Source: Alphaproteobacteria bacterium
GTDB taxonomy: Bacteria > Pseudomonadota > Alphaproteobacteria > JAAEOK01
Direction: 5' to 3'
DNA length: 64,000 bases
Assembly (NCBI GenBank): GCA_024244705.1
Contig: JAAEOK010000042.1
Coordinates: 88,764-152,763 of the forward strand
Shown: positions 1-64,000 of the stretch, in pieces
Position numbering within the stretch: position 1 is the stretch's first letter
Layout of the letters: every line of letters starts with the position of its first letter
Notes under the pieces: generated by a model
The model's database searches: none
What the model was told of the DNA's origin: nothing
Seen by the model: the letters and a program-made list of their open reading frames with translations, nothing else
Program-made: the position numbers and the translations under genes

Positions 1-360
1 GGCATCGAGGGCCGCCCGGACAACGTCATCTTCTACGCCACATCGAACCGGCGCCACCTCATGCCGCGGACAATGATCGAAAACGAGCGATCGACGGCGA
101 TCAACCCATCCGAGGCGGTCGAGGAAAAGGTCTCTCTCTCCGACCGGTTCGGGTTATGGCTCGGTTTTCACAGCTGCGACCAGCAAACGTTCTTGGCCAT
201 GGTAACCGGCTATGCCAATCACTATGGCTTGGATATCGACGCCGAGAAATTGGCTGCCGAGGCCAACGAATGGTCGGTCACGCGTGGCGCCAGGTCGGGC
301 CGGGTCGCCTGGCAATTCATTCAGGATTTGGCGGGCCGCCTCGGCAAACGGCTGGACTAA
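1..360 (+). CDS. DUF815-family AAA-type ATP-binding protein, C-terminal fragment (gene starts upstream of the window)
   Basis: In-frame continuation from position 1 (GIEGRPDNVIFYATSNRRHLMPRTMIENER...). C-terminal region resembles the conserved tail of DUF815 ATPases. ORF track 61..360 is the distal part. Confidence 0.55.
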   Translation, partial: GIEGRPDNVIFYATSNRRHLMPRTMIENERSTAINPSEAVEEKVSLSDRFGLWLGFHSCDQQTFLAMVTGYANHYGLDIDAEKLAAEANEWSVTRGARSGRVAWQFIQDLAGRLGKRLD

Positions 361-372
361 TCGATACCGGCG

Positions 373-1512
373 TCAGCCCAAATGGCCGATCGGGTCGATC
401 GCTTTTGCCGAGCGGCGAATCTCGAAATGGAGTTGCGGCGATGTGACGTCGCCGGTGCTGCCGACGCGGGCGATGGCTTCGCCGCGGGCCACCTGGTCGC
501 CGCGCCGCACCAAAAGCACGTCGTTGTGGCCGTAGGCCGTCGACCAGCCATCGGCGTGCTTGATGATTAACAACTGGCCATAACCCTCGATCTCGGTGCC
601 GGCATAGATGACGATCCCGCTTTGGGCGGCCACGACCGGTGTCCCGCGGGGCGCCGCGATGTTGATCCCATCATTGTGCTGACCGCCGGAATTGGGGCCG
701 AAGGTCGACACAACGTCGCCCCGCACCGGCCACAAGAAGCCGCCTTGGGCGAGCGGCGGCGGGTTCGCCGCGCTGGCCGTCTGCTGTTGTCGTTGCGGCG
801 GCGGCGACAGGAGCGCCGCAGGCGGGCTTGGCAGGTCGGTCGAGGCGCCTTGCGGCTTCGACACCGGCGGCGGTGTATCGACCCGCGGCGCGTTCGCGGC
901 ATCGTTGGCGGCGGTACCCGACGATCCCGACACCGGGACAGTGGCGATACCGGGCAAATCGTTCCGTGTGACGACCGCCGGCGGGATCGTCGGCACCGAC
1001 TGGGGCGAACTCGCGACGCCGGTGGTGGCCGATTGCCCGGGACCGCCGGCCAGCGGCGGCGTCTGAGGTTTATCGGGCAGAATCAAGCGTTGCCCCGGAT
1101 AAATCGTATACGGCGCCGCAATTCCATTTGCCGACGCCAGCATGTCCATTTCCAAGCCGTTTTCGACCGCAATCCGGTAAAGATTGTCACCTCGTTGAAC
1201 TTCATAGACGTTCGGGCGCGGCAGAATCAGGAATTGGCCGACGCTGAGCGCATAAGGCGGTTGCAGGTCATTGGCCGCAGCCACTTCGCCGAGGCCGAGA
1301 TCATAGCGCTGGGCAATATTGGACAGGGTGTCGCCGGTCTTGACCACGTGATAACCGGGGTTCGACGGCTGGCCGCCGAGGGTCGCCGGGGCGGTCGTCG
1401 GCCGCGCATCGTCCTCGAACAAGCCGCAACCCGACAACAGCACGGTCGCCGCCGTCAAAATGACTACGGCAAGAAAGGGGACACGGATGTAACCCAAACG
1501 AGGGTTGGACAT
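373..1512 (-). CDS. nlpD: LysM-domain M23 family murein endopeptidase (NlpD-like lipoprotein)
   Basis: Signal/lipobox LLSGC. Two LysM-like segments (YEVQRGDNLYRIA, HVVKTGDTLSNIA). C-terminal M23 peptidase motifs (HNDGINIAAPRGTPVVAAQSG ... GHLG). Classic surE-pcm-nlpD neighbourhood. Confidence 0.85.
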   Translation of the reverse strand: MSNPRLGYIRVPFLAVVILTAATVLLSGCGLFEDDARPTTAPATLGGQPSNPGYHVVKTGDTLSNIAQRYDLGLGEVAAANDLQPPYALSVGQFLILPRPNVYEVQRGDNLYRIAVENGLEMDMLASANGIAAPYTIYPGQRLILPDKPQTPPLAGGPGQSATTGVASSPQSVPTIPPAVVTRNDLPGIATVPVSGSSGTAANDAANAPRVDTPPPVSKPQGASTDLPSPPAALLSPPPQRQQQTASAANPPPLAQGGFLWPVRGDVVSTFGPNSGGQHNDGINIAAPRGTPVVAAQSGIVIYAGTEIEGYGQLLIIKHADGWSTAYGHNDVLLVRRGDQVARGEAIARVGSTGDVTSPQLHFEIRRSAKAIDPIGHLG

Positions 1513-1554
1513 GAGCTGTTCTGCCTCATGTTGAACCCCCCGACCAACCCACGC

Positions 1555-2166
1555 TCAATTATGTTGGCGCTCGGCGTCTCGAATCAAGGGGACAAATCGA
1601 ACAGGACACAAGGTTGATTCATCGAAACCCGCCTTCGTCCGTCGTATTCGTATCAGCTCTTGGTCGGCGCCCTTACGCCCAAGCGGAATGATCATGATCC
1701 CGCCGACGCCGAGCTGATCGATCAGCTCGGCCGGGGGTTCGCTTGCCGCGGCGGTCACGATCATCCGCTCGAAAGGCGCCAGATCGGGCCATCCGCGCGC
1801 CCCGTCACCATGCAGAGTGGTGATATTGTATATCCGCAGCTCGGTAAATGTGCGTTCGGCTTCCCGCAAAAGGGACCGGATGCGTTCCACGGAATAGACC
1901 CGGCGGCACAACTTCGACAGCACCGCCGCCTGGTAGCCGGACCCGGTGCCGAGCTCGAGCACTTTCATGCGCGGACCCAACTCTAACGCTTGCGACATCA
2001 GCGCTACGATGTAGGGCTGGCTGATCGTTTGCCCGTGGGGAAGCGGCAAAGCGGTGTTTTCGTATGCCCGATCGGCGAAGGAGGCCGGCACGAATTTTTC
2101 GCGTGGTATTCGTTCGATCGCCGAGAGCACACGCGTGTCCCCGATACCGGACTGGCGAAGCTCCAT
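1555..2166 (-). CDS. pcm: protein-L-isoaspartate O-methyltransferase
   Basis: SAM-MTase motif VLELGTGSGYQAAVL and PIMT signature region. ATG at 2166 follows the surE stop; the longer ORF to 2487 overlaps surE and is rejected. An alternative TTG start at 2200 overlapping the surE stop is possible. Confidence 0.8.
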   Translation of the reverse strand: MELRQSGIGDTRVLSAIERIPREKFVPASFADRAYENTALPLPHGQTISQPYIVALMSQALELGPRMKVLELGTGSGYQAAVLSKLCRRVYSVERIRSLLREAERTFTELRIYNITTLHGDGARGWPDLAPFERMIVTAAASEPPAELIDQLGVGGIMIIPLGRKGADQELIRIRRTKAGFDESTLCPVRFVPLIRDAERQHN

Positions 2167-2195
2167 GATCAAACGGATCTTGCGCGCGTCGAGGC

Positions 2196-2963
2196 TCAAC
2201 TGAGGACCTTCTTGAGGTCTCTCAACGTTGCACGATGGGTGAGATCCAGGTGCAGCGGCGTAACCGCGATGGCATTCCGTTCGATCGCGGCTAGGTCGGA
2301 CCCCTTGCGCGACGCCTCCTCGCGTCGCAACGGCCCGATCCAATAATAAGGACGACCGTGCGGATCGATGCGCTCCTCCAGATGATCGCCCAGTTTGCGG
2401 CGGCCCTGAAACCCGACCTCGACGCCCGACACCTTGTCGGCACTGATTGCCGGGAAATTGATGTTGATGAACACGCCCGGCGGCCACCCCGTATCGATCA
2501 GTTTATGCAGGAGCTCGGGCGCAAATCGTTCGGCGGTCTTCCACATCGTCGGGCCGCGCCCGTCACGATGCTGACTGAGAGCAATCGCTGGGATTCCTAA
2601 CAGGGTGGCCTCCATCGCCGCCGCCAAGGTGCCGGAATAGGTGACGTCTTCGCCGAGATTTCCGCCCCTGTTGATCCCCGCCAGAACCAAGTCGGGCGGG
2701 TGGTCGAGGAGAATGTGCTTTACCGCGAGGAGGACGCAGTCGGTTGGCGTACCGTCGACCGAATAGCGCTGTTTGGATACGCGGCGGATACGCAGGGGGC
2801 GCCGCAGGGTCAGCGAATGCGCCGAGCCGCTCTGTTCCAACGCCGGCGCCACGACCCACACGTCGTCGCTAAGACCTCGCGCTATCCGTTCCAACAGCTT
2901 CAGCCCGCTCGAATCGAAGCCATCGTCGTTGGACAGCAGGATTCGCCGGCCCGTCGACGTCAT
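2196..2963 (-). CDS. surE: 5'/3'-nucleotidase SurE
   Basis: N-terminal [14 protein letters not shown] and conserved SurE core. Located upstream of pcm as in the canonical operon. Confidence 0.9.
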
Positions 2964-4240
2964 ACGGAGACCGCCCCCAAGCGCTCGAGTCCGCCCATAT
3001 AAGGGCGGAGAACCTCCGGAATGACCACTGACCCATCGGCCTGCTGATAGTTTTCGAGTACGCCAATGAGCGCCCGCCCGACGGCGATCCCCGACCCATT
3101 CAACGTGTGAACGAATTGGGTGCCTTTGCCACCCGTCGGGCGGAACCGGGCCTTCATGCGGCGAGCTTGGAAATCGCCACAGTTGGAACAGCTGGAAATC
3201 TCACGAAAAGTGCCCTGTCCGGGCAACCACACCTCGAAGTCATGGGTCTTGCGGGCGGCGAATCCCATGTCGCCGGTCGACAGCACGACGACGCGATAAT
3301 GCAGATCGAGCCGCTTCAGAATTTCCTCGGCGCAGTTGGTCATCCGATCCAACTCCGCATCCGACTCGTCTGGATGAGCGACACTGACCAGCTCGACCTT
3401 GTAGAACTGGTGCTGGCGCAACATGCCCCTGGTGTCCTTGCCGGCGGCGCCGGCCTCGGAACGGAAACAGGGAGTATGCGCGGTTACCCGAATCGGCAGA
3501 TCGGCGGCGTCCAGGATTTCACCCGCCACCAGATTTGTCAGCGGGACCTCGGCGGTCGGGATCAGCCAATGGTCCGTGGTGGTGCGAAACTGGTCGTCGG
3601 CGAATTTTGGCAGTTGCCCGGTGCCGAACAGGGCGGTGTCGCGGACCAAAATCGGCACGCTCATTTCCGTATAGCCGAATTCATTGGTGTGAACGTCGAG
3701 CATGAACTGGGCCAGCGCGCGCTCGAGGCGGGCGAGCGTTCCGCGCATGACGACGAACCGGGCACCGGCGAGCTTTGCCGCAACGTCGAAATCCATCAGT
3801 CCGAGCGCCTCGCCGATCTCGAAATGCTGCTTTGGGGCGAAATCGAACGCCGGTGCTTCGCCGTGCCGTCTAACCTCGATATTGGCGGTTTCGTCACTGC
3901 CAACGGGGACGTCGGCGGCGGGCAGGTTGGGCAGGCCCTGAAGGATCTCGTCGCATCTCGCCTGCGCCGCTTGGACCTCGACGTCTTTGGCCTGCATATC
4001 GGATTTGAGCGCGGCGACCTCGGCCATGAGTGCCGCCGCATCCTCACCGCGCGCCTTGGCGGCACCGATCTGCTTCGACGCCTCATTGCGACGCGTCTGC
4101 ATCTCCTGGAGCGCGGTGACGAGTGCGCGATGGTGCGCATCGATCTCGAGCACGACGGCCGATTGCGGCATCAAGCCCCGTTTGACCAGCCCCTCATCGA
4201 AGGCTTCGGGGTTCTCGCGTATCCATTTGAGATCGAACAT
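2960..4240 (-). CDS. serS: serine--tRNA ligase
   Basis: N-terminal [12 protein letters not shown] with coiled-coil tRNA-binding arm. Class II aaRS core motifs ([24 protein letters not shown]). Start chosen at the internal Met (position 4240) rather than the ORF-track extension. ATGA overlap with surE. Confidence 0.9.
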
Positions 4241-4327
4241 GACAGGTGTCGTGCTGGCGGTTGGTCGGCGGTCGCGGGCGTTATAAGCCTTGCCGCCGAT
4301 GGCGTCCAGCACACGACGATAACAGCT

Positions 4328-5131
4328 TTAGGCTTCTTCCTCCGCCTCCCGCTCGGCCCGCTTCTTCTCGACGATGCGCGCCATCAGGATCGATATCTCG
4401 TAGAGCACGATGATCGGCAGCGCGAGCCCGACTTGGCTGATGATGTCCGGCGGGGTCAGAATTGCCGCGGCAACGAATGTGCAGACGAGTGCGTACTTAC
4501 GCTTGGCGGCGAGCCCGTCCGCGCTGACGATGCCAACCCGCGCCATCAGCGTCAAGGCGATCGGCAATTGGAAACTCAGACCGAAGGCGAAGATCAGCCG
4601 CATCACCAGCGACAGGTACTCGTTGACCTTGGCTTCGAGTTGGATCGGCAACGAGCCGGGACTTACGTCGGTGGTTTCGAAGCCGAGGAAGAACCGCCAG
4701 GCCAGGGGTATCACAAGGTAATAAAGCAAGGCGCCGCCGGCAAAGAAAAGCACCGGTGTGGCGACCAGGAATGGCAGGAAGGCGCGGCGCTCGTGCCGAT
4801 AGAGGCCGGGCGCGATGAACATCCAAACCTGGCTGGCAATAATCGGAAAGGAAATGAAAATGGCGGCCCAAAAGGCGACCTTGACATAAGTGAAGAAGGC
4901 CTCATGGAGCGCGGTGTAAATCAACCGCCGGTTTTCCTGCCCCTCCATTGCATCCGCCAACGGCTGGACCAGGAATCCGTAAATTTCGTCGGCGAAGTAA
5001 TAGCAGAAGAGAAAGGCGATGAAGATCGCCGCCACCGAGTACATCAGCCGATTGCGCAACTCGATCAAATGATCGAGCAATGGCATCTTCGATTCTTCGA
5101 TGCCCTCGATTTCGGCCAGCTTTTCGCTCAC
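4328..5131 (-). CDS. tatC: twin-arginine translocase subunit TatC
   Basis: Six-TM TatC profile (LIELRNRL..., FLPFLVATPVLFFAGGALLYY). GTG start at 5131. Confidence 0.9.
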   Translation of the reverse strand: MSEKLAEIEGIEESKMPLLDHLIELRNRLMYSVAAIFIAFLFCYYFADEIYGFLVQPLADAMEGQENRRLIYTALHEAFFTYVKVAFWAAIFISFPIIASQVWMFIAPGLYRHERRAFLPFLVATPVLFFAGGALLYYLVIPLAWRFFLGFETTDVSPGSLPIQLEAKVNEYLSLVMRLIFAFGLSFQLPIALTLMARVGIVSADGLAAKRKYALVCTFVAAAILTPPDIISQVGLALPIIVLYEISILMARIVEKKRAEREAEEEA

Positions 5132-5136
5132 TGTCC

Positions 5137-5406
5137 AGAGCCCTTTCTATGAACTCGGAGCCATTCTGACGGAGCGGTTTTGGCCGTCGGGCAGGAGCGA
5201 GGAGCGATGACATGCCGGAGCATATCGAGCGACGAGCGACGCTCACGGCGGGCAAAAGCGCTCGTCCCGTAGGGTTTCCATCCGGCGGCCGACCACGGCG
5301 TCAGCAAGCTTGCCCGATGCTTCGGCATCGCGCTGCTCGAACTTCCTTGCGGACCGGCGCGCCGGATGCGAAACAGAATTGACTCGGGGTTCATAGAAAG
5401 GGCTCT
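5137..5406. mobile_element. 270-bp MITE-like non-autonomous element, copy A (imperfect terminal inverted repeats AGAGCCCTTTCTATGAAC ... GTTCATAGAAAGGGCTCT)
   Basis: About 92% identical to the reverse complement of 29893..30162. Terminal inverted repeats of 17-19 bp seen directly. No transposase ORF. Lies between tatB stop and tatC start. Confidence 0.6.
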
Positions 5407-5851
5407 AGGTTCCGGTCTTGACGTCGGCGCTCGCGACTGAGGCCACGTCCTTCGGTTCGGAATCCGGCTGGTCGGCGTTCGCGACTGAGGCCACGTCCTT
5501 CGGTTCGGAATCCGGCTGGTCGGCGCTCGCTCCTTCGGACGTATTCGAATCACCGTCGGGGATCTTGATCGGCTGCATCGCCTCCTTGATCGACCCGGTC
5601 GGGTCGATCGTGTTCTCGATCTCCTTCTTGATATCGAGCTGGCGCGTGGCATCGAGCTGCTTTTTCATTTCGTCGAGCTCGGTTTCACGGATCATGTCGT
5701 CAAGACCGCGTTGAAAGTCGCGGCCGATCGCGCGCACCTTCCCCGCCCACTGGCCGACCGTACGCAATGCGCGCGGCAAGTCTTTGGGACCGATGATGAT
5801 CACCGCGACCACGATGACCACCAGCATTTCTGTCCAGCCGATATCGAACAT
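5405..5851 (-). CDS. tatB: twin-arginine translocase subunit TatB
   Basis: N-terminal MFDIGWTEMLVVIVVAVIIIGPKDLP TM plus amphipathic helix typical of TatA/B. Long acidic tail. Sits between tatA and tatC. The stop codon TAG spans the junction with the MITE end. Confidence 0.8.
   Translation of the reverse strand: MFDIGWTEMLVVIVVAVIIIGPKDLPRALRTVGQWAGKVRAIGRDFQRGLDDMIRETELDEMKKQLDATRQLDIKKEIENTIDPTGSIKEAMQPIKIPDGDSNTSEGASADQPDSEPKDVASVANADQPDSEPKDVASVASADVKTGT
5433..5528. repeat. perfect-but-one tandem duplication, 2 x 48 bp, inside the tatB 3' coding region (encodes ADQPDSEPKDVASVA[N/S] twice)
   Basis: Direct inspection: gcgactgaggccacgtccttcggttcggaatccggctggtcggcgttc followed by the same 48-mer ending ctc. 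Confidence 0.85.
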
Positions 5852-5900
5852 GGATCCGCTCCTGGACGATAAAACCGCGAGACGCGACCGGGCGCTAAGT

Positions 5901-6131
5901 TCAGGCGGTTTCGTCCTTCTTCACAACGACCGGATCCGGGGCCGCCTCGACCTGCTCCGCCTTGACCGCTTCGGGCTTGTCCTCGTCGTCGGTCAGCTCC
6001 TCGTTCATGCCCTTTTTGAAATTCTTGACGCCCTTCGCGACATCACCCATCACGCGCGGCAATTTGCCGGCACCAAATATGATGAGGACAATGACCAGAA
6101 TAAGGACGACCTGCCATACACCGATACTCAT
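5901..6131 (-). CDS. tatA: twin-arginine translocase subunit TatA
   Basis: MSIGVWQVVLILVIVLIIFGAGKLP plus basic/acidic tail. 76 aa. Confidence 0.85.
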   Translation of the reverse strand: MSIGVWQVVLILVIVLIIFGAGKLPRVMGDVAKGVKNFKKGMNEELTDDEDKPEAVKAEQVEAAPDPVVVKKDETA

Positions 6132-6215
6132 TGAAACTCTCCAAGAAACCTTATAACTGCCGTTTGGCGGCGGATAATCGCAAAATAGCCGCCGTGCCGC
6201 AACGGTCGTGCCTAG

Positions 6216-7301
6216 TTAATGTGGCTCTTCCCGCGAAAAAACAAAGGCTTGATCGACATCCAAGTCGATACCGACGATTTCATTCTCCTGGGGCAGAAAC
6301 TTGCCGGGCACGCGGCTGTGAAGGTGGAGCGATGGCCCGCCTTGCTGGAAAATTTCGAGATGTATCAGGCTGCTACGTCCGATAATACGCGATTCCAGCA
6401 CTTTGGCAGGATACTCCGGACCGCCGTCAGTGACCCGGCTCATACGAATTGCTTCGGGCCGTATCAAGATATCGACCGCCGTACCTTCGGCCAGTCCATC
6501 GCTCGTGATGGTGCCGACCGCCGTGGCTACCCGGCCGTCGGCAACGACGCCCTCGATGCTATTCACCTCGCTGAAGAACTCGGTGACGAAAGCCGAATTT
6601 GGATGAAAATATATCTCGATCGGTGTTCCGATCTGGGCCAGCCGACCGTTTTGCATGACGGCGATTAAATCGGCCATGAACATCGCTTCCTCGGGATCGT
6701 GGGTCACCATCAATGTCGCCGCCTCGCTATCCTTCAACACATGGAAAGCTTGGTCGCGAACTTGCTCCCTGAGACGCTGGTCCAAGCCCGAAAAAGGCTC
6801 GTCCAGCAGCATGACCTTTGGCGATGGCGCCAACGCCCGGGCGAGCGCCACCCGCTGTTGCTGCCCACCGGACAGGGTGTGGGGATAGGCAGCGGAATAA
6901 TCGAGCATGCCAACCTGGTCGAGCACGTCGTCGACACGCGCCTTGCGTTGTGCGGCGGCAATCTTTCGTAATCCGAAAGCGACATTGTCGGCGACGGAGA
7001 GATGCGGAAACAGGGCGTAGTCCTGGAACAGCATTCCGACGCCCCGCTCCTCCGGCGGCAGCAGATGACCGGGTCCCGCCACTTCCCGGCCGCCGATCAT
7101 GATCCGTCCCGATTGCAGGTCCTCGAGCCCCGCTATGAGCCTAAGCAGAGTCGTCTTGCCGCACCCCGACGGTCCAACCAAACAAACCACTTGCCCAGGC
7201 GCCACCGCGAGATGAACGTCATCGGCCGCGACGATGTCGCCGTATCGATGGTCGACGTTTTCGACCACCAAAGCCGGATGGCGCGAATCCAGCTCAGCCA
7301 T
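6216..7301 (-). CDS. ABC transporter ATP-binding protein, Fe3+/spermidine-type importer ATPase (FbpC/PotA-like)
   Basis: Walker A GPSGCGKTT, signature LSGGQQQRV, Walker B LLDEPFS. C-terminal TOBE-like domain. Start at the internal Met (MAELD...) overlapping the permease stop by 8 nt. Confidence 0.8.
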   Translation of the reverse strand: MAELDSRHPALVVENVDHRYGDIVAADDVHLAVAPGQVVCLVGPSGCGKTTLLRLIAGLEDLQSGRIMIGGREVAGPGHLLPPEERGVGMLFQDYALFPHLSVADNVAFGLRKIAAAQRKARVDDVLDQVGMLDYSAAYPHTLSGGQQQRVALARALAPSPKVMLLDEPFSGLDQRLREQVRDQAFHVLKDSEAATLMVTHDPEEAMFMADLIAVMQNGRLAQIGTPIEIYFHPNSAFVTEFFSEVNSIEGVVADGRVATAVGTITSDGLAEGTAVDILIRPEAIRMSRVTDGGPEYPAKVLESRIIGRSSLIHLEIFQQGGPSLHLHSRVPGKFLPQENEIVGIDLDVDQAFVFSREEPH

Positions 7302-8988
7302 GGTGGTCGCCCGGGCGGGCACGAGCGATCGCCCGGCTCAGGATCACGACCGGCACGATACCGACAAGGACGATGGCCAGCGCGGCGCTCGAAGATTCGG
7401 CGAGTTGCTCATCCGAGGCCAGTTCGAAAACCCGGATCGCCAACGTATCGTAGTTGAAGGGGCGGATAATAAGGGTCGCCGGCAGTTCCTTCATGACATC
7501 GACGAACACCAGAAGGCCGGCGGTCAACAGGCTGCTCCACATGATCGGCGCATGAACCCGCCACAAGGTACCCACGGTCCCGGCGCCAAGGGTCCTCGCC
7601 GCGCCGTCCATGCTTCGCGTCACGCGGCCCAAGCTGGCTTCAACGGTCCCGACCGAAACCGCCAGAAACCGCACCAGATAAGCATAAATCACGGCAAACA
7701 GGGTGCCGCTCAGCAGCAAACCCGTCGATATGCCGAAGATCGCCCGCATCCAGGTATCGACCGAGTTGTCGATCGCGGCGAAGGGCAGGAGCACACCGAC
7801 CGCGACGACCGCGCCTGGAATCGCATACCCCATTCCGACCACGCGGATCGCCAGTTCGGTTACCCGTCCCGGCCGCAGGCGATTGCCATAGGCCATGATT
7901 ACAGCCAACAGGACCGCACAAGCCGAGGCGATTGTCGCCAGGGTCAACGAGTGAAGGGCAAGCTTGAAGAACCGGGCATCGACGGTCTTGTCAAATGTTT
8001 CGATTGTCCACACCGTCAGAGCAGCGCAGGGAATGAGAAACCCGAAGGCGACCGGCGCCAAGCATGCCATGAAAGTCAGGGCGCGGCGGCCGGGGTCCAG
8101 TTCGCGTCGCGGCAGCGGCCGGTAAGTCACTGTCGCATGGTGGAAACGCGCGCCCCTTCGGTGCCATCGCTCGAACAGGATCAGCACCAGCATGAAGAGC
8201 ATGAAGACGGCGGCGAGTTGTGCCGCGGCCGCCGGGGAGCCTAGACCGAACCAAGTACGATAGATCCCGGTGGTAAAGGTGTCGACGGCGAAGTACTGAA
8301 CCGTGCCGAAATCGTTCAACGCCTCCATTTGGGCGAGGGCAACGCCGGCGACGATCGATGGCCGCGCCAGCGGAATGGCGACCAGGAGGAAGCTACGCAG
8401 GCTGCTGCAACCAAGTGTTCGGCTGACTTCCAGAGCGCAGACCGATTGCTCGAGAAAAGCCGATCTGGCGAGCAGATAAACATAGGGGTACAGCACCAGG
8501 GTCATCATGACTATGGCACCACCGAGGGACCGTATCTCGGGAAACCAGTAGTCTCGAGCCGAGGTCCAGCCGAACACGTCGCGAAGTCCCGATTGCACCG
8601 GTCCCGCGTAATCGAGCAGGCCGGTATAGGTGTAAGCGATCACGTAGGCGGGAACCGCCAAGGGCAGCAACAATGCCCATTCGAACAGACGCCGGCCGGG
8701 AAAATCAGCCATGGTCACGAGCCACGCCGTGCCCACGCCGAGGACCAGAACGCCGGCCCCGACCCCGATCATCAGCCACAGCGAATTGATCACATAGGAC
8801 GCAAGCACCGTCGAAGCGAGGTGCTGCCAGATATCCCCGCTGGGTACCAAAACGAAGGCCGCGACGACGAGCACCGGCACGGCGACCATGAACGCGATCA
8901 GCAGGATCAACACCGTCCATGGCCTGAACTCGATGCGGCCCCGCGCGGGCATGAACCGAGCCTGCACCTGGTCGGTCGATTCAGTCAC
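7294..8988 (-). CDS. iron(III)-type ABC transporter permease, duplicated two-domain form (FbpB-like)
   Basis: About 12 TM segments with two ABC-permease EAA-like loops. Translationally coupled to the ATPase gene. Start could also be the downstream Met (MPARGRIE...). Confidence 0.75.
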   Translation of the reverse strand: MTESTDQVQARFMPARGRIEFRPWTVLILLIAFMVAVPVLVVAAFVLVPSGDIWQHLASTVLASYVINSLWLMIGVGAGVLVLGVGTAWLVTMADFPGRRLFEWALLLPLAVPAYVIAYTYTGLLDYAGPVQSGLRDVFGWTSARDYWFPEIRSLGGAIVMMTLVLYPYVYLLARSAFLEQSVCALEVSRTLGCSSLRSFLLVAIPLARPSIVAGVALAQMEALNDFGTVQYFAVDTFTTGIYRTWFGLGSPAAAAQLAAVFMLFMLVLILFERWHRRGARFHHATVTYRPLPRRELDPGRRALTFMACLAPVAFGFLIPCAALTVWTIETFDKTVDARFFKLALHSLTLATIASACAVLLAVIMAYGNRLRPGRVTELAIRVVGMGYAIPGAVVAVGVLLPFAAIDNSVDTWMRAIFGISTGLLLSGTLFAVIYAYLVRFLAVSVGTVEASLGRVTRSMDGAARTLGAGTVGTLWRVHAPIMWSSLLTAGLLVFVDVMKELPATLIIRPFNYDTLAIRVFELASDEQLAESSSAALAIVLVGIVPVVILSRAIARARPGDHHG

Positions 8989-9109
8989 GCCGTCGGTTCT
9001 TTTGTTTGGTGCAACATGGCGGGTCCGGTCACCGTAAGAGGTGCTGCATATTATTGCGAATGCGTCGCATATACAAGTTAGTGATTTCGCAGGAAATCAA
9101 CGGCCTCGG

Positions 9110-9769
9110 CTAGGACTCTTCTCCCAGCGCTTGATTGAAATCGTCCTCAAACTCGTCGACTTCCCCGATGTCGTCGGCACCGCTCGGATGCTCGTCCGGA
9201 TCGGGTCCGGTGGAAACACCGGCGACGGTCTCGATGGCCGGCCGCGAATCCAACAAACCGGCGCCCTTGAGTTCCTCGATCCCGGGCAGATCGTCGAGCC
9301 CTTCGAGGCCGAAATGATCGAGGAATCCGGTGGTCGTGACCCAGGTTACCGGGCGACCCGGTGTGCGCCGCCGCCGGCCCGGTCTTACCCAGCCGCTCTC
9401 GAGGAGTGTGTCCAGGGTGCCCCGGCTAATCTGCACGCCCCGAATCTCCTCGATTTCGGCGCGCGTAACCGGCTGGTGGTAAGCGATGATTGCCAAGATC
9501 TCCACGGCCGCCCGCGACAGCTTGCGGCTAACGACAGTTTCCGTGCGCAGAAGTGGTGCGAGATCCGGCGCCGTCCGAATCGCCCATCGGCCATCGCGCC
9601 GCAGCACGTTGACCCCGCGATTGGCATAGAGCGATTCGAGCTCCCTCATCAGCGCATCGACGTCCGTCCCCTCGGGCAGGCGCGACGCGATCGTCCGTGC
9701 ATCGACCGGTTCCGCAGCGGCAAAGAGTATCGCCTCGATCAGGCGCAGGTGTTCGTGATCTTCACTCAT
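9110..9769 (-). CDS. scpB: segregation and condensation protein B
   Basis: LIEAILFAAAEPV..., HQPVTRAEIEEIRGV..., winged-helix ScpB motifs. Start at the internal Met, overlapping the scpA stop (ATGA). Confidence 0.85.
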   Translation of the reverse strand: MSEDHEHLRLIEAILFAAAEPVDARTIASRLPEGTDVDALMRELESLYANRGVNVLRRDGRWAIRTAPDLAPLLRTETVVSRKLSRAAVEILAIIAYHQPVTRAEIEEIRGVQISRGTLDTLLESGWVRPGRRRRTPGRPVTWVTTTGFLDHFGLEGLDDLPGIEELKGAGLLDSRPAIETVAGVSTGPDPDEHPSGADDIGEVDEFEDDFNQALGEES

Positions 9770-10560
9770 GTCGATGTCCGTTTCGCCCGCACGAAGATTG
9801 GGCCGAAGAGTTTGTCCTGACGTAACTGCACGTGGCCTGATTTTGCCAATTCGAGACTGGCCCCGAACGTCGCGGCGACCGCCGACCTTCGAGTCAGAGG
9901 GTCGGCCAGGCCCTTCGGCAGATAGCTCGAAAGCGTCGCCCAATCCGGCATGGAGTCAAGCTTTTCGGTCAATCGAACGAGCGCTTCCTCGATTGAAAAC
10001 AGTATGACCGGATCGGAAATGCTGTAGGTCCCACCGGTGGTCCGGCGCTGCTGCAAACTGTAGGATTTCAGGAGCTCGAACAGGCTCGCGTCGTAGACCG
10101 AACTGCGCAGCACGGGAAACGATTCGGGCTCGCCGCGCGGGAATACGTCGCGGCCCAGGTGCGGGCGCTCGAACAAGGCGGCGCCGGCGTTACGCATGGA
10201 TTCCAGGCGGCGCAGTTGGAACGCCAAGGCAGCCGCCATCTCGGCGCCGGTCGGCTGTTCGCCGTCGTCGTCCGGCGGCGGCAGCAGCAGCCGGGATTTC
10301 AGATAGGCGAGCCAGGCCGCCATGACCAGATAATCGGCGGCCACCTCGAGGCGAAGATCCCGGGCGGCAGCGATGAAGGCGAGGTATTGCTCAGCCAACC
10401 GAAGTATCGAGATCTTGGTGAGATCGACCTTTTGCTCCCGGGCCAGCGCGAGAAGGACATCGAGCGGCCCCTCATAGGCCCCCAATTCGACCACCAGTCC
10501 GCCCTCGTTCGGCGGTGGTTGAAAATCGGTCTCAAGCCCGAATCCTTCGTCCGTAACCAT
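9766..10560 (-). CDS. scpA: segregation and condensation protein A
   Basis: ScpA/kleisin-like N-terminal region (LDVLLALAREQKVDLTKISILRLAEQYL). Upstream of scpB. Confidence 0.85.
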   Translation of the reverse strand: MVTDEGFGLETDFQPPPNEGGLVVELGAYEGPLDVLLALAREQKVDLTKISILRLAEQYLAFIAAARDLRLEVAADYLVMAAWLAYLKSRLLLPPPDDDGEQPTGAEMAAALAFQLRRLESMRNAGAALFERPHLGRDVFPRGEPESFPVLRSSVYDASLFELLKSYSLQQRRTTGGTYSISDPVILFSIEEALVRLTEKLDSMPDWATLSSYLPKGLADPLTRRSAVAATFGASLELAKSGHVQLRQDKLFGPIFVRAKRTST

Positions 10561-10567
10561 GGTTAGC

Positions 10568-11263
10568 CTATGATAATCCGACCAGATTCAAGATGATCTC
10601 CGCCAGGAACGATACCGGCACGAGGATAATATATTCGATCGGGTTGAAGTCGAGGCCGATTGCGTTGGTGACCATCGGAGCGAGAAATAGGATTCCGATG
10701 ATGAGCACCAAGCCGACCCGTTCGAGCCGTGCCAGGCGGAAGGCCATGGCGTCGGGCAGCAATCCGACCGCGACCCGGCCGCCATCGAGCGGTGGTATGG
10801 GAAACATGTTAAAGACGGCCAATACAAGATTGATAATCAGGGAATTTCTTAGATTCTCAAACACCCACTGGCCGAACTCCAGCGGCAATATCGGGATAAT
10901 GTGAATGAGGGCGGCGCTGATCAACGCCAGCCCGAGATTGGTACCGGGCCCGGCCGCCGCGACCAGGATCATGTCCCGGCGCGGGTGCTTGAGCCGGCTG
11001 AAATTGACCGGCACCGGCTTGGCATAGCCGAAGATGAACGGAGATCGCGCGATCAATAAGACCGCCGGGATGAGAATCGTTCCCACCGGATCGATGTGCT
11101 TGAACGGGTTGAATGTCACCCGACCTTTGACGAAAGCGGTCGGATCGCCGAGACGCCACGCGACATAGCCATGGGCGGCTTCGTGGAAGGTAATGGCAAT
11201 GATAACCGGCAGTGCCCAAACCGAGAGCCCGGTCAGAATGGCGTCGAAATCTATCCCCATCAT
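10568..11263 (-). CDS. site-2 protease family (M50) membrane zinc metalloprotease
   Basis: HEAAH zinc motif in a TM helix (ITFHEAAHGYVAW). Polytopic. Start assigned to MMGIDFD. Confidence 0.75.
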   Translation of the reverse strand: MMGIDFDAILTGLSVWALPVIIAITFHEAAHGYVAWRLGDPTAFVKGRVTFNPFKHIDPVGTILIPAVLLIARSPFIFGYAKPVPVNFSRLKHPRRDMILVAAAGPGTNLGLALISAALIHIIPILPLEFGQWVFENLRNSLIINLVLAVFNMFPIPPLDGGRVAVGLLPDAMAFRLARLERVGLVLIIGILFLAPMVTNAIGLDFNPIEYIILVPVSFLAEIILNLVGLS

Positions 11264-11270
11264 GCCAGCC

Positions 11271-12281
11271 TTAGCCCAAAAGGTCGGCCAGCGCCGCGGA
11301 AGCCGCTGCAACGTCGAAATCGGCCGCAGCCCCGATCAGCCGTGTCCCACGCTCGTAGCGTTCCCATCCCGCAGCGCCGAGTTCCGGGCATTCATCGGCG
11401 ATCTCGCGCATTTCGGTCAGATCTCCATTGCAATGAAGAATCACATCGCAACCGGCGGCAAGACTGAGCCGGGTACGATCGGCCATCGAACCGGCGAGCG
11501 CACCCATGCTGAGGTCGTCGGTCAACAGCAGACCGTCGAATCCGATTTCCCGGCGGATGACTTCTTCGATTACGACCTTGGAGAGGGTCGCCGCCATGGT
11601 CGGATCAAGCTGCTCATACAGGACATGCGCGGTCATCGCCCAAGGCATGTCGCGCAGCGCCTGAAACGGCACAAAATCAGTCTCCGCGAGCGCCGCCCTC
11701 GACGCATCGACGCGGGGCAGGCTCTTGTGACTGTCGGCCCGCGCCCGGCCATGCCCCGGTATATGCTTGATCACCGGCGTGACGCCCCCAGCCATCAGCC
11801 CTTCGCATGCCGCGCGCCCCAGTTCCGCGACGACCAAGGGATCGTCGCAATAGGCCCGGTCGCCGATGATGTCATGGGATCCCGCGGCCGGAATGTCGAG
11901 CACGGGCAGGCAATCGACATCGATGCCGATCGCCAGCAACTCGGCGGCAAGGAGGCGCGCGTTCAAACGAACCGCATCTTTGGCGCGGTCTTTATCGATT
12001 GCCGCCAAGCGGCCAAAAACGGCCGCCGCAGGAGCATCCCGCCAATGCGGGGGAGACAGCCGCTGAACCCGGCCGCCTTCCTGGTCGATCAGGACCGGGG
12101 CCCTGGAACGGTCGATGCATTCGCGCATGGCGAGTGTTAGCGCAGCGACCTGTTTCGGGCTTTCGCAATTCCGCGCGAACATAATGAAACCGAGCGGCGA
12201 CACGCTGCGGAAGAACGCCTTTTCTTCCGAGGTGAGTTCCAAACCGCCGCACCCGAAGATGACCGCTTTCGGCCTAGCCAT
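11271..12281 (-). CDS. nagZ: beta-N-acetylhexosaminidase (GH3, NagZ)
   Basis: GH3 NagZ signatures (KHIPGHGRARADSH, LLTDDLSMGA). Confidence 0.85.
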   Translation of the reverse strand: MARPKAVIFGCGGLELTSEEKAFFRSVSPLGFIMFARNCESPKQVAALTLAMRECIDRSRAPVLIDQEGGRVQRLSPPHWRDAPAAAVFGRLAAIDKDRAKDAVRLNARLLAAELLAIGIDVDCLPVLDIPAAGSHDIIGDRAYCDDPLVVAELGRAACEGLMAGGVTPVIKHIPGHGRARADSHKSLPRVDASRAALAETDFVPFQALRDMPWAMTAHVLYEQLDPTMAATLSKVVIEEVIRREIGFDGLLLTDDLSMGALAGSMADRTRLSLAAGCDVILHCNGDLTEMREIADECPELGAAGWERYERGTRLIGAAADFDVAAASAALADLLG

Positions 12282-12282
12282 G

Positions 12283-13083
12283 CTAACGCCGCACCACGAG
12301 ACACCCGACGTTGCGTTGGGTCAACACGGCACACAACCGTTTCCCTTCGGCCTCGGTGGCAATCGGACCCGCTTGAACGCGGTAGTAGACGCCCTTATCC
12401 TCGCCGAGATCGATTTTCTGGATTACCGGCTCGAGGTCCGCCAGGACATCATAGTGCTTGCCAATCAGGGCGTCCCAAGCCCCAGCGGCGGCGGCCGGCG
12501 ATCGCATCGAAGCGAGCTGCAGCCGAAACGGCGAAAGATCGAATTCGGCGCCCTGTTGGGTCGACCCGTCGACGCTCGCCGTTTCGGCGGCGCCAGACTC
12601 GGCAACGACCGGCGGCGGTGGCTTGGCACCTGGCGTGCTCGGAATATCTTCATTCGCTGTTTCGGTCGTCGCGGGCGGGGTCGCTACCGGTGGAAGGGTA
12701 CTCGACTCCGGCTGGGCCAACTCCGGCATGGGTTTGGGACGGCGTGTGATGATTGGCTCTTCCGGGCCCGGCCCAAGCTGCGCTTCCTCTTCCTTGGCCG
12801 GACCGGGTGCGATCTTGCCGTAGACCAAGGTATCGCGATAAGGCACTTCCATGCCGCCCGGTGCCTCGGGGCGGACTTTGATCGGCTTCGCGTCGGCGGT
12901 GATTACCGGCGCCACGCTTTCGCTGCCATAGCGGATACCCTCGGTATAGGCATACCACATTCCGATACCGAACCCCGCGAAGACGACGAGTACGAGCACG
13001 CCCACCCATACCCGGCGGCGGCGAGGTCTTTCCTCGAACGTAGTTGGTTCCCCTGCGTGATCGTCAAAATCCTCGGACGTCAC
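12283..13083 (-). CDS. SPOR domain-containing protein (septal peptidoglycan binding), single TM, Pro-rich linker
   Basis: C-terminal SPOR-like segment ([11 protein letters not shown]...YYRVQAGP). N-terminal [25 protein letters not shown] start at 13083 overlapping the argS stop (GTGA). The ORF-track 317-aa extension would overlap argS. Confidence 0.6.
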
Positions 13084-14834
13084 CGCATCTCCTCCACGGG
13101 CGTCACGTCGAACACCTCCAGACCGGACGCGATCACGATGGCCATCGCGCGCACCAGGGCCATTCGCGCCAGTGTCGCCGGCATGTCGTCCGCCTTCACG
13201 AATCGCAGGCTGGCATCGTCCCTGCCCTTTGTCCATAGGTGGTGGAAGGCGGCGGCAAGATCATACAGGTAGAAGGCCAAGCGATGCGGCTCATGCGCCT
13301 CGGCGGCGGCCTCGAGTGCCCGCGGCCAGGTCGCCATCGCCTTGACCAAGGCCATCTCCTCTGGCGATCCGAGCGGCGACAAGTCGACGCCGGCCAGCGC
13401 CGCGTCTGATAGGTCGGCGTCGGGAAAGGTTTCGCGCGCCTGACGCATGACGGAGCAATGCCTGGCATGGGCGTATTGCACATAGAATACCGGGTTGTCC
13501 CGGGATTGTTCGGTGACCTTCGCCAGATCGAAGTCCAATGGCGCATCGTTTTTCCGGGTCAGCATGATGAACCTGATGACATCCTTGCCGACCTCGTCGA
13601 TCACGGCGCGCATGGTGACGAAGGACCCGGCCCGCTTCGACATCTTGATCGGCGCCCCGTTGTCGAGCAGGTTGACCATCTGGCAAATCTTGACGTCGAG
13701 TTCGGCTTCCCCGTCCGATACCGCGGCAACCGCCGCCTTCATGCGCTTGATATAGCCCCCGTGATCGGCGCCCCAGACATCGATCATGGCGCGGAAGCCG
13801 CGCCGGTACTTGTCGTAATGATTGGCGATATCGCTGGCGAAATAGGTCCACGAACCGTCCGATTTCCGGAGCGGCCGGTCGACATCGTCGCCGAATTCCG
13901 TCGCCCGGAACAAGGTCTGCGGTCGCGGCTCCCAATCTTCCGGCGCTTTGCCCTTCGGCGGTTTCAGCACGCCGGTATAGATCAGGCCGCGGTCCTGCAG
14001 GGCGGCCAACGCCGCGTCGACGGCGCCTTCGTCTACCAATGTGCGCTCGGAGGTAAAAACCTCTTGGCGAACGCCGAGCGCCGCGAGGTCGTCTCGAACG
14101 AGATCCATCATCGCCGATATGGCGAAATCACGGACAACCGGGAGCCATTCCTGCTCGTCGACATCGCGCCATTTATCGCCGTCGCGCGCCGCCAGGGCCC
14201 GGCCAACAACTTCGAGGTAGGCGCCCGGATAAAGGCCCGACGGGATGGTGCCGATATCCTCGCCGAGCGCTTCCCGGTACCGAAGATAAGCCGACCGGGC
14301 CAGGGTATCGACCTGGCTGCCGGCGTCATTGATGTAGTACTCGCGGGTGACCTTATGGCCGGTTTTTTCGAGCAGCGCCGCCAACACATCGCCAAACACC
14401 GTTCCTCGCGCATGGCCGACATGGAGCGGACCGGTCGGATTGGCGGAAACATACTCGACATTGACCAGGGCCCCGCCGCCCATGTCGGACTCGCCGTAGG
14501 CGGTCCCCTCGCGCAATATGATTTCGAGCTCGTGCAGCCACACCGAGGCCGCGACCCGCAGATTGACGAACCCGGGGCCGGCGATTTCCGCTTCCACTAC
14601 ATTGGGCAGCGCACGGCAACGCTCGACAATCATCGCCGCCAGATCGCGCGGTTTCATGCCGGCCTGCTTGGCTAAGACCATGGCGGCGTTCGTCGACAGG
14701 TCGCCATGGGCGGAATCGCGCGGCGGCTCGACCGTCACGCGCCCCACGTCGAGGCCCGCCGGCAAAATGCCATCACCCGCCAATTCTTCAAGTATCAACA
14801 GAAGATCTTTATTGAAATTACTGAAAACAGACAT
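13080..14834 (-). CDS. argS: arginine--tRNA ligase
   Basis: Class I aaRS HIGH-type motif ([12 protein letters not shown]), KMSKR motif ([10 protein letters not shown]), C-terminal anticodon-binding DALR region. Start at the internal Met MSVFSNF... Confidence 0.9.
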
Positions 14835-15997
14835 TATTCGAGGTTCAAACGATGTTGCTCCAGAGCGTATCGGTCGGTCATTCCGGCGATATAGTCGGCG
14901 ATTGATCGGGCGCGCCGCGGCATATCCTCGGGCTGAAATCGGCTCTGCCATTCCAGCGGCAGCGCGGACGGATTGCTCATATAGAACTCGAACAACGCGC
15001 CGACGACGCGCCGGGCATTCGCACTCATTTCATTGACGTGGGGGTGTCGATACATGTGCGCGAACAGAAAGTCACGCAAGACCGCGAGTTGTGCCACCGT
15101 TTCCGCAGAGAACCCGACCACCGGATTAATGTGCCGACGAATGTCGGCGGCGGTGGATGGCGCCAATTCGTTGATGCGGCTGGTCGTCTCCTGAACGAGA
15201 TCGTCGACCATGTGGGTGATCAGCCGGCGAACGACTTCGTTTATGAAACGGTGGGGTTCGATATCGCCGTACCGGTCGCGCACATCGTCGATAAGGCTGC
15301 CGACCATCGGCACATCGGCGATATCGGCGGTCGCGAACAGCCCGGCGCGCAATCCGTCGTCGATGTCATGGTTGCTATAAGCGATATCGTCGCAGAGTGC
15401 CGCGATCTGGGCTTCGGGACCGCACCACGTCGCCAGCTCAAGGTCGTGTTCGGCCACATAATCGGTGATCGCCGCCGGAATCGGCCCCCTATCCTCGCTT
15501 TCTGAAACCGGTCCGTTGTGCTTGACCACGCCTTCCAACGTTTCCCATGTCAGATTGAGCCCATCGAAATTCGCATAACGCCGCTCGAGCCGGGTCAGGA
15601 TCCGCAACGTCTGAGCATTGTGGTCGAAACCGCCAAAAGGGCGCATGACTTCGTCGAGAGCCTCTTCGCCGGCGTGACCAAACGGCGTGTGGCCGAGATC
15701 GTGCGCCAAAGCGACCGCCTCTCCAAGATCGTCGTCAAGGCCCAGCGCTCGGCAGATCGAGCGGGTAATTTGGGCGACTTCGAGCGAATGGGTCAGGCGC
15801 GTACGATAATGGTCGCCCTCGTGATTGACGAAGACCTGGGTCTTGTATTCCAGGCGGCGGAAGGCGGCGCAATGGATGATCCGGTCCCGATCCCGCTGGA
15901 ACGGCGTACGGCTCGTGCTCTCGACTTCCGGGAAAAGCCGGCCGCGTGTCAGTTCGGCGTGACTGGCAAAGGGCGCCAGCGTTCGGTAGGTTGTCAT
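14834..15997 (-). CDS. dgt: deoxyguanosinetriphosphate triphosphohydrolase-like protein (HD domain)
   Basis: HD-domain motif HSLEVAQI...[10 protein letters not shown]. Typical dGTPase length. 1-nt overlap with the argS start. Confidence 0.85.
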
Positions 15998-16127
15998 GGA
16001 CGGACCCTATAGCCCGTGGCACTTCGGGCAACAAGCGCTGACCCTATCCCGATATTGAAAAACCGGTCTTTGCTGATTATCTCGACGACAGGACACCGAA
16101 TACCGCGTCAACAGGCGAAAATGTAAT

Positions 16128-16478
16128 ATGTCGCTCACCGAGACCCCAACAACCGGGATGTCGATCAGCCCCAGCGCGGCCCGCCGTATCGCGGAATTGC
16201 GCGCCGCCGAAAGCAATCCGACCCTTATGCTTCGGGTCTCGGTCTCGGGTGGCGGATGCTCCGGATTCCAATATGGGTTCGCGTTCGACGACACGATCAA
16301 CGAGGACGACCAGGTCTTCGAGCGAGGCGACGTCCGAATCGTCGTCGATTCGGTTTCTCTGGATTTCCTCAATGGCTCGGAACTCGACTACGTCGAAGAA
16401 CTGCTCGGGTCCTATTTCGCGGTCCAAAATCCCAACGCCAGCTCGTCTTGCGGCTGCGGCACCTCTTTCTCGATCTGA
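16128..16478 (+). CDS. erpA: iron-sulfur cluster insertion protein ErpA (HesB/IscA family)
   Basis: C-terminal CGCGTSF motif plus conserved Cys in GGCSGFQY. Divergent from dgt as commonly seen. Confidence 0.8.
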   Translation: MSLTETPTTGMSISPSAARRIAELRAAESNPTLMLRVSVSGGGCSGFQYGFAFDDTINEDDQVFERGDVRIVVDSVSLDFLNGSELDYVEELLGSYFAVQNPNASSSCGCGTSFSI

Positions 16479-16496
16479 TCGGCCATTCCGCGAGTC

Positions 16497-16530
16497 GGAT
16501 GCGGCCTGACATTGCGCCGCATCGTTAGGT
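16497..16530 (+). terminator. putative intrinsic terminator after erpA (9-bp stem GGATGCGGC/GCCGCATC(G), 10-nt loop, then GTTAGGTTTG)
   Basis: Inverted repeat seen directly. The U-tract is weak. Confidence 0.3.
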
Positions 16531-16570
16531 TTGCGAAACTTCCGGCTTGGCAACGGACGGCGGATTGACA

Positions 16571-17356
16571 ATGACCCGCATCGCGACCTGGAACGTCAAT
16601 TCGATCAAGGCACGGATCGTCAACGTTCTCGATTGGCTCAAGGAAGCCGCACCCGACGTCGTTCTGCTGCAGGAGACAAAGGTCCTCGACGAAAATTTTC
16701 CGCTGATCGAGGTCGAGGATCTCGGCTACAACGTCGAAGCGGTGGGTCAAAAGACCTACAACGGCGTCGCGATTTTTTCCAAGCACCCAATAGAAGTCGC
16801 CCAGCGCCGGCTTCCCGGTGACGACGACGATGATCAGGCGCGCTATGTCGAGGCGTTTACCGCCGGCCTTCGCGTGGCATCGATCTATTTGCCCAACGGC
16901 AACCCGGTCGATTCGCCGAAATTTACCTATAAGCTCTCGTGGATGGCACGCCTGACCGATCACGTTCGTGGGCTGCTGGCCCTCGAAGAGCCGCTCGTTC
17001 TCGGCGGCGACTACAATCTGTGCCCGACCGATGCCGATGTCTACGATCCCATTCGCTTCGCCGACGACGCCTTATGCCGCGCCGAATCCCGGCACCATTA
17101 CCGCGCCCTGGTCAATCTCGGACTCACCGACTCGTTCCGCGTTCTCAATCCTCGACAAGGCATATACAGCTATTGGGACTACCAAAGCGGGCGCTGGAAT
17201 AAGGACGAAGGCCTACGGATCGATCATCTGTTGCTGTCGGCCGAAGCCGCGGACAGGCTGCTCGCCTCGGGCATTGACCGCACTCCGCGGGGCAAGGAAA
17301 AACCCTCGGATCACACGCCGGCGTGGGTTGAACTCGCGGAGCCCGGCGCGGCGTGA
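16571..17356 (+). CDS. xthA: exodeoxyribonuclease III
   Basis: MTRIATWNVNSIKAR..., QETK, DHxP... (SDHTPAWVEL) Xth/Ape1 family motifs. Start at the internal Met. Confidence 0.85.
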   Translation: MTRIATWNVNSIKARIVNVLDWLKEAAPDVVLLQETKVLDENFPLIEVEDLGYNVEAVGQKTYNGVAIFSKHPIEVAQRRLPGDDDDDQARYVEAFTAGLRVASIYLPNGNPVDSPKFTYKLSWMARLTDHVRGLLALEEPLVLGGDYNLCPTDADVYDPIRFADDALCRAESRHHYRALVNLGLTDSFRVLNPRQGIYSYWDYQSGRWNKDEGLRIDHLLLSAEAADRLLASGIDRTPRGKEKPSDHTPAWVELAEPGAA

Positions 17357-18672
17357 AATCCAACAACCCGACGCCCGGTTCATTGCCGAAACCGGTATCG
17401 GCCGCGACCGCCGTCAGCGGCATCGCCTCCGGCGAGCGTGTTCTTATCGGCAGCGGGGCAGCCGAACCGCGAATGCTGGTCGAGGCCATGACCGCCCGCG
17501 CCGATCAGCTTCGCGGCGTCGATATCGTTCACATCATGACACTCGGGCCTGCACCCTACACCAATCCGGAATACGCCGAGAGCTTCAAGCACACGGCCTT
17601 TTTCGTCGGTACGAATACGCGCCAAGCCGTGCTCGACGGTCGCGCCGATGCGGTTCCGATCTTTCTCGGCGAGATACCGGCGCTGTTTCACGAACGCCTG
17701 CCGCTCGACTGGGTGTTGGTTCAGCTCAGCCCGCCGGACCGCCACGGCTTCTGCACCGTGGGCGTCTCCGCCGACCTCGTGGTCTCCGCCATCCGCAACG
17801 CCCGCCACGTGGTCGCCGAGTTGAACCCCCAGATGCCTCGAACCCTTGGCCAAACGGCGGTTCATGTGAGCAAGCTTCACGCTGTCGTCGAGGTCGACCA
17901 CCCGTTGCCCGAGTTGCCACCGATTGATCCCAACGAAGTCACGACGCGGATTGGCGCCAATGTGGCGAGCCTGATTCGCGACGGCGACTGCCTGCAGATC
18001 GGTATTGGCGGCATTCCCAACGCGGCGGTGGCTCAAATTGCCGACCGCCGGCATTTGGGCATTCACACCGAAATGCTGACCGATGGCATCGTCGAGCTGT
18101 TCGAGGCCGGCGCCATAGACGGCAGCCTCAAATCTTTGATGCCGGAAAAAATCGTTTGCAGCTTTGCCATGGGCACCAAGCGGCTCTACGAATTCGTCGA
18201 CGATAATCCGTTGTTATTCTTTGCCGGCAACGAATTCACCAACGATCCTTTCACAATCGCGCGGAACGACAATGTCGTGGCGGTCAACAGCGCGATCGAA
18301 GTCGACCTCAGCGGGCAGGTGAACAGCGATTCCTTCGGTGTCGAATTCTATTCCGGAATCGGCGGCCAGGTCGACTTCATGCGCGGCGCCGCGCGCAGCC
18401 GCGGCGGCCGACCGATCATTGCGCTGCCGAGCACGGCAAAAGATAAAGCGCTCAGCCGTATCGTGCCGACCCTGAGACCGGGCGCTGGCGTCGTAACCAG
18501 TCGCGGCGACGTCCATTATGTGGTGACAGAACACGGCGTCGCCGATCTCTATGCCAAGGGGGTTCACGAGCGCACGGCCGCGTTGATCGAGATCGCTCAT
18601 CCCAAATTTCGCGACGAACTCGAAGCCAAGGCCCATGAGCTTCGACTCCTGCCACGGGGAGCCGCCGGGTGA
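17353..18672 (+). CDS. acetyl-CoA hydrolase/transferase family protein (4-hydroxybutyrate/succinyl-CoA:acetate CoA-transferase-like)
   Basis: Two-domain CoA-transferase family III profile (GIGGIPNAAVAQI, EVDLSGQVNSDS, GGQVDFMRGA). ATGA overlap with xthA. Confidence 0.8.
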   Translation: MKSNNPTPGSLPKPVSAATAVSGIASGERVLIGSGAAEPRMLVEAMTARADQLRGVDIVHIMTLGPAPYTNPEYAESFKHTAFFVGTNTRQAVLDGRADAVPIFLGEIPALFHERLPLDWVLVQLSPPDRHGFCTVGVSADLVVSAIRNARHVVAELNPQMPRTLGQTAVHVSKLHAVVEVDHPLPELPPIDPNEVTTRIGANVASLIRDGDCLQIGIGGIPNAAVAQIADRRHLGIHTEMLTDGIVELFEAGAIDGSLKSLMPEKIVCSFAMGTKRLYEFVDDNPLLFFAGNEFTNDPFTIARNDNVVAVNSAIEVDLSGQVNSDSFGVEFYSGIGGQVDFMRGAARSRGGRPIIALPSTAKDKALSRIVPTLRPGAGVVTSRGDVHYVVTEHGVADLYAKGVHERTAALIEIAHPKFRDELEAKAHELRLLPRGAAG

Positions 18673-20150
18673 CCGACGACGGCGGGGCCACACCCGAGGT
18701 CGAAACCATCCGCATCGCCCTGGGACGCGACCATCGGATGATCGCCGTGGCGAGCACCGCGTTGGGCGACGGCATGAAGATACTGGGCCTGGCGGACGAA
18801 AAGGCCGATGGACTCAAGACCCTGATCGAATCTTTCTGCCAAGGCATATCGGCCGATGATCGAATGTTCGATGAGCAACCGCGCTGCGAACTCGCGCTTC
18901 TCTCCCGGCCGGGATCGCTCGTCGTTCGCATTGACGATGAAGGCATGCCGTGGAACCACGCCGCCGATATTACCGATCCCGAATCGCCGTTGTTCGAGTC
19001 ATTCCACGGCGGAGTGGTTGATGAGGTTCATATTCTAGACCGTGGCCGGCAAGGTAATCGGGCGGAGTTCATCGTGCGGCATCGCGGACACGGCGCCGAT
19101 ACCCGGGCTTCATTGGATCCGAGCGATCATGAGGCGCGCCGCACCGCGCCCCTTGTGCCCGCCGACGCGCCAATCCGGATCCGCCCCATGAAACCCGACG
19201 ACGCGGCGGGCGTGGCGCGCTGCGTCTACCTATCCTACGGCTACACTTACGATGCCGACTGGGTCTACCAGCCGGACGCCATCAAGCACATGCTCGAGAC
19301 CGGCTTGCTCCATTCCTGCGTTGCGGTATCGGCCGAGGATGAAATCGTCGGTCACTTGGCCCTGCTCAAACCCGCGCCCGATGCCGGCGTGGTCGAATCG
19401 GGCCAGGCGGTGGTCGACCCCCGCTATCGCGGTCACCATCTGCTCGCCTCGATGAAACGAACTCTCGCCGATTGGGCCGCCGACAATGGGATATTCGGGC
19501 TGTATAGCGAGGCCACGGCGGCGCATCCAATCAGTCAAAAGGCGAATATCGACATCGGCGCCCATGAGACCGGATTGTTGTTAGGCTATATCCCGGCAAC
19601 GGTTTCCTACCGTCAGATCGAAAATGCGGCCGAAAACCGACGGCGCTCGGTCGTGATGTACTATCTCAAGACAAACGACGCCCCGCCAAGGCCGATCTAT
19701 TCGCCGGACCGGCATCGCGACATGATCGCACGCCTCTTTGCCGCGGGCGCGCTCCATGGCCAGCTTGCTCGGTCACCGGGACCGATCGAGTCGGGAGGCA
19801 TCACGCGGTTCGACGTTCAAGTCCGGCGGGATCACAATCAGGCGGTCATTTCGATCAACACCTATGGCTCGGACTTCGCCGATACGGTTCGGCGCCGCCT
19901 TCACGAACTGTGCCTGCATCGGCTCGATTGCATATATCTCGATCTACCCCTCGCCGATCCAGCCACCGAGACCTTCGGCGAGGTGGCCGACAATCTGGGA
20001 TTCCTGTTTGGCGGGATCTTCCCAAACCAGCGGCGTGACGGAGACGTCCTTCGATTTCAGTACCTCAACAACGTCGATGTCTCATTCGACGAGGTCTCGG
20101 TCGTCTCGGATCTCGGTCGCGCCCTCCTCGACTACGTCTCGAAAGCCTGA
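18669..20150 (+). CDS. multidomain protein: N-terminal anti-sigma-factor/HATPase-like region plus central GNAT N-acetyltransferase domain plus C-terminal domain of unknown function
   Basis: GNAT motif region (VAVSAEDEIVGHLALL... VVDPRYRGHHLLASMKRTLADWAADNG). N-terminal segment with RsbW-like features (weak). GTG start overlapping the upstream stop (GTGA). Confidence 0.5.
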   Translation: MTDDGGATPEVETIRIALGRDHRMIAVASTALGDGMKILGLADEKADGLKTLIESFCQGISADDRMFDEQPRCELALLSRPGSLVVRIDDEGMPWNHAADITDPESPLFESFHGGVVDEVHILDRGRQGNRAEFIVRHRGHGADTRASLDPSDHEARRTAPLVPADAPIRIRPMKPDDAAGVARCVYLSYGYTYDADWVYQPDAIKHMLETGLLHSCVAVSAEDEIVGHLALLKPAPDAGVVESGQAVVDPRYRGHHLLASMKRTLADWAADNGIFGLYSEATAAHPISQKANIDIGAHETGLLLGYIPATVSYRQIENAAENRRRSVVMYYLKTNDAPPRPIYSPDRHRDMIARLFAAGALHGQLARSPGPIESGGITRFDVQVRRDHNQAVISINTYGSDFADTVRRRLHELCLHRLDCIYLDLPLADPATETFGEVADNLGFLFGGIFPNQRRDGDVLRFQYLNNVDVSFDEVSVVSDLGRALLDYVSKA

Positions 20151-20178
20151 AGGGTTTAGCCCTTCATCGCGCAATTTG

Positions 20179-20661
20179 ATGGCGGGCGAATTGCCTGCGG
20201 TCGGTAAATTCCGATTCCATTGCCAGACCGGTCCCGCTTACACTCGGGCCTTGATTGAAAATGAAACCCTCGGCGGATGTCAGTGCGGTGCGGTTCGGTA
20301 TCGCATCGGCGAAACGGCGGTCAGCGCGTCCAATTGCCATTGCTCCATGTGCCAACGCAGTGTCGGTGCGGTGTATGTGAGTTGGATGACTTTTCCTGAA
20401 AAATCATTTGAAATAACAAAGGGTAAGATCAAAAAATTCAAGTCATCTGCGAAAGCCGAGCGCGGCTTCTGCGGGGCTTGCGGATGCTCGATCACGTTTC
20501 GGCACGACGACGACGAAGGTCTGATCGATGTGACCACCGCGACCGCCGACGATCCGGCCATCTGGCCGCCAACCCACCATATCTGGACCAGCACGCGCCG
20601 GCCTTGGGTTACGGCCGATGACGGGTTGCCCTCCTATGAAGGCCGCAAGCCGAGGGAATAG
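20179..20661 (+). CDS. GFA (glutathione-dependent formaldehyde-activating / CENP-V-like) family zinc protein
   Basis: Cys clusters GGCQCGAVRY, NCHCSMCQR, CGACGC typical of the GFA domain. Start codon uncertain (ATG at 20179 gives about a 30-aa N-terminal extension). The upstream part of ORF 19738..20661 overlaps the previous gene and is rejected. Confidence 0.65.
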   Translation: MAGELPAVGKFRFHCQTGPAYTRALIENETLGGCQCGAVRYRIGETAVSASNCHCSMCQRSVGAVYVSWMTFPEKSFEITKGKIKKFKSSAKAERGFCGACGCSITFRHDDDEGLIDVTTATADDPAIWPPTHHIWTSTRRPWVTADDGLPSYEGRKPRE

Positions 20662-20684
20662 ACCGTCGGACACCCAAGGGTCGA

Positions 20685-21371
20685 TCAGCGGCCGAGGCCG
20701 CTCGGCATCGACAGCGGGCCGACACGCTCCACGCGTATCTCGAAATGGCGGAGGATTGCGGCGACGGTCGCCGTCAGCGCCCAATAGATCAGCGCGATCG
20801 CGGTGAACACCTCGACCGGCGCAAATGTCCGGCCGATGATGAACTGCGACATATAGGTCAATTCGGCGACGGTGATCACGGACAGCACGGCGGATTCCTT
20901 GATCAGTGTGATCGCCAGATTGGTCGAAGCCGGGATCAGGTAACCCAGGGTCTGCGGCAGGATGACTTTGCGGTAGATCAACAAGAACGGCAGGCCGAGT
21001 GCCGTCGCCGCGTCGTGCTGACCGTCGGGAACCGACAATACCGCACCGCGCACGATCTCGGCGAAATAGGCGCTGGCATAAACCGCGAGAGCGATCACTG
21101 CCAGTAGCAGGGCGTCGATGCGTATGCCGAGAAAGGGCAGGCCGAAGAAGAGAAGATAGATCTGAATCAGGAACGGCACATTGCGGACAATCTCGACATA
21201 ACCGATGACGATCGTCGGAAGCGGCCGGATTCCGCTAAGGCGCATTAGTGCAAGCACGACGCCGGCTATGAAGCCGAGCGGCAATGCCAACGCGCATATC
21301 AGCACGGTCGTCCCCAAGCCCTCCGCCAGCAGGTACCAATTGTCGGTCAGGACCGAGACATCGAAGCTCAT
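20685..21371 (-). CDS. amino-acid ABC transporter permease (His/Glu/Gln/Arg/opine family)
   Basis: Five TM segments. EAA-loop-like ATALGLPFLLIYRKVILPQ. Start at the internal Met MSFDV; the ORF-track 396-aa extension overlaps the neighbouring permease. Confidence 0.8.
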   Translation of the reverse strand: MSFDVSVLTDNWYLLAEGLGTTVLICALALPLGFIAGVVLALMRLSGIRPLPTIVIGYVEIVRNVPFLIQIYLLFFGLPFLGIRIDALLLAVIALAVYASAYFAEIVRGAVLSVPDGQHDAATALGLPFLLIYRKVILPQTLGYLIPASTNLAITLIKESAVLSVITVAELTYMSQFIIGRTFAPVEVFTAIALIYWALTATVAAILRHFEIRVERVGPLSMPSGLGR

Positions 21372-22030
21372 GCCCGTTGCACCGCCATGCGCCGCTCGAC
21401 GACCCGCGACAGCGAGCTTATGACGAACAACATCACAAAATAGATGACCGCCGCGGTCGCGAAGGCCTCGATCGGCCGATAGGTGACATTCATCACGGTC
21501 TGCGCCGTCCGCGTCAGCTCGACGACGGTAATCACCGAGAGCAACGGCGAGGCCTTCACCAGCATGGTGAATTCGTTCATCAGCGGCGGCAGCGACAGGC
21601 GAAAGACCTGCGGCATGATGACCCGCCCCCAAATGACAGTGCGAGGCAAACCCAGTGCGCGGGCGGCCTCGAACTGGCCGTCCGGCACCGCCGTCAGGCT
21701 GCCACGGACGATCTCGGTAACGAAGGCGCCGCTGTTGAGGCTGAGCGCCAGAACGCCCGCGGTGAAGGCGGGCAGGTCGATACCGGTCAACCCCGGCAAT
21801 GCGTAATAGACGAGAAAAATCTGCACCAGCAACGGCGTACCGCGCACGAAGCTGACATAGACGGCGGCAAACCATCGCAACGGTGCGAGCGGCTGCCGCC
21901 GCAACAGCAGCAGCACGACCCCGACGACGATGCCGAGCAACGCACCCAACAAGGATACGACAAAGGTGATCCAGGCGCCGTGCAGGAACAGCGGCAGCTT
22001 GTCGAGCGTGACGCCGAGGTCGAACATCAC
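21368..22030 (-). CDS. amino-acid ABC transporter permease
   Basis: Paralogous permease (ARALGLPRTVIWGRVIMPQ EAA loop). ATGA coupling to the downstream permease. Confidence 0.8.
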   Translation of the reverse strand: MMFDLGVTLDKLPLFLHGAWITFVVSLLGALLGIVVGVVLLLLRRQPLAPLRWFAAVYVSFVRGTPLLVQIFLVYYALPGLTGIDLPAFTAGVLALSLNSGAFVTEIVRGSLTAVPDGQFEAARALGLPRTVIWGRVIMPQVFRLSLPPLMNEFTMLVKASPLLSVITVVELTRTAQTVMNVTYRPIEAFATAAVIYFVMLFVISSLSRVVERRMAVQRA

Positions 22031-22078
22031 CAGCGCGGACGGCCCGCGGCAGCGGGCCGAGAGCCGCCGGAAATCAGA

Positions 22079-22918
22079 TCAGAATGCGTTTGGCGGTAGA
22101 TAACCGTCCTTCGGCGTTTCCATCGTGAAACCGAACCACTTTATCTGCCATTCCTCGAGCTTGCCGGCGTCATTGAGCTCATCGATCTTGGCGTTGATGT
22201 AATCGCGAAGATCGAGGTCGTCGGGCCGCGTGACCCACGCCAGGTGCGCAGCCTGACCGACAGTGCCGACGACCTTGTAGGTGTTGGGAACCTTGCTCAT
22301 CAGCACGGCGGCATTCGGCGTTGCAATCGAGATCGCATCGACCTGGCCGCTGGCCAGCGCCACGTGCGTGTCCGGAAAGGCCTGATAGAGCTTGAGTTCG
22401 GCATAGCCGCTGCCACCCTTGTCCTCCAGCTCCTGGTCGTGGGCTTCGAGCACCGGTTGCACGGACGAGGCCAGTTGAGTGGCGACGATCTTACCATTGA
22501 GGTCATCCGGGCTGTTGATGCTGCCGTCATCGGCGCGGGCGACGATGGCGTTGGCAAAATCTCCGATCGGACGCGTGTAGGCATATTTCTTGGCACGCTC
22601 CTCGTTGATCGCCACAGAGGTCGCGACGAGGTCGAACTTGCCGGCCAGAACCCCTGGCAGGATGCCCTGGAAGGGCAGATCCAGTTGCTCGAGCTCGACG
22701 CCGAGATCGTTAACGATGTAAACGAGTATGTCCTTGTTGTAGCCGACGATCTCGCCGTCTTGGACGAACTCGAAGGGCTCGAAGGCGGCCTCGGTGCCGA
22801 CGACAATCTTGCCGCGATCCTTGATCTCCTCCAGCAGGCCGTCGGCCTGGGCGACCGAACTTGCGACCATCGCCGCAACCACCGTTCCAAGGGCCGTTTG
22901 TACGACTTTGTTTTTCAT
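22079..22918 (-). CDS. amino-acid ABC transporter substrate-binding protein (family 3 SBP), secreted
   Basis: Signal peptide. SBP_bac_3-like fold features (KIVVGTEAAFEPFEF, DLVATSVAINEER). Confidence 0.8.
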   Translation of the reverse strand: MKNKVVQTALGTVVAAMVASSVAQADGLLEEIKDRGKIVVGTEAAFEPFEFVQDGEIVGYNKDILVYIVNDLGVELEQLDLPFQGILPGVLAGKFDLVATSVAINEERAKKYAYTRPIGDFANAIVARADDGSINSPDDLNGKIVATQLASSVQPVLEAHDQELEDKGGSGYAELKLYQAFPDTHVALASGQVDAISIATPNAAVLMSKVPNTYKVVGTVGQAAHLAWVTRPDDLDLRDYINAKIDELNDAGKLEEWQIKWFGFTMETPKDGYLPPNAF

Positions 22919-23027
22919 ATCCCTACTCCTCACCGAATGACCACATGCGGTCGCGGGTATCGTAGCAAAAACGCCGCTTGAAGGCGAACTCGGCTCCGGT
23001 CACGTCGATAGTCCACACACCAATGCG

Positions 23028-23912
23028 CTATGCGAAAAACTTCTTCAGCGCTTCGGCGCATTGCGTGGGGGCCTCTTCGGCGACGAAGTGGCCGCAATCC
23101 AGGACGACCTCTTCAACGTGATCGGCCCACCGGCGCCAGGTCCCTGCCGGCGACGCCGCCTTGTCGCCCAGATAGCCGCGGCCCCAGACCACCAGCACCG
23201 GGCAGGCGATCCGTCTTCCGGCCTCCCGGTCGGCCAAATCGTGGCGGCGATCAACGGTCGCCCCGGCGCGGTAGTCGGCGCAGGTCGCCGCGACCACTGC
23301 CGGGTCGTGGAACTGTTGGATATAGGTCGCGACGGCATCGGCCGCGAGCGCATTGGGACGCCCCGCCCAGCGGTCGAGCAGATGGGTGATGTAGAAGGCG
23401 GGATCGTTACCGATCAGCCGTTCCGGGACCGGCGGCGGAACGGCCAAAAACTGCCAGTGATACGTTGCCAGCGCCTTGTCGGCGTCCATTTCATCCCACA
23501 CGTCGAGGGTCGGAATGATATCGATGGCTGCGAACCGCTCGGCCCGGTCGGGATGGTCGAGGCACAACCGGTAGCCGACGCGTCCGCCGCGATCGTGTCC
23601 GGCGACCCGGAACCGCCGGTGCCCCAGCGACTCCATCACCGCAACCATGTCCTGCGCCATCGCCCGTTTCGAATAGTTGATATGGTCGGGATCGGGCGCC
23701 GGCCCACGGCTTGCGCCATAGCCGCGGAGATCCGGGACGACCAATGTAAAATCCTCCATCAAGCGCGGCGCCACCAAGTGCCATGCGACATGGGTCTGCG
23801 GATATCCGTGCAGGAGAAGCAGGGGCGGCCCGGCGCCCCCGAGCCTTACGTACAGATCGGCATCGCTGGTCTTGATCCGGCGCTCATCGAAGCCTTCGAA
23901 CATGGCCGTCAA
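23028..23912 (-). CDS. alpha/beta hydrolase (haloacetate dehalogenase / epoxide hydrolase-like subfamily)
   Basis: LLLLHGYPQT, nucleophile elbow AGHDRGG, C-terminal His. Confidence 0.8.
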   Translation of the reverse strand: MTAMFEGFDERRIKTSDADLYVRLGGAGPPLLLLHGYPQTHVAWHLVAPRLMEDFTLVVPDLRGYGASRGPAPDPDHINYSKRAMAQDMVAVMESLGHRRFRVAGHDRGGRVGYRLCLDHPDRAERFAAIDIIPTLDVWDEMDADKALATYHWQFLAVPPPVPERLIGNDPAFYITHLLDRWAGRPNALAADAVATYIQQFHDPAVVAATCADYRAGATVDRRHDLADREAGRRIACPVLVVWGRGYLGDKAASPAGTWRRWADHVEEVVLDCGHFVAEEAPTQCAEALKKFFA

Positions 23913-24775
23913 TTGCCGCGGTGATGCAGGACCATGCGGTTATAGGCACCCTCGATATTCATCGGCAACCACGCCTCGTACTGCCCCCAATCCTTGTACT
24001 TGTCGAGCTTGATCGACTGCTTCATCTCATCGAGAGACTGTCCGTCCCGCATCGCGGTTAATACGGCGTCGGTTAGATCGGTCATATACTCACGAAAGGC
24101 GGTCACGTCTGCCTTGCTGCCGACCGGCCCGTGTCCGGGGATCAAAATATCGAAATCCATCGTCTCGACCGTTCGCAAGGAGTCGATCCAGTCCGGAACA
24201 TAGCCATCAGGCAGATCGCGAAAAGCGAGTGTCCGTATTGGAATGAAGTCGACCGCGAATAGGGCGCGTTCCGCCGGAAAACTCATGACGATCATGTTGT
24301 CCGAGTGATTGCGTCCGACATAGGTGAGCTCGACCACCTTGCCGCCCAATTCGATGGTCATCGAGTCGGAAAAGGAGATGTCGGGCACCGGCGTCGGCCG
24401 GCCTTCGCCAAGGATGGTTTTCCGCGCATTGTCGTGGGCGATAAAGGTCGCCGTCGGCGCAAAGACCTCGCCGCCGGAACTGTGATCGGCATGATCGTGG
24501 CTGTAGATCACGTACTTGACCTCGGCCTGAAAGCGCTTAGCGATTTCGTCTTTCAACCAGGCCGCCGCCTCCGCATTGATCGGATCGGTCGCGATCACGC
24601 CATCCGGCGTGACCAGAAAGACGGAGAAATGAAATTTATTCTGAAAGCGATAAAGATCGCCGGCCATGTTGGTGATTTCGCGCTTAACGTCCTGCGCTTT
24701 AGTGGCCGGCGCCACGGCGAATATGAGAACGGTCGCACTAACGGCTAGAAGGGATTGGGACAAAGTGCGCAGCAT
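23909..24775 (-). CDS. MBL-fold metallo-hydrolase, secreted (subclass B3-like)
   Basis: Signal peptide. HxHxDH motif YSHDHADHSSG and downstream His (IPGHGP). ATGA overlap with the hydrolase gene. Confidence 0.8.
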   Translation of the reverse strand: MLRTLSQSLLAVSATVLIFAVAPATKAQDVKREITNMAGDLYRFQNKFHFSVFLVTPDGVIATDPINAEAAAWLKDEIAKRFQAEVKYVIYSHDHADHSSGGEVFAPTATFIAHDNARKTILGEGRPTPVPDISFSDSMTIELGGKVVELTYVGRNHSDNMIVMSFPAERALFAVDFIPIRTLAFRDLPDGYVPDWIDSLRTVETMDFDILIPGHGPVGSKADVTAFREYMTDLTDAVLTAMRDGQSLDEMKQSIKLDKYKDWGQYEAWLPMNIEGAYNRMVLHHRGN

Positions 24776-24878
24776 AGTCGCCTCCTGTGTCTGCAGGCAG
24801 CAACCATATCAAAACAAGGATCGGCGGGGCGATGACGTTATCGTGAAATTCCCGCCCCTTCCCCGCGGCCAATCGCGA

Positions 24879-26357
24879 TCAGGAAAGGGCAACGCTCGGA
24901 CGCAATCGTCGATAGGAGAGATTCGACAGGTCGATCAGCGCCGCGCCCGGCCCGTTTGCGACCAGAAGTGAATCCGCGATCGGCTCGAAATCGGCCCGGT
25001 AATGGACCGAACTCTTCAGCACCAGGATCGGAGCCGTATCCGGTTCGACACCGAGGTGGCGGAACATGGCCCGATCGGCGGCTTGCTGCTTCCGGCTCGA
25101 GACCGCAATCAGGACGCCGGACCGATGCTCGAACAAGGCCATGGGGCCAAGTTCCATTCGGGCGCCATAGTAGAACGGTCCCGTTCCCGTGAATCGGCCG
25201 TCGCCTAGCCGTGCCACCCGAAAACTGTCTTCGACCGCGTCATCGTCGAGCGCCAAGGATGCGCTACCCAGACGAATCTCGATTGTCGCCCCCTCCCCGG
25301 CGGCATGGGCCGCCGCCGCCGCCGCCGGATCACACAAGAGGCCGAACACCGCGCCCGCGGCCTGTTGGCGCATCAACTCGGCAAGCAGCGCAACCGTACC
25401 GCTGGTCGCACCGGCGCCGGCATTGTCGCAAGTATCGGCGATGACAACGGGCTTCTGCGCCGTCGCTCGGCGACGCAGCGCCTCCGCGACCGCGGCGGCG
25501 GGCGACCATGATCGTCCCGCGAATTCCGCGCGTCGTTCATCGATCAGAGCGACCAGTCGCTCGGCCGCGGCTTCCGCTCGGCTCCGATCCCGGTCATAGG
25601 CAAGAACCGCGGGGCCGCAGTCGGGGATATCGGCAAGCGGAAAGCCGCACGCAAAAGAAAGCGAGGCGTCGCTGTCGGCCTCAATTGCGGCGACCGTCTC
25701 ATAGATGCCCTTTGCGGGCTCGTCGAGCGTACTCTGCCACACCAAGGGGATAAGAAAGGGCAACTGGCGAAGGACCGCACGCGGCGCGGTACCATCTTGC
25801 GAAATCCGAGTCAGCGCGTGCGCCGCCCGCGCGCCCGTCGCCGCCATGTCGATATGGGGATAGCTGCGATAGGCGCTCAGGAAATCGGCGCCTTCCACCA
25901 TGGCCGGGCTGATATTGGCGTGAAGGTCGAGGCTCGCGACGACGGCCACCTCGCGCCCTATTACATCTCGAATACGTCGCAGGAGCTCCCCCTCCCCGTC
26001 CTCGAGGTGCTCGGTCACCATCGCCCCGTGGAGGTCGAGGTAGATGCCATCGAAAGGACCCTGGGCGATGAGGCCGTCGAGCAGCATCTCCGAAATACGC
26101 TCGAACGCGTCCTCCGTGACGTGGGCCGAGGGCTCGGCCGCACACCACAGGATCGGCACGATCTCGTGACCATCGGCAGCGAGCGAGTCGATGGCGCCGG
26201 CAACGGGCAGGTTGATACCCGCGACCGCCGTCAGGATCTCATTACCGACGGTCAATCCGGGCCATGCATCGGGCGCGGCGAAATTGGCGAACGTCGCCTT
26301 TGCCGGTGCAAAAGTGTTGGTTTCATGCTGGAAACCGCCGATTGCGATACGCGCCAT
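24879..26357 (-). CDS. M81 family metallopeptidase (MlrC-like, DUF1485/DUF1063)
   Basis: N-terminus MARIAIGGFQHETNTFAP is diagnostic of MlrC-type proteins. About 490 aa. Start at the internal Met. Confidence 0.75.
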   Translation of the reverse strand: MARIAIGGFQHETNTFAPAKATFANFAAPDAWPGLTVGNEILTAVAGINLPVAGAIDSLAADGHEIVPILWCAAEPSAHVTEDAFERISEMLLDGLIAQGPFDGIYLDLHGAMVTEHLEDGEGELLRRIRDVIGREVAVVASLDLHANISPAMVEGADFLSAYRSYPHIDMAATGARAAHALTRISQDGTAPRAVLRQLPFLIPLVWQSTLDEPAKGIYETVAAIEADSDASLSFACGFPLADIPDCGPAVLAYDRDRSRAEAAAERLVALIDERRAEFAGRSWSPAAAVAEALRRRATAQKPVVIADTCDNAGAGATSGTVALLAELMRQQAAGAVFGLLCDPAAAAAAHAAGEGATIEIRLGSASLALDDDAVEDSFRVARLGDGRFTGTGPFYYGARMELGPMALFEHRSGVLIAVSSRKQQAADRAMFRHLGVEPDTAPILVLKSSVHYRADFEPIADSLLVANGPGAALIDLSNLSYRRLRPSVALS

Positions 26358-26605
26358 GATCGCTTCCTTCCGTCGCCGCGACGGGGTAATGCGCCCCGCC
26401 GGCTTAGCTGCTCCATAAACTATCCGACAAAGCAATCGAAGGCCTATATTGCGAATGTTCGCACGCCGTTGCGATCGTCGTCACCACAACGGGGATCAAT
26501 GGATGGGTCCCGATTATCGAGCCTTGGTATTAGGCGATGGCATCACCGGGCGACAATCCGCTAATTTGACGAAACTCAATCCTAGAAGAAGGCGGGCGTA
26601 TTCTC

Positions 26606-27406
26606 ATGGTCGATGAAATCGAGGCGGTCGAGAGGGCCGCGGTGGAAGATCTCGGCGCGGCGGCATCCGAGGAACTTCGCGCGGCCCTGAAGATTGAAAG
26701 CGGAGCCCTTGGGTCGGCCCACTGTTTGATTGCCGGCGGCCTGCCCGCTTCGGCGATCGTCATCAACCGAACGATCGGCCTTGGCCTTACGAAACCCGCC
26801 GACCGCGACTTGGTGGCGGACATGGTCGCCCGTTATCGCGCCGCCGGTGCCGCGCGCTATTTCGTCCACGTCCATCACCAAGCGCAACCCGACGAACTTC
26901 CGGGATGGCTCGGTGAGTTCGGCCTAAAACCGACACGCGGGTGGGCCAAATTCAGGCGCGGACGCGAAGCGCCGCCGGCGGTCGAGACGACGCTCGATAT
27001 TCGACCGGCAACCGCCGACGCCTTCGGACGCATCGAGGCCGACGCCTTCGATGTCGGATCGGCGGGCGCGCCGTGGCTGGCGCGACTCGTCGGCCGTCCC
27101 AATTGGCACATCTTCATGAGTTTCGCGGGGGACGAGCCCGCCGGCGCCGGAGCGCTGTTCGTCCACGACGGCATCGGCTGGTGCGATTGGGGCGCGACTG
27201 CTCCCGATTTCCGCGGCCGCGGCGGCCAGAGCGCCGTCTTGCGCGCGCGCATCGTGGCGGCCCTCGACCTCGGATGTCGCATGCTCGTCACCGAAACCGG
27301 CGAAGAAGTCCCCGGCGACCCCCAGCACTCGTACAAGAATATCGTCAAAATGGGCTTCGAGGAGGCTTACGTGCGGGCCAACTACGCGCTGCCGAAATCA
27401 GTCTGA
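26606..27406 (+). CDS. GNAT family N-acetyltransferase (two-lobed)
   Basis: Acetyl-CoA-binding motif region (RGRGGQSAVLRARIVAAL). N-terminal start uncertain. Confidence 0.6.
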   Translation: MVDEIEAVERAAVEDLGAAASEELRAALKIESGALGSAHCLIAGGLPASAIVINRTIGLGLTKPADRDLVADMVARYRAAGAARYFVHVHHQAQPDELPGWLGEFGLKPTRGWAKFRRGREAPPAVETTLDIRPATADAFGRIEADAFDVGSAGAPWLARLVGRPNWHIFMSFAGDEPAGAGALFVHDGIGWCDWGATAPDFRGRGGQSAVLRARIVAALDLGCRMLVTETGEEVPGDPQHSYKNIVKMGFEEAYVRANYALPKSV

Positions 27407-28078
27407 TCGAGCGGGAAGGATGGGTTCGATCTCGTCCGCGACAAGGGCCCGCTTCACCGCCGGACGGGATTCGATTCGGGCCACCGTTTGGGCGGCATGG
27501 ATGAACCGATCGAAATCGGGCATTTCATCGGCGTGCCACCGGCCACGGACCTCGAAGTACCAGCGCGCAAGCACATAAAGGTAAATGTCGGCGATCGAGT
27601 AATTGATCCCCAGCACGAACGGCCCATCTTTGAGGCGAGCATCGATTTCGGACCAATAGCGGACGATCCAGCTGATGCCGCGATGACGAATCCGGTCGGC
27701 GTCGGATTCATCGGTCGAATAGCGTGCCGGATAATAGGCCATCATGTAGGCGCCCTGGACCATTTCGGCCATGTCGAACATATGGCGGTAGCACAGGCCG
27801 CGAGCGGTCGAGCCCACGGCCGGGCACAAGGCCGTCGAGGGGTGCTTGTCGGCCAAATGGAACAGGATCGCCGCCGAGGGATAAACGACAATATCGCCGT
27901 CGACCAGCGAGGGAATCTTGCCATGCGGGTTTTGCGCCAAATACCAATCGGGTGGCGCCGGCTTGAGCTCGACCTCCACCACCTCATATGTGGCATCGAC
28001 CTCTTCGAGAGCGATCCGCGCGACCAGGGCCGTCGATTCGTGGGTGTACGATCGTGTCGTGTAATAGAGCGTGTACAT
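27398..28078 (-). CDS. glutathione S-transferase family protein
   Basis: N-terminal thioredoxin-like GST fold (MYTLYYTTRSYTHES..., KIPSLVDGDIVVYPSAAI) and C-terminal alpha domain. Confidence 0.75.
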   Translation of the reverse strand: MYTLYYTTRSYTHESTALVARIALEEVDATYEVVEVELKPAPPDWYLAQNPHGKIPSLVDGDIVVYPSAAILFHLADKHPSTALCPAVGSTARGLCYRHMFDMAEMVQGAYMMAYYPARYSTDESDADRIRHRGISWIVRYWSEIDARLKDGPFVLGINYSIADIYLYVLARWYFEVRGRWHADEMPDFDRFIHAAQTVARIESRPAVKRALVADEIEPILPARSD

Positions 28079-28134
28079 CGATCTAGCGGACTTGGCGCGG
28101 TCAGCTCAACGATGACGCGGCCCCGGTCCCGCCG

Positions 28135-29859
28135 TCAGATATCGGCATAGACGTGCGTTTCCGCGGTCGCCCCCGGATGAGTGACCGCGCCCTTATAGGC
28201 CGGCCCAACCGTCTGGGCATAACGCCACAATGCGCCGGATTGATAATTGTTCGTCCGCGCTGACCAAGCTCGCCGCCGTGCCGCGAATTCGTCCTCCGAC
28301 AAATCGACGTTCAGGGTTCCGGCTTCCGCATCGATGTGGATCATGTCGCCGTCCTTGAGCATTCCGATCGGCCCCCCGACCGCCGCCTCGGGCCCGACAT
28401 GGCCGATGCACAGGCCACGTGTGGCGCCGGAAAAGCGGCCATCAGTAATGAGCGCAACCTTCTGTCCCAATCCGCGTCCGATGAGTGCCGAGGTCGTGGC
28501 CAGCATCTCGCGCATGCCCGGTCCGCCTTTCGGCCCTTCATAGCGAACTACCATGACATCGCCGTCTTTGATCTGGTCCGTCAGCACCGCGCTGAAAGCG
28601 TCCTCCTCGCGTTCGAAAACCCGCGCCGGGCCCGAATGCTGCAGCTGAGTCAACCCGGCAATCTTTACGATCGCCCCCTCGGGCGCCAGCGACCCCTTGA
28701 GGCCAACGACCCCGCCGGTCGAAGACAACGGGTTGCTGACGGGCCGAATGACGTCTTGATCGGTCGGAAACACCACCCCCTCAAGGTTCTCGGCGATTGT
28801 CTTGCCGGTCACGGTTAGACAATTGCCGTCGAGATATCCACCATCAAGCAGCGTCTTCATCAAGACCGGCACTCCGCCGACCTCGTACATGTCCTTGGCA
28901 ACGTACCGCCCGCCGGGCACGAGGTCTGCAATATAGGGGGTCTTGCGAAAGATCTCGCAAACGTGCTCAAGGTCGAATTCGATGCCGGCCTCGTTCGCGA
29001 TAGCCGGAAGATGAAGCCCAGCATTCGTCGAACCGCCGGACGCAGCGACGATAACCGCCGCGTTCTCGAGCGCCTCTCTGGTGACGATGTCGCGCGGCCG
29101 GACCCCGCTGGCGAGCAGAGCCATGACTGCTTCGCCCGACGCCTCGGCGTATTGGTCACGACTCTCGTAGGGAGCGGGCGCTCCCGCCGAGCCCGGCAGC
29201 GCGAGGCCGATGGCTTCGGAAACACAGGCCATCGTATTGGCGGTGAATTGGCCGCCGCACGATCCCGCCGACGGGCACGCCACCGCTTCGAGTTCATGGA
29301 GCTCGTCATCGCTGACCTTGCCTGCCGCATGGCCGCCCACGGCCTCGAAGACATTGATCACGGTCACGTCCTTGCCCTTGAACTGGCCGGGCAGGATCGA
29401 GCCGCCATACATGAAGACCGAGGGCACGTTCAGCCGTACCATCACCATCATCAGCCCGGGCAGCGACTTGTCGCAGCCAGCGAGGCCGACCAGCGCGTCG
29501 TAGCAATGACCGCGCATCGTGAGCTCGGTCGAATCGGCGATGACCTCTCGCGACACCAGCGATGATTTCATGCCTTCATGACCCATGGCGATGCCGTCGG
29601 TGACGGTGATGGTGGTAAATTCTCTCGGCGTTCCGCCGGCGCGGTCGACCCCGCGTTTCACGGCCTGCGCCTGGCGCGCCAGCGCGATGTTGCACGGCGC
29701 CGCTTCGTTCCACGTCGTGACCACGCCGACCAAGGGCTGGTAGATCTCCGCTTCCTTGAGTCCCATGGCATAAAGGTACGAGCGATGCGGCGCGCGCTCC
29801 GGCCCGACCGTGGTATGGCGGCTGGGTAAATTCGATTTGTCGTACCGGGTTTCACTCAT
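28135..29859 (-). CDS. ilvD: dihydroxy-acid dehydratase
   Basis: IlvD/EDD family motifs ([29 protein letters not shown]). 574 aa. Confidence 0.9.
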
Positions 29860-29892
29860 GGCAACATGTCCTCGGCATTGGGTTCCGGATAC

Positions 29893-30162
29893 AGAGCCCT
29901 TTCTATGAACTCCGAGTCAATTCTGTTTCGCATGTGGCGCGCCGGTCCACAAGGAAGCACGCGCAGCGCGATGCAGAAGCATCGGGCAAGCTTGCTGACG
30001 CCGTGGTCGGCGGCCAGATGGAAACCCTACGGGACGGGCGCTTTTGGCCGCCGAGGGTGTCGCTCGTCGCTCGATATGCTTCGGCATGTCGTCGCTCCTC
30101 GCTCCCGCCCGACAGCCAAAACCGCTCCGTCAGAATCGCTCTGAATTCATAGAAAGGGCTCT
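29893..30162. mobile_element. 270-bp MITE-like element, copy B (inverted relative to copy A). Located 33 bp upstream of the ilvD start codon.
   Basis: About 92% identity to the reverse complement of 5137..5406. Same terminal inverted repeats. Confidence 0.6.
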
Positions 30163-30260
30163 GGCGGCAAGATAGCGATGGCGACCCGCCGGTGCCAGCG
30201 CAATTCGGCCCTGAATCATTTTCCTGTCGATCGGAGGGCGGTCGGCATTCGATTGGCGAT

Positions 30261-31079
30261 CTAAGGTACCGGCAAATCCCGCAGGAACTTGTCGGTGTCC
30301 GCGTCGGCCGGAAACATGGTCTCGGTCCGCAGTTCCTGAAGCGTGACATCGTTTGGCGTGCCAAAGGTGGAGATCAAGGTGAAAAACCGGAGCACATTGC
30401 CATTCTTCTCTATATCGATCGCGATCATCGGATCGGTTTCCGCATCCGGCTCGAAGGCCTGCCACTGCGCCGGCACCCCGGGATAGCTCAACAGCTCCCC
30501 GATGAGCCGCACGGCCTCGGCGTCGTTTCCCGCTGCCGCCGTCTCGCGTTGCAGCCGTACTATGATCCCGGCGGCGACAGTCTCCCAATTCACGATCGCG
30601 GGACGGAGTCCGTTCGGGTCAAAAAAGGTCTTGAGCAGATTCGGCCGTGTCCCGTCCGCCGCCGCCAGCGGCATATCGAGGAATCCGATCAACCGTTGAA
30701 TGGCGCCGTTCGCCATGATCAGGTTCCACAGCCGGTCGATAACGACGGCCGGATAGGGCTCGTGATTGTCGAGCAAAAAACGGAGCGCCCTGGCGACCGG
30801 GGCCATCTCCGGCACCGACAGGTCGCGCGCCGGAAACGCCTCCGCATAGCCCGCCGCATTCAACAGCGTATTGCAATGGCGCAACGGCACATCCAGCACC
30901 GCGGCAAGATGCACCACCATGTCGCGGCTCGGCTTTGACCGCCCGGTTTCGATGAAGCTGAGATGACGCGCGGAGATATCGGCTTCGGTCGCGAGACGGA
31001 GCTGGCTCAGGCCGCGACGCCGTCGCCAATAGCGAAGTTGGCTGCCGAAGGTCGAAATAGACGGGGCGGCCATAGTCAT
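30261..31079 (-). CDS. XRE-family HTH transcriptional regulator with MmyB-like C-terminal ligand-binding domain
   Basis: N-terminal HTH (LRYWRRRRGLSQLRLATEADISARHLSFIETGR) and MmyB-like C-terminal region. Divergent from the downstream membrane-protein gene. Confidence 0.7.
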   Translation of the reverse strand: MTMAAPSISTFGSQLRYWRRRRGLSQLRLATEADISARHLSFIETGRSKPSRDMVVHLAAVLDVPLRHCNTLLNAAGYAEAFPARDLSVPEMAPVARALRFLLDNHEPYPAVVIDRLWNLIMANGAIQRLIGFLDMPLAAADGTRPNLLKTFFDPNGLRPAIVNWETVAAGIIVRLQRETAAAGNDAEAVRLIGELLSYPGVPAQWQAFEPDAETDPMIAIDIEKNGNVLRFFTLISTFGTPNDVTLQELRTETMFPADADTDKFLRDLPVP

Positions 31080-31292
31080 CGTCCTGGTTTCTTGCTTATA
31101 CAGATTCCCTGAATCGATCTTGACGCAACGGCTGCGCCGAGGCCATTACGTTAGAGGTAATTGGTCTGAATCTTCCTGAGGTCGAGCGCCCCGCGCAATG
31201 ATACACCGCAGTATCGACACGTCGACGGGAAACCATTTGAAAGCGCCTTACGTCCGGCGCAGTTTCGAATTCGACCGAAGGTTTTCGAGGCG

Positions 31293-33113
31293 ATGGCACG
31301 ATGCTTTCGCCGACGTACCCACATCGGGCGGCGCATGATCCTCGGAATAGTCCTTCTTTTCCTGCTTGTCGTCGGATCCCTCGGACTGGGGATACTTTCA
31401 ATCCGCGGACTGGGTCGTATCGGTGTGCTCACCCGGGCGCAGCCGCCTTCAATCGGCGAAACCGGATTGATGGGTCTCCTGACCCTCGCTTTGATCGCGC
31501 TTACAGTTCATTTCGCAATCCCTTTGGGTGGGCCCGTGCCCTGGATTGTCATCGGCGCCGGCGTCGCGGCCGCGGTCGTGTATTGTCGGTCGTTGTACAA
31601 GGCCTTCTCCCCGTCGCCGGTGGCCGGTCTCGCTTTGTTGCTCGCGTTGATCGTCATATTCGCGATTTACATCCCCGACCGCCCCCTAACATATGACAGC
31701 GGGTTTTATCATCTACAGGCGATGATGTGGATGCGGGACGAGCCGGTGATTTTCGGCTTGGCCCAAATCCACGGCCGATTCGGGTTCAATTCCGTGTGGC
31801 TCGGTGTCGGCGCCTTGGCCTGGCTGCCTGGATTCGGTGTGCGCGGCATTTTTTTGGCCGAAGCCCTGCCGGTCTTATTCGTGTTGCACGCGCTCATGCA
31901 GCATGTGCTGGCGGCGGAGAGATGGCGGGCGCTCCCCCTGTCGACGAGTTTCGCCGCCCTGACGCTCATATTCTTGCTGCTCCGCGGCAACTACTTTCTC
32001 ATCACCGGCATAACGTCGACCGACAATGTCACCGCCATGCTTGTCGTAATGTCCGTGTACCTGTTCCTTCGCACCGTCGATAGGGGCTGTTTCGGGAACG
32101 CGGAAGAGATATCGGACTTTCGGCTGGATGCGGTAATTCTGGCGTTGTTGTCGGTGATGACGATATTGGTAAAGCTCGCGCTCGTGCCGGTATTGCTATT
32201 GCCGATCGGTATCGTTGCGGCATCGTGGATCGGCCGCCTTCCCAAGCTGCCCGTGTTTCGACTGGGCCTGGTGGTCGGCGTCATCGGAATGCTGTGGTCG
32301 TTGCGGGCCTTCGTGCTCACCGGATGCTTGGTCTATCCGTCGGCACCGACATGCTTTCACACCCTCCCATGGGCGGTGCGCGCCCTCGACGTTCAGCTCG
32401 AATCCACCCATATCCACATGTTCCCGCGATTTCTCAGCAATGAGCCGCTCTTGCATCGCATGTACGGCGACAATTGGGCATGGGTTCCGACATGGTTCGA
32501 TATTATCTGGAACACTCGCGTGCCGAGACTGAGCAAAATGCCGAAAGCCATCGCAATTGTCACGGCGATCGCCGTCCTGGTTCGTGCTCTAGAGCTCGTT
32601 GTTCGACCACCGCCGAGGTCGAGAACATCCTCGGGAGATAGACGGTTGGCTTGGGCCGCCCTGTTCTGGTTGGGCTTGACGATCCTGGTTTGTATCGCGT
32701 TCTGGTTCCTGCTGGGTCCTCAGCCGCGATACATAGTGGGCCCGTTCGTGGCCTTGGCCGTCTTGCCGGGTACGATGATTCTGTGGCCCGGCGTCGCCGA
32801 TTTCAATATCGGGCGCGGTGGGCGCGCCGTGATCCTCCCCTTCTACGCCCTGGTTTTTGCATTTTTCGTAACCACCCTGGACCTTCGATGGCGAAGCTGG
32901 GCGCCGGACCCGGCCGAATTGCGCCCCAGTGTCGATCGCCACACAACGATCGACGGCGTGACCATTTTCGAGCCCCGCAGCGGACAACAATGCTATATGG
33001 CGCCTAAACCTTGTGCTCCCGACGTCAATCCCTATCTGGTTTTCGACCGCTTAGGCCCATATCTGATGATCCGAAACGAGGCTCCGGACGGCTTCGCCGT
33101 TCCACGGACATGA
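31293..33113 (+). CDS. large polytopic membrane protein of unknown function (at least 13 TM, possible GT-C-fold glycosyltransferase-like)
   Basis: Hydrophobicity pattern only. No recognised motif. Start may be the Met at codon 15. Confidence 0.5.
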   Translation: MARCFRRRTHIGRRMILGIVLLFLLVVGSLGLGILSIRGLGRIGVLTRAQPPSIGETGLMGLLTLALIALTVHFAIPLGGPVPWIVIGAGVAAAVVYCRSLYKAFSPSPVAGLALLLALIVIFAIYIPDRPLTYDSGFYHLQAMMWMRDEPVIFGLAQIHGRFGFNSVWLGVGALAWLPGFGVRGIFLAEALPVLFVLHALMQHVLAAERWRALPLSTSFAALTLIFLLLRGNYFLITGITSTDNVTAMLVVMSVYLFLRTVDRGCFGNAEEISDFRLDAVILALLSVMTILVKLALVPVLLLPIGIVAASWIGRLPKLPVFRLGLVVGVIGMLWSLRAFVLTGCLVYPSAPTCFHTLPWAVRALDVQLESTHIHMFPRFLSNEPLLHRMYGDNWAWVPTWFDIIWNTRVPRLSKMPKAIAIVTAIAVLVRALELVVRPPPRSRTSSGDRRLAWAALFWLGLTILVCIAFWFLLGPQPRYIVGPFVALAVLPGTMILWPGVADFNIGRGGRAVILPFYALVFAFFVTTLDLRWRSWAPDPAELRPSVDRHTTIDGVTIFEPRSGQQCYMAPKPCAPDVNPYLVFDRLGPYLMIRNEAPDGFAVPRT

Positions 33114-33223
33114 TCCGTTCCCAGGTCCAAAATACCGCAATTTGAATGCCTCGGCGGCTCATTGACCCGGGCGCGGCGAGGCCGATAGAGTGCCGCATCA
33201 ATTCAACCAGAAAGGGGCCGCAA

Positions 33224-34468
33224 ATGCCCGCCGACGTCAGTCTCGACATCGAATTTGTTCGCGCGCAGTTTCCGCCCTTGGCGGATGGGTGGGCCTTTCT
33301 CGAAAACGCCGGCGGCTCTTATGTTCCTGGTTCGGTGATCGACAGTACCGTCGCTTATATGAGCGAATCTCAGGTGCAGCCGGGCATCGTCGGCGCGTCG
33401 AAATTGGCATCCGAGAGAATTGCCGCTGGGCAGAATGGAATCGCGACGGCGCTTGGCGCCGAGGCCGACGAAGTCATCATCGGTCCTTCGACCTCAATGA
33501 ACGTCTACGTCTTGTCGCACGCCGTTCGACCCTGGCTCCGGCCAGGCGACGAGGTGATCGTGACCAATCTCGACCATGAAGCCAACAACACGCCGTGGCG
33601 GCGCCTAGAAGAGATTGGTGTTACCGTCAAGGAGTGGTGCTTCAACCCCGATACGGGGGGACTCGATTCGGATGCCCTGAGCGCACTGCTTACCGACCGA
33701 ACCCGATTCGTGTGTTTCTCCGCGTGCTCGAATATTACCGGCACGATCAACGATGTCGCCGGCCTTACGGCGCTTGCTCACGAGGCCGGTGCCGTCGTCT
33801 GTGTCGATGCGGTCGCCCTCGGATCCCATCGGGCGATTGACGTCAAGGCGCTCGATGTCGACTTTCTCGCTTGCAGCATTTACAAGCTCTATGGCCCGCA
33901 CGTTGCCGCCCTTTATGGGAAGCGTGAGCATTTCCTGCGGGCCAAAGGCCAAAACCACTATTTCTTCGGCGAGGATACCATTCCGCTGAAGCTCAATCCG
34001 GGCGGCGTGAACCACGAATTCACGGCCGCGCTCAAGGGTGTCATCGATTATTTCGACAGCGTTTACGCGTACCATTTCATGACCCCGGCAAACGACGTTC
34101 AAGCCCGCGTCCGCGCCGTCTATGGGTTGTTCGAGGATTTCGAGGAACGGCTGGTCACGCCATTCGTCGACTATCTGGAGAGCACCCCTTCGATCCGCCT
34201 GCTCGGCCTGATGACCGCCGATAAGACGCGGCGGGTGCCAACTTTCTCAATCGACGTGCCGGGCAAGGACCTGGCCGCGATACAGGCCATGGCCGCGGCG
34301 CGGCAGGTCAATATCGGCCTTAGTCACTTCTACGCGCCGCGCGCACTCGAAGGCTACGGCCTCGATGCCGAACGCGGCGTGCTGCGCATCAGCATGGTGC
34401 ATTACAACAATGCCGACGACGTGCAACGGGCCATAGCGGCCATCGACGAGGCGCTTTCGGCTGGCTAG
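33224..34468 (+). CDS. aminotransferase class V-fold PLP-dependent enzyme (cysteine desulfurase-like)
   Basis: PLP-lysine context ACSIYKLYGPH. Class V fold features (VTNLDHEANNTPW, FSACSNITG). Start at the internal Met MPADVS. Confidence 0.75.
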   Translation: MPADVSLDIEFVRAQFPPLADGWAFLENAGGSYVPGSVIDSTVAYMSESQVQPGIVGASKLASERIAAGQNGIATALGAEADEVIIGPSTSMNVYVLSHAVRPWLRPGDEVIVTNLDHEANNTPWRRLEEIGVTVKEWCFNPDTGGLDSDALSALLTDRTRFVCFSACSNITGTINDVAGLTALAHEAGAVVCVDAVALGSHRAIDVKALDVDFLACSIYKLYGPHVAALYGKREHFLRAKGQNHYFFGEDTIPLKLNPGGVNHEFTAALKGVIDYFDSVYAYHFMTPANDVQARVRAVYGLFEDFEERLVTPFVDYLESTPSIRLLGLMTADKTRRVPTFSIDVPGKDLAAIQAMAAARQVNIGLSHFYAPRALEGYGLDAERGVLRISMVHYNNADDVQRAIAAIDEALSAG

Positions 34469-34549
34469 ACGCCGAGGATTTCCGTTGTCGTTGAACCGCC
34501 ACATGCGTGCGGCCGCCGGCGCCGAATATCGGCGCGATATTGCAGGGTG

Positions 34550-35335
34550 TCAGGGTCGCGCGCCGGCCGCCTCGAGCAGGGCCGCGATCGTCGTATAGCC
34601 GCGTTGACGGGCCAGGCTGAGCGGCCGTGTCCCGCGCCCGTCGGCGAGGTCGATATCGGCGCCGGCCTCGATCAACGATCGAACGATCGCGATATGATTC
34701 GGCCCGCCGTCGCCAAGAACGATTGCCTCGATCAAGGCCGTCCAAGCAAGATTGTTGACGTGGTCGAGAGGTGCGCCGCCATCGATGAGGGCCTGCACGA
34801 CATCGACATGGCCGAGGTGCGATGCGGCGATCAATGCCGTGCCCTGGTAAGGGCTGGTGACAAGTCCGGTATCGGCCCCCGAGGCGATGGCGAGATTGAC
34901 CATGTCGATATCGTCGATGACCGCGGCGATGGTGAGCACATCGTATTGATCCCCATCGAGGGCATTGATATCGGCGCCGGCTGCGATCAGCGCCTGGGCG
35001 GCACCGAGATCCCGTTGATAGCCGGCGATCATCAACGGTGTTCGGCCATGCCCATCGCGCACGTCAACACCGTCTCCCGCGGACACCAAACGCTGGATCT
35101 CGCTGATATCGCCGGCTATCGCGGCCTTGTGGAGGCCGTCATAGGCCGAGACTTCATGCGATGACGGTGCAGTCTGAATTTGTTGATACCCGGAAAACGG
35201 CTCGATCACGGTCGAGCCTACCATTTGCCCGAAGTAAGGCGAAGCCAGGACCTCTCCACACAAGGAGCAGGCGACAACGGTTGCGGCGAACAAGCCCGAT
35301 ATTCGGTCGAGTCGATTGTTGGATGTCCACCTCAT
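34550..35335 (-). CDS. ankyrin-repeat protein, probable lipoprotein/periplasmic
   Basis: Lipobox-like TVVAC after a signal sequence. At least 5 ankyrin repeats (GRTPLMIAGYQRDLGAAQALIAAGADINALD etc.). Confidence 0.75.
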   Translation of the reverse strand: MRWTSNNRLDRISGLFAATVVACSLCGEVLASPYFGQMVGSTVIEPFSGYQQIQTAPSSHEVSAYDGLHKAAIAGDISEIQRLVSAGDGVDVRDGHGRTPLMIAGYQRDLGAAQALIAAGADINALDGDQYDVLTIAAVIDDIDMVNLAIASGADTGLVTSPYQGTALIAASHLGHVDVVQALIDGGAPLDHVNNLAWTALIEAIVLGDGGPNHIAIVRSLIEAGADIDLADGRGTRPLSLARQRGYTTIAALLEAAGARP

Positions 35336-36183
35336 TGACCGACCTGCTGGTCTGCCGATTTGACGCTATCAAGGCGCACATTCACGGCGCCCGCAGGATT
35401 GTGATTTGGCCGCCGCCAGCGTCTTAGGGATATCGGGCGTGCCCATCTCGAAATCCAACGCAGCTTGGGACGCGGGCGGAGCCAATCGTGCAACCTATCG
35501 ATATCGACGCGCGCGGGCCGGACGATCGGACCGTTGGCGAGACGATGGCTGCGTCCGCTCAGACCATTCTTCTTGCATAGCAAACTGAAGATCGACTGGT
35601 CGTGACGATGGTCACGAAAGCCGGCCATGTTGGATTTGCCACATTCATTTTCGGCATCGGACAAGATTCTCGGGTCCAGGGCGAACCGCAGCCATTCGGC
35701 GACAAAGGTGCGACTAAATTCGTTGCAAACGAATATCAGTAATCCTGTCTCGATCTGCTTGTCGTCATGGAATTCCGCGCGGTCGCAATCCATCAGAATG
35801 AAGGCGTCGCGCTTCGTCCAGGTCCGCTCGGTACCGGTATCGCAAACGAATCCAAGCACGCCGGGAGTCTCGTCGCAACATAGGCGCACAAGGGGTTCCA
35901 CCGATCGAATAAACACGGAACCGGAATCGCAATAGATCAGAACGTCGCCCGGTTCCGCCTTCTCGAGCGCATCGGCAATGATATAAGGTTTCCACAACCA
36001 ATAGCCGGCGCCCCGATCCTGGTCCAAGACCTCCTTGTTCTTGCGTCGGAAGGCCTCATCGAGATCACCGGCGCCATAAGACCAACAAAGGTCGATACGG
36101 CCGGCCGTTAGCCCTGTCCACGTATTTCGAACCTGGGATTTCAAGAACGGGCAGTCGGCATAATTGATGAGGACGGTTTTCAA
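35332..36183 (-). CDS. hypothetical protein, possibly nucleotide-sugar-dependent glycosyltransferase-like (GYWLWKPYII motif). Lower local GC. Arg/Trp-rich C-terminus.
   Basis: ORF with an ATGA overlap onto the ankyrin gene start. Motif recognition is weak. GC visibly lower between roughly 35600 and 36180. Confidence 0.4.
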   Translation of the reverse strand: MKTVLINYADCPFLKSQVRNTWTGLTAGRIDLCWSYGAGDLDEAFRRKNKEVLDQDRGAGYWLWKPYIIADALEKAEPGDVLIYCDSGSVFIRSVEPLVRLCCDETPGVLGFVCDTGTERTWTKRDAFILMDCDRAEFHDDKQIETGLLIFVCNEFSRTFVAEWLRFALDPRILSDAENECGKSNMAGFRDHRHDQSIFSLLCKKNGLSGRSHRLANGPIVRPARVDIDRLHDWLRPRPKLRWISRWARPISLRRWRRPNHNPAGAVNVRLDSVKSADQQVGQ

Positions 36184-36209
36184 TTGAACGAGAATCCCAC
36201 AATTGATTC

Positions 36210-38921
36210 TTAAGAGTTGGGTAAACGCCCCAGCGCCTCTACCAACCGATTCCGCGTGCGTTCCGCCTCTTCCCGCCGCTCGCGTTGGGTGGCGACGACA
36301 TCGGTCGGCGCCTTGGCCAGGAACCCCTTATTGCCAAGTTTCTTATCGATCTTGTCGATTTCGCCGCCGAGCTTCTCGATCTCCTTCCGCAACCGGGCCG
36401 ATTCCGCAGCGACATCGATGAAGTCGCCAAGCGATAGAGCAAATACCGCACCGTCCTTGACGATCTGCACCGCGTCACCCGGCAGCTTGTTATCGAACTC
36501 GATCTGAGCCAGTCCGCCTAGTCGTCGGATCCGCTCGCGATGGCCCTCCAATCGCGCCGAGAGAATCGGATCCGGATCCTGTACCGTGAGGGGAACCTTG
36601 GCCTTGGCCGGCACATTCATCTCCGACCGCACGGCGCGAATTTCACTGACGATCGATACGATGGCCTCTATTTCGGCGGCGGCGACGCCATCCACGAGAT
36701 CCGGCGCATAGTCCGGCCAATCTGTCGTAATCAGTAGCCCATCGCGCTTGGGTCCCAGTTCGCCCCACAGCTCTTCGGTAATGAACGGCATAAGGGGATG
36801 CAGCATGATCAGAAGTTGGTCGAGCGCCCACCCCGCGGTCGCCCGCGTCTCGTCATCGATGACACCGCTGCGGTCGTCGGGTTTGATGAACTCGATGTAC
36901 CAGTCACAAAAGCTGTGCCAAATGAAATGATAGAGTTCGTTGGCCGCATCATTGAATCGATAGGCCTCCATCGCGGTCCGCAGCCGTTCTTCCAAGCTCG
37001 CGATTCCGCTGACGACCCATCGGTTGACGGCCTGTGTCGCCGATGCGGGATCGAATGCGGGGTTCGATAGGCAGCCGTTCATCTGACAGAATCGCGATGC
37101 CTGCCACAGTTTCGTGGCGAAGTTGCGATAACCTTCGATGCGGGTTTCCGCCAACTTTACGTCGCGACCGGGCACCGCGAGAGCCGCCAGGGTAAACCGC
37201 AGCGCGTCGGAACCAAAACTGTCGATGATGTCTAGCGGATCGACGATATTGCCCCGGGATTTCGACATCTTCTGACCCTTGGCGTCCCGCACCAGGGCAT
37301 GGATGTAGACGGTGTGAAATGGCACATCACCCATGAAATGGACGCCCATCATCATCATCCGTGCGACCCAGAAGAAGATGATATCGAACCCGGTCACCAG
37401 CACGTCACCGGGATAGTAGCGGGCCAATTCGGGGGTCTCCTCGGGCCAGCCGAGGGTCGAAAACGGCCATAACGCGGAAGAGAACCAGGTGTCGAGCACA
37501 TCGGGGTCGCGCTCGAGCGCCACCTTTTTTCCGTAGTGCGCGGCGGCGGCGGCTTCAGCCTCCTGCTCGGAGTATTCGACGAAGATGTGCCCGTCGGGTC
37601 CGTACCAGGCCGGGATCTGGTGGCCCCACCAAATCTGGCGCGACACGCACCATGGCTGAATATTCCGCATCCACTCGAAGTACGTATTTTCCCAGTTCTT
37701 AGGCACAAAAACCGTGCGTCCCTGCTCGACCGCCTCGATACACGGTCCAGCCAGCGTTTTCGCATCGACGAACCATTGATCGGTCAGCCACGGCTCGATC
37801 GGAACGCCTGATCGGTCGCCATAGGGCACGACATGGATCGGTTCCTCGATTTTTTCGAGCAGGCCGCGCGCCGTCATCTCGGCGACAATTATCTCCCGCG
37901 CTTCATATCGGTCGAGACCGCGGTAGGCCTCGGGAACCCAGTCGATGCACGGCGTAGACTCGTCATCGTCGCTGTCGCCCAGTCGAAATGTCGTCTCGGC
38001 GTTCTCGGGTCCAATAACCCGCGCCTCGGAATCGAAGATGTTCAGCGCCGCCAGATTGTGGCGCCGGCCAACTTCGAAATCATTGAAATCATGGGCCGGG
38101 GTGATCTTGACGGCGCCACTGCCCTGCTCGGGATCGGCGTATTCGTCGGCAACGATGGGGCAGCGATAGCCGGTGATGGGTTGAAGCGCGAACTTGCCGT
38201 GAAGATCGGCATAGCGCGGGTCGTCGGGATGGACGGCAACCCCGGTGTCACCGAGCATCGTCTCCGGGCGCGTTGTGGCAACGGTGACAAAATGTCCGTC
38301 CTCGCCTTCGATCGGATAATTGAAATACCACAGCTTGCCCTTGATCTCTCGCTGCTCGACTTCGAGGTCGGAGATCGCGGTATGCAGTTTCGGGTCCCAG
38401 TTGACCAACCGCTTGGCGCGATAGATCAAACCCTGCTTGTGGAGATCGACGAAGACCTTACGCACCGCACCGGACGGCCCCTCGTCCATGGTAAAGCATT
38501 CTCGCGGCCAGTCGGCCGACGCACCCAAGCGACGCAACTGCTGCAATATCGTGCCGCCGGAGTGCGCCCGCCAATCCCAGACCTTGGCAACAAAACCCTC
38601 TCGGCCGAGATCGTGCCGCGTCTTCCCTTCCTCGGCGAGATTGCGTTCGACGACCATCTGGGTCGCGATGCCGGCATGGTCCGTTCCCGGTTGCCACAGG
38701 GCATCGCGGCCGCGCATCCGGTAATAGCGGATCAGCACGTCTTGGATGGTGAACGTAAGCGCGTGGCCGATATGGAGGCTCCCAGTCACGTTGGGAGGCG
38801 GCATTATGATTGTATAGGGCGTCTTTTCGGACCCGAGATGCGCCGCAAAGGCACCATCCGCTTCCCACCGGTCGTAGAGCTTTGCCTCGACCTCGGCCGG
38901 CCGATAGGATTTGTCCAGCAT
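36210..38921 (-). CDS. valS: valine--tRNA ligase
   Basis: HIGH motif (PPPNVTGSLHIGHAL), KMSKS (KMSKSRGN), editing domain and C-terminal coiled coil. 903 aa. Confidence 0.9.
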   Translation of the reverse strand: MLDKSYRPAEVEAKLYDRWEADGAFAAHLGSEKTPYTIIMPPPNVTGSLHIGHALTFTIQDVLIRYYRMRGRDALWQPGTDHAGIATQMVVERNLAEEGKTRHDLGREGFVAKVWDWRAHSGGTILQQLRRLGASADWPRECFTMDEGPSGAVRKVFVDLHKQGLIYRAKRLVNWDPKLHTAISDLEVEQREIKGKLWYFNYPIEGEDGHFVTVATTRPETMLGDTGVAVHPDDPRYADLHGKFALQPITGYRCPIVADEYADPEQGSGAVKITPAHDFNDFEVGRRHNLAALNIFDSEARVIGPENAETTFRLGDSDDDESTPCIDWVPEAYRGLDRYEAREIIVAEMTARGLLEKIEEPIHVVPYGDRSGVPIEPWLTDQWFVDAKTLAGPCIEAVEQGRTVFVPKNWENTYFEWMRNIQPWCVSRQIWWGHQIPAWYGPDGHIFVEYSEQEAEAAAAAHYGKKVALERDPDVLDTWFSSALWPFSTLGWPEETPELARYYPGDVLVTGFDIIFFWVARMMMMGVHFMGDVPFHTVYIHALVRDAKGQKMSKSRGNIVDPLDIIDSFGSDALRFTLAALAVPGRDVKLAETRIEGYRNFATKLWQASRFCQMNGCLSNPAFDPASATQAVNRWVVSGIASLEERLRTAMEAYRFNDAANELYHFIWHSFCDWYIEFIKPDDRSGVIDDETRATAGWALDQLLIMLHPLMPFITEELWGELGPKRDGLLITTDWPDYAPDLVDGVAAAEIEAIVSIVSEIRAVRSEMNVPAKAKVPLTVQDPDPILSARLEGHRERIRRLGGLAQIEFDNKLPGDAVQIVKDGAVFALSLGDFIDVAAESARLRKEIEKLGGEIDKIDKKLGNKGFLAKAPTDVVATQRERREEAERTRNRLVEALGRLPNS

Positions 38922-39063
38922 TGCTGAATCCGTTTGGTTGTTCAGATCTCCGGGAGCGCTGTTTTAGCCGAACCGTTCCGCAATTTCATAGGGTTTTTGC
39001 GAACCGACAGCGACTTCTGATCTGACTTGGCAGCGGCCTCGGGACGTGTCGTGGCCAAGCCGG

Positions 39064-39642
39064 TCAATCGGCCTTATCGCGAATGACCTTCTTTATTTCC
39101 TGCCTGACCAACCGCTCGACCAAGTCGGGGAGGTTTTCGTCGAGCCATGCTTTGAGCATCGGCCGCAACGACGAGCCGACCAATTCCTCGATCGTCATAT
39201 CCGCCGTCATCGCGGACCTAAGCTGTGAGCTCGAATTTTCCGATCCTTCCCGTCCGGCCATGGTACCGGCCAATCTACTGACCGCTTGGGAGGTTGCCGA
39301 CGCGACGTCTTCCCTATTGACGGCGTCGGAGGACTGCGCCGACGGATTGGGACGGGCTTCGCCACGATCCTCGTCGACACGGTGCGGGCTTGATGGCGAG
39401 AGCCGCCCAGATTGGGCACTATCGGAGGACTCGATTGCGGCATCATCTTTGGCGGCGATGCGGCGGTCTCGCTCGACCACTTCGGTCGAAAGCAGCACGT
39501 CGTCGTCGATCGGAGAAGGCCCTTCGGTCGTGCAATCACGACCCTTGACCTGGCACGGCTTATCGCTGTCCGCCGTTACAATGCGTCGAATCGAAGCGAG
39601 AATCTCCTCCATCGATTCGGTGTCGTCGGCGCGATCCTTCAT
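39064..39642 (-). CDS. DUF2497 domain-containing protein
   Basis: Conserved N-terminal MEEILASIRRIV and C-terminal LRPMLKAWLDENLPDLVERLVRQEI segments with a low-complexity middle. Conserved tolC-DUF2497-valS arrangement of alphaproteobacteria. Confidence 0.7.
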   Translation of the reverse strand: MKDRADDTESMEEILASIRRIVTADSDKPCQVKGRDCTTEGPSPIDDDVLLSTEVVERDRRIAAKDDAAIESSDSAQSGRLSPSSPHRVDEDRGEARPNPSAQSSDAVNREDVASATSQAVSRLAGTMAGREGSENSSSQLRSAMTADMTIEELVGSSLRPMLKAWLDENLPDLVERLVRQEIKKVIRDKAD

Positions 39643-39700
39643 GCTAGGACAATACCGCAATAACGTCTTGCAAGCCGTTGAAATATAATTCGGTTATACT

Positions 39701-41101
39701 CTAATCCGTAACGCCTGAATCGAGATCATCGCCAAGACCCCACCATTTGTCCCGGACCTCGTCGTAGTAGATCTGGGAATCATAGTAGGGCACGTCGAGG
39801 CCGAGTTGAGGAGCGGTCAGGCGGCCGATCGCCGACAAAAGATTATAGGAGGCGACCACTTCGTCGCGCCGCGCGCCGACCAGATTGACCCGGGCATCCA
39901 AATTTTCCTGCTCCGCATCGAGCACATCGAGGACCGTCCGCAGGCCGGCCTGCGCCTCCTCTTGGACGCCTTCGAGGGCGAGCGCGGTCGCGTCAGCCTC
40001 CTCCTCGAAAGCGAGGACCTGAGCGCGCGAAGTCAGGAAGTTCTCCCAAGCCTGGGTCGCCACCTCCACCGCGGCGCGTTTCGCTTCGGCGATCTCCATG
40101 CGGCGTTGGCTCACGACTTGCTTCGATTCCCGCACTCTCGAAGTCACGGATCCGGCCTGATAGATGGGAATCGTAACGGTCGCACCAATCGACGCCGATT
40201 CCGCCTCCGACGTACCCGGTGCCGGATTGTCCGCGTAACTAAGGACTCCATCCAGGGAAACCGACGGCAGCAACTCGCCAAAGACGAGGTCGACCGTATC
40301 CCGCGCCGCCGCCTCACGGTAGAGCGCCGAGACCACTGTCGGGTTGTGTGTCGCGGCCAAATTGTTGACTTCGACAACGTCCGGCGGCAGATCGTCATAG
40401 GGTAGCGGCTGTTCCAATACGCCCGGCGGCACCCCGATGACCTGCACAAAATCGGCGCGGGAGATCTCCAAATTACCTTCGGCGGCAACACGGTCGGCGA
40501 TAGCGCGGGCCAACCGGGACTCGGCTTGGGCGACATCGGTTCGTGTCACCTCTCCGACTTCGAAGCGATCACGGGTCGCCTCGAGCTCGCGCCGCAAAAC
40601 TTGTTCGTTGTTGATATTGAGTTCGAGTACCGCTTGATCCCGCAGCACGTTCATGAACGCGGTCACGGCGTCGAACAGCACCTGCTGCTCGGTCGTCACC
40701 AAATCGGCACGTCCGGCCCGAACGAGGTTCTCGGCTTGATCGGTTTGCGCCTCGGTCCGGAAGCCGCGGAACAGCGGCTGCGATACGCTCAGCGAGACGC
40801 CGGCCTCCAGGTTATCGCCCTTCGCCGTCACCCCGCCCATCACCGTGCGGGCATACTCCTCCGCCAGATTGCCGGTCGCCGTAACGGTGGGGCGCCAATT
40901 AGAGAGCGCCTGCGGTACTTGTTCGTCGGTCGACCGCAGCTGGGCGCGCTGTGCCAGCAGAGTGGGGTTGCTGAGATACGCCAGGGCCAAGGCCTCGTAC
41001 AGGGTCTGAGCATTCGCCGACCCGCCGGCCCCAAACAGGACCAGCGCGATCGCCACAACAGCACGGCAAAATCCGCCCCTGATCGCAGCCTGCGCCCTCA
41101 T
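39701..41101 (-). CDS. tolC: TolC family outer-membrane efflux protein
   Basis: Signal peptide. Repeated OEP coiled-coil/beta-barrel halves. Confidence 0.85.
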   Translation of the reverse strand: MRAQAAIRGGFCRAVVAIALVLFGAGGSANAQTLYEALALAYLSNPTLLAQRAQLRSTDEQVPQALSNWRPTVTATGNLAEEYARTVMGGVTAKGDNLEAGVSLSVSQPLFRGFRTEAQTDQAENLVRAGRADLVTTEQQVLFDAVTAFMNVLRDQAVLELNINNEQVLRRELEATRDRFEVGEVTRTDVAQAESRLARAIADRVAAEGNLEISRADFVQVIGVPPGVLEQPLPYDDLPPDVVEVNNLAATHNPTVVSALYREAAARDTVDLVFGELLPSVSLDGVLSYADNPAPGTSEAESASIGATVTIPIYQAGSVTSRVRESKQVVSQRRMEIAEAKRAAVEVATQAWENFLTSRAQVLAFEEEADATALALEGVQEEAQAGLRTVLDVLDAEQENLDARVNLVGARRDEVVASYNLLSAIGRLTAPQLGLDVPYYDSQIYYDEVRDKWWGLGDDLDSGVTD

Positions 41102-41172
41102 AATGTTCTCTCCCCCATTCTGATTGCGCAGTTTAGCATGGCGAACGATAAACGCACGCCGGAACTCTTAGG

Positions 41173-41832
41173 TCAGAACGTGAAACTGGCCGGCTTCCGG
41201 AACCCGGGAAGCAGATGGATCGCGGCGTCGAAGACGGTTCGATGCCATATCCTTCCGGCCTCTTTCAGGAACAATGTGGCGCGCCCGACGCCGCCCCCGC
41301 CGTCCGAGATCACGGCGGCGGCCCGGCCATTCTCGCCGAGCTGATCGAAATACACCGCCGGCACTTCGTCGACGGCGCCGTCGAACAGAATGACTCCGAA
41401 GGGTCCTTGCGCCGGGCAGCCGTCGGTTAGCGGGCCCTCGACCACGACGGCGTTATCAATGCCCAAAGCGACCAGAGCGTCATTCGCTTTTCGAGCCAGG
41501 GCCGGGTCGGATTCCAGCACAACAACCGTGGTGCAGATGTCTGCGAGCACCGCCGCGGAATAGCCGGTCGCCCCGCCCACGACGAGTGCTATTTCGGACG
41601 CCTCGGGAGACATTTCCTGCAACAAGCGCGCCAATACCATCGGTTCCATGAGGTAGCGGTCACGATCGATGGCGATATCCTCGTCAACATAGGCAATGCT
41701 GCGCATCGACTCGGGAACGAAATTCTCGCGCGGCACCTTGGTCAGGGCCTCGACAATCGCCGGATCGTTGACCTTGTTGGTCCGAATCTGACATTCGACC
41801 ATATGCTGACGAGCAATCGTGTAATCGGACAT
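41173..41832 (-). CDS. protein-L-isoaspartate O-methyltransferase family protein (second PIMT paralogue)
   Basis: SAM-MTase motif ALVVGGATGYSAAVLA and PIMT-like N-terminus. Start at MSDYTIARQHM. Commonly adjacent to tolC in alphaproteobacteria. Confidence 0.75.
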   Translation of the reverse strand: MSDYTIARQHMVECQIRTNKVNDPAIVEALTKVPRENFVPESMRSIAYVDEDIAIDRDRYLMEPMVLARLLQEMSPEASEIALVVGGATGYSAAVLADICTTVVVLESDPALARKANDALVALGIDNAVVVEGPLTDGCPAQGPFGVILFDGAVDEVPAVYFDQLGENGRAAAVISDGGGGVGRATLFLKEAGRIWHRTVFDAAIHLLPGFRKPASFTF

Positions 41833-42002
41833 ATGCCGATCTCCCTTGGACGAATAAGACCGCCCACGTCGATGGGCGCGAGACGAACATCCTGGGCGTT
41901 TATAGTCCCGCAATTCGGTGGATACAACGCCCCTCGGGCAAAGCCGCCTTGACCGGATGGCGCGCACTCCCTATACCACGGCGCGACTTTTCCCCACCCT
42001 CC

Positions 42003-42076
42003 GGCCGGGTGGCAGAGTGGTTATGCAGAGGACTGCAAATCCTTGTACGTCGGTTCGATTCCGGCCCCGGCCTCCA
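42003..42076 (+). tRNA. tRNA-Cys (anticodon GCA)
   Basis: Cloverleaf folded by eye: acceptor GGCCGGG/CCCGGCC, anticodon loop CUGCAAA, T-loop GGTTCGATTCC, encoded CCA. Confidence 0.85.
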
Positions 42077-42413
42077 GTCGTGCGAAAACCGCTGATCGAT
42101 AGCCCGAAATCAAAATCCGTGTGCGCCATCGCTGGCGCGAAATCGGACGCACACGAGGGGCGTTGTCGACGATACGGATTCCCGGCGGGGTCTCCGGTTC
42201 ATTGCCTCCGCCTGTTGCGCAAATCCGCAAGACCTCCCGCGCATGGAAGGTAAACCGCTCGGTGGCGCAACCGAGTGGCGCGACACGACTTGGCTGCCCG
42301 GTCCAGGGGCGACAAGAGGACTTGGCTTTCCCCAGCGGGCTGTGACAACATAAGCCGGTGGTGCGTTGATCGATGGTGTGGTTGCCGACAACCTCAGAGG
42401 GGGGCAAACAGCC

Positions 42414-43619
42414 ATGGCGAAGGCAAAATCATCACGTTATAGTCCAATTCGCAGGCTCGGCCTGACCGGCCCGCGGGCCAGAATCGAAGTCGCCACCTCG
42501 GCGGAGGATCGCCTGCCGGAAGACGATTCGCCCGATTTCACCCTGTCGCTGCCCGCGCATCCGCAATTGAGCGATACCGATATGGCCGCGCTGCGCCGCC
42601 AAGGTCTCGAGCAAGAGCTGCGGGCGCTCAAGGATGAAGAGAAGCTGGCGAAAAAGATCATGCGGCTTCAGGACGGTTTCAGCAAGAAGGTCGCGCAGAC
42701 CGTCGGCCTACAGGCCTGGTCCGCATTACGTGCCGAGATCATGCGTGACCGGGCCAGGCTCCACCGCCTGCGGCTCAGCGATACGGCGACCGGTACGACG
42801 GATGAGGACGAAGACGAAAAACGCCGCGCGGCGGCGGCCGATCGCTACGAGGCCGCGCTGCGCCGCGCCGGTTTAGATTCCGCCGACCTTCGTCAGGCGA
42901 CGACGGGCTACCGGAAAGCGCTCGGCGCTGCGTTCGCGGGGGCCGCCGCTCCCGACCCATCTATCCAGATGATTTCCCGCGAGTGGGGCCTGCCAACCGG
43001 CGAACCTCAAGACACGCGCCAGATATGGGACAGTTTCTTCTACCACCGGACACGAACCCAAAAGGGTGGCGATCGGGATCTGTTACAACCGTTTGTCGAG
43101 GCCAATCGGGAGACCGGCAGGCTCCGCGTCGACCATGTCTGGGAAAACCATGATTCCGGCAACGCCGATGCCTTCTGGTTCTGGGGCACGAGTCAGTTGG
43201 GCGAGGTGCTTTGGCTGAATGCCGGCGAATCTTTCTCGCTCGAGGTCACCATCCGGTGCGTTCACACGGTCTACGAGGTCTTTGGCAAGGACGAGTGGGG
43301 TTGGTCGGATGCCTATTATTCCGGCCGTACGATTCTACTGATCGAGGTCGGGCCCCATCAGCACCGAGCCGACATCTGGGCCCATTCTGGCGGCACCGTC
43401 GGGCATCGGCTCATTACCCCGGTGGCCCAGGGTGAGGTGCGCACCTTTCGTATCGATAATATCGGTCCAATCGCAGCCGGCGGTTTCTACATCGTTTGGT
43501 CGGGGCTGCGCCAAATCCAGTGGAGCGAACAGAACGACTTTTCGCTCAATATCTTGCACCGCGACCGGTGGAAGCTGGTCAGCGTGAAAGTCATTCAACG
43601 GGCCAATCAGCGGCCATAA
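42414..43619 (+). CDS. hypothetical protein (coiled-coil/charged N-terminal half plus Trp-rich C-terminal domain). No recognisable family.
   Basis: Long ORF with normal local GC. Start assigned to MAKAKSSRY. Confidence 0.45.
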   Translation: MAKAKSSRYSPIRRLGLTGPRARIEVATSAEDRLPEDDSPDFTLSLPAHPQLSDTDMAALRRQGLEQELRALKDEEKLAKKIMRLQDGFSKKVAQTVGLQAWSALRAEIMRDRARLHRLRLSDTATGTTDEDEDEKRRAAAADRYEAALRRAGLDSADLRQATTGYRKALGAAFAGAAAPDPSIQMISREWGLPTGEPQDTRQIWDSFFYHRTRTQKGGDRDLLQPFVEANRETGRLRVDHVWENHDSGNADAFWFWGTSQLGEVLWLNAGESFSLEVTIRCVHTVYEVFGKDEWGWSDAYYSGRTILLIEVGPHQHRADIWAHSGGTVGHRLITPVAQGEVRTFRIDNIGPIAAGGFYIVWSGLRQIQWSEQNDFSLNILHRDRWKLVSVKVIQRANQRP

Positions 43620-43631
43620 CTCGCGGCCAGT

Positions 43632-44270
43632 TTATCTCTCGAGGACGACCTTGACCTCGTGGCCCGAGACCGTGTTCTCGAACTGAACCAGTTCTTTCTT
43701 CGTGTTAAACCATAAAGATGCCTTCCAACTGCCTGTAAAATCGAATCTTTCCGTCTCAATTGATTGTTTATCGGATTTCAGGGTTTCGTTCTTTTTCGAT
43801 ACCGAAACCTGCCAGACCGATAGGTCCTTCATGTCGAAAATCGCCGATGCCGTGGTAATGCCGTAGTGCCAGAACGCGCTGGGAAACGCGGTCACGGGAA
43901 GCTCCACCGGTTTGCCGTTCAGGGTGGCCTCGTATCCCGACTTGGTCCGTTTCACCGTGGCCTCGTATTTGGTCCCGTCATCGTCGGTTTCGGCGTGCAT
44001 GGATTGCAGCTCTCCGTCCTCCCAGTCTTCGTGGATCGTTTGCGTGAAACTGTAGACATCGATGCCGAGCACGGACATCGATGCATTCGATTTCAGGGTC
44101 TCGACATCATCGTTATCTCCGCGCGTCTCGGTAAGGTGGATTTGGCCAACCTTGTCGTCATCGATATAAACCGACGCGAAGAAGTTCGCCGCTTTGGCGG
44201 TATCCGCGCCGGCGTCATGGGGCATGACCAAGGTGACCGTAGTCGCGAACAGCAATGCGAAGAGTCTCAT
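43632..44270 (-). CDS. hypothetical secreted protein (signal peptide, beta-rich). Markedly lower GC than the surroundings.
   Basis: Signal peptide MRLFALLFATTVTLVMPHDAGA. AT-richer codon usage is visible. Confidence 0.45.
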   Translation of the reverse strand: MRLFALLFATTVTLVMPHDAGADTAKAANFFASVYIDDDKVGQIHLTETRGDNDDVETLKSNASMSVLGIDVYSFTQTIHEDWEDGELQSMHAETDDDGTKYEATVKRTKSGYEATLNGKPVELPVTAFPSAFWHYGITTASAIFDMKDLSVWQVSVSKKNETLKSDKQSIETERFDFTGSWKASLWFNTKKELVQFENTVSGHEVKVVLER

Positions 44271-44367
44271 CACCGGATATCCTCCTATGTTGCCTGCTCG
44301 GCCGGCCCTAAACCGCCCTGATTTGTCCGCCGGGGCAGCACCACGGTTTCGCCCTCCGGGCCCGAGT

Positions 44368-45339
44368 TCAATTCGAGACATCGTAAGCCTCGACTGCGTC
44401 GGTCAGCGAAATCACCGTCCGAGCGCCGGCCTCCTCGCCCCCGCCGACAACATACCACCGGCTGCCGACGATGGCCGAGGTCAGGCCGTGCCGGGGAGTC
44501 GGCATATCCGCCTGGGTCGACCATGTGTCGGTCTCGGGGTCGTAGACCTCATGCGCGGCAAAGGTCCATCCGGGCGAGAACGCCTCACCGCCGGTGACGT
44601 GAAGCCGACCGTCCAAAGCCCCGGCCGCAAGCCCGCCTCGCGGCGTCGGCATGTCCGCCGCCCCACGCCATCGATCCGTCACCGGGTCGTAGATTTCGAG
44701 TGTTGACCGGTTGCCGGCGCCAAATCCGCGGCCACCGACGACATAGAGTTCGCCGCCGAGGACCGCCGCGCTCAGGTGCTCGCGCGCGGTTGGAAGCGGA
44801 GCTCGCGACGTATCCCAGATTCCCGTCTGCGGATCGAAAACCTGCATTTTCCGATGCTCGGGCCCGACGCCACCGACCACGAACAGCTTGCCATCCAGCG
44901 CCGCCATGGCGTGGGCGGCTCGGGGCAGCGGCATCGGCGGTTCTTCGCGCCAACGCCTGGTCTGGGGGTCATAGGAGAACATCGCCGTTCGATCGGGATC
45001 GAAAGCAATGCTGTCGTAGCCGCCGGTGACGTAAATCCTGCCGGCCAATCCGGCCATGCCGAGATGATGCAGGGTTTCGGGCATCGCCGGCAGCTCTTCC
45101 CAAGATTCCGACCGAGGATCGAAGGCCTCGAAAGTCGCCGTGGTGCCGAACAGGGTCAGACCGCCGCCGACATAGATCCGGTCACCCACGACCGCCGCCG
45201 CGATTTCCGACTGGGCGGTCGACATTTGCGGCGCGGTGGCCCATTCGCCCGCAGCCGCCGATCCCACGGCCGCGGCAAATACGAATTGGCAGAGCACACC
45301 GGCACGAAACAAAGACATGCCCGGATCATAGTTCGCCAT
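44368..45339 (-). CDS. Kelch-repeat (galactose-oxidase-like beta-propeller) protein, secreted
   Basis: Signal peptide. About 6 Kelch-like blades (repeated GG...YV.GG, W...P.P.PR motifs). Confidence 0.7.
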   Translation of the reverse strand: MANYDPGMSLFRAGVLCQFVFAAAVGSAAAGEWATAPQMSTAQSEIAAAVVGDRIYVGGGLTLFGTTATFEAFDPRSESWEELPAMPETLHHLGMAGLAGRIYVTGGYDSIAFDPDRTAMFSYDPQTRRWREEPPMPLPRAAHAMAALDGKLFVVGGVGPEHRKMQVFDPQTGIWDTSRAPLPTAREHLSAAVLGGELYVVGGRGFGAGNRSTLEIYDPVTDRWRGAADMPTPRGGLAAGALDGRLHVTGGEAFSPGWTFAAHEVYDPETDTWSTQADMPTPRHGLTSAIVGSRWYVVGGGEEAGARTVISLTDAVEAYDVSN

Positions 45340-45494
45340 GTCGCGATTGTCGCGATCGGCGTGACGGAGAGTCCCGTTCGGCAATCGCAATCGGCAGCCA
45401 CCACCGGGCCCGACGGTGTTGCCAACGCAGCCGCCGCCCTGCTATAAGGCCGCGCCGTCAACGGCCGTATTGCGGACGGTCGATTTCGACCTGA

Positions 45495-45570
45495 TCCCCG
45501 GTAGCTCAGTTGGTAGAGCGGGTGGCTGTTAACCACCATGTCGCTGGTTCGAGTCCGGCCCGGGGAGCCA
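45495..45570 (+). tRNA. tRNA-Asn (anticodon GUU)
   Basis: Acceptor TCCCCGG/CCGGGGA, anticodon loop CUGUUAA, GGTTCGAGTCC T-loop, CCA encoded. Followed by a GC-rich segment plus T7 run (likely terminator). Confidence 0.9.
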
Positions 45571-45865
45571 ACCAATCTAGGGCGTTGGGCAGCCGAGCTC
45601 AGCCCTTTTTTTGATTCCTGCGTAAGGGCCGACCGGCCCATCCTGCCGGATCTGAACCGACTTTCGCTCCAACTGCCATGTTTGCTACGCTACCAATGGT
45701 CGCACATGGTCATGCGGGGAAATTCGGATCCATGAACGATTGTTCTCAGTAAGTTACGAATGTTGCGGTCGAGACGCCGGCCAGACAGTCACGAAAGACA
45801 CCATCGGCGAGGACTGGTCAAAATGCTGAACGATCGTCGCGTAAGAGTGTAAGGGGGAAGCCGCC

Positions 45866-47575
45866 ATGGAATTCATCGATCGCATTTTCGATGCGGCGCC
45901 CATATTGGCGATCTTCGTCACGATTGCCGTCGGCTTCTCGATCGGAAAGCTGACGATCGGAAAGTTCGTGCTCGGCGGAATTGCCGGCACCTTGATCGCC
46001 GGTGTCGTGATCGGACAGCTCGACGTCAAAGTCGATGACAACCTCAAGAACATCTTCTTTGCGTTATTTATCTATGCCGTCGGCTATCAGGGCGGCCCGC
46101 AATTCTTCCATGCCCTCAACCTGCGCACGCTCAACCAGCTCGCGTCCGCCGCCGTCATGTGCATCGTTGGATTGCTCTGCGTGCTTGCCGCGGCGTGGAT
46201 GTTCGATCTCGACCGCGGAACGGCGGCCGGCCTAGCGGCCGGTGGGCTGACCCAATCGGCGATCCTCGGCACGGCGGGCGATTCCCTGGCCAAGCTCAAC
46301 GTTTCGCCGGAGCTGATCAAGGCGATGCAAACCAATCTCGCGGTCGGCTATGCGGTCTGCTACATCTTCGGCAACCTGGGTCCGATCATCATGGTTACCT
46401 GGTTCTTCCCGACGATCATGAAGTGGGACATCCGGCAGGAGGCGCTCAAACTCGCCAAGGATATGTCGGGGGGCCGGGCCGAAATCGAGCCGGGGCAATT
46501 CAACATGGCCGTTACCGTAACGACTCGGTTCTATGAAGTCACCGGCGACGGCAAGGCAAACGGCAAGACGGCGCTCGAGATCGACGGCGCGCTTTCCGAC
46601 GCTGCCGTCGAAGTATTGCTTCGGGACGGCAAGAAGATCGAGTTCGACAACGACTCCAAGGTCATGGCGGGCGATATCGTCGGAATCACCGGAAAGGTCC
46701 CTGTCCTGGAATCGGCAAGCGATTATTTCGGCCACGAAGTCGTCGCCCCGGATGATTTCGAACTGGTCGAGGAACAGCGCCACGTGGTTTTGACCAACCG
46801 CAAGCTCCACGGCCGGACGATCAAGCAATTGCACGACCATGTCGGCGTCGAAACTCGTCACGGCGTGTTCGTGGTCGGCGTCAATCGCATGGGCCGGCAC
46901 CTCCCCCTCTATCCCAACCTCGAATTGCATACCGGCGACGAGATGCGCCTGATTGGCCGCACCAAGGACCTCGATCGCGTCCAGTCGCAGATCGGGTACA
47001 AGATCTCTGCGGCAGCGATTACCGATTTCATCTTCTTCGGCATCGGAATGGGGATTGGCGTCCTCCTCGGCATGCTCCAGTTCAAGGTCGCCGGCATCCC
47101 GGTGACGATCGGCGCCGGCGGCGGCTGTCTCCTGTCGGGGCTGTTCTTCGGCTGGCTGCGCAGCGTCCACCCGCGTTTCGCCGCGCTGCCGATGGGGGCG
47201 TCGAATTACCTCCGCGATTTCGGCCTCGCCGTCTTCGTCGGCGTCGTCGGCCTGACCGCGGGGCCCCAGGCTTTGGTCACCTTGGAGCAATACGGCCTGT
47301 TGTTGCTCTTTCTCGGTGCCGGCGTGACCCTGATTCCGCAGCTCATCGTTTTCCCCTTCTCCTATTTCGTCCTGCGCATCAGAAACCCGATCGAGGCCCT
47401 CGCCTGCGTCGCCGGCGGACGCAGCGCGAACCCCACTTTCGCCGCCCTGCTGGCGAAGGCCGGCAACGCGACGCCGGTCGTTACGTTTACCGTGACCTAT
47501 GCGGTCGCCAACGTATTGCTCACATTGTGGGGGCCGCTCATCGTCGGCTTCATTACCACCAATCCCGCCCCATAG
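45866..47575 (+). CDS. aspT: aspartate:alanine antiporter (AAE family, AspT/YidE/YbjL-like) with two central TrkA_C (RCK_C) domains
   Basis: Duplicated 5-6 TM halves flanking two RCK_C-like domains. Adjacent to asdA. Confidence 0.8.
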   Translation: MEFIDRIFDAAPILAIFVTIAVGFSIGKLTIGKFVLGGIAGTLIAGVVIGQLDVKVDDNLKNIFFALFIYAVGYQGGPQFFHALNLRTLNQLASAAVMCIVGLLCVLAAAWMFDLDRGTAAGLAAGGLTQSAILGTAGDSLAKLNVSPELIKAMQTNLAVGYAVCYIFGNLGPIIMVTWFFPTIMKWDIRQEALKLAKDMSGGRAEIEPGQFNMAVTVTTRFYEVTGDGKANGKTALEIDGALSDAAVEVLLRDGKKIEFDNDSKVMAGDIVGITGKVPVLESASDYFGHEVVAPDDFELVEEQRHVVLTNRKLHGRTIKQLHDHVGVETRHGVFVVGVNRMGRHLPLYPNLELHTGDEMRLIGRTKDLDRVQSQIGYKISAAAITDFIFFGIGMGIGVLLGMLQFKVAGIPVTIGAGGGCLLSGLFFGWLRSVHPRFAALPMGASNYLRDFGLAVFVGVVGLTAGPQALVTLEQYGLLLLFLGAGVTLIPQLIVFPFSYFVLRIRNPIEALACVAGGRSANPTFAALLAKAGNATPVVTFTVTYAVANVLLTLWGPLIVGFITTNPAP

Positions 47576-47597
47576 ACCGGCGTAGAGAGGACATCCC

Positions 47598-49193
47598 ATG
47601 TCGGAGCACGATTACAGCCAGTTCGCCGATTTGAGTCCGTTCGAACTAAAGAACAAGCTGATCGAGATCGCCTCGACCGACTCGGAACGCATGATGCTGA
47701 ACGCCGGTCGCGGCAATCCGAACTTTCTCGCGACCCTGCCGCGGCGCGCCTTCCTGCGCCTCGGTGACTTTGCCCTCCAGGAGGCCGAGCGGTCCTACGC
47801 CTATCTGGACAGCGGTTACGGCGGCCTGCCGGAGCGGACGGGGATCGTCGAAAGGTTTCATGCCTACGCCCATCACCACCTGGACACCGAGGGCGTACGC
47901 TTTCTGGAATCGGCGGTCTCCTACGTTCGCGATCAGATGGGGCTGGATCGCGAGGGCTTCCTCTTCGAGGCGGTTGGCGCGTTCCTCGGCTGCACCTATC
48001 CGACCCCGCCGCGCATGCTTCGGCACTGCGAAGAGATCGTGAAAGCCTACCTTTCGAAGGAGATGTATGGCCAGAAAGCCCGAGGCGGGGACTTCTCGCT
48101 GTTCGCCACGGAAGGCGGAACGGCGGCGATGACCTACATATTCCAAACCTTGCGGGAGAATAGGCTGATCGCCCCGGGCGAGAAGATCGCCCTGGGCACG
48201 CCGATCTTCTCGCCTTACCTGGAGATACCGCCGCTCGCCGACTATCAGTTGGAAATCGTCGATGTCCGGATGGATGAGGATGCCGACTGGCAATACCCCG
48301 AAGCCGAGTTGCGAAAGCTCGAGGATCCGGCGATCAAGTTCCTTTGCGTGGTCAATCCGAGCAACCCGCCGTCGGTGAAGATCTCGAACACCGGACTGGA
48401 CCAAATCTCAAAACTGATCGCCACCAAGCGTCCTAATCTCATTGTCGTTACCGACGATGTCTATGGGACCTTCGCGGACAATTTCGTTTCGCTGTTCGCG
48501 ACCTGCCCGCGCAACACGCTGTGCGTTTACTCGTTCTCCAAATATTTCGGCGCGACCGGATGGCGGCTCGGCGTCATCGGATTGCACGAGGACAACGTGC
48601 TGGACGACGCGCTGGCGGCGCTGCCGGAGGACTCGAAGAAGGCGCTCGATGCGCGCTATTCATCGCTGACCACCGAGCCGCGGGCCTTACGCTTCATCGA
48701 TCGCCTGGTTGCCGACAGCCGAACCGTCGCGTTGAATCATACGGCTGGACTTTCGGTGCCGCAGCAATTGCAGATGATGCTATTCGCGCTCAACGGGTTG
48801 ATGGATCGGGGCGACCGCTACAAGAATTCGGCCAAGGCACTCATCCGCGACCGTTACCGGACCCTGTGGGAGAATATGGGGCTTGACCCCCATCGCGAAC
48901 CGGATGACGTCAACTATTACACGTTGATCGACCTGCAGAAGCTCGGCGAAAAACTCTACGGCAAGGCGTTCGCAACCTGGTTCCGCAAGGGCAACAAGGG
49001 CACCGACTTCCTCTTTCGCTTGGCCAAGGAGACCGGTGTCGTGTTGTTGCCGGGCAAGGGCTTCGAGGTCGTCGATTCGTCGGCGCGCGTGTCGCTGGCG
49101 AACCTGACAGAAGCCGATTACATCGCGATCGGATCGCTCGCCCGAAAGGTGCTCGACGAGTACCACGCCGATTTCGAGCAGGGAGGCGCTTGA
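47598..49193 (+). CDS. asdA: bifunctional aspartate transaminase / L-aspartate 4-(beta)-decarboxylase
   Basis: About 530-aa fold-type I PLP enzyme with PLP-Lys context SFSKYFGATGWRLG. Paired with aspT as in the described Asp decarboxylation/antiport operon. Confidence 0.8.
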   Translation: MSEHDYSQFADLSPFELKNKLIEIASTDSERMMLNAGRGNPNFLATLPRRAFLRLGDFALQEAERSYAYLDSGYGGLPERTGIVERFHAYAHHHLDTEGVRFLESAVSYVRDQMGLDREGFLFEAVGAFLGCTYPTPPRMLRHCEEIVKAYLSKEMYGQKARGGDFSLFATEGGTAAMTYIFQTLRENRLIAPGEKIALGTPIFSPYLEIPPLADYQLEIVDVRMDEDADWQYPEAELRKLEDPAIKFLCVVNPSNPPSVKISNTGLDQISKLIATKRPNLIVVTDDVYGTFADNFVSLFATCPRNTLCVYSFSKYFGATGWRLGVIGLHEDNVLDDALAALPEDSKKALDARYSSLTTEPRALRFIDRLVADSRTVALNHTAGLSVPQQLQMMLFALNGLMDRGDRYKNSAKALIRDRYRTLWENMGLDPHREPDDVNYYTLIDLQKLGEKLYGKAFATWFRKGNKGTDFLFRLAKETGVVLLPGKGFEVVDSSARVSLANLTEADYIAIGSLARKVLDEYHADFEQGGA

Positions 49194-49408
49194 CCACTCG
49201 TCAACACCGCGGCCGATGGCCGCATGGCTGGGTCGTTTCTTCTTGGCGAGGTCGTGGCGTTCAAATGGCTGCAATCACCGGCCAGACCGTCCGCGCGCCG
49301 CGGTTTGCGGCGACCCGCCTCCCGCCTCAGAATTTGCTGCTCTTGCTTAGAATACAATACCTGCAATCTCCTTTGTTCAAGACATACGGAGAATAATGCA
49401 ACGTCGAG

Positions 49409-50237
49409 GTGCGGGCCCATGACAACGTCGGCCAAGAAACCGCTTCCGACCTCGCCTCTCAATCGGGCAATCTCATAACTGACATGACCCGGAAAACCAA
49501 ATCTCCGGCGCGCGCGGAACTGCCTTTCGTTGCCGGCGCCATCACCGCAGCGATCATGCTTTCCGTCGGTGATTATTGGTTCGCCGACATTCGCAACCCC
49601 GCGCTCGCCCTGGCCCTGTTCGTCTGGATTTTCGTGGCCATGCTGTGGGGTGCTTTTGGCGTCGTGCGCCATGCCGACGCGCTCGCCGAGCTGCTCGGCG
49701 AACCGTTGGGCACCTTGATCCTGACGCTTTCTGTTATTGGCATCGAAGTGTCCCTGATCACGGCGATCATGTTGGCCGGTGACGGCGCTCTGTCCTCTAC
49801 CATGCGGTATTCCTGGTCTTGACCATGGTGCCGATCGTGTTGCTGTCGAAAAAACTCGCCACACTGGTCGACTTTGCCGTCGACTCATGGCAGCTTCCGG
49901 TTGGATTGAGCGGAATTCTCATCGCCCTGCTGGTCCTCGCGCCGGAGGGCGTCAGCGCGCTCAAAGCGGCGCTCGCGAATCAACTGCAGCGCTCGGTCAA
50001 CATCTGCCTGGGATCATCGCTCTCGACCATCGGCATGACCGTGCCGGCGGTCGTTGCGATCGCTCTTATCACCGATCAAAAGTTGGTTCTGGCCTGTCAC
50101 CCGTCGCCATAACACTGCTGGTTTTGACGCTCCTGGTCTCGACGATCACGTTCAGCGGGCGACGTACCAACATGCTGCAGGGCGCCGTGCATATGGTTCT
50201 TTTCCTGATCTATGTCGTTTTGACGATCCGGCCTTAG
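49409..50237 (+). pseudogene. chaA: decayed Ca2+/H+ (CaCA family, ChaA-like) antiporter gene: internal deletion plus 1-nt frameshift
   Basis: Three consecutive ORF fragments in different frames (49409..49822, 49819..50112, ...50237) each matching successive ChaA regions (alpha-1 repeat GEPLGTLILTLSVIGIEVS, alpha-2 repeat IIALLVLAPEGVSALKAALANQLQRSVNI, C-terminal NMLQGAVHMVLFLIYVVL). About 150 aa of the middle is missing. Confidence 0.6.
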
Positions 50238-50297
50238 GAATCGCCGCCACCATCGGCGACCGGACACGATCGAACAGCCCATTCGACGCCCAAAAGC

Positions 50298-51260
50298 CTA
50301 CGCGGCGGGACGGTCCGGATAGTGGTGGGCGTAGAGGCAGAGGAACTCGACCGCCAGCGTCGCCGCCGTCAGCGCGGTAATCTCCCCGACGTCATAGGCT
50401 GGCGCCACCTCGACCACATCCATGCCGACCAAATTTATGCCCTGCAAGCCGCGCACGATCTCGAGCGCCTGGAACGACGTCAGACCCCCGGAGACCGGGG
50501 TGCCGGTACCGGGCGCATAGGCGGGGTCGAGGCAATCGATATCGAATGTCAAATAGCAGGGAGACTCGCCGACGATGCGCTTTATTTCGGCGATCACGGC
50601 CTCGATCCCGTTGTAGTGCACCCACCGCGCGTCGAGGATGTTGAAACCGCGCGTGTCCTCGTTGGTCGTTCTCAACCCGACTTGCACCGAACGCGACGTT
50701 TCGACGAGCCCTTCCCGGGCGGCATGGAAAAACATCGTCCCGTGATCGGCCCGGTCGTCCTCATCGGTCCAAGTGTCCGAATGGGCGTCGAAGTGGATCA
50801 GCGACAAGGGTCCATGTTTGCCGACATGCGCCTTGAGTAGTGGATAAGTAATGAAGTGGTCGCCGCCCAGGGTCAGGACTGCCGTGCCTTGCTCGATGAT
50901 GGTCCGCGCATGCTGTTCGATGGCGCCCGGGACCGTTTCCGGGCGTCCATGATCGAAGGCGCAGTCGCCATAATCGACCACCGCCAAACGGTCGAAGGGA
51001 TCGAAGGCGCTAGGCCAGATTCTTGGCCATGTAAGCTCCGTCGACGCGGCGCGGATCGCGCGCGGTCCGAAACGGGCGCCGGGGCGGTTGGTGGTCGCGG
51101 TATCGAGCGGCACGCCGGTGACCGCGACGTCGACCCCCTCGAGGTCCTTGCTGAAGCGGCGGCGCATGAAGCTCAGCCCGCCGGCATAGGTTGGTTCGGA
51201 AACCGTTCCGTAGAGATCGGTCCGCGTGAAGGCATGGTCGTTGCGGTGCTTCTGCGGCAT
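50298..51260 (-). CDS. speB: agmatinase / ureohydrolase family (arginase fold)
   Basis: Mn-binding motifs GGDHFITYP, DAHSDT, SFDIDCLDP. Confidence 0.8.
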   Translation of the reverse strand: MPQKHRNDHAFTRTDLYGTVSEPTYAGGLSFMRRRFSKDLEGVDVAVTGVPLDTATTNRPGARFGPRAIRAASTELTWPRIWPSAFDPFDRLAVVDYGDCAFDHGRPETVPGAIEQHARTIIEQGTAVLTLGGDHFITYPLLKAHVGKHGPLSLIHFDAHSDTWTDEDDRADHGTMFFHAAREGLVETSRSVQVGLRTTNEDTRGFNILDARWVHYNGIEAVIAEIKRIVGESPCYLTFDIDCLDPAYAPGTGTPVSGGLTSFQALEIVRGLQGINLVGMDVVEVAPAYDVGEITALTAATLAVEFLCLYAHHYPDRPAA

Positions 51261-51410
51261 TAATTCGCGTATTCCCTGGCTGATTTTCTGAGCCGGAGAC
51301 TACCATTGTTGAGACATGACTGGCAGTTGGAATCGACCCACACGAACCGACTTCGCTTAGAAACAACTGTCTGGGATTTGTGCCGGCGCGGCCGCCGGCC
51401 GGGACGCGAT

Positions 51411-51746
51411 CTATTTAAGGCAGCTCTTCACGATGTTTATGCACGGTGTCGGCGGGCCGAACAGACGGCGTTCCAGTCCCTCATAGGCGACGTGTTCGAC
51501 ACGGTCCCGGTAAATCGTGAAATCGGCCTGGCAGGTAAAGGCAAAATCGCCGTGCATTTCGGTTCGAACATAGGTGAGCGTCTCTTTCGCTGCGCCATAG
51601 GCGTCGCGGGTTGGAAGTCCTGCGCAATCGAGCAATTCGGATTTCTTCATGCCCAACATTTGCGTCCTCGCCGTCTGCGTCTCATCGACGCTAAGGCTGC
51701 ACGCCGACAGAATACAGGCCGCACCAAGCACGAAACTCCTAACCAT
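51411..51746 (-). CDS. small lipoprotein, BamE/SmpA-OmlA-like
   Basis: Lipobox LSAC. Motif GMKKSELLDCAGLP resembles the BamE domain. Confidence 0.4.
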   Translation of the reverse strand: MVRSFVLGAACILSACSLSVDETQTARTQMLGMKKSELLDCAGLPTRDAYGAAKETLTYVRTEMHGDFAFTCQADFTIYRDRVEHVAYEGLERRLFGPPTPCINIVKSCLK

Positions 51747-51916
51747 TCCGGCCACCCACGTTATCCGATTCCAGGCGCCCGCGACCCGATGTCACAGGCA
51801 TTCTGTCCAATAGTGGTAGATAACCCTAAAGCTTTGATTAATCTTGGCATGTCGAGTAAGTTGCGCGGCGTCCTCCCCAGGGCACCCGAGCAACCAAACC
51901 CATGAGCTGATATCCG

Positions 51917-52438
51917 ATGCCACACCAAGCTGTGCCCCCCGTGCGGTTAATTGCGTTCACATTGCTCCTTACGATACTGGTTTTTGCTTTCGGCGCCCGC
52001 GCCCAGCAACAGCCCCTCGAACCCGAAGCGACGTTTGACGATTGGGCCAAGGCCTGTGAGGAAATCCCTCAAGGCGGCCGAAAGTGTTTCGTGTTCCAAA
52101 ATGTTACGACTCAGGACGGAACGCGGCCGATCGTCACCCTGACGGTTCTCAAGGTACCCGAAGCCGCGCGGCCGATTCTCCTGCTTACGGTTCCGCTCGG
52201 CGTCTTCCTGCCGCAGGGATTGGGCATGAGCATTGACGGCAATGAGCCGCTGCGCATACCGCTTCAGATCTGTTCACCCAACGGCTGCCAATCGCAATTC
52301 GAATTTCCGGACAAGCTGCTCGGCGCCTTCAAGGCGGGCAACAACGGGACCGTAAAAATGTTCGATCCGGGCGGAAAGGAAGTAAACGTTCCGTTTTCGC
52401 TCAAGGGCTTTACCAAGGCCCTGGCCTCGATCAGTTAG
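51917..52438 (+). CDS. invasion-associated locus B (IalB) family protein, secreted
   Basis: Signal peptide. IalB-like length and conserved Cys pair (CSPNGCQ). Confidence 0.65.
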   Translation: MPHQAVPPVRLIAFTLLLTILVFAFGARAQQQPLEPEATFDDWAKACEEIPQGGRKCFVFQNVTTQDGTRPIVTLTVLKVPEAARPILLLTVPLGVFLPQGLGMSIDGNEPLRIPLQICSPNGCQSQFEFPDKLLGAFKAGNNGTVKMFDPGGKEVNVPFSLKGFTKALASIS

Positions 52439-53604
52439 CCGGAAGCCGTGCCCTCCGCGTCGGCTTGAAGTGGGAACGGTTCGGCCTCGCCCATCGGCCA
52501 TTTCTCCACATAAACCGACTGGGATGGAAACGCGAAGCCGGAACCGGCGCCTTCGACTATTGTTTTGATCTTGAATGCGAAATCCTGCTTGACGTCGAGC
52601 CATTCCGCCCAGTTTGTCGTCTTGGTAAAGCAATAGATCATAATATTGATGCTCGAATCGGCGAACTCGTCGACGAAAACCAGGGTCGACACCCGCTCCG
52701 GATCCGTCTCGAACGCATCGGTGTCGTGAATGTGGTCGCGGATCTGGTGCACGATCGTGCGGAGTTGGTCCTGTGTGGTCCGGTATTCGACGCCGACCTT
52801 CCAGTAAATGCGGCGATTCGTCATTTTCGAGTAGTTGATGATCGGCTCGTTGGTTAGCAGACTGTTTGGCACCGTCACCAGCGCCTTGTCGAATTGCCGG
52901 ACGCGGCTCGCAATCAAGCCTATCTCCTCGACGACGCCCTCTAGGTGGCTGGTCTGAATCCAATCGCCACGATCGAAAAGCTTGTTCATGAAGATCATGG
53001 TGCCGCCGAAAAGGTTGGCGATCATGTCCTTGGCACCGAGCGCGAACGCCATGCCGGCCAGACCGAGACCGCCCAAGACGGCGGCCACGTTGAACCCCCA
53101 TTCCTGCAGCACGGCCGCGATGCCCAAGATTACGATCAACACTTTGAGTATTTTTACGGCAAACGCGTGCAAGGTCTCCTGCGCCGTCAATGGCGTTCCC
53201 AATTGCGCCAGGACCCGGTCGATAAGGTAGGAAAACGGCTCCACCATCAGGAACAGAGCCCAGAATATGGTGAAAATTATCAGCACACGGATCAGGCTGT
53301 GGACCCAGTCCCCGGTATCGACCGAGCCCGACACGACCTGGACCGCCACGTACAGGCCGAGAACGAGAAACGCGAACTGAACCGGCTTTTCGAGAGCATC
53401 GACGAACATGTTGTCGATTCTGGTGGACGTTCTATCCGCCAACCGACGCATCGCCTTGAGGATCACTCGGGTAAAGAATCCGCGGGTCACCGAAAACAGG
53501 AAAAAGACCAAAACCGCGGCAAGAATCGGACCCAAGCTGACCCCGAAGACACCGGCTTTCCAGACCAATGCGACCTGCTGCCAGAATCCTTCAAGAATAT
53601 CCAT
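52435..53604 (-). CDS. mechanosensitive ion channel family protein (MscS-like)
   Basis: MscS TM3-like GLGLAGMAFALGAKDMIANLFGG plus beta-domain. Start at MDILEGF. Confidence 0.8.
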   Translation of the reverse strand: MDILEGFWQQVALVWKAGVFGVSLGPILAAVLVFFLFSVTRGFFTRVILKAMRRLADRTSTRIDNMFVDALEKPVQFAFLVLGLYVAVQVVSGSVDTGDWVHSLIRVLIIFTIFWALFLMVEPFSYLIDRVLAQLGTPLTAQETLHAFAVKILKVLIVILGIAAVLQEWGFNVAAVLGGLGLAGMAFALGAKDMIANLFGGTMIFMNKLFDRGDWIQTSHLEGVVEEIGLIASRVRQFDKALVTVPNSLLTNEPIINYSKMTNRRIYWKVGVEYRTTQDQLRTIVHQIRDHIHDTDAFETDPERVSTLVFVDEFADSSINIMIYCFTKTTNWAEWLDVKQDFAFKIKTIVEGAGSGFAFPSQSVYVEKWPMGEAEPFPLQADAEGTASG

Positions 53605-53825
53605 CACATCACCCAAAAAAACACGGCGCGAGGTTGCGTCGGGCTGTACAATCGAGGCGACGTGTGAATAATCGTTTTTGCCCGTGGCCGCAACACGCGG
53701 CCGTTCCTGCAGCACGAGCCAGACGTTGCCCTTGTCACGAATTTGTCCCACCGAAGGGGCAAACTCGCTTGATAGGGCTAGTCTGTTCTATCACCAGAAC
53801 GGCGATTTCTAGGCAGGGGACCCGT

Positions 53826-54350
53826 ATGTTCAATAAGTCAAAGCAAAACAACAGCGAGCCCGCAACTCCGCGGCCCGCAGTACCCGAATCGACACCAACG
53901 ACGAAAGCGGAAAGCCCGGCCCCGGCACCCAAGCCGGTGGCCAATGTTGCTTCGGCATCGTCGATTATCAGTGCGGCGCTTAACGTCACCGGCAACCTTG
54001 ACTGTGCCGGCGACATCGAGATCAAGGGCACCATCGATGGCGACGTTAAGGCCCGCAACGTGCGTATCGACGAAAGCGGAAAGGTAAAGGGCAAGATCGT
54101 CGCCGATTCGGCGTATGTCGATGGCACGGTGCGTGGCCAAATTGTGGCCAAGAACGTGGCCTTGGCGGGATCGGCAAATGTCCGTGGCGATATTCTTCAC
54201 GAGTCGCTGTCGATCGAGGCTGGCGCTTTCCTCGATGGCAACTGCCGACGCCTGAAGGAGGCTGACCAAGCGGCCGATCAGCCGCAGAAGGAAAGGAAAG
54301 AGCCGGCGAAGCCGGCGGCAACAAATATGGCTGCCGCACCCGCAGGTTAG
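53826..54350 (+). CDS. bactofilin family cytoskeletal protein
   Basis: Beta-helical repeat signature (NVTGNLDCAGDIEIKGTIDGDVKA..., KGKIVADSAYVDGTVRGQIVA...). Pro-rich N-terminus. ATG at 53826. Confidence 0.75.
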   Translation: MFNKSKQNNSEPATPRPAVPESTPTTKAESPAPAPKPVANVASASSIISAALNVTGNLDCAGDIEIKGTIDGDVKARNVRIDESGKVKGKIVADSAYVDGTVRGQIVAKNVALAGSANVRGDILHESLSIEAGAFLDGNCRRLKEADQAADQPQKERKEPAKPAATNMAAAPAG

Positions 54351-54478
54351 AACCGTTTTCGGACTCTCTGGGTCACGCCGATAGCTGTGACCAATGTCAT
54401 TTCAGTGTCGCGCCCTTTCGTGCTAAAGAAGGCGCTCAAATACCATTTGTCCAAAGCAGAACGGGATAGAGGGTCCTC

Positions 54479-54952
54479 ATGAACACGCTCGCAAAACGAT
54501 CCACGACACTCGCCACCGCCGTGATTGTGCTTGGCGCCGTGACAGCCTGTCAGAATGTCGGAACGAAGACGCAAGTTGGTGCCGCGGGTGGCGCCGCCGC
54601 TGGCGGCCTGCTGGCAGCGGCGACCGGAACCGGGGCGGCCGGCATCGCCGCCGGCGTTCTACTCGGCGGCCTCGCCGGCGGCGCGATCGGCAACATGCTC
54701 GACCAGCGCGACCAGGAAATGGCGGCGCAAAGCACCCAGCAAGCCTTGGAGAGCGGCCAGACCGGTCAACAGACCCAGTGGGTGAATCCGGACAGCGGCC
54801 ATAGCGGTACCGTACAGCCGACCCGCACCTACCAGACGTCGAGTGGACAGTACTGTCGCGACTTCCAGCAGACAGTCACGGTCAATGGCCGGACCGAAAC
54901 CGCCACCGGCACCGCCTGCCGGCAGGCCGACGGTACCTGGCAGGTCGTTTAG
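54479..54952 (+). CDS. lipoprotein with glycine-zipper (Gly-zipper_2TM) region and 17-kDa-surface-antigen-like C-terminus
   Basis: Lipobox AVTAC. GxxxG-rich segment AAGGAAAGGLLAAATGTGAAGIAAGVLLGGLAGGAIG. Confidence 0.6.
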   Translation: MNTLAKRSTTLATAVIVLGAVTACQNVGTKTQVGAAGGAAAGGLLAAATGTGAAGIAAGVLLGGLAGGAIGNMLDQRDQEMAAQSTQQALESGQTGQQTQWVNPDSGHSGTVQPTRTYQTSSGQYCRDFQQTVTVNGRTETATGTACRQADGTWQVV

Positions 54953-54997
54953 GGAGGGCCGGGAGCAGCTGGCGCCTCCTTGCCGGTAACTGCCGGT

Positions 54998-55045
54998 CCC
55001 CAATCTCAGATTTGGGGATGTCCTGTGCGATTTCGGGACATCCCC
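54998..55045 (+). promoter_or_regulatory. two interlocked stem-loops (CCCCAAT..ATTTGGGG and GGGGATGTCC..GGACATCCCC) between the lipoprotein gene and the CHASE2 cyclase gene. Terminator or 5' regulatory structure.
   Basis: Perfect 10-bp inverted repeat plus an adjacent 6-7-bp inverted repeat sharing the GGGG. No U-tract. Confidence 0.3.
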
Positions 55046-55084
55046 AATTCGTTCCGTTGACACCCAAGCAGCCAAAATAGGGCC

Positions 55085-57307
55085 ATGCGACGCTGGCACG
55101 GCATCGTTGTTGGTCTGCTGATCCTTGCCGCCGGGGTCGGCGTCCGGTTTCAAGATCCGGAGCCGTTGCAGGCCCTAAGGCTCATGGTGTTCGGTGCCTA
55201 TCAGCGATTGCAGCCGCGGATCTATCAGCCGGCGCCGGTACGTATCATCGACATTGACGAGGAAAGCCTGCAGCGTCACGGCCAATGGCCGTGGCCGCGG
55301 ACCGTGATCGCGCGCCTCATCGACAGGTTGAGGGATAGTGGCGCGGCAACCATCGTTATGGACATCGTGTTTGCGGAAGTTGACCGCACTTCGCCGATCC
55401 AGGTCGTGCGTTCCCTTCCCGACCTCGAAAAGCGCGCCGCCATTTTAAGCGCGCTGCAAGACATCGACCTGCCCGACAACGACGACGTATTGGCCAAGGC
55501 CATCGTACCGGGTGGCGTGGTGACCGGATTCGCGCCCATAAACAGGCCCTCGCCCTTGCCGAACCGCGTCACGACATTTGCCTTCGTCGGAGCGGATCCG
55601 CTTCATTTCGTGCCGGCCTTTGGCGGCGCCATCGTCAACCTTCCCGACCTCGAAAAATCGGCGGCCGGGAACGGTGCCATCTATGCACAATCCGATGTCG
55701 ATGGGGTATTTCACCGACTGCCCTTATTCGTCAATATTCGCGGCGAGATGTACCCGTCGCTGGCGGCCGAAGGGCTGCGCGTCGGTCAGGGTGCCGCCAC
55801 CTTGATGTTGCGGTCATCAGACCAGCGCGATCTTGAGAGCCTCGGCACCGCGGCCGGGATTTCGAAAGCCAAGATCGGCGCGTTCGTGGTGCCGACCGAC
55901 CCCAACGGGCGTATGTGGCTCTACGATACGGGTCGTGTGCCGGAGCGCACAATTCCTGCCTGGGAGGTCCTCGACGGAAACTTCGACCCCTCGCGCGTCG
56001 AGGGCATGATTGCGGTGGTCGGCGTTTCGGCGGAAGGTCTTTCGGACGTTGTCGCCACGCCGCTCATTCCGAGAGCGACCGGCGCCGAGCTCAATGCGCA
56101 GGCGATGGAACAGATCCTGCTCCAAGATTTCCTGCAGCGCCCGCTTTGGGCCAAAGGCGGCGAGGTTCTGTATCTTATCCTGCTCGGTCTCGCGCTCACC
56201 ACCGCTTTCCTGGTCGACCGCTTCGGTGCCGTGATGTCGACGGTGCTCGGCGGAGTATTGGTCGCCGCCGGGGTAGCAATCAGCTGGTGGGCCTACGCGC
56301 AGCACGGACTGCTTCTCGATCCGGTCTATCCGGTTCTCATCGGCACGGCGATCTATCTGTCCAATTCGATCATGAAATACATCGTCAGCGAGGCACAGCG
56401 GAAGGAGGTGCGCGGAGCCTTCAGCCAGTATGTCGCGCCGGCGCTGGTCGACGAGCTCGCCCGCAACCCGTCTGCCCTCAAGCTGGGTGGCGAAAATCGC
56501 CAGATGACCGTCTTGTTCTGCGATGTCCGCAATTTCACCGCCATCTCCGAACAGCTCGATCCCGAGGGGCTGACGCACCTGCTCAATCGCTTTCTCACAG
56601 TGATGACACGCCTGATCCTGTCGCGCCGCGGCACCATCGATAAATATATGGGTGATGCAATCATGGCGTTTTGGAATGCTCCGCTGCCGGACCAGGACCA
56701 CGTTCGCAATGCCTGCGCTACGGCCTTGGCAATGGTCGGTGCATTGCCCGATTTTGACGAGGAATTGAAGGCCGATACCCAGTACAACGGTTTCGATTTC
56801 GGCGGTTTTCGGTGCGGGATCGGTCTCAATACCGGGCCCTGCCTGGTTGGCAACATGGGCTCGGAGCAGCGCTTCGATTATTCCGTCCTCGGCAATACGG
56901 TAAACATGGCCTCGCGCTTCGAGGGGCAATGCAAGACCTATGGGGTCCCCATCATTGTTGGTGAAAGCACCCACGATGAAGTGACGGATTTCGCAATGCT
57001 GGAGCTCGATCTCGTTCGCGTCGTGGGAAAACGCGAAGCGACCCGCATCTTCGCCCTGCTCGGCGACGATGAGACCGCGCGAACGGAACACTTCGAAAAC
57101 CTCCATCGAGAACATACAGCGTTGCTTTCGGCATACCGGCAACAACATTGGGACATCGCTCAAAAACAGCTCGAAATTTGCCGCCGGCAGATGGGTGAAA
57201 TCGACCTCGGCGGTCTCTACGATCTCTACCTAGACCGATTGGTGGCGTATATGGCGGAGCCGCCCGGTGCCGATTGGGACGGCGTCTTCGATGCAAAAAC
57301 AAAGTGA
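55085..57307 (+). CDS. CHASE2 sensor domain-containing adenylate/guanylate cyclase (class III)
   Basis: N-terminal TM plus periplasmic CHASE2-like region, 3 further TMs, C-terminal cyclase domain (VLFCDVRNFT, YMGDAIMAFW, GLNTGPCLVGNMGS, TVNMASRFEG). Confidence 0.85.
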   Translation: MRRWHGIVVGLLILAAGVGVRFQDPEPLQALRLMVFGAYQRLQPRIYQPAPVRIIDIDEESLQRHGQWPWPRTVIARLIDRLRDSGAATIVMDIVFAEVDRTSPIQVVRSLPDLEKRAAILSALQDIDLPDNDDVLAKAIVPGGVVTGFAPINRPSPLPNRVTTFAFVGADPLHFVPAFGGAIVNLPDLEKSAAGNGAIYAQSDVDGVFHRLPLFVNIRGEMYPSLAAEGLRVGQGAATLMLRSSDQRDLESLGTAAGISKAKIGAFVVPTDPNGRMWLYDTGRVPERTIPAWEVLDGNFDPSRVEGMIAVVGVSAEGLSDVVATPLIPRATGAELNAQAMEQILLQDFLQRPLWAKGGEVLYLILLGLALTTAFLVDRFGAVMSTVLGGVLVAAGVAISWWAYAQHGLLLDPVYPVLIGTAIYLSNSIMKYIVSEAQRKEVRGAFSQYVAPALVDELARNPSALKLGGENRQMTVLFCDVRNFTAISEQLDPEGLTHLLNRFLTVMTRLILSRRGTIDKYMGDAIMAFWNAPLPDQDHVRNACATALAMVGALPDFDEELKADTQYNGFDFGGFRCGIGLNTGPCLVGNMGSEQRFDYSVLGNTVNMASRFEGQCKTYGVPIIVGESTHDEVTDFAMLELDLVRVVGKREATRIFALLGDDETARTEHFENLHREHTALLSAYRQQHWDIAQKQLEICRRQMGEIDLGGLYDLYLDRLVAYMAEPPGADWDGVFDAKTK

Positions 57308-57400
57308 TCCAGGTCACTGATATTTTTCGGTTGCGGTATTATGCTCTGTCAGTCATGTGGTAACGTCTAACCGGCGACAAGCCAAACAAGACAACAGCCC

Positions 57401-58756
57401 GTGTCAACGAAGATGTACTTACAATATACAAATATCCGACGTCTGATCGTCATGATGTCTGTTGTCGGCGTCCTGACCGCTTTCCATCCGGCCACGGCCG
57501 AGAGCAACGAATCGCTCGAAGCGGAATACGATCAACTGTTCCGAGAATTGCTCAGGCAACCCAACGATTTGGATAACATGGCGCGGTTCGCCTATGTGGC
57601 GACGCAGCTTCGGAACTACGAGGCGGCGATCCAGACCTTCGAGCGGATGCTGCTGATCAACCCCAACCTGCCGACCATAAAGTTGGAGATTGGCGTTCTT
57701 TATTATCGTCTCAAGGCCTATGACACCGCCAAAGTATATCTGGAAGACGCGCTCACCGATCCGGCAATGCCGCCGATTTCGCGGGCTCGCGCCCAGCGCT
57801 ATCTCGACGAAGTCGATGAACGCGTTGCCGCCTCGACGTTCAGCGGCGCGGTACTGGCCGGAATCCGCTATCAGGACAACGCCAATGCGGGACCCGACGG
57901 TCCGTTCATCTTGTCTGGCGGTTTTCCGGCGATGATACCCACAGGATTTCAGCCGACCGACGATATCAACGGCTTCGTGTCCGGACGGGTGCGCCACCGC
58001 TACGACCTGGCGACGCCGTTGGACGAAGCATGGGTGACCGACGCCGAATTCTACGGCACCGCCCAAGTCGATCTCGACCAGTACAATGTCGGATTCATGG
58101 AGCTGCGCACGGGTCCCCGTATCGCCGTCCTGCCGCAGAGCGTCGATACCCTTTTCGTTCGACCCTTCTTCATCTCGAATGTTTCATTTATCGGTCAGGA
58201 CTTGTACGGCTATGGCTTCGGCGGCGGCGTCGACCTCGAGAAGGAATACGGCGACGATACAAAGGTCGGCCTGCGCTATATCGGGCTCTACAGGGACTTC
58301 CAAAATATTTCCGTCTTTCCCAACGATTCGGAAGACGGCGTTCAGCATCGCCTGACGTTTTGGGCCACCGATCGTCCCAACGAGGATTGGGTCCTTTACG
58401 GGCAGGTCCGCGGATTCGACGTGCAGGCGAATTCACCGCAGAACGCCTATCACCGCGTCGATGTCTACGGCCGCATCGGCTATTACTATGATGCGCCGTT
58501 CGATCTCGCCTGGCCGTGGCAGGTGTCTGTCGGCGGGTGGTACATCTATCGGGAATACGATGCCCCGGATCCGGTCGTATCGCCGTTCGTAACGCGGCAG
58601 GACGACGAATACCGAATTGCCATTTCGAACGACTTTCAGATCGATCGAGACTGGTCGATCTTCTGGCAGCTCGAGTACATCAGCGTCGATTCGAACCTGC
58701 CGAATTATACCTACGACAATCTGTCGACGTTGGTTGCCGCTCGGAAGCGATTCTAA
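57401..58756 (+). CDS. outer-membrane beta-barrel protein with N-terminal TPR region (Slam/DUF560-like architecture)
   Basis: Signal peptide. TPR-like helices (residues about 35-140). Alternating beta-strand pattern. C-terminal aromatic residue (…KRF) typical of OMP beta-signals. Confidence 0.45.
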   Translation: MSTKMYLQYTNIRRLIVMMSVVGVLTAFHPATAESNESLEAEYDQLFRELLRQPNDLDNMARFAYVATQLRNYEAAIQTFERMLLINPNLPTIKLEIGVLYYRLKAYDTAKVYLEDALTDPAMPPISRARAQRYLDEVDERVAASTFSGAVLAGIRYQDNANAGPDGPFILSGGFPAMIPTGFQPTDDINGFVSGRVRHRYDLATPLDEAWVTDAEFYGTAQVDLDQYNVGFMELRTGPRIAVLPQSVDTLFVRPFFISNVSFIGQDLYGYGFGGGVDLEKEYGDDTKVGLRYIGLYRDFQNISVFPNDSEDGVQHRLTFWATDRPNEDWVLYGQVRGFDVQANSPQNAYHRVDVYGRIGYYYDAPFDLAWPWQVSVGGWYIYREYDAPDPVVSPFVTRQDDEYRIAISNDFQIDRDWSIFWQLEYISVDSNLPNYTYDNLSTLVAARKRF

Positions 58757-58766
58757 GGAGGGCGCG

Positions 58767-59633
58767 ATGATGCTATCCAAACTTGCCACGGTGCCGTTTT
58801 GCGCCGCTGCGCTGTTGCTTGCCATCATGGGTGCGGCCTACGCCGCCGAAGTCGGTGTCACCGCCGCCGTCAATCCGAGCGCCCTGGGTACGCCGCCCGG
58901 CGAATCGACGCGCACGCTGGTCGTCGGCAATGATGTCTTCTTCGAGGAACGGATCGTCACCGAAGGCAGCGGACAGACCCAGATCCTGTTTCTCGATCAG
59001 TCGTCGCTGACCATCGGGCCGGGTTCGGATCTCGTGCTCGACGAGTTCGCCTATGACCCGGACACATCGGTCGGCAAGATGGCGATCTCCGTCACCACCG
59101 GCGTCTTGCGCTATATCGGCGGCCGGATCGCCAAACAAGAGGACGTCATTTTCACGACGCCCCACGCGACCATCGGCATTCGCGGCAGCAGCTTGGGCAT
59201 CGACACCGGCGCCGACCAGTCGATCGGCTACCGCACATCGGGGCGCATGTTCTGTGCCGACGACACGGAAGTCGTGGTGATCACCGAGGATGGCTGGGTC
59301 TGCATCATCGATGACGATGGCGTTCGCGTCGAAAAGGTGGACCCGGCGTGGCTCAAGAAATTCCTCGCCTCCTTTGTCGGCCGCGATGGCTCGCCGGACC
59401 TGCCGGAGGACGAAGTGGTCGAGAAGGTCGATGCCGAATGCGGCGCCGGTGCGCCCGTCGTCGGCGGCTTTTGCGGCGACGGCAGCCCCAAAGTACCGGA
59501 TCCGAAGGAATTCGACGACAAGGCCGAGGTCGAACAGTTCATTCAGACCGAATTGGACAATAACCTGGAGCCGAACGACGACATCCCGCAGGATTGCGAA
59601 GTCTGCAACTACGACGTCGATCAGATCCAATAA
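58767..59633 (+). CDS. FecR domain-containing secreted protein with acidic C-terminal tail
   Basis: FecR-like core (VVGNDVFFEERIVTEGSGQTQILFLDQSSLTIGPGSDLVLDEF). Signal peptide. Strong RBS AAGGAGG upstream of the ATG at 58767. Confidence 0.6.
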   Translation: MMLSKLATVPFCAAALLLAIMGAAYAAEVGVTAAVNPSALGTPPGESTRTLVVGNDVFFEERIVTEGSGQTQILFLDQSSLTIGPGSDLVLDEFAYDPDTSVGKMAISVTTGVLRYIGGRIAKQEDVIFTTPHATIGIRGSSLGIDTGADQSIGYRTSGRMFCADDTEVVVITEDGWVCIIDDDGVRVEKVDPAWLKKFLASFVGRDGSPDLPEDEVVEKVDAECGAGAPVVGGFCGDGSPKVPDPKEFDDKAEVEQFIQTELDNNLEPNDDIPQDCEVCNYDVDQIQ

Positions 59634-59676
59634 AAGGCATTCAAATACGGCGTCATTGCTCCGCCGCCGAGCGCCT

Positions 59677-60135
59677 CTATCGCATATCCGGATAGTTGTT
59701 GGGCCCCGGGTTCCACATCCCACGGCGCGCGTCGCGGGCTTCGATTTCAGTGTTTCGATAGACCGCGTCGGCGGCGTGGGCCCAGCCCGTATAGACCATG
59801 CCGTAGGACAGGTCATAGCCGTTCGCCAGGCAGCGCGCGACAACCGGACCCTGATCGGCGACCTCGATGGCCCGACACTCGACCACCGCACCGGCGGTCA
59901 AATCGAGCAACTGGGCGCGTGCAATGCGCCCACAATCGCGGTCTTGACCTCGAACCGTACAAATCTCACCCGGAACCGGCACGAGGATGCCCGCCAAGCG
60001 GAATGCCGTACCATCCAGATCGACGGTCTGGCCATCGATAACGACCAACGCTTGCGCGTCGGCTCGTTCCGCGGGAAACGCGGACCAACTCAAGATCAGG
60101 CAGATTCCGACAGCCGGCCATCGCAGCATCGCCAT
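59677..60135 (-). CDS. thermonuclease (SNase-like) family protein, secreted
   Basis: Signal peptide. SNase-like spacing of conserved Arg/Asp/Glu (VIDGQTVDLDG...RLAGI..PE) and C-terminal RRGMW. Confidence 0.6.
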   Translation of the reverse strand: MAMLRWPAVGICLILSWSAFPAERADAQALVVIDGQTVDLDGTAFRLAGILVPVPGEICTVRGQDRDCGRIARAQLLDLTAGAVVECRAIEVADQGPVVARCLANGYDLSYGMVYTGWAHAADAVYRNTEIEARDARRGMWNPGPNNYPDMR

Positions 60136-60274
60136 GCTCCCGATCGCGAGACAATGGTGTATCCAGATATCTGGGTTATAGCGCCGACATACCTTTACGG
60201 ACCATCACGTTTCCGCGATAAATGCCTTAGATGCGGCAGCGGACCGGCCGCGCCCGATCCCTACGAGCGCCGTC

Positions 60275-61033
60275 ATGCAAAAACCGAGCTATCCGGAGCA
60301 GATCACGATCGGCGGTCGCGCCTATCGCGTCGATAGGGTTCTCCACGACGATTTTTTCTCGATCAACGTGCTTTATGTGGAGCCAGGTGGCGGCCGCCAG
60401 ATTCTCAAGCTCAGCGACTTCCGCATGATCGGCGGCTTCCTCTTCCGTCCGATGGCGGCGTGGATGTCGCGCCGGGAATACCGTATCTACGGAAAGCTTG
60501 AAGGCGTTGTCGGGGTGCCCACTCTCGGACCACGATGTGGCGATCGCGGCTATTTCCATGACTTCGTGCCCGGAAAACCGCTCGATCGGCTGGCGCCGGA
60601 CGAAACCGTGCCCGACGATTTCTTCGACCGCCTGGTGGACACCTACAAGGAAATGCACTTGCGCGGAATCGCCCATGTCGATTCGAACAAGCGCAGTAAT
60701 CTAATCCTCGGCAACGACGGCCGCCCTTATGTCATCGACTTCCAGGTCGCGCTCGACCGCGGCAACGGGCGCACATTGCGCCGCCGCCGCGAATCTTTGT
60801 TTTTGGCCCTGGCCCGATCGGACATCTACCATGTCTACAAACTCAAGGCTCGTTTGCGCCCCGACCTGATGCGGCCGGAGGAATGGGCCCTTGCCGATCG
60901 GCCGCGCCAAAACCGAATCTACGACCGGATTTTCGGCGGCCCCTACCGCACGCTGAAACGCATGATCTACCGCTCGGGCAGCACCCAGCCACGATGGCGG
61001 CGCAGCGGCAACGGTCGGGATACGGACGCCTAG
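60275..61033 (+). CDS. protein-kinase-like fold protein (Kdo/LPS-kinase or RIO-like)
   Basis: Catalytic-loop-like HVDSNKRSNLIL and DFQVA (DFG-equivalent). Confidence 0.5.
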   Translation: MQKPSYPEQITIGGRAYRVDRVLHDDFFSINVLYVEPGGGRQILKLSDFRMIGGFLFRPMAAWMSRREYRIYGKLEGVVGVPTLGPRCGDRGYFHDFVPGKPLDRLAPDETVPDDFFDRLVDTYKEMHLRGIAHVDSNKRSNLILGNDGRPYVIDFQVALDRGNGRTLRRRRESLFLALARSDIYHVYKLKARLRPDLMRPEEWALADRPRQNRIYDRIFGGPYRTLKRMIYRSGSTQPRWRRSGNGRDTDA

Positions 61034-61163
61034 GGCGTGATCGGCTCACATCGAAACGAAGTGAGCCGTGAATCACGCCCCAACATATTGAGTTAGAGCA
61101 AGATTCACGTTTCAGGTCGATTCGATCTGAAACGATCTTGCTCTTGGCACGGGATTCGGTGCC
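61034..61163. terminator. cluster of three consecutive strong stem-loops in the convergent intergenic region (61034..61079, 61095..61144, 61146..61163). Probable bidirectional terminator.
   Basis: Inverted repeats seen directly: GGCGTGATCGGCTCAC/GTGAGCCG..ATCACGCC, AGAGCAAGAT..CGTTTCAG/CTGAAACG..ATCTTGCTCT, GGCAC/GTGCC. Confidence 0.4.
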
Positions 61164-61193
61164 AATGCGACGGGAACACGTTGTCCGAAATCT

Positions 61194-62288
61194 CTATTCC
61201 AGCTTTTCCGGGTAAAGCGTTGCCAAGCCCAGCGCCGATGCCTCGCAAAGACCGCGTTCAGTGATCAGGCCGGTGACCAGGCGCGCCGGGGTGACATCGA
61301 AAGCGTAGTTCGCTGCCGGGCTCCCTTGTGGCGTGATGGTGACCGTATGGACCGCACCGTCGGCATCGCGACCGGTCATCGTGGTTACCTCGTCCGCGCC
61401 CCGCATCTCGATCGGAATGTCGAACCCATCGGTTAACGTCCAGTCGATGGTCGGACCGGGGAGCGCGACGTAGAACGGCACATCGTTGTCGCTAGCCGCC
61501 AAGGCCTTGAGATAGGTGCCGATCTTGTTGGCAACATCGCCGGATGCCGTCGTCCGGTCGGTGCCGGTGATACAGAGGTCGACCGCGCCGCGCTGCATCA
61601 GATGCCCGCCGGCGTTGTCGACGATCACCGTGTGTGAAACCCCTTGTCGACCGAGCTCCCAAGCGGTCAGCGCCGCGCCCTGGTTGCGAGGCCGTGTCTC
61701 GTCGACCCAGACATGGACCGGCACACCTTTTTCGTGGGCCTTGTAGATCGGCGCCAGCGCCGTCCCCCAATCGACCGTCGCCAGCCAGCCGGCGTTGCAG
61801 TGCGTCAACACGTTGACCGGGCGGGATTGATCGGACTTCCGCCATTGCTCCTCGATCAACGGCAAGCCGTGGTCGCCGATCGCCGAATTCATGGCGACAT
61901 CGTCGTCGCAGATCTCGGCCGCGCGTCGGTAGGCAGCTTCGACACGCGCCTCATGCGGCCGGTTGCGGACATGGGCCCGCATTTCGTCGAGCGCCCAGCG
62001 CAGATTGACCGCGGTCGGGCGTGTCGCCAGTAGCTGGTCATAGGCGAGCTCGACGGCCGCGTCGCTGGAATCCGCACGCAGCGCCAGGCAAATGCCATAG
62101 GCTGCGGTGGCGCCGATCAACGGCGCTCCCCGCACCAGCATATGGGAGATCGCCTGCGCCGCATCGTCGACCGACCTCAAACCGGTAGTGACGAAGGCAT
62201 GTGGAAGTTTGGTCTGGTCGATGATCGAAATCGACCAACCGTCGTCATTGAGCCAGATCGTTCGATAGGACTCGTCGTGGACCTTCAT
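61194..62288 (-). CDS. mtnA: S-methyl-5-thioribose-1-phosphate isomerase
   Basis: eIF2B/MtnA family motifs (LVRGAPLIGATAA, NVLTHCNAG, VGADRIA-like region). Confidence 0.85.
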   Translation of the reverse strand: MKVHDESYRTIWLNDDGWSISIIDQTKLPHAFVTTGLRSVDDAAQAISHMLVRGAPLIGATAAYGICLALRADSSDAAVELAYDQLLATRPTAVNLRWALDEMRAHVRNRPHEARVEAAYRRAAEICDDDVAMNSAIGDHGLPLIEEQWRKSDQSRPVNVLTHCNAGWLATVDWGTALAPIYKAHEKGVPVHVWVDETRPRNQGAALTAWELGRQGVSHTVIVDNAGGHLMQRGAVDLCITGTDRTTASGDVANKIGTYLKALAASDNDVPFYVALPGPTIDWTLTDGFDIPIEMRGADEVTTMTGRDADGAVHTVTITPQGSPAANYAFDVTPARLVTGLITERGLCEASALGLATLYPEKLE

Positions 62289-62364
62289 GATTGTCCTCTA
62301 CGACCACCGCGGGGAGTCGGTGCACGGCCATGACAGAGTCGTCCGTGCTTTGTTGGAACGCTTA

Positions 62365-63066
62365 CTAGAACTTCCCGTAGACGGGTACGATTCCGCCGCG
62401 GGTCACCTGGTTGCCCGGGGACACCAGAAAGGCGATGGTTTCCGCGATTTCCTCCGGCTTGGGCCAGGTGTCGTGATTTGCCTTGGGCATCGCTTCGCGG
62501 TTTGCCGCAGTGTCGATGATCGACGGCGCAACGGCATTCACCCAGATATTCTTTTTGGCGAGTTCTTCGCCCAGGGCTTCGGTCAACGCCGCGACCGCGG
62601 CCTTGCTCGCCGCATAGACCGCCATCCCGGCGCCGCTGCGCGGTTCTACGCCGGGCCGTGCCGAGACGTTGACGATGCGGCCGCCGCGACCGGTTTCGTC
62701 AATCCGCCGCGCCGCCGCCCGGCAGCACAGAAACGCGGTCCGCAAATTGATGTCGATCATGTGGGCGAAATCTTTGGCCGTCGTATCGGCCAGCGACGCC
62801 ATGGCAAAACCGCCGGCGAGATGGACCGAAGCCCACAGCGGCGGGCAACTGTCGAAGAACGCGTCGACCTGCCCTTCATCGCTGAGGTCGATGCCAGTCT
62901 CGACCACGACGTTCGGATGGTCGCGGTGCGGGTAACCTTCGAGCTGCTTGGCGTGAAAATTCGGCAAATGAATGATTGCGCCGTCCTCGAGCAGCCGTCC
63001 GACGACCGCCCGTCCAAGGCCGCCGGTGCCGCCGGAAACCACGATATGGTGTTGTTCCAATTGCAT
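62365..63066 (-). CDS. SDR family oxidoreductase
   Basis: Cofactor-binding VSGGTGGLG. Catalytic YxxxK (YAASKAAV). Confidence 0.8.
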   Translation of the reverse strand: MQLEQHHIVVSGGTGGLGRAVVGRLLEDGAIIHLPNFHAKQLEGYPHRDHPNVVVETGIDLSDEGQVDAFFDSCPPLWASVHLAGGFAMASLADTTAKDFAHMIDINLRTAFLCCRAAARRIDETGRGGRIVNVSARPGVEPRSGAGMAVYAASKAAVAALTEALGEELAKKNIWVNAVAPSIIDTAANREAMPKANHDTWPKPEEIAETIAFLVSPGNQVTRGGIVPVYGKF

Positions 63067-63269
63067 GATCGAGACTGTCTCCGTCAATACGTGTCCTGTC
63101 AATCCCGTGATCTTGCCGAACCAGCCGATGAGCGATAGCCGCCATCGGGTCGAAAGCGGCGGTCACACTATTTTCGAGATCGGCCTTTGGGCCGGCGCCC
63201 GGGCCTTGCCTTGATACGACCGCGACAAGTAGGGTCGACCGGCAAATTCCCGTATCCGGAGACACACCC

Positions 63270-63875
63270 ATGCCGTTCGAGCTGCGCCCCCTGCCCTACC
63301 CCTATTACGGCCTCGAACCCCACATGTCGGCCGATACGCTCGGCCAACATCACGACAAGCATCATCGCAAATATGTCGACCGACTCAACGATTTGGTGAC
63401 CGGTACGAATTTCGCCAACCAGCCGCTCGACGACATCATTCGCGGTTCGGCGACCGACCCGGATCTCAAGACGACCTTCAACAACGCGGCGCAATCCTGG
63501 AATCATGATTTTTTCTGGAATTGCATGGCACCCGTGGGAACGGTCAGCAAGAGCGACGTCGTGAACAAGCGCCTTACGGAAACCTTCGGCAGCGTCGACC
63601 GGTTCAAGGAAGCGTTCAAGGCGATGGCCGTCGGCCAGTTCGGCAGCGGCTGGGCGTGGCTGGTTTTCGACCATGGGGAGTTGGCGGTGACCAAGACGGC
63701 GAATGCCGGCAATCCAATGACCGAGGGTGTGGTACCGCTCCTGACCTGCGATGTGTGGGAGCATGCCTATTATTTGGACTACCAGAGCCGACGGCTGGAT
63801 TTCGTCACCACCTTCCTCGATCGTTTGGTCAATTGGCCGTTTGTCGAACGGCGCCTCGACGAATGCCGAGATTGA
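63270..63875 (+). CDS. sodB: Fe/Mn superoxide dismutase
   Basis: PxLPYxYxxLEP start, H...H, DVWEHAYY signature. Confidence 0.9.
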   Translation: MPFELRPLPYPYYGLEPHMSADTLGQHHDKHHRKYVDRLNDLVTGTNFANQPLDDIIRGSATDPDLKTTFNNAAQSWNHDFFWNCMAPVGTVSKSDVVNKRLTETFGSVDRFKEAFKAMAVGQFGSGWAWLVFDHGELAVTKTANAGNPMTEGVVPLLTCDVWEHAYYLDYQSRRLDFVTTFLDRLVNWPFVERRLDECRD

Positions 63876-64000
63876 GGCCGGCCGGTTGCGCTCTGTGGGG
63901 CTTAGCCGGACCCCTCCAATTCGTGGATAACGATCACGCGGCACGGCGATCCGCTGACCCCTTCGAGACGCAGCGGCAAGGCGATCATGCGTCCGCCGGG

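Follow-up and report, generated by a model that had tools for sequence, protein, structure and literature searches.

The 64,000-nucleotide stretch of DNA analysed here (the window) contains an aspT-asdA gene pair, which is very probably an intact chromosomal operon running an aspartate:alanine proton-motive cycle in a poorly sampled, uncultured alphaproteobacterium. The two genes are aspT and asdA, both are intact and tightly linked, and the pair is conserved across phyla. The transport stoichiometry, the activity of the enzyme and the physiological benefit can be assumed by homology to characterised systems. The pair is an ordinary copy of a well-known module and is already known, an AsdA identical to its own being present in NCBI under the same name. 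Its significance is small: with a poorly sampled alphaproteobacterial MAG, a very widespread family gains one further host lineage. The practical value lies in a clean annotation and in the place of the pair within a variable segment, which reaches from a tRNA-Asn gene to an agmatinase gene. Moreover, the case shows that a textbook decarboxylation-antiport module is recognisable when nothing but the sequence is read.

Both genes are located on the + strand. The aspT gene (45866-47575) is an open reading frame of 569 aa and asdA (47598-49193) one of 531 aa, each starting with ATG, and the two-gene operon that the initial annotation had placed directly 3' of tRNA-Asn is confirmed with both reading frames intact. 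They are separated by a gap of 22 nt. The ribosome-binding site of aspT, GGGGGA, lies 6-11 nt before its ATG, and the ATG of asdA is preceded by GAGAGGA. The short gap together with the ribosome-binding sites fits a single transcript, as far as can be predicted from such signals. The family profiles matched end to end, covering positions 2-561 of 562 for AspT and positions 3-526 of 530 for AsdA, and therefore neither gene is truncated or frameshifted. Downstream of asdA no terminator was detected, the local fold being no better than that of shuffled sequence (z -0.4).

Upstream of the pair lies the tRNA-Asn gene (anticodon GTT; 45495-45570, + strand), which was identified with ARAGORN and with the Rfam tRNA model RF00005 (67 bits) and which is a conserved anchor bounding the variable segment on the left. 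Between it and aspT there is a spacer of 295 bp (45571-45865), for which a length of about 300 bp, a GC-rich stem and a run of seven T had been described, and all three were recovered. The terminator scan and RNA folding place the hairpin with its T run at 45579-45612 on the + strand: the hairpin itself (45579-45607) has a dG of -16.1 kcal/mol (z -2.2 against shuffled sequences) and is adjoined by the seven T at 45606-45612. This element is probably the intrinsic terminator of the tRNA-Asn gene. The promoter of aspT is presumed to be located in the remaining upstream region (45613-45865, + strand). No sigma-70-like site was found there on the + strand, and neither the site scan nor the alignment of upstream regions revealed a promoter or a regulator for aspT-asdA; the alignment, in which the 240 nt preceding each of seven aspT genes (the one of the window and six others) were compared, contained no conserved operator or promoter. 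As Rfam, searched from 41.5 to 51.5 kb with a permissive E-value, matched two tRNAs and no other family, the 295-nt spacer is without a known riboswitch or leader.

The aspT product reaches 656.2 bits against the equivalog model TIGR03802 (cut-off 546.95). Against the YbjL-type model NF003440 it scores 254 bits (cut-off 645) and against the YidE-type model NF003007 181 bits (cut-off 449), and thus stays below the cut-off of both. The assignment as an aspartate:alanine antiporter of the AAEx family (TC 2.A.81) is therefore supported at the level of prediction, and the possibility, considered in the initial annotation, that the transporter is a YbjL or YidE paralogue did not hold. YbjL and YidE are AAEx paralogues with unknown or other substrates. 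Like the AspT of the window they carry a duplicated PF06826 and a loop with TrkA_C, but they are not linked to asdA. AspT contains PF06826 as well as TIGR01625 in two stretches each with TrkA_C in between, which agrees with the architecture expected for AspT, i.e., two inverted membrane repeats on either side of a cytoplasmic soluble domain. Two RCK_C domains had been proposed for the protein. One of them (TrkA_C/RCK_C, residues 307-376, E 5e-10) passes the Pfam threshold, whereas a second TrkA_C stretch was seen only at a permissive E-value. Furthermore, BLASTP detected no similarity between the two halves of the soluble loop, so that an internal duplication was not seen.

Residues 6-561 of AspT align over the full length with the structures 9VEB and 8XW5 of the Tetragenococcus halophilus AspT (E 1e-63), and a full-length alignment was also obtained with 9VDC. 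In both transporters a soluble domain is enclosed by two membrane repeats, and the identity to the characterised T. halophilus protein is about 27%. In the latter, aspartate is contacted by T130, S132, Y167, L431, T496, and S498 (PMC12462496). Four of these six contacts are kept in the window as T129, S131, Y166, and L454, corresponding to T130, S132, Y167, and L431, respectively. The other two are changed, namely T496 to S520, which is conservative, and S498 to N522; S498 and L431 were both reported to be less conserved in AspT (PMC12462496). Conserved are also the HP1 motif GLTQSA, Y162/Y166, and L454/F457. The HP2 motif differs, as it reads GGRSANP in the window AspT and GADTLSA in T. halophilus AspT. 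Since all eight orthologues compared, which are 55-69% identical to the window AspT and include Gram-negative loci, carry the same GGRSANP, this motif is a feature of the clade and not a sign of decay.

Similarly, AsdA passes two equivalog models by far, NF006755 with 772 bits (cut-off 321) and TIGR03801 with 736.6 bits (cut-off 435.1), and hence the profile comparison that had been suggested for the two proteins (AAE family and AsdA) places both above curated cut-offs. The next-best family reaches 78.8 bits, and the models of aspartate aminotransferases reach 35-49 bits. The asdA product is thus a well-supported candidate for a bifunctional aspartate transaminase/aspartate 4-decarboxylase (EC 4.1.1.12), and the idea that it might be an ordinary aminotransferase, all of which stay below 80 bits, can be set aside. 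It had been described as a PLP-dependent aspartate beta-decarboxylase of roughly 530 aa, which agrees with its 531 aa and with 57% identity to 2ZY2, as residues 4-527 align with residues 3-526 of that structure over 523 residues without gaps. Ordinary class I aminotransferases have about 400 aa and lack the N-terminal extension of AsdA; this extension is present here, with PF00155 covering residues 171-507 only. The PLP-lysine motif SFSKYFGATGWRLG (K315) is identical to that of the structures. In 2ZY2 and 3FDD, the stretch SFSK315YFGATGWRLG, the motif NAGRGNPNF (R38), and the C-terminal arginine within SAR-VSLANL are all found unchanged. We take K315 to be the PLP Schiff-base lysine and R38 and the C-terminal arginine to be active-site arginines. 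With its 531 aa the protein is close in length to the crystallised Gram-negative aspartate beta-decarboxylases 2ZY2, 3FDD, and 2ZY3/2ZY4 (PDB), which have 533-546 aa and the same motifs. An industrially used aspartate beta-decarboxylase is described for Pseudomonas dacunhae (PMC13631041). An NCBI protein from an Alphaproteobacteria MAG (P0001) is 100% identical to the AsdA of the window and received the same name from the NCBI pipeline, and a search for the exact AsdA sequence in the contig index returned no match.

The pairing of the two genes is strict. In all 12 loci for which upstream DNA was available, from Hoeflea, Burkholderiaceae, Thermodesulfobacteriota, Dadabacteria, Catelliglobosispora, Bacteroidaceae and three metagenome contigs, aspT is located directly upstream of asdA. 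The genes that flank the pair are different in every genome examined. The trait had been regarded as best known from lactic acid bacteria and Pseudomonas. It is not special to them, as there are at least about 8000 AsdA relatives at E <= 1e-50, and the family occurs in many aerobic Proteobacteria, Myxococcota, and Planctomycetota. A rough, unbootstrapped AsdA tree intermixes Myxococcota and Planctomycetota with Alpha- and Betaproteobacteria at a flat 70-73% identity, which indicates that the pair is frequently transferred in general.

By homology, AspT would act as a dimeric elevator-type secondary transporter that takes up external L-aspartate (net charge -1) in exchange for internal L-alanine (neutral). 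The PLP-dependent AsdA would then decarboxylate the imported aspartate at its beta position, whereby a cytoplasmic proton is used and L-alanine and CO2 are formed, and the alanine would leave the cell via AspT. Each turn would bring in one net negative charge and consume one internal proton, and in this way a membrane potential and a pH gradient would be built up. Such a proton-motive cycle could drive ATP synthesis and buffer the cytoplasmic pH. This cycle of aspartate import, decarboxylation and alanine export, which the initial annotation had put forward, matches the mechanism published for the Tetragenococcus system, in which electrogenic aspartate/alanine exchange is coupled to decarboxylation (PMC12462496; PMC13631041); its role in the present organism can be assumed by homology. 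The prototype of a decarboxylation-antiport cycle is the oxalate/formate cycle of Oxalobacter formigenes (PMC12462496). Both follow the same logic, i.e., precursor/product exchange and a proton-consuming decarboxylation yield a proton-motive force, but the protein families are unrelated and the likeness is one of analogy only. The T. halophilus operon, which is the prototype of the aspartate:alanine cycle, comprises the same two protein families as the pair of the window. The pair is chromosomal and belongs to an alphaproteobacterial, probably respiratory setting, whereas Tetragenococcus is fermentative. The Tetragenococcus operon is plasmid-borne. A role in energy conservation or in acid resistance may be assumed for the present organism as well, again by homology. 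The host is probably a neutral-pH aerobe, judging from its gene content only, and in such an organism the benefit for energy or acid resistance is less obvious than for a lactic acid bacterium that lives by fermentation.

Alternatively, the same genes could serve mainly another purpose in this probably respiring host, namely aspartate catabolism and nitrogen handling via decarboxylase and transaminase, with AspT used for uptake and any effect on proton-motive force or acid resistance being incidental. The NCBI name, a bifunctional transaminase/decarboxylase, would go along with this, as would the occurrence of the family in many aerobes of the three phyla named above, which are not acid-stressed fermenters, and the nearby agmatinase, which also handles amino-acid-derived nitrogen, though it is not syntenic with the pair. 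However, an obligate exchange in which all alanine is exported would leave neither carbon nor nitrogen in the cell, and the strict pairing with an exchanger instead of a symporter in every locus fits an energy cycle better, so that we consider a catabolic role rather unlikely. Far less probable is that the transporter is an AAEx member for another substrate, e.g., for the export of succinate or glutamate, and lies next to asdA by coincidence. The AAEx family does include succinate and glutamate transporters (PMC12462496), and the HP2 residues differ from those of T. halophilus AspT at an identity of only 27%. Against this stand the TIGR03802 equivalog, which was passed by more than 100 bits where the YbjL and YidE models failed, the invariant HP1, Y166, and L454, and the adjacency to asdA, which is kept in every one of the 12 loci from several phyla.

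The segment between tRNA-Asn and the agmatinase gene differs from the corresponding segments of the nearest, though still distant, relatives, and the pair is thus probably an accessory trait of the lineage. The relative L015 shares valS-popZ-tolC-pcm-tRNA-Cys and tRNA-Asn with the window. Its tRNA-Asn is 91% identical, the similarity stops exactly at the 3' end of the tRNA, and unrelated DNA follows for 1.57 kb, the relative being distant and its contig short. From the other side, six genes are shared with the locus L017 and seven with L018 as far as the agmatinase gene, beyond which both continue with other genes, and neither chaA nor asdA is found next to agmatinase in these two, which are likewise distant and represented by short contigs. 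Joining L017 and L015 into one locus was rejected, as their contigs do not overlap. In the synteny comparison that had been proposed, the module is accordingly missing 3' of tRNA-Asn in L015, but this holds for relatives that are only 64-82% identical in the amino-acid sequences of core genes and for short contigs.

Horizontal acquisition of aspT-asdA, for which its position between the tRNA gene and the decayed chaA remnant had been taken as a hint, is suggested by the synteny breaks at the 3' end of tRNA-Asn and at agmatinase, but an integrase, an att repeat or a shift in composition does not accompany them. The last 16-30 nt of tRNA-Asn do not recur anywhere in the window, even with mismatches allowed, a search for att-like copies of its 3' end (16-36 nt, up to 8 mismatches) gave chance-level matches only, direct and inverted repeats generally were also at chance level with no relevant repeat family, and no integrase or transposase domain is present among the neighbours scanned. 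A megablast of 45400-50300 against plasmids gave no match, and hence nothing points to a plasmid as the source. The segment has a GC content of 0.57-0.65 like its flanks, the pair does not stand out from the window in its tetranucleotide distance (z +0.55, rank 29 of 122), and the codon bias B of the two genes (0.247 and 0.236) is within the range of the window genes, so that the expected deviation in GC and codon usage did not appear and compositional foreignness by these three measures is not significant. Their GC3 values of 0.82 and 0.80 lie about 1.5 to 2 sd above the window mean (0.737, sd 0.042). With such an inconspicuous tetranucleotide and codon usage, with neither integrase, transposase nor att-like repeat at hand, and with relatives as distant as those compared, the pair might also have occupied this site ancestrally and been passed on by vertical descent, in which case the relatives without it have lost or replaced it. 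We regard this as possible yet doubtful, as the flanking genes differ in every genome, the AsdA tree mixes phyla and indicates frequent transfer in general, the homology to L015 ends exactly at the 3' end of tRNA-Asn, which is a classic insertion point, and the GC3 of both genes is at the top of the window distribution. Acquisition is a plausible reading. To go further and view aspT-asdA as a self-contained cassette that spreads across phyla and lands next to tRNA genes without a recognisable integrase, with a GGRSANP type whose handling of substrates or physiological role is not that of the Tetragenococcus prototype, seems improbable to us.

The agmatinase gene as the other boundary of the variable segment shows synteny to genes other than aspT-asdA; an agmatinase homologue of 73% identity (L019) was left out of the comparison because it is not syntenic. 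Downstream of asdA, outside the module, lies a chaA pseudogene, the remnant of a cation/proton antiporter (49484-50237, + strand), which is found beside aspT-asdA in none of the other loci examined. Its decay, already recognised in the initial annotation, is real. The ChaA profile is matched at positions 30-100 (nt 49580-49792), 232-320 (49828-50094), and 321-362 (50094-50219) by three collinear pieces, each of which is in a different frame, and about 130 profile positions are deleted between the first two.

The two genes that follow tRNA-Asn on the forward strand, aspT for an aspartate:alanine antiporter and asdA for an aspartate 4-decarboxylase, are a known and already annotated system, which the initial annotation recognised correctly and which the equivalog scores support. 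AspT reaches 656 bits on the NCBIfam equivalog TIGR03802 "aspartate-alanine antiporter" (cut-off 547 bits) over profile positions 2–561 of 562, whereas it fails the NCBIfam models for YbjL-type (254 bits, cut-off 645) and YidE-type transporters (181 bits, cut-off 449) and therefore does not group with YidE/YbjL. On the NCBIfam equivalog NF006755 [quoted passage not shown] (cut-off 321 bits) AsdA obtains 772 bits, and on TIGR03801 (NCBIfam; cut-off 435 bits) 737 bits, whereas the best models for ordinary aminotransferases give 35–79 bits, which sets the PLP enzyme apart from ordinary aspartate aminotransferases. A protein 100% identical to AsdA is present in NCBI under the same name, from an “Alphaproteobacteria bacterium” MAG, and identical counterparts of the agmatinase and pcm products are on record as well. 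The family is very large, with at least 7998 relatives at E ≤ 1e-50 among 8000 candidates scored, many of them annotated as aspartate 4-decarboxylase. Thus, the trait is neither rare nor limited to lactic acid bacteria and Pseudomonas, with which it had mainly been associated in the initial annotation.

The tRNA-Asn gene (anticodon GTT; 45495–45570, plus strand) was found with ARAGORN and scores 67 bits on the Rfam tRNA model. Directly 3' of it lies a hairpin (45579–45607; dG -16.1 kcal/mol, z -2.2 against shuffles) which enters a T7 run (45606–45612) and is plausibly the terminator of the tRNA gene. The spacer between tRNA-Asn and aspT measures 295 bp, so that the spacer of about 300 bp with a stem and a T7 run was described accurately. 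The same is true for the two-gene operon with a PLP decarboxylase of about 530 amino acids: aspT (45866–47575, plus strand; 569 aa) has an ATG start and a GGGGGA ribosome-binding site, and asdA (47598–49193, plus strand; 531 aa, ATG start) follows after a gap of 22 nt containing GAGAGGA. In all 12 fetched loci with DNA available upstream of asdA, namely four of Hoeflea, those of Burkholderiaceae, Thermodesulfobacteriota, Dadabacteria, Catelliglobosispora and Bacteroidaceae, and three further contigs, an aspT homolog lies directly upstream of asdA on the same strand, so that the two genes are strongly linked. Long antisense ORFs over aspT and asdA (e.g., 46232–47599, minus strand) match no protein family themselves and are a usual by-product of DNA with 60% GC; the sense-frame GC3 is 0.80–0.82. 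Neither a promoter, a regulator nor a riboswitch was found for the pair, and no sequence upstream of aspT is conserved.

The prototype AspT is a homodimer with an elevator mechanism and takes up L-aspartate(1-) from outside in exchange for L-alanine(0) from inside the cell, while the decarboxylase converts aspartate to alanine and CO2 and consumes a proton. The two steps together build up a proton-motive force that is large enough to drive ATP synthesis (PMC12462496; PMC13631041). Judged by homology and gene linkage, the pair in the window would likewise couple aspartate uptake and alanine export to proton-consuming decarboxylation. AspT contains two Asp-Al_Ex membrane repeats (Pfam). Two RCK_C domains had been proposed as well, of which one is significant as TrkA_C (residues 307–376) and the second is visible only at a permissive threshold. 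Residues 6–561 align with the AspT structures of Tetragenococcus halophilus (9VEB, 9OQY/9VDC, 8XW5, 8Y1X; E ~1e-63) at ~27% identity. In T. halophilus, L-aspartate is contacted by the side chains of T130, S132, Y167, L431, T496, and S498 (PMC12462496, a structure paper of 2025). Four of these six positions match in the window protein (T129, S131, Y166, L454), but S520 replaces T496 and N522 replaces S498. The hairpin motif HP2 reads GGRSANP (residues 517–523, window 47414–47434) instead of GADTLSA as in T. halophilus. Since GGRSANP is also present in all eight orthologs compared (55–69% identity, from asdA-linked loci among L001–L013), the difference marks the clade and is not a defect of the window copy. 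The Catelliglobosispora koreensis locus (L007, 8303–13386) has an aspT-like gene on each side of asdA; their products are 33 and 36% identical to AspT of the window and have HP2 motifs unlike both the GGRSANP and the Tetragenococcus type.

AsdA residues 4–527 align with PDB 2ZY2, 3FDD, and 2ZY3/2ZY4 (E ~1e-198), and BLASTP gives 57% identity to 2ZY2 over 523 residues without gaps. The alignment to these structures shows conservation of the PLP-lysine motif SFSKYFGATGWRLG with K315, of the N-terminal NAGRGNPNF with R38, and of a C-terminal arginine that precedes SLANL; these residues have catalytic roles in enzymes of this family. AsdA also has a full-length match (E 6e-124) to the 533-aa chain of PDB 3F6T, which bears the deposited name “Aspartate aminotransferase” and is probably an AsdA-family protein under a generic name.

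The pair is surrounded by chromosomal core genes. Upstream, valS (36210–38921, minus strand), a PopZ-family/DUF2497 gene (PopZ match 105.7, below the NCBIfam cut-off of 125), a TolC-like gene and pcm make up a block (36210–41967, minus strand) that is conserved in the contigs L014 and L015. It is followed by tRNA-Cys, a 417-aa ORF (42366–43619, plus strand; GC3 0.72, coding-like) without a match in Pfam or NCBIfam, and genes for a DUF6134 and a Kelch-repeat protein (within 42077–45494, minus strand), which overlap by 14 nt. Downstream of asdA follow a chaA remnant, agmatinase, IalB, MscS, bactofilin, 17-kDa antigen-like and CHASE2 cyclase genes. The decayed chaA, as it had been described, is a cation/proton antiporter pseudogene (49484–50237, plus strand) of three collinear pieces in three frames, matching ChaA profile positions 30–100, 232–320, and 321–362, with a deletion of ~130 profile positions (~390 bp) separating the first piece from the second and at least two frame changes. 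Since chaA is absent beside aspT-asdA in all other loci compared, it was not transferred together with these genes.

No close relative of the host lineage is represented in the databases: apart from self-hits, the best match of AsdA reaches 77%, that of agmatinase 76% and that of pcm 68%. Three metagenome contigs of distant relatives (L015, L017, L018) have gene order in common with the window. L015 (ValRS 77.5, TolC-like 70, pcm 64% identity) contains valS-DUF2497-tolC-pcm-tRNA-Cys, then a 258-aa ORF, an 82-aa ORF and a PPK2 polyphosphate kinase gene (1645–3981), all unrelated to the 417-aa, DUF6134, and Kelch-repeat genes of the window counterpart (42077–45494), and then a tRNA-Asn 91% identical to that of the window. 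No similarity extends past the 3' end of this tRNA, and the remaining 1.57 kb of the contig harbor a 155-aa ORF and a further, incomplete gene, but neither aspT nor asdA. From the other side, six genes from the CHASE2 cyclase to agmatinase are common to the window and L017 and seven to the window and L018 (54–84% identity). Beyond agmatinase, a cytochrome b561-like gene (L017) or a ring-hydroxylating dioxygenase gene (L018) follows, and chaA or asdA is beside agmatinase in neither. Therefore, both the tRNA-Asn-agmatinase and the tRNA-Cys-tRNA-Asn intervals are variable among these relatives, and we regard the pair as an accessory trait whose surrounding segment is variable. Its absence in these distant relatives may also be due to loss or replacement there. 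The pair has different neighbors in each genome compared. A rough neighbor-joining tree of AsdA, which has no bootstrap support, interleaves Alpha- and Betaproteobacteria with Myxococcota and Planctomycetota at nearly flat 70–73% identity and suggests that the pair is, in general, often transferred.

Of the proposed horizontal acquisition at tRNA-Asn, the break in synteny with L015 at this site was confirmed, but the marks of a recent island were not: the genes around the pair encode neither an integrase nor a transposase domain, and a repeat of the tRNA-Asn 3' end as an island border is not present. A deviation in composition, which had been proposed as a check, was not seen either, as the GC content matches that of the flanks, the pair does not stand out in tetranucleotide distance (z +0.55, rank 29 of 122) and the codon bias is inside the range of the window; GC3 alone is mildly high (0.82 and 0.80 vs. 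a window mean of 0.737, sd 0.042). It is therefore probable that the pair was acquired, though not recently. The most deviant tetranucleotide usage of the whole window is found at 50500–55300 (agmatinase, IalB, MscS, bactofilin; L1 distance up to 0.222 vs. a mean of 0.161, sd 0.016), which is the stretch kept in synteny with L017 and L018.

Follow-up and report, generated by a model that had tools for sequence, protein, structure and literature searches.

A conserved gene trio for a CHASE2 adenylate cyclase, a Slam-family outer-membrane protein and a FecR-fold protein in Alphaproteobacteria

CHASE2 is among the commonest extracytoplasmic sensor domains. To our knowledge, CyaK/CyaD of Sinorhizobium meliloti is the only CHASE2 system with genetics, and it is dependent on the outer-membrane protein NsrA. 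NsrA (SMb20775) is required for the perception of an external protein signal by CyaK (PMC7529298, PMC13001267). Its gene lies upstream of cyaK and codes for a single polypeptide of 1190 amino acids with a FecR domain (residues 66-160), TPR repeats (residues 400-590) and a barrel. In the same bacterium the CHASE2 cyclase CyaD1 has as neighbour SMc02177, a short (~295 aa) extracytoplasmic FecR protein; the two genes are convergent, and no gene for a Slam-like barrel adjoins smc02177. SMc02177 is a cAMP/Clr-activated target and perception of the plant shoot signal does not require it, which points to an output rather than an input role, and smc02177 is needed for control of secondary infection (PMC5498481). 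A Burkholderia operon also combines a secreted FecR protein with a CHASE2 sensor, but there the FecR protein carries LysM, the output is a histidine kinase with a response regulator and no barrel gene is present (PMC5192318). The FecR-CHASE2 pairing is therefore independent of the output domain.

In type 11 secretion the entire cargo is carried to the cell surface or into the medium. Known systems (PF04575) are Slam1-TbpB/fHbp, HrpB-hemophilin and NilB-NilC; the secretin has an N-terminal TPR domain of ~140 aa followed by a 14-strand barrel, the cargo gene is directly adjacent, a C-terminal barrel is the unifying feature of the cargo, and soluble, unlipidated cargo is known (PMC8406197, PMC12282271). 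An N-terminal domain of FecR fold lies outside the cargo architectures described in these two papers, and neither FecR-type cargo nor a link to CHASE2 was found in them.

The window analysed here is a stretch of 64,000 nucleotides from contig JAAEOK010000042.1 of an alphaproteobacterial metagenome-assembled genome. The original prediction placed in it three closely spaced genes of the same strand, coding for a CHASE2 cyclase, a TPR and barrel protein and a FecR protein. The three open reading frames are found where it had put them (Table 1), and its domain calls are right for all three proteins (Pfam CHASE2, Guanylate_cyc, TPR and FecR). The cyclase gene is separated from the barrel-protein gene by 93-144 nt and the latter from the FecR gene by 10 nt. 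The same prediction regarded the FecR-CHASE2 pairing as functionally unexplained, which overlooks the genetic studies of NsrA-CyaK and SMc02177-CyaD1 (PMC7529298, PMC5498481).

Table 1. Features identified in the interval and the evidence for each
Feature	Position	Strand	Evidence
Glycine-zipper / 17-kDa-antigen lipoprotein gene	54479..54952	+	157 aa, lipobox VTAC; Pfam 17kDa_Anti_2 1.5e-10, Gly-zipper_Omp
Stem-loop 1 of double hairpin	54956..54999	+	RNA fold
Stem-loop 2 of double hairpin, 14-bp stem, weak U tract	55012..55047	+	RNA fold
Receptor adenylate cyclase (predicted), 740 aa	55085..57307	+	Pfam CHASE2 5e-49, Guanylate_cyc 4e-22
Slam / type 11 family outer-membrane protein (predicted), 451 aa	57401..58756	+	TPR matches, AlphaFold2, family SlipAM
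FecR-fold protein, short form, 288 aa	58767..59633	+	Pfam FecR 1e-6, AlphaFold2, Foldseek

The cyclase matches CHASE2 over residues 15-370 and Guanylate_cyc over residues 472-652. By its hydrophobic segments (4-22, 359-377 and 381-403), the CHASE2 domain lies on the periplasmic side, giving the order transmembrane segment, periplasmic CHASE2, transmembrane bundle and cytoplasmic class III cyclase domain. The nearest solved structures are Pseudomonas aeruginosa CyaB (3r5g) and Cya2, to which the protein was aligned through FCDVRNF, DKYMGD and GNTVNMASR. The motifs FCDVRNF, DKYMGD and FDYSVLGNTVNMASR are all intact and the set of class III residues is complete, with the two metal-binding aspartates, the substrate lysine and the transition-state asparagine and arginine. 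The lysine of DKYMGD, which is a glutamate in the guanylate cyclase Cya2, indicates specificity for adenine. The first gene of the trio encodes an inner-membrane class III adenylate cyclase whose catalytic residues are all in place and whose CHASE2 sensor lies in the periplasm. Over the cyclase domain it shares 47-48% identity with CyaK, which matches the CHASE2 profile at 1e-68; CyaD1 is 38.6% identical to the window protein over 92% of its length.

The start of the barrel-protein gene is uncertain, the candidates being GTG 57401, ATG 57413 and ATG 57452, and the public annotation gives a product of 434 aa. The protein features a signal peptide, a predicted periplasmic TPR domain (~37-142) and a predicted 14-strand barrel (145-450). 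TPR_9, TPR_1, TPR_2 and TPR_19 match at residues 45-131, and in the AlphaFold2 model (pLDDT 92.7) six helices span 37-142 and 14 long strands follow between 145 and 450. The Slam/DUF560 architecture proposed for it is borne out by the family consensus, for which SlipAM is the best barrel family (27.4 bits for a gathering score of 22, E 3.1e-6). SlipAM is matched by 26 of 70 homologues (best 1.3e-7) and TPR_Slam by 37, and several matches carry a precomputed PF04575 annotation. The window protein itself, however, is too divergent to match SlipAM (PF04575/DUF560): the full-length sequence gave no match at E <= 0.01, nor did the isolated barrel at E <= 10. Sequence comparison thus assigns it to Pfam SlipAM/DUF560 (Slam, type 11 secretion) at family level only. 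A profile search of PDB sequences returned only TPR proteins, and a Foldseek search of the PDB with the model returned generic barrels (BcsC, CymA, FadL, porins), with no Slam structure among the matches. Relatives of the protein occupy about 500 places in contigs sampled at one genome per species, and a second paralogue, P0020, is encoded in the same metagenome-assembled genome.

FecR genes recur beside both partners. The co-occurrence with CHASE2 cyclases that had been predicted is found in all eight inspected plasmid-record loci of cyclase homologues, which include S. meliloti cyaK/nsrA and cyaD1/smc02177. Among 80 genome loci of the barrel-protein family, a FecR gene adjoins the barrel-protein gene in 56, nearly always directly downstream; 43 of these 56 have no CHASE2 cyclase gene within 8 kb. 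The cyclase gene is present as well in 13 of the 80 loci, so that all three genes co-occur as had been supposed, in four different orders and across orders of Alphaproteobacteria. The cyclase, barrel-protein and FecR genes are the only ones common to all 19 loci with the trio. Other shared clusters proved to be antisense shadow ORFs or generic ABC ATPases. The trio is best read as a conserved three-gene envelope-signalling module, recurrent in many alphaproteobacteria. At loci where the barrel-protein gene has no FecR partner, ORFs of 450-700 aa lie upstream; they belong to no Pfam family and may be spurious.

Most FecR partners of the barrel family are long. A TbpB/fHbp/NHBA-type eight-strand barrel forms the C-terminal domain common to 58 of 60 long partners; its profile finds NHBA (3e-7), fHbp (1e-5), LbpB and TbpB in the PDB, and 14-15 of 48 members match Pfam TbpB_B_D or FHBP_C. 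All long partners have signal peptides of the signal peptidase I type and no lipobox. Type 11 cargo shares both traits: its C-terminal eight-strand barrel is of the TbpBBD / lipoprotein-C type, and lipidation may be lacking. The presence of a type 11 cargo barrel in these relatives indicates that the barrel/FecR pair descends from a secretin-cargo pair. The locus and its relatives hence connect CHASE2 sensing with the family of type 11 secretion through FecR proteins built like type 11 cargo; for type 11 systems beyond host-associated bacteria they add a class of cargo and perhaps a function in signalling. The window differs from described type 11 loci in its association with a CHASE2 cyclase instead of TonB or haem genes, and in a FecR protein that has no cargo barrel.

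The FecR gene starts at 58767 and not at 58617, the TTG codon of the mechanical ORF, in agreement with the public annotation (P0121), the position of the ribosome-binding site (RBS) and the N-termini of orthologues. Its AAGGAGG RBS overlaps the TAA stop codon of the barrel-protein gene, an overlap that implies co-translation; from this arrangement the FecR gene is read as translationally coupled to the barrel-protein gene. The product is predicted to be Sec-exported and non-lipidated, its mature form starting at the FecR fold right after a cleavable signal peptide. The FecR fold (28-190) is followed by a cysteine-containing helical, acidic tail. The AlphaFold2 model has pLDDT > 90 over residues 30-200, and its top Foldseek matches are the anti-sigma factor 4m0h and PupR (6ovk_R), at E ~1e-6 and an rmsd of 3-3.8 A over ~145 columns.

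This protein and its seven orthologues lack the cargo barrel. Its profile finds nothing in the window, so that no remnant of such a barrel was detected 3' of the FecR gene or at any other place. The absent cargo domain is the one point, and the only one, that would suit a chance adjacency in which the short FecR gene is a decaying pseudogene. This is highly improbable: the eight short orthologues (274-290 aa, 49-59% identity) have intact frames, four invariant cysteines and signal peptides, and the trio occurs in four gene orders across orders of the class. The short form is genuine. The lineage of the window lost the cargo-targeting barrel and all three genes stayed conserved, which makes the short-FecR lineage a natural experiment in FecR-CHASE2 function apart from export.

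The FecR fold recalls the FecA-FecR-FecI and PupB-PupR systems. The periplasmic fold is the same (6ovk_R, 4m0h), and a comparable logic, from outer-membrane protein through FecR domain to inner-membrane transducer, may be inferred for the window. In contrast to those systems, the window FecR protein has neither a cytoplasmic anti-sigma domain nor a transmembrane segment, and the predicted output is cAMP instead of the release of a sigma factor. No sigma-70 or TonB-receptor domain was found in the products of neighbouring genes, and there is no ECF sigma factor or TonB-dependent transducer nearby.

NsrA-CyaK offers a functional parallel. Both loci have a CHASE2 class III adenylate cyclase beside FecR, TPR and outer-membrane barrel domains, which recur next to CHASE2 cyclases as separate genes; the parts fused in NsrA are split over two genes in the window. 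The NsrA barrel (~590 residues) has no detectable homology to the 14-strand SlipAM-type barrel and the FecR domains are distant (BLAST 4e-4; profile 1e-3). True homology between NsrA and the barrel protein was accordingly rejected: BLASTP gave TPR matches only, and the barrel-family profile scored NsrA at -0.5 bits, aligning no more than a TPR stretch. The analogy hence rests on shared domain types and not on descent.

A trans-envelope relay gating cAMP synthesis, with an inferred mechanism, is tentatively preferred here, on the composition of the three proteins, the recurrent barrel/FecR pair, its link to the cyclase and the NsrA precedent. The short FecR protein would stay in the periplasm and would link the outer-membrane protein, at its TPR domain, to the CHASE2 domain of the cyclase, such that an event in the outer membrane or at the cell surface might change cAMP synthesis. 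The barrel and FecR proteins could then be a two-polypeptide functional analogue of NsrA, and the FecR protein the putative partner sensed by CHASE2, as originally suggested. The established mechanism of type 11 secretion argues against such a relay, since export of the whole cargo would separate the FecR domain from CHASE2. The locus and its relatives provide concrete candidate partners for CHASE2. A wider proposition is rather doubtful: that CHASE2 sensors in general have FecR-fold proteins as periplasmic partners or as ligands presented to them, that the large alphaproteobacterial Slam branch signals and does not serve nutrient capture, delivering or holding FecR-fold proteins so that surface events are relayed to cAMP synthesis, and that the relay of the window is purely periplasmic.

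The barrel protein could instead be a functional type 11 secretin, with the FecR protein as its cargo or effector acting downstream of cAMP; the adjacent cyclase would then control the expression or activity of both through cAMP, or would only be co-regulated with them. The secretin-cargo anatomy of the family (SlipAM membership and the cargo barrel of the long partners) fits this arrangement, as do the soluble, unlipidated cargoes of type 11 systems (PMC12282271, PMC8406197) and the cyclic-nucleotide-binding effectors that adjoin the module in Paracoccus and Ensifer. SMc02177, the experimentally studied relative closest to the window FecR protein (same subfamily, profile E 1.7e-26), also favours it, being activated by Clr/cAMP and dispensable for signal perception (PMC5498481). 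Yet export of FecR by the barrel, another element of the original prediction, suits only the relatives that keep the type 11 cargo barrel, and the window protein and its seven orthologues have none. Moreover, the intergenic regions of the module contain no CRP/Clr-type palindrome: TGT-N10-ACA boxes are absent from its spacers, and the six in the window equal chance expectation. Two phmmer queries, a weak test, found no cyclic-nucleotide-binding protein in the window, and NsrA genetics put a protein with FecR, TPR and barrel on the input side (PMC7529298). An output role of the FecR protein is considered unlikely.

Still less probable is a coupling of FecR and CHASE2 alone, with the barrel serving other cargo or an unrelated role and kept adjacent through operon inertia. 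FecR genes do pair with CHASE2 cyclase genes without such a barrel protein in S. meliloti (cyaD1), R. jaguaris, Ruegeria and Methylosinus, of the barrel protein the Ensifer PDNC004 locus retains just a TPR remnant of 105 aa, and the genome of the window has the paralogue P0020 as well. Within the short-FecR clade, however, the barrel protein is full length, gives a high-confidence model, keeps all family-invariant residues and, at 45-63% identity, equals the FecR protein in conservation. The implied co-translation of the two genes also speaks for a joint function, and the arrangement is kept in five or more of the sampled genomes (that of the window, L086, L088, L089 and L090) at ~40-50% protein divergence.

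The first 474 bases of the interval are a fourth gene that the original prediction missed and that codes for a lipoprotein (Table 1). The orthologous loci L088 and L089 carry this gene in synteny, every other locus with the trio lacks it, and it is a neighbour outside the conserved core.

Between this gene and the cyclase gene lies the structured double hairpin (54956-55047) noticed earlier in front of the latter. The structure is real: the segment 54950-55090 folds at -66.9 kcal/mol (z = -4.33), and none of 200 shuffles folds as well. Its simplest reading, however, relates it to the overlooked lipoprotein gene upstream. A riboswitch or attenuator was discarded, as no Rfam family matches (the sole hit being a chance mir-632 on the opposite strand) and the orthologous spacers of L088 and L089 do not conserve the sequence. 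The second stem-loop is absent from the list produced by a consensus terminator scan. The double hairpin is probably, and this stem-loop especially, the intrinsic terminator of the lipoprotein gene; L088 has at the same position a plain terminator, with a canonical GC hairpin followed by a T run.

The CHASE2 cyclase, the barrel protein (an outer-membrane protein with TPR repeats and a beta-barrel) and the FecR gene, together called the trio, form a system that combines two known kinds: a signalling module like that of NsrA and CyaK, and a secretin-cargo pair of type 11 secretion (Slam family, Pfam SlipAM/PF04575/DUF560). The type 11 papers PMC8406197 and PMC12282271 appear to contain no description of the link that joins type 11 proteins, at family level, to FecR-fold cargo and CHASE2 cyclases. 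The original prediction described three same-strand genes between 54479 and 59633; the common strand is borne out but the genes number four, the first coding for a lipoprotein. As a whole that reading is largely right, its corrections being this fourth gene and SlipAM membership, which holds at family level only.

Coordinates of the module, its flanks and neighbouring genes in compared loci (handles beginning with L are loci around homologues of the barrel protein or the cyclase)
Feature	Record	Coordinates	Strand	Profile match
Bactofilin	window	53568-54350	+	Pfam 4e-24
Lipoprotein, 157 aa, lipobox VTAC, glycine zipper	window	54479-54952	+	17kDa_Anti_2 1.5e-10
Spacer with double hairpin	window	54953-55084		
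CHASE2 / class III cyclase, 740 aa	window	55085-57307	+	CHASE2 5e-49 (residues 15-370); cyclase domain 4e-22 (472-652)
Barrel protein, 451 aa, TPR repeats at N-terminus	window	57401-58756	+	
FecR-domain protein, 288 aa	window	58767-59633	+	
Convergent gene, 152 aa	window	59677-60135	-	NCBIfam PRK06518-type, weak (3.7e-6, far under cut-off)
Neighbour genes of module	L001 (Shinella)	1857-5646, 12019-13245		
Neighbour genes of module	L004 (Ensifer)	1-5803		
Neighbour genes of module	L003 (Paracoccus)	1215-3041		
TPR protein, 105 aa	L004 (Ensifer PDNC004)	6468-6782	-	
TonB/ExbB/ExbD set	L093 (Ruegeria)	1470-4451		

The FecR start is set at 58767 because the public annotation (protein record P0121), the amino termini of orthologues and the ribosome-binding site concur; the mechanical ORF starting at TTG 58617 is overlong. 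The ribosome-binding site reads AAGGAGG and shares bases with the TAA stop of the barrel-protein gene. A convergent gene, 43 nt past the FecR stop codon, bounds the module. The product of this gene has an apparent signal sequence, and L088 and L089 each carry a counterpart of 151-152 aa in the corresponding place, which shows that it is conserved in the clade. Synteny with the lipoprotein gene and module in these two loci extends upstream to the bactofilin gene. Its mechanical ORF has a long Arg/Pro-rich amino-terminal extension, so that the true start is probably an internal Met near residue 87.

The structured double hairpin predicted ahead of the cyclase gene is present as two strong stem-loops (z = -4.3). 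The spacer has no Rfam family, the hairpin shows no sequence conservation in orthologous spacers, and in L088 this place is taken by a textbook terminator; the element is most simply read as the terminator of the lipoprotein gene. It is not listed by a consensus terminator scan, and its U tract is weak.

Hydrophobic segments at residues 4-22, 359-377 and 381-403 of the cyclase bracket the CHASE2 domain, which is thus assigned to the periplasm. By alignment, the closest solved relatives of the catalytic domain are Pseudomonas aeruginosa CyaB (3r5g) and the Cya2 family. The motifs FCDVRNF and MGD, which hold the metal-binding Asp residues, and GNTVNMASR are retained, as is the Lys of DKYMGD, a site occupied by Glu in the guanylate cyclase Cya2. 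With these residues kept, the protein should be an active, adenine-specific enzyme.

The AlphaFold2 model of the barrel protein, built on 70 homologues (pLDDT 92.7), places six helices of TPR type (37-142) behind a signal sequence and ahead of 14 long strands (145-450). This predicted architecture is the same as that published for DUF560/type 11 proteins, a TPR domain of ~140 amino acids at the amino terminus followed by a 14-strand barrel (PMC8406197). The proposed DUF560/Slam assignment stands for the architecture and for the homologue family, whose consensus scores 27.4 bits against SlipAM (gathering score 22), but not for the window protein alone, which has no Pfam SlipAM match. SlipAM is matched by 26 of the 70 homologues (best 1.3e-7) and TPR_Slam by 37. 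Comparison with solved structures returned generic barrels only and did not place the family. A paralogue (P0020, GY791_06395; 38% identical) is encoded on the same contig outside the window, ~90 genes away.

Relatives of the barrel protein occur at 501 places in contigs taken at one genome per species. Among the best 80 of these 501, a FecR homologue is found in 56, almost always directly downstream of the barrel-protein gene (upstream in L035 and L082); 24 loci have none, four of them with almost no downstream sequence. About 20 barrel-family loci lack both FecR and cargo-barrel genes in their surroundings (L017, L020, L022, L024, L027-L029, L031, L036-L038, L041, L043-L045, L049, L061, L067, L069, L076) and may form a subfamily with some other cargo. 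Upstream ORFs of 450-700 aa in these loci have no Pfam match and may be spurious.

Most FecR partners are long, with ~400-1170 aa, and 58 of the 60 with at least 380 aa have in common a ~165-aa carboxyl-terminal domain. Its profile matches the carboxyl-terminal eight-strand barrels of NHBA (3e-7), fHbp (1e-5), LbpB and TbpB, which are neisserial surface lipoproteins, and 14-15 of 48 members individually match Pfam TbpB_B_D or FHBP_C. Type 11 cargo, among which TbpB, LbpB and fHbp are named, has a C-terminal barrel as its common feature and need not be lipidated (PMC12282271). Given this resemblance, the barrel-protein/FecR pair is by its anatomy a putative type 11 secretin-cargo pair in which the FecR fold heads the cargo. 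FecR-headed cargo is not among the architectures listed in the type 11 papers, whose supplementary tables have FecR only as a regulatory neighbour under the significance cut-off and do not mention CHASE2 (PMC8406197, PMC12282271). In many loci, among them several from Reyranella, one barrel-protein gene is followed by a tandem pair of FecR-cargo genes (L052, L053, L058, L059, L063, L065, L084, L056, L072); the second copy in L056 is a short form of 278 aa, without barrel.

The window FecR protein is likewise short, without the cargo barrel. Its model is confident at 30-200, beta-rich at 28-190, and continues beyond 190 in low-confidence helices and an acidic tail. The top structural matches, 4m0h and PupR in the PupB complex (6ovk; E ~1e-6), are anti-sigma factors of FecR type, matched in their periplasmic domains. 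Eight short orthologues (274-290 aa, 49-59% identical) have four invariant cysteines in common. All FecR homologues examined carry a signal peptidase I type signal peptide, none has a lipobox, and the mature part begins at the FecR fold.

An assembly error as cause of the missing barrel is rejected: no remnant is found anywhere in the window, 43 nt separate FecR from the next gene, and all four related loci recovered from public assemblies (L086, L088, L089, L090; barrel protein 48-63% identical) have a FecR gene of 274-290 aa. L088 and L089 also reproduce the full order of bactofilin, lipoprotein, cyclase, barrel protein, short FecR and convergent gene. The short form is considered derived, since the closest barrel-protein relatives outside the clade (L007, L008, L030) have long, barrel-bearing partners. 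Further short forms are scattered (L002, L004, L066) and point to repeated loss of the cargo barrel.

A close homologue of the window cyclase is present in 13 of the 80 barrel-protein loci (CHASE2 profile E 1e-79 to 1e-191), all within the FecR-containing set. The trio genes occur in four arrangements: cyclase-barrel protein-FecR, barrel protein-FecR-cyclase, and the cyclase convergent with or divergent from the pair. They are the only genes that 19 trio loci have in common, and chance adjacency is excluded. Seen from the cyclase, in plasmid records, a FecR gene adjoins the homologue at all eight loci inspected, which together with the 13 trio loci upholds the anticipated recurrence of FecR next to CHASE2 cyclases. 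In Burkholderia, a LysM-FecR protein is encoded in one operon with a histidine kinase bearing CHASE2 (PMC5192318). On the strength of that operon and the eight plasmid loci, the pairing of FecR with CHASE2 is general, and a second pairing, of barrel protein with FecR, overlaps with it.

All three genes are present at the Shinella and Paracoccus cyclase loci, a TPR remnant and FecR in Ensifer PDNC004, a fused protein beside S. meliloti cyaK, and FecR only in Rhizobium jaguaris, Ruegeria, Methylosinus and S. meliloti cyaD1. A coupling of FecR and CHASE2 alone, the barrel protein being a relic or serving other cargo, finds support in these last loci and is distinctly improbable for the window; throughout the short-FecR clade the barrel protein is intact and as conserved as the FecR protein. 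The Ensifer TPR protein, homologous to the barrel-family amino-terminal domain, looks like a barrel-less remnant; its gene, divergent from that of the cyclase, adjoins a FecR gene of 220 aa.

In S. meliloti, nsrA lies directly upstream of cyaK. NsrA (1190 aa) has FecR (66-160), TPR (~400-590) and a C-terminal barrel, placed at 600-1200 in PMC7529298, and is an outer-membrane protein needed for the response of CyaK to uL2, a ribosomal protein acting as the signal (PMC7529298, PMC13001267). The same domain types are found in the window, but split over two genes; the NsrA barrel has no detectable homology to the window's barrel family and the FecR domains are distant, which rules out orthology. 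Closer to the window FecR is smc02177, beside cyaD1 (profile E 1.7e-26). This gene is cAMP/Clr-activated, restricts secondary infection and is dispensable for perceiving the plant shoot signal (PMC5498481). These data suggest the main rival reading, that barrel protein and FecR are a secretion output under cAMP control. We consider it rather unlikely, as NsrA genetics assign a protein that unites FecR, TPR and barrel to the input of a CHASE2 cyclase and the trio persists in the window's lineage although the export signal is lost.

These two points tentatively favour, somewhat short of probability, a trans-envelope relay, in which the short FecR fold in the periplasm would link the outer-membrane TPR/barrel protein with CHASE2 and this coupling would gate cAMP synthesis, a direction of information flow that we infer. 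What is established are the module's parts, the compartments predicted for them and their linkage in evolution. FecR partners also accompany CHASE2 whatever the output domain, and the FecR fold does a similar job between envelope proteins in FecA-FecR and PupB-PupR signalling.

Shinella and Ensifer have an NHLP-type system for bacteriocin export (C39 peptidase ABC transporter plus secretion protein) next to the module, and Ensifer and Paracoccus a cyclic-nucleotide-binding protein, which in Paracoccus is fused to a patatin-like phospholipase. These are candidate local effectors of cAMP, and none occurs in the window. FecR classically depends on TonB systems, and in Ruegeria a TonB/ExbB/ExbD set lies directly upstream of the FecR and CHASE2 cyclase pair, an adjacency that may be coincidental.
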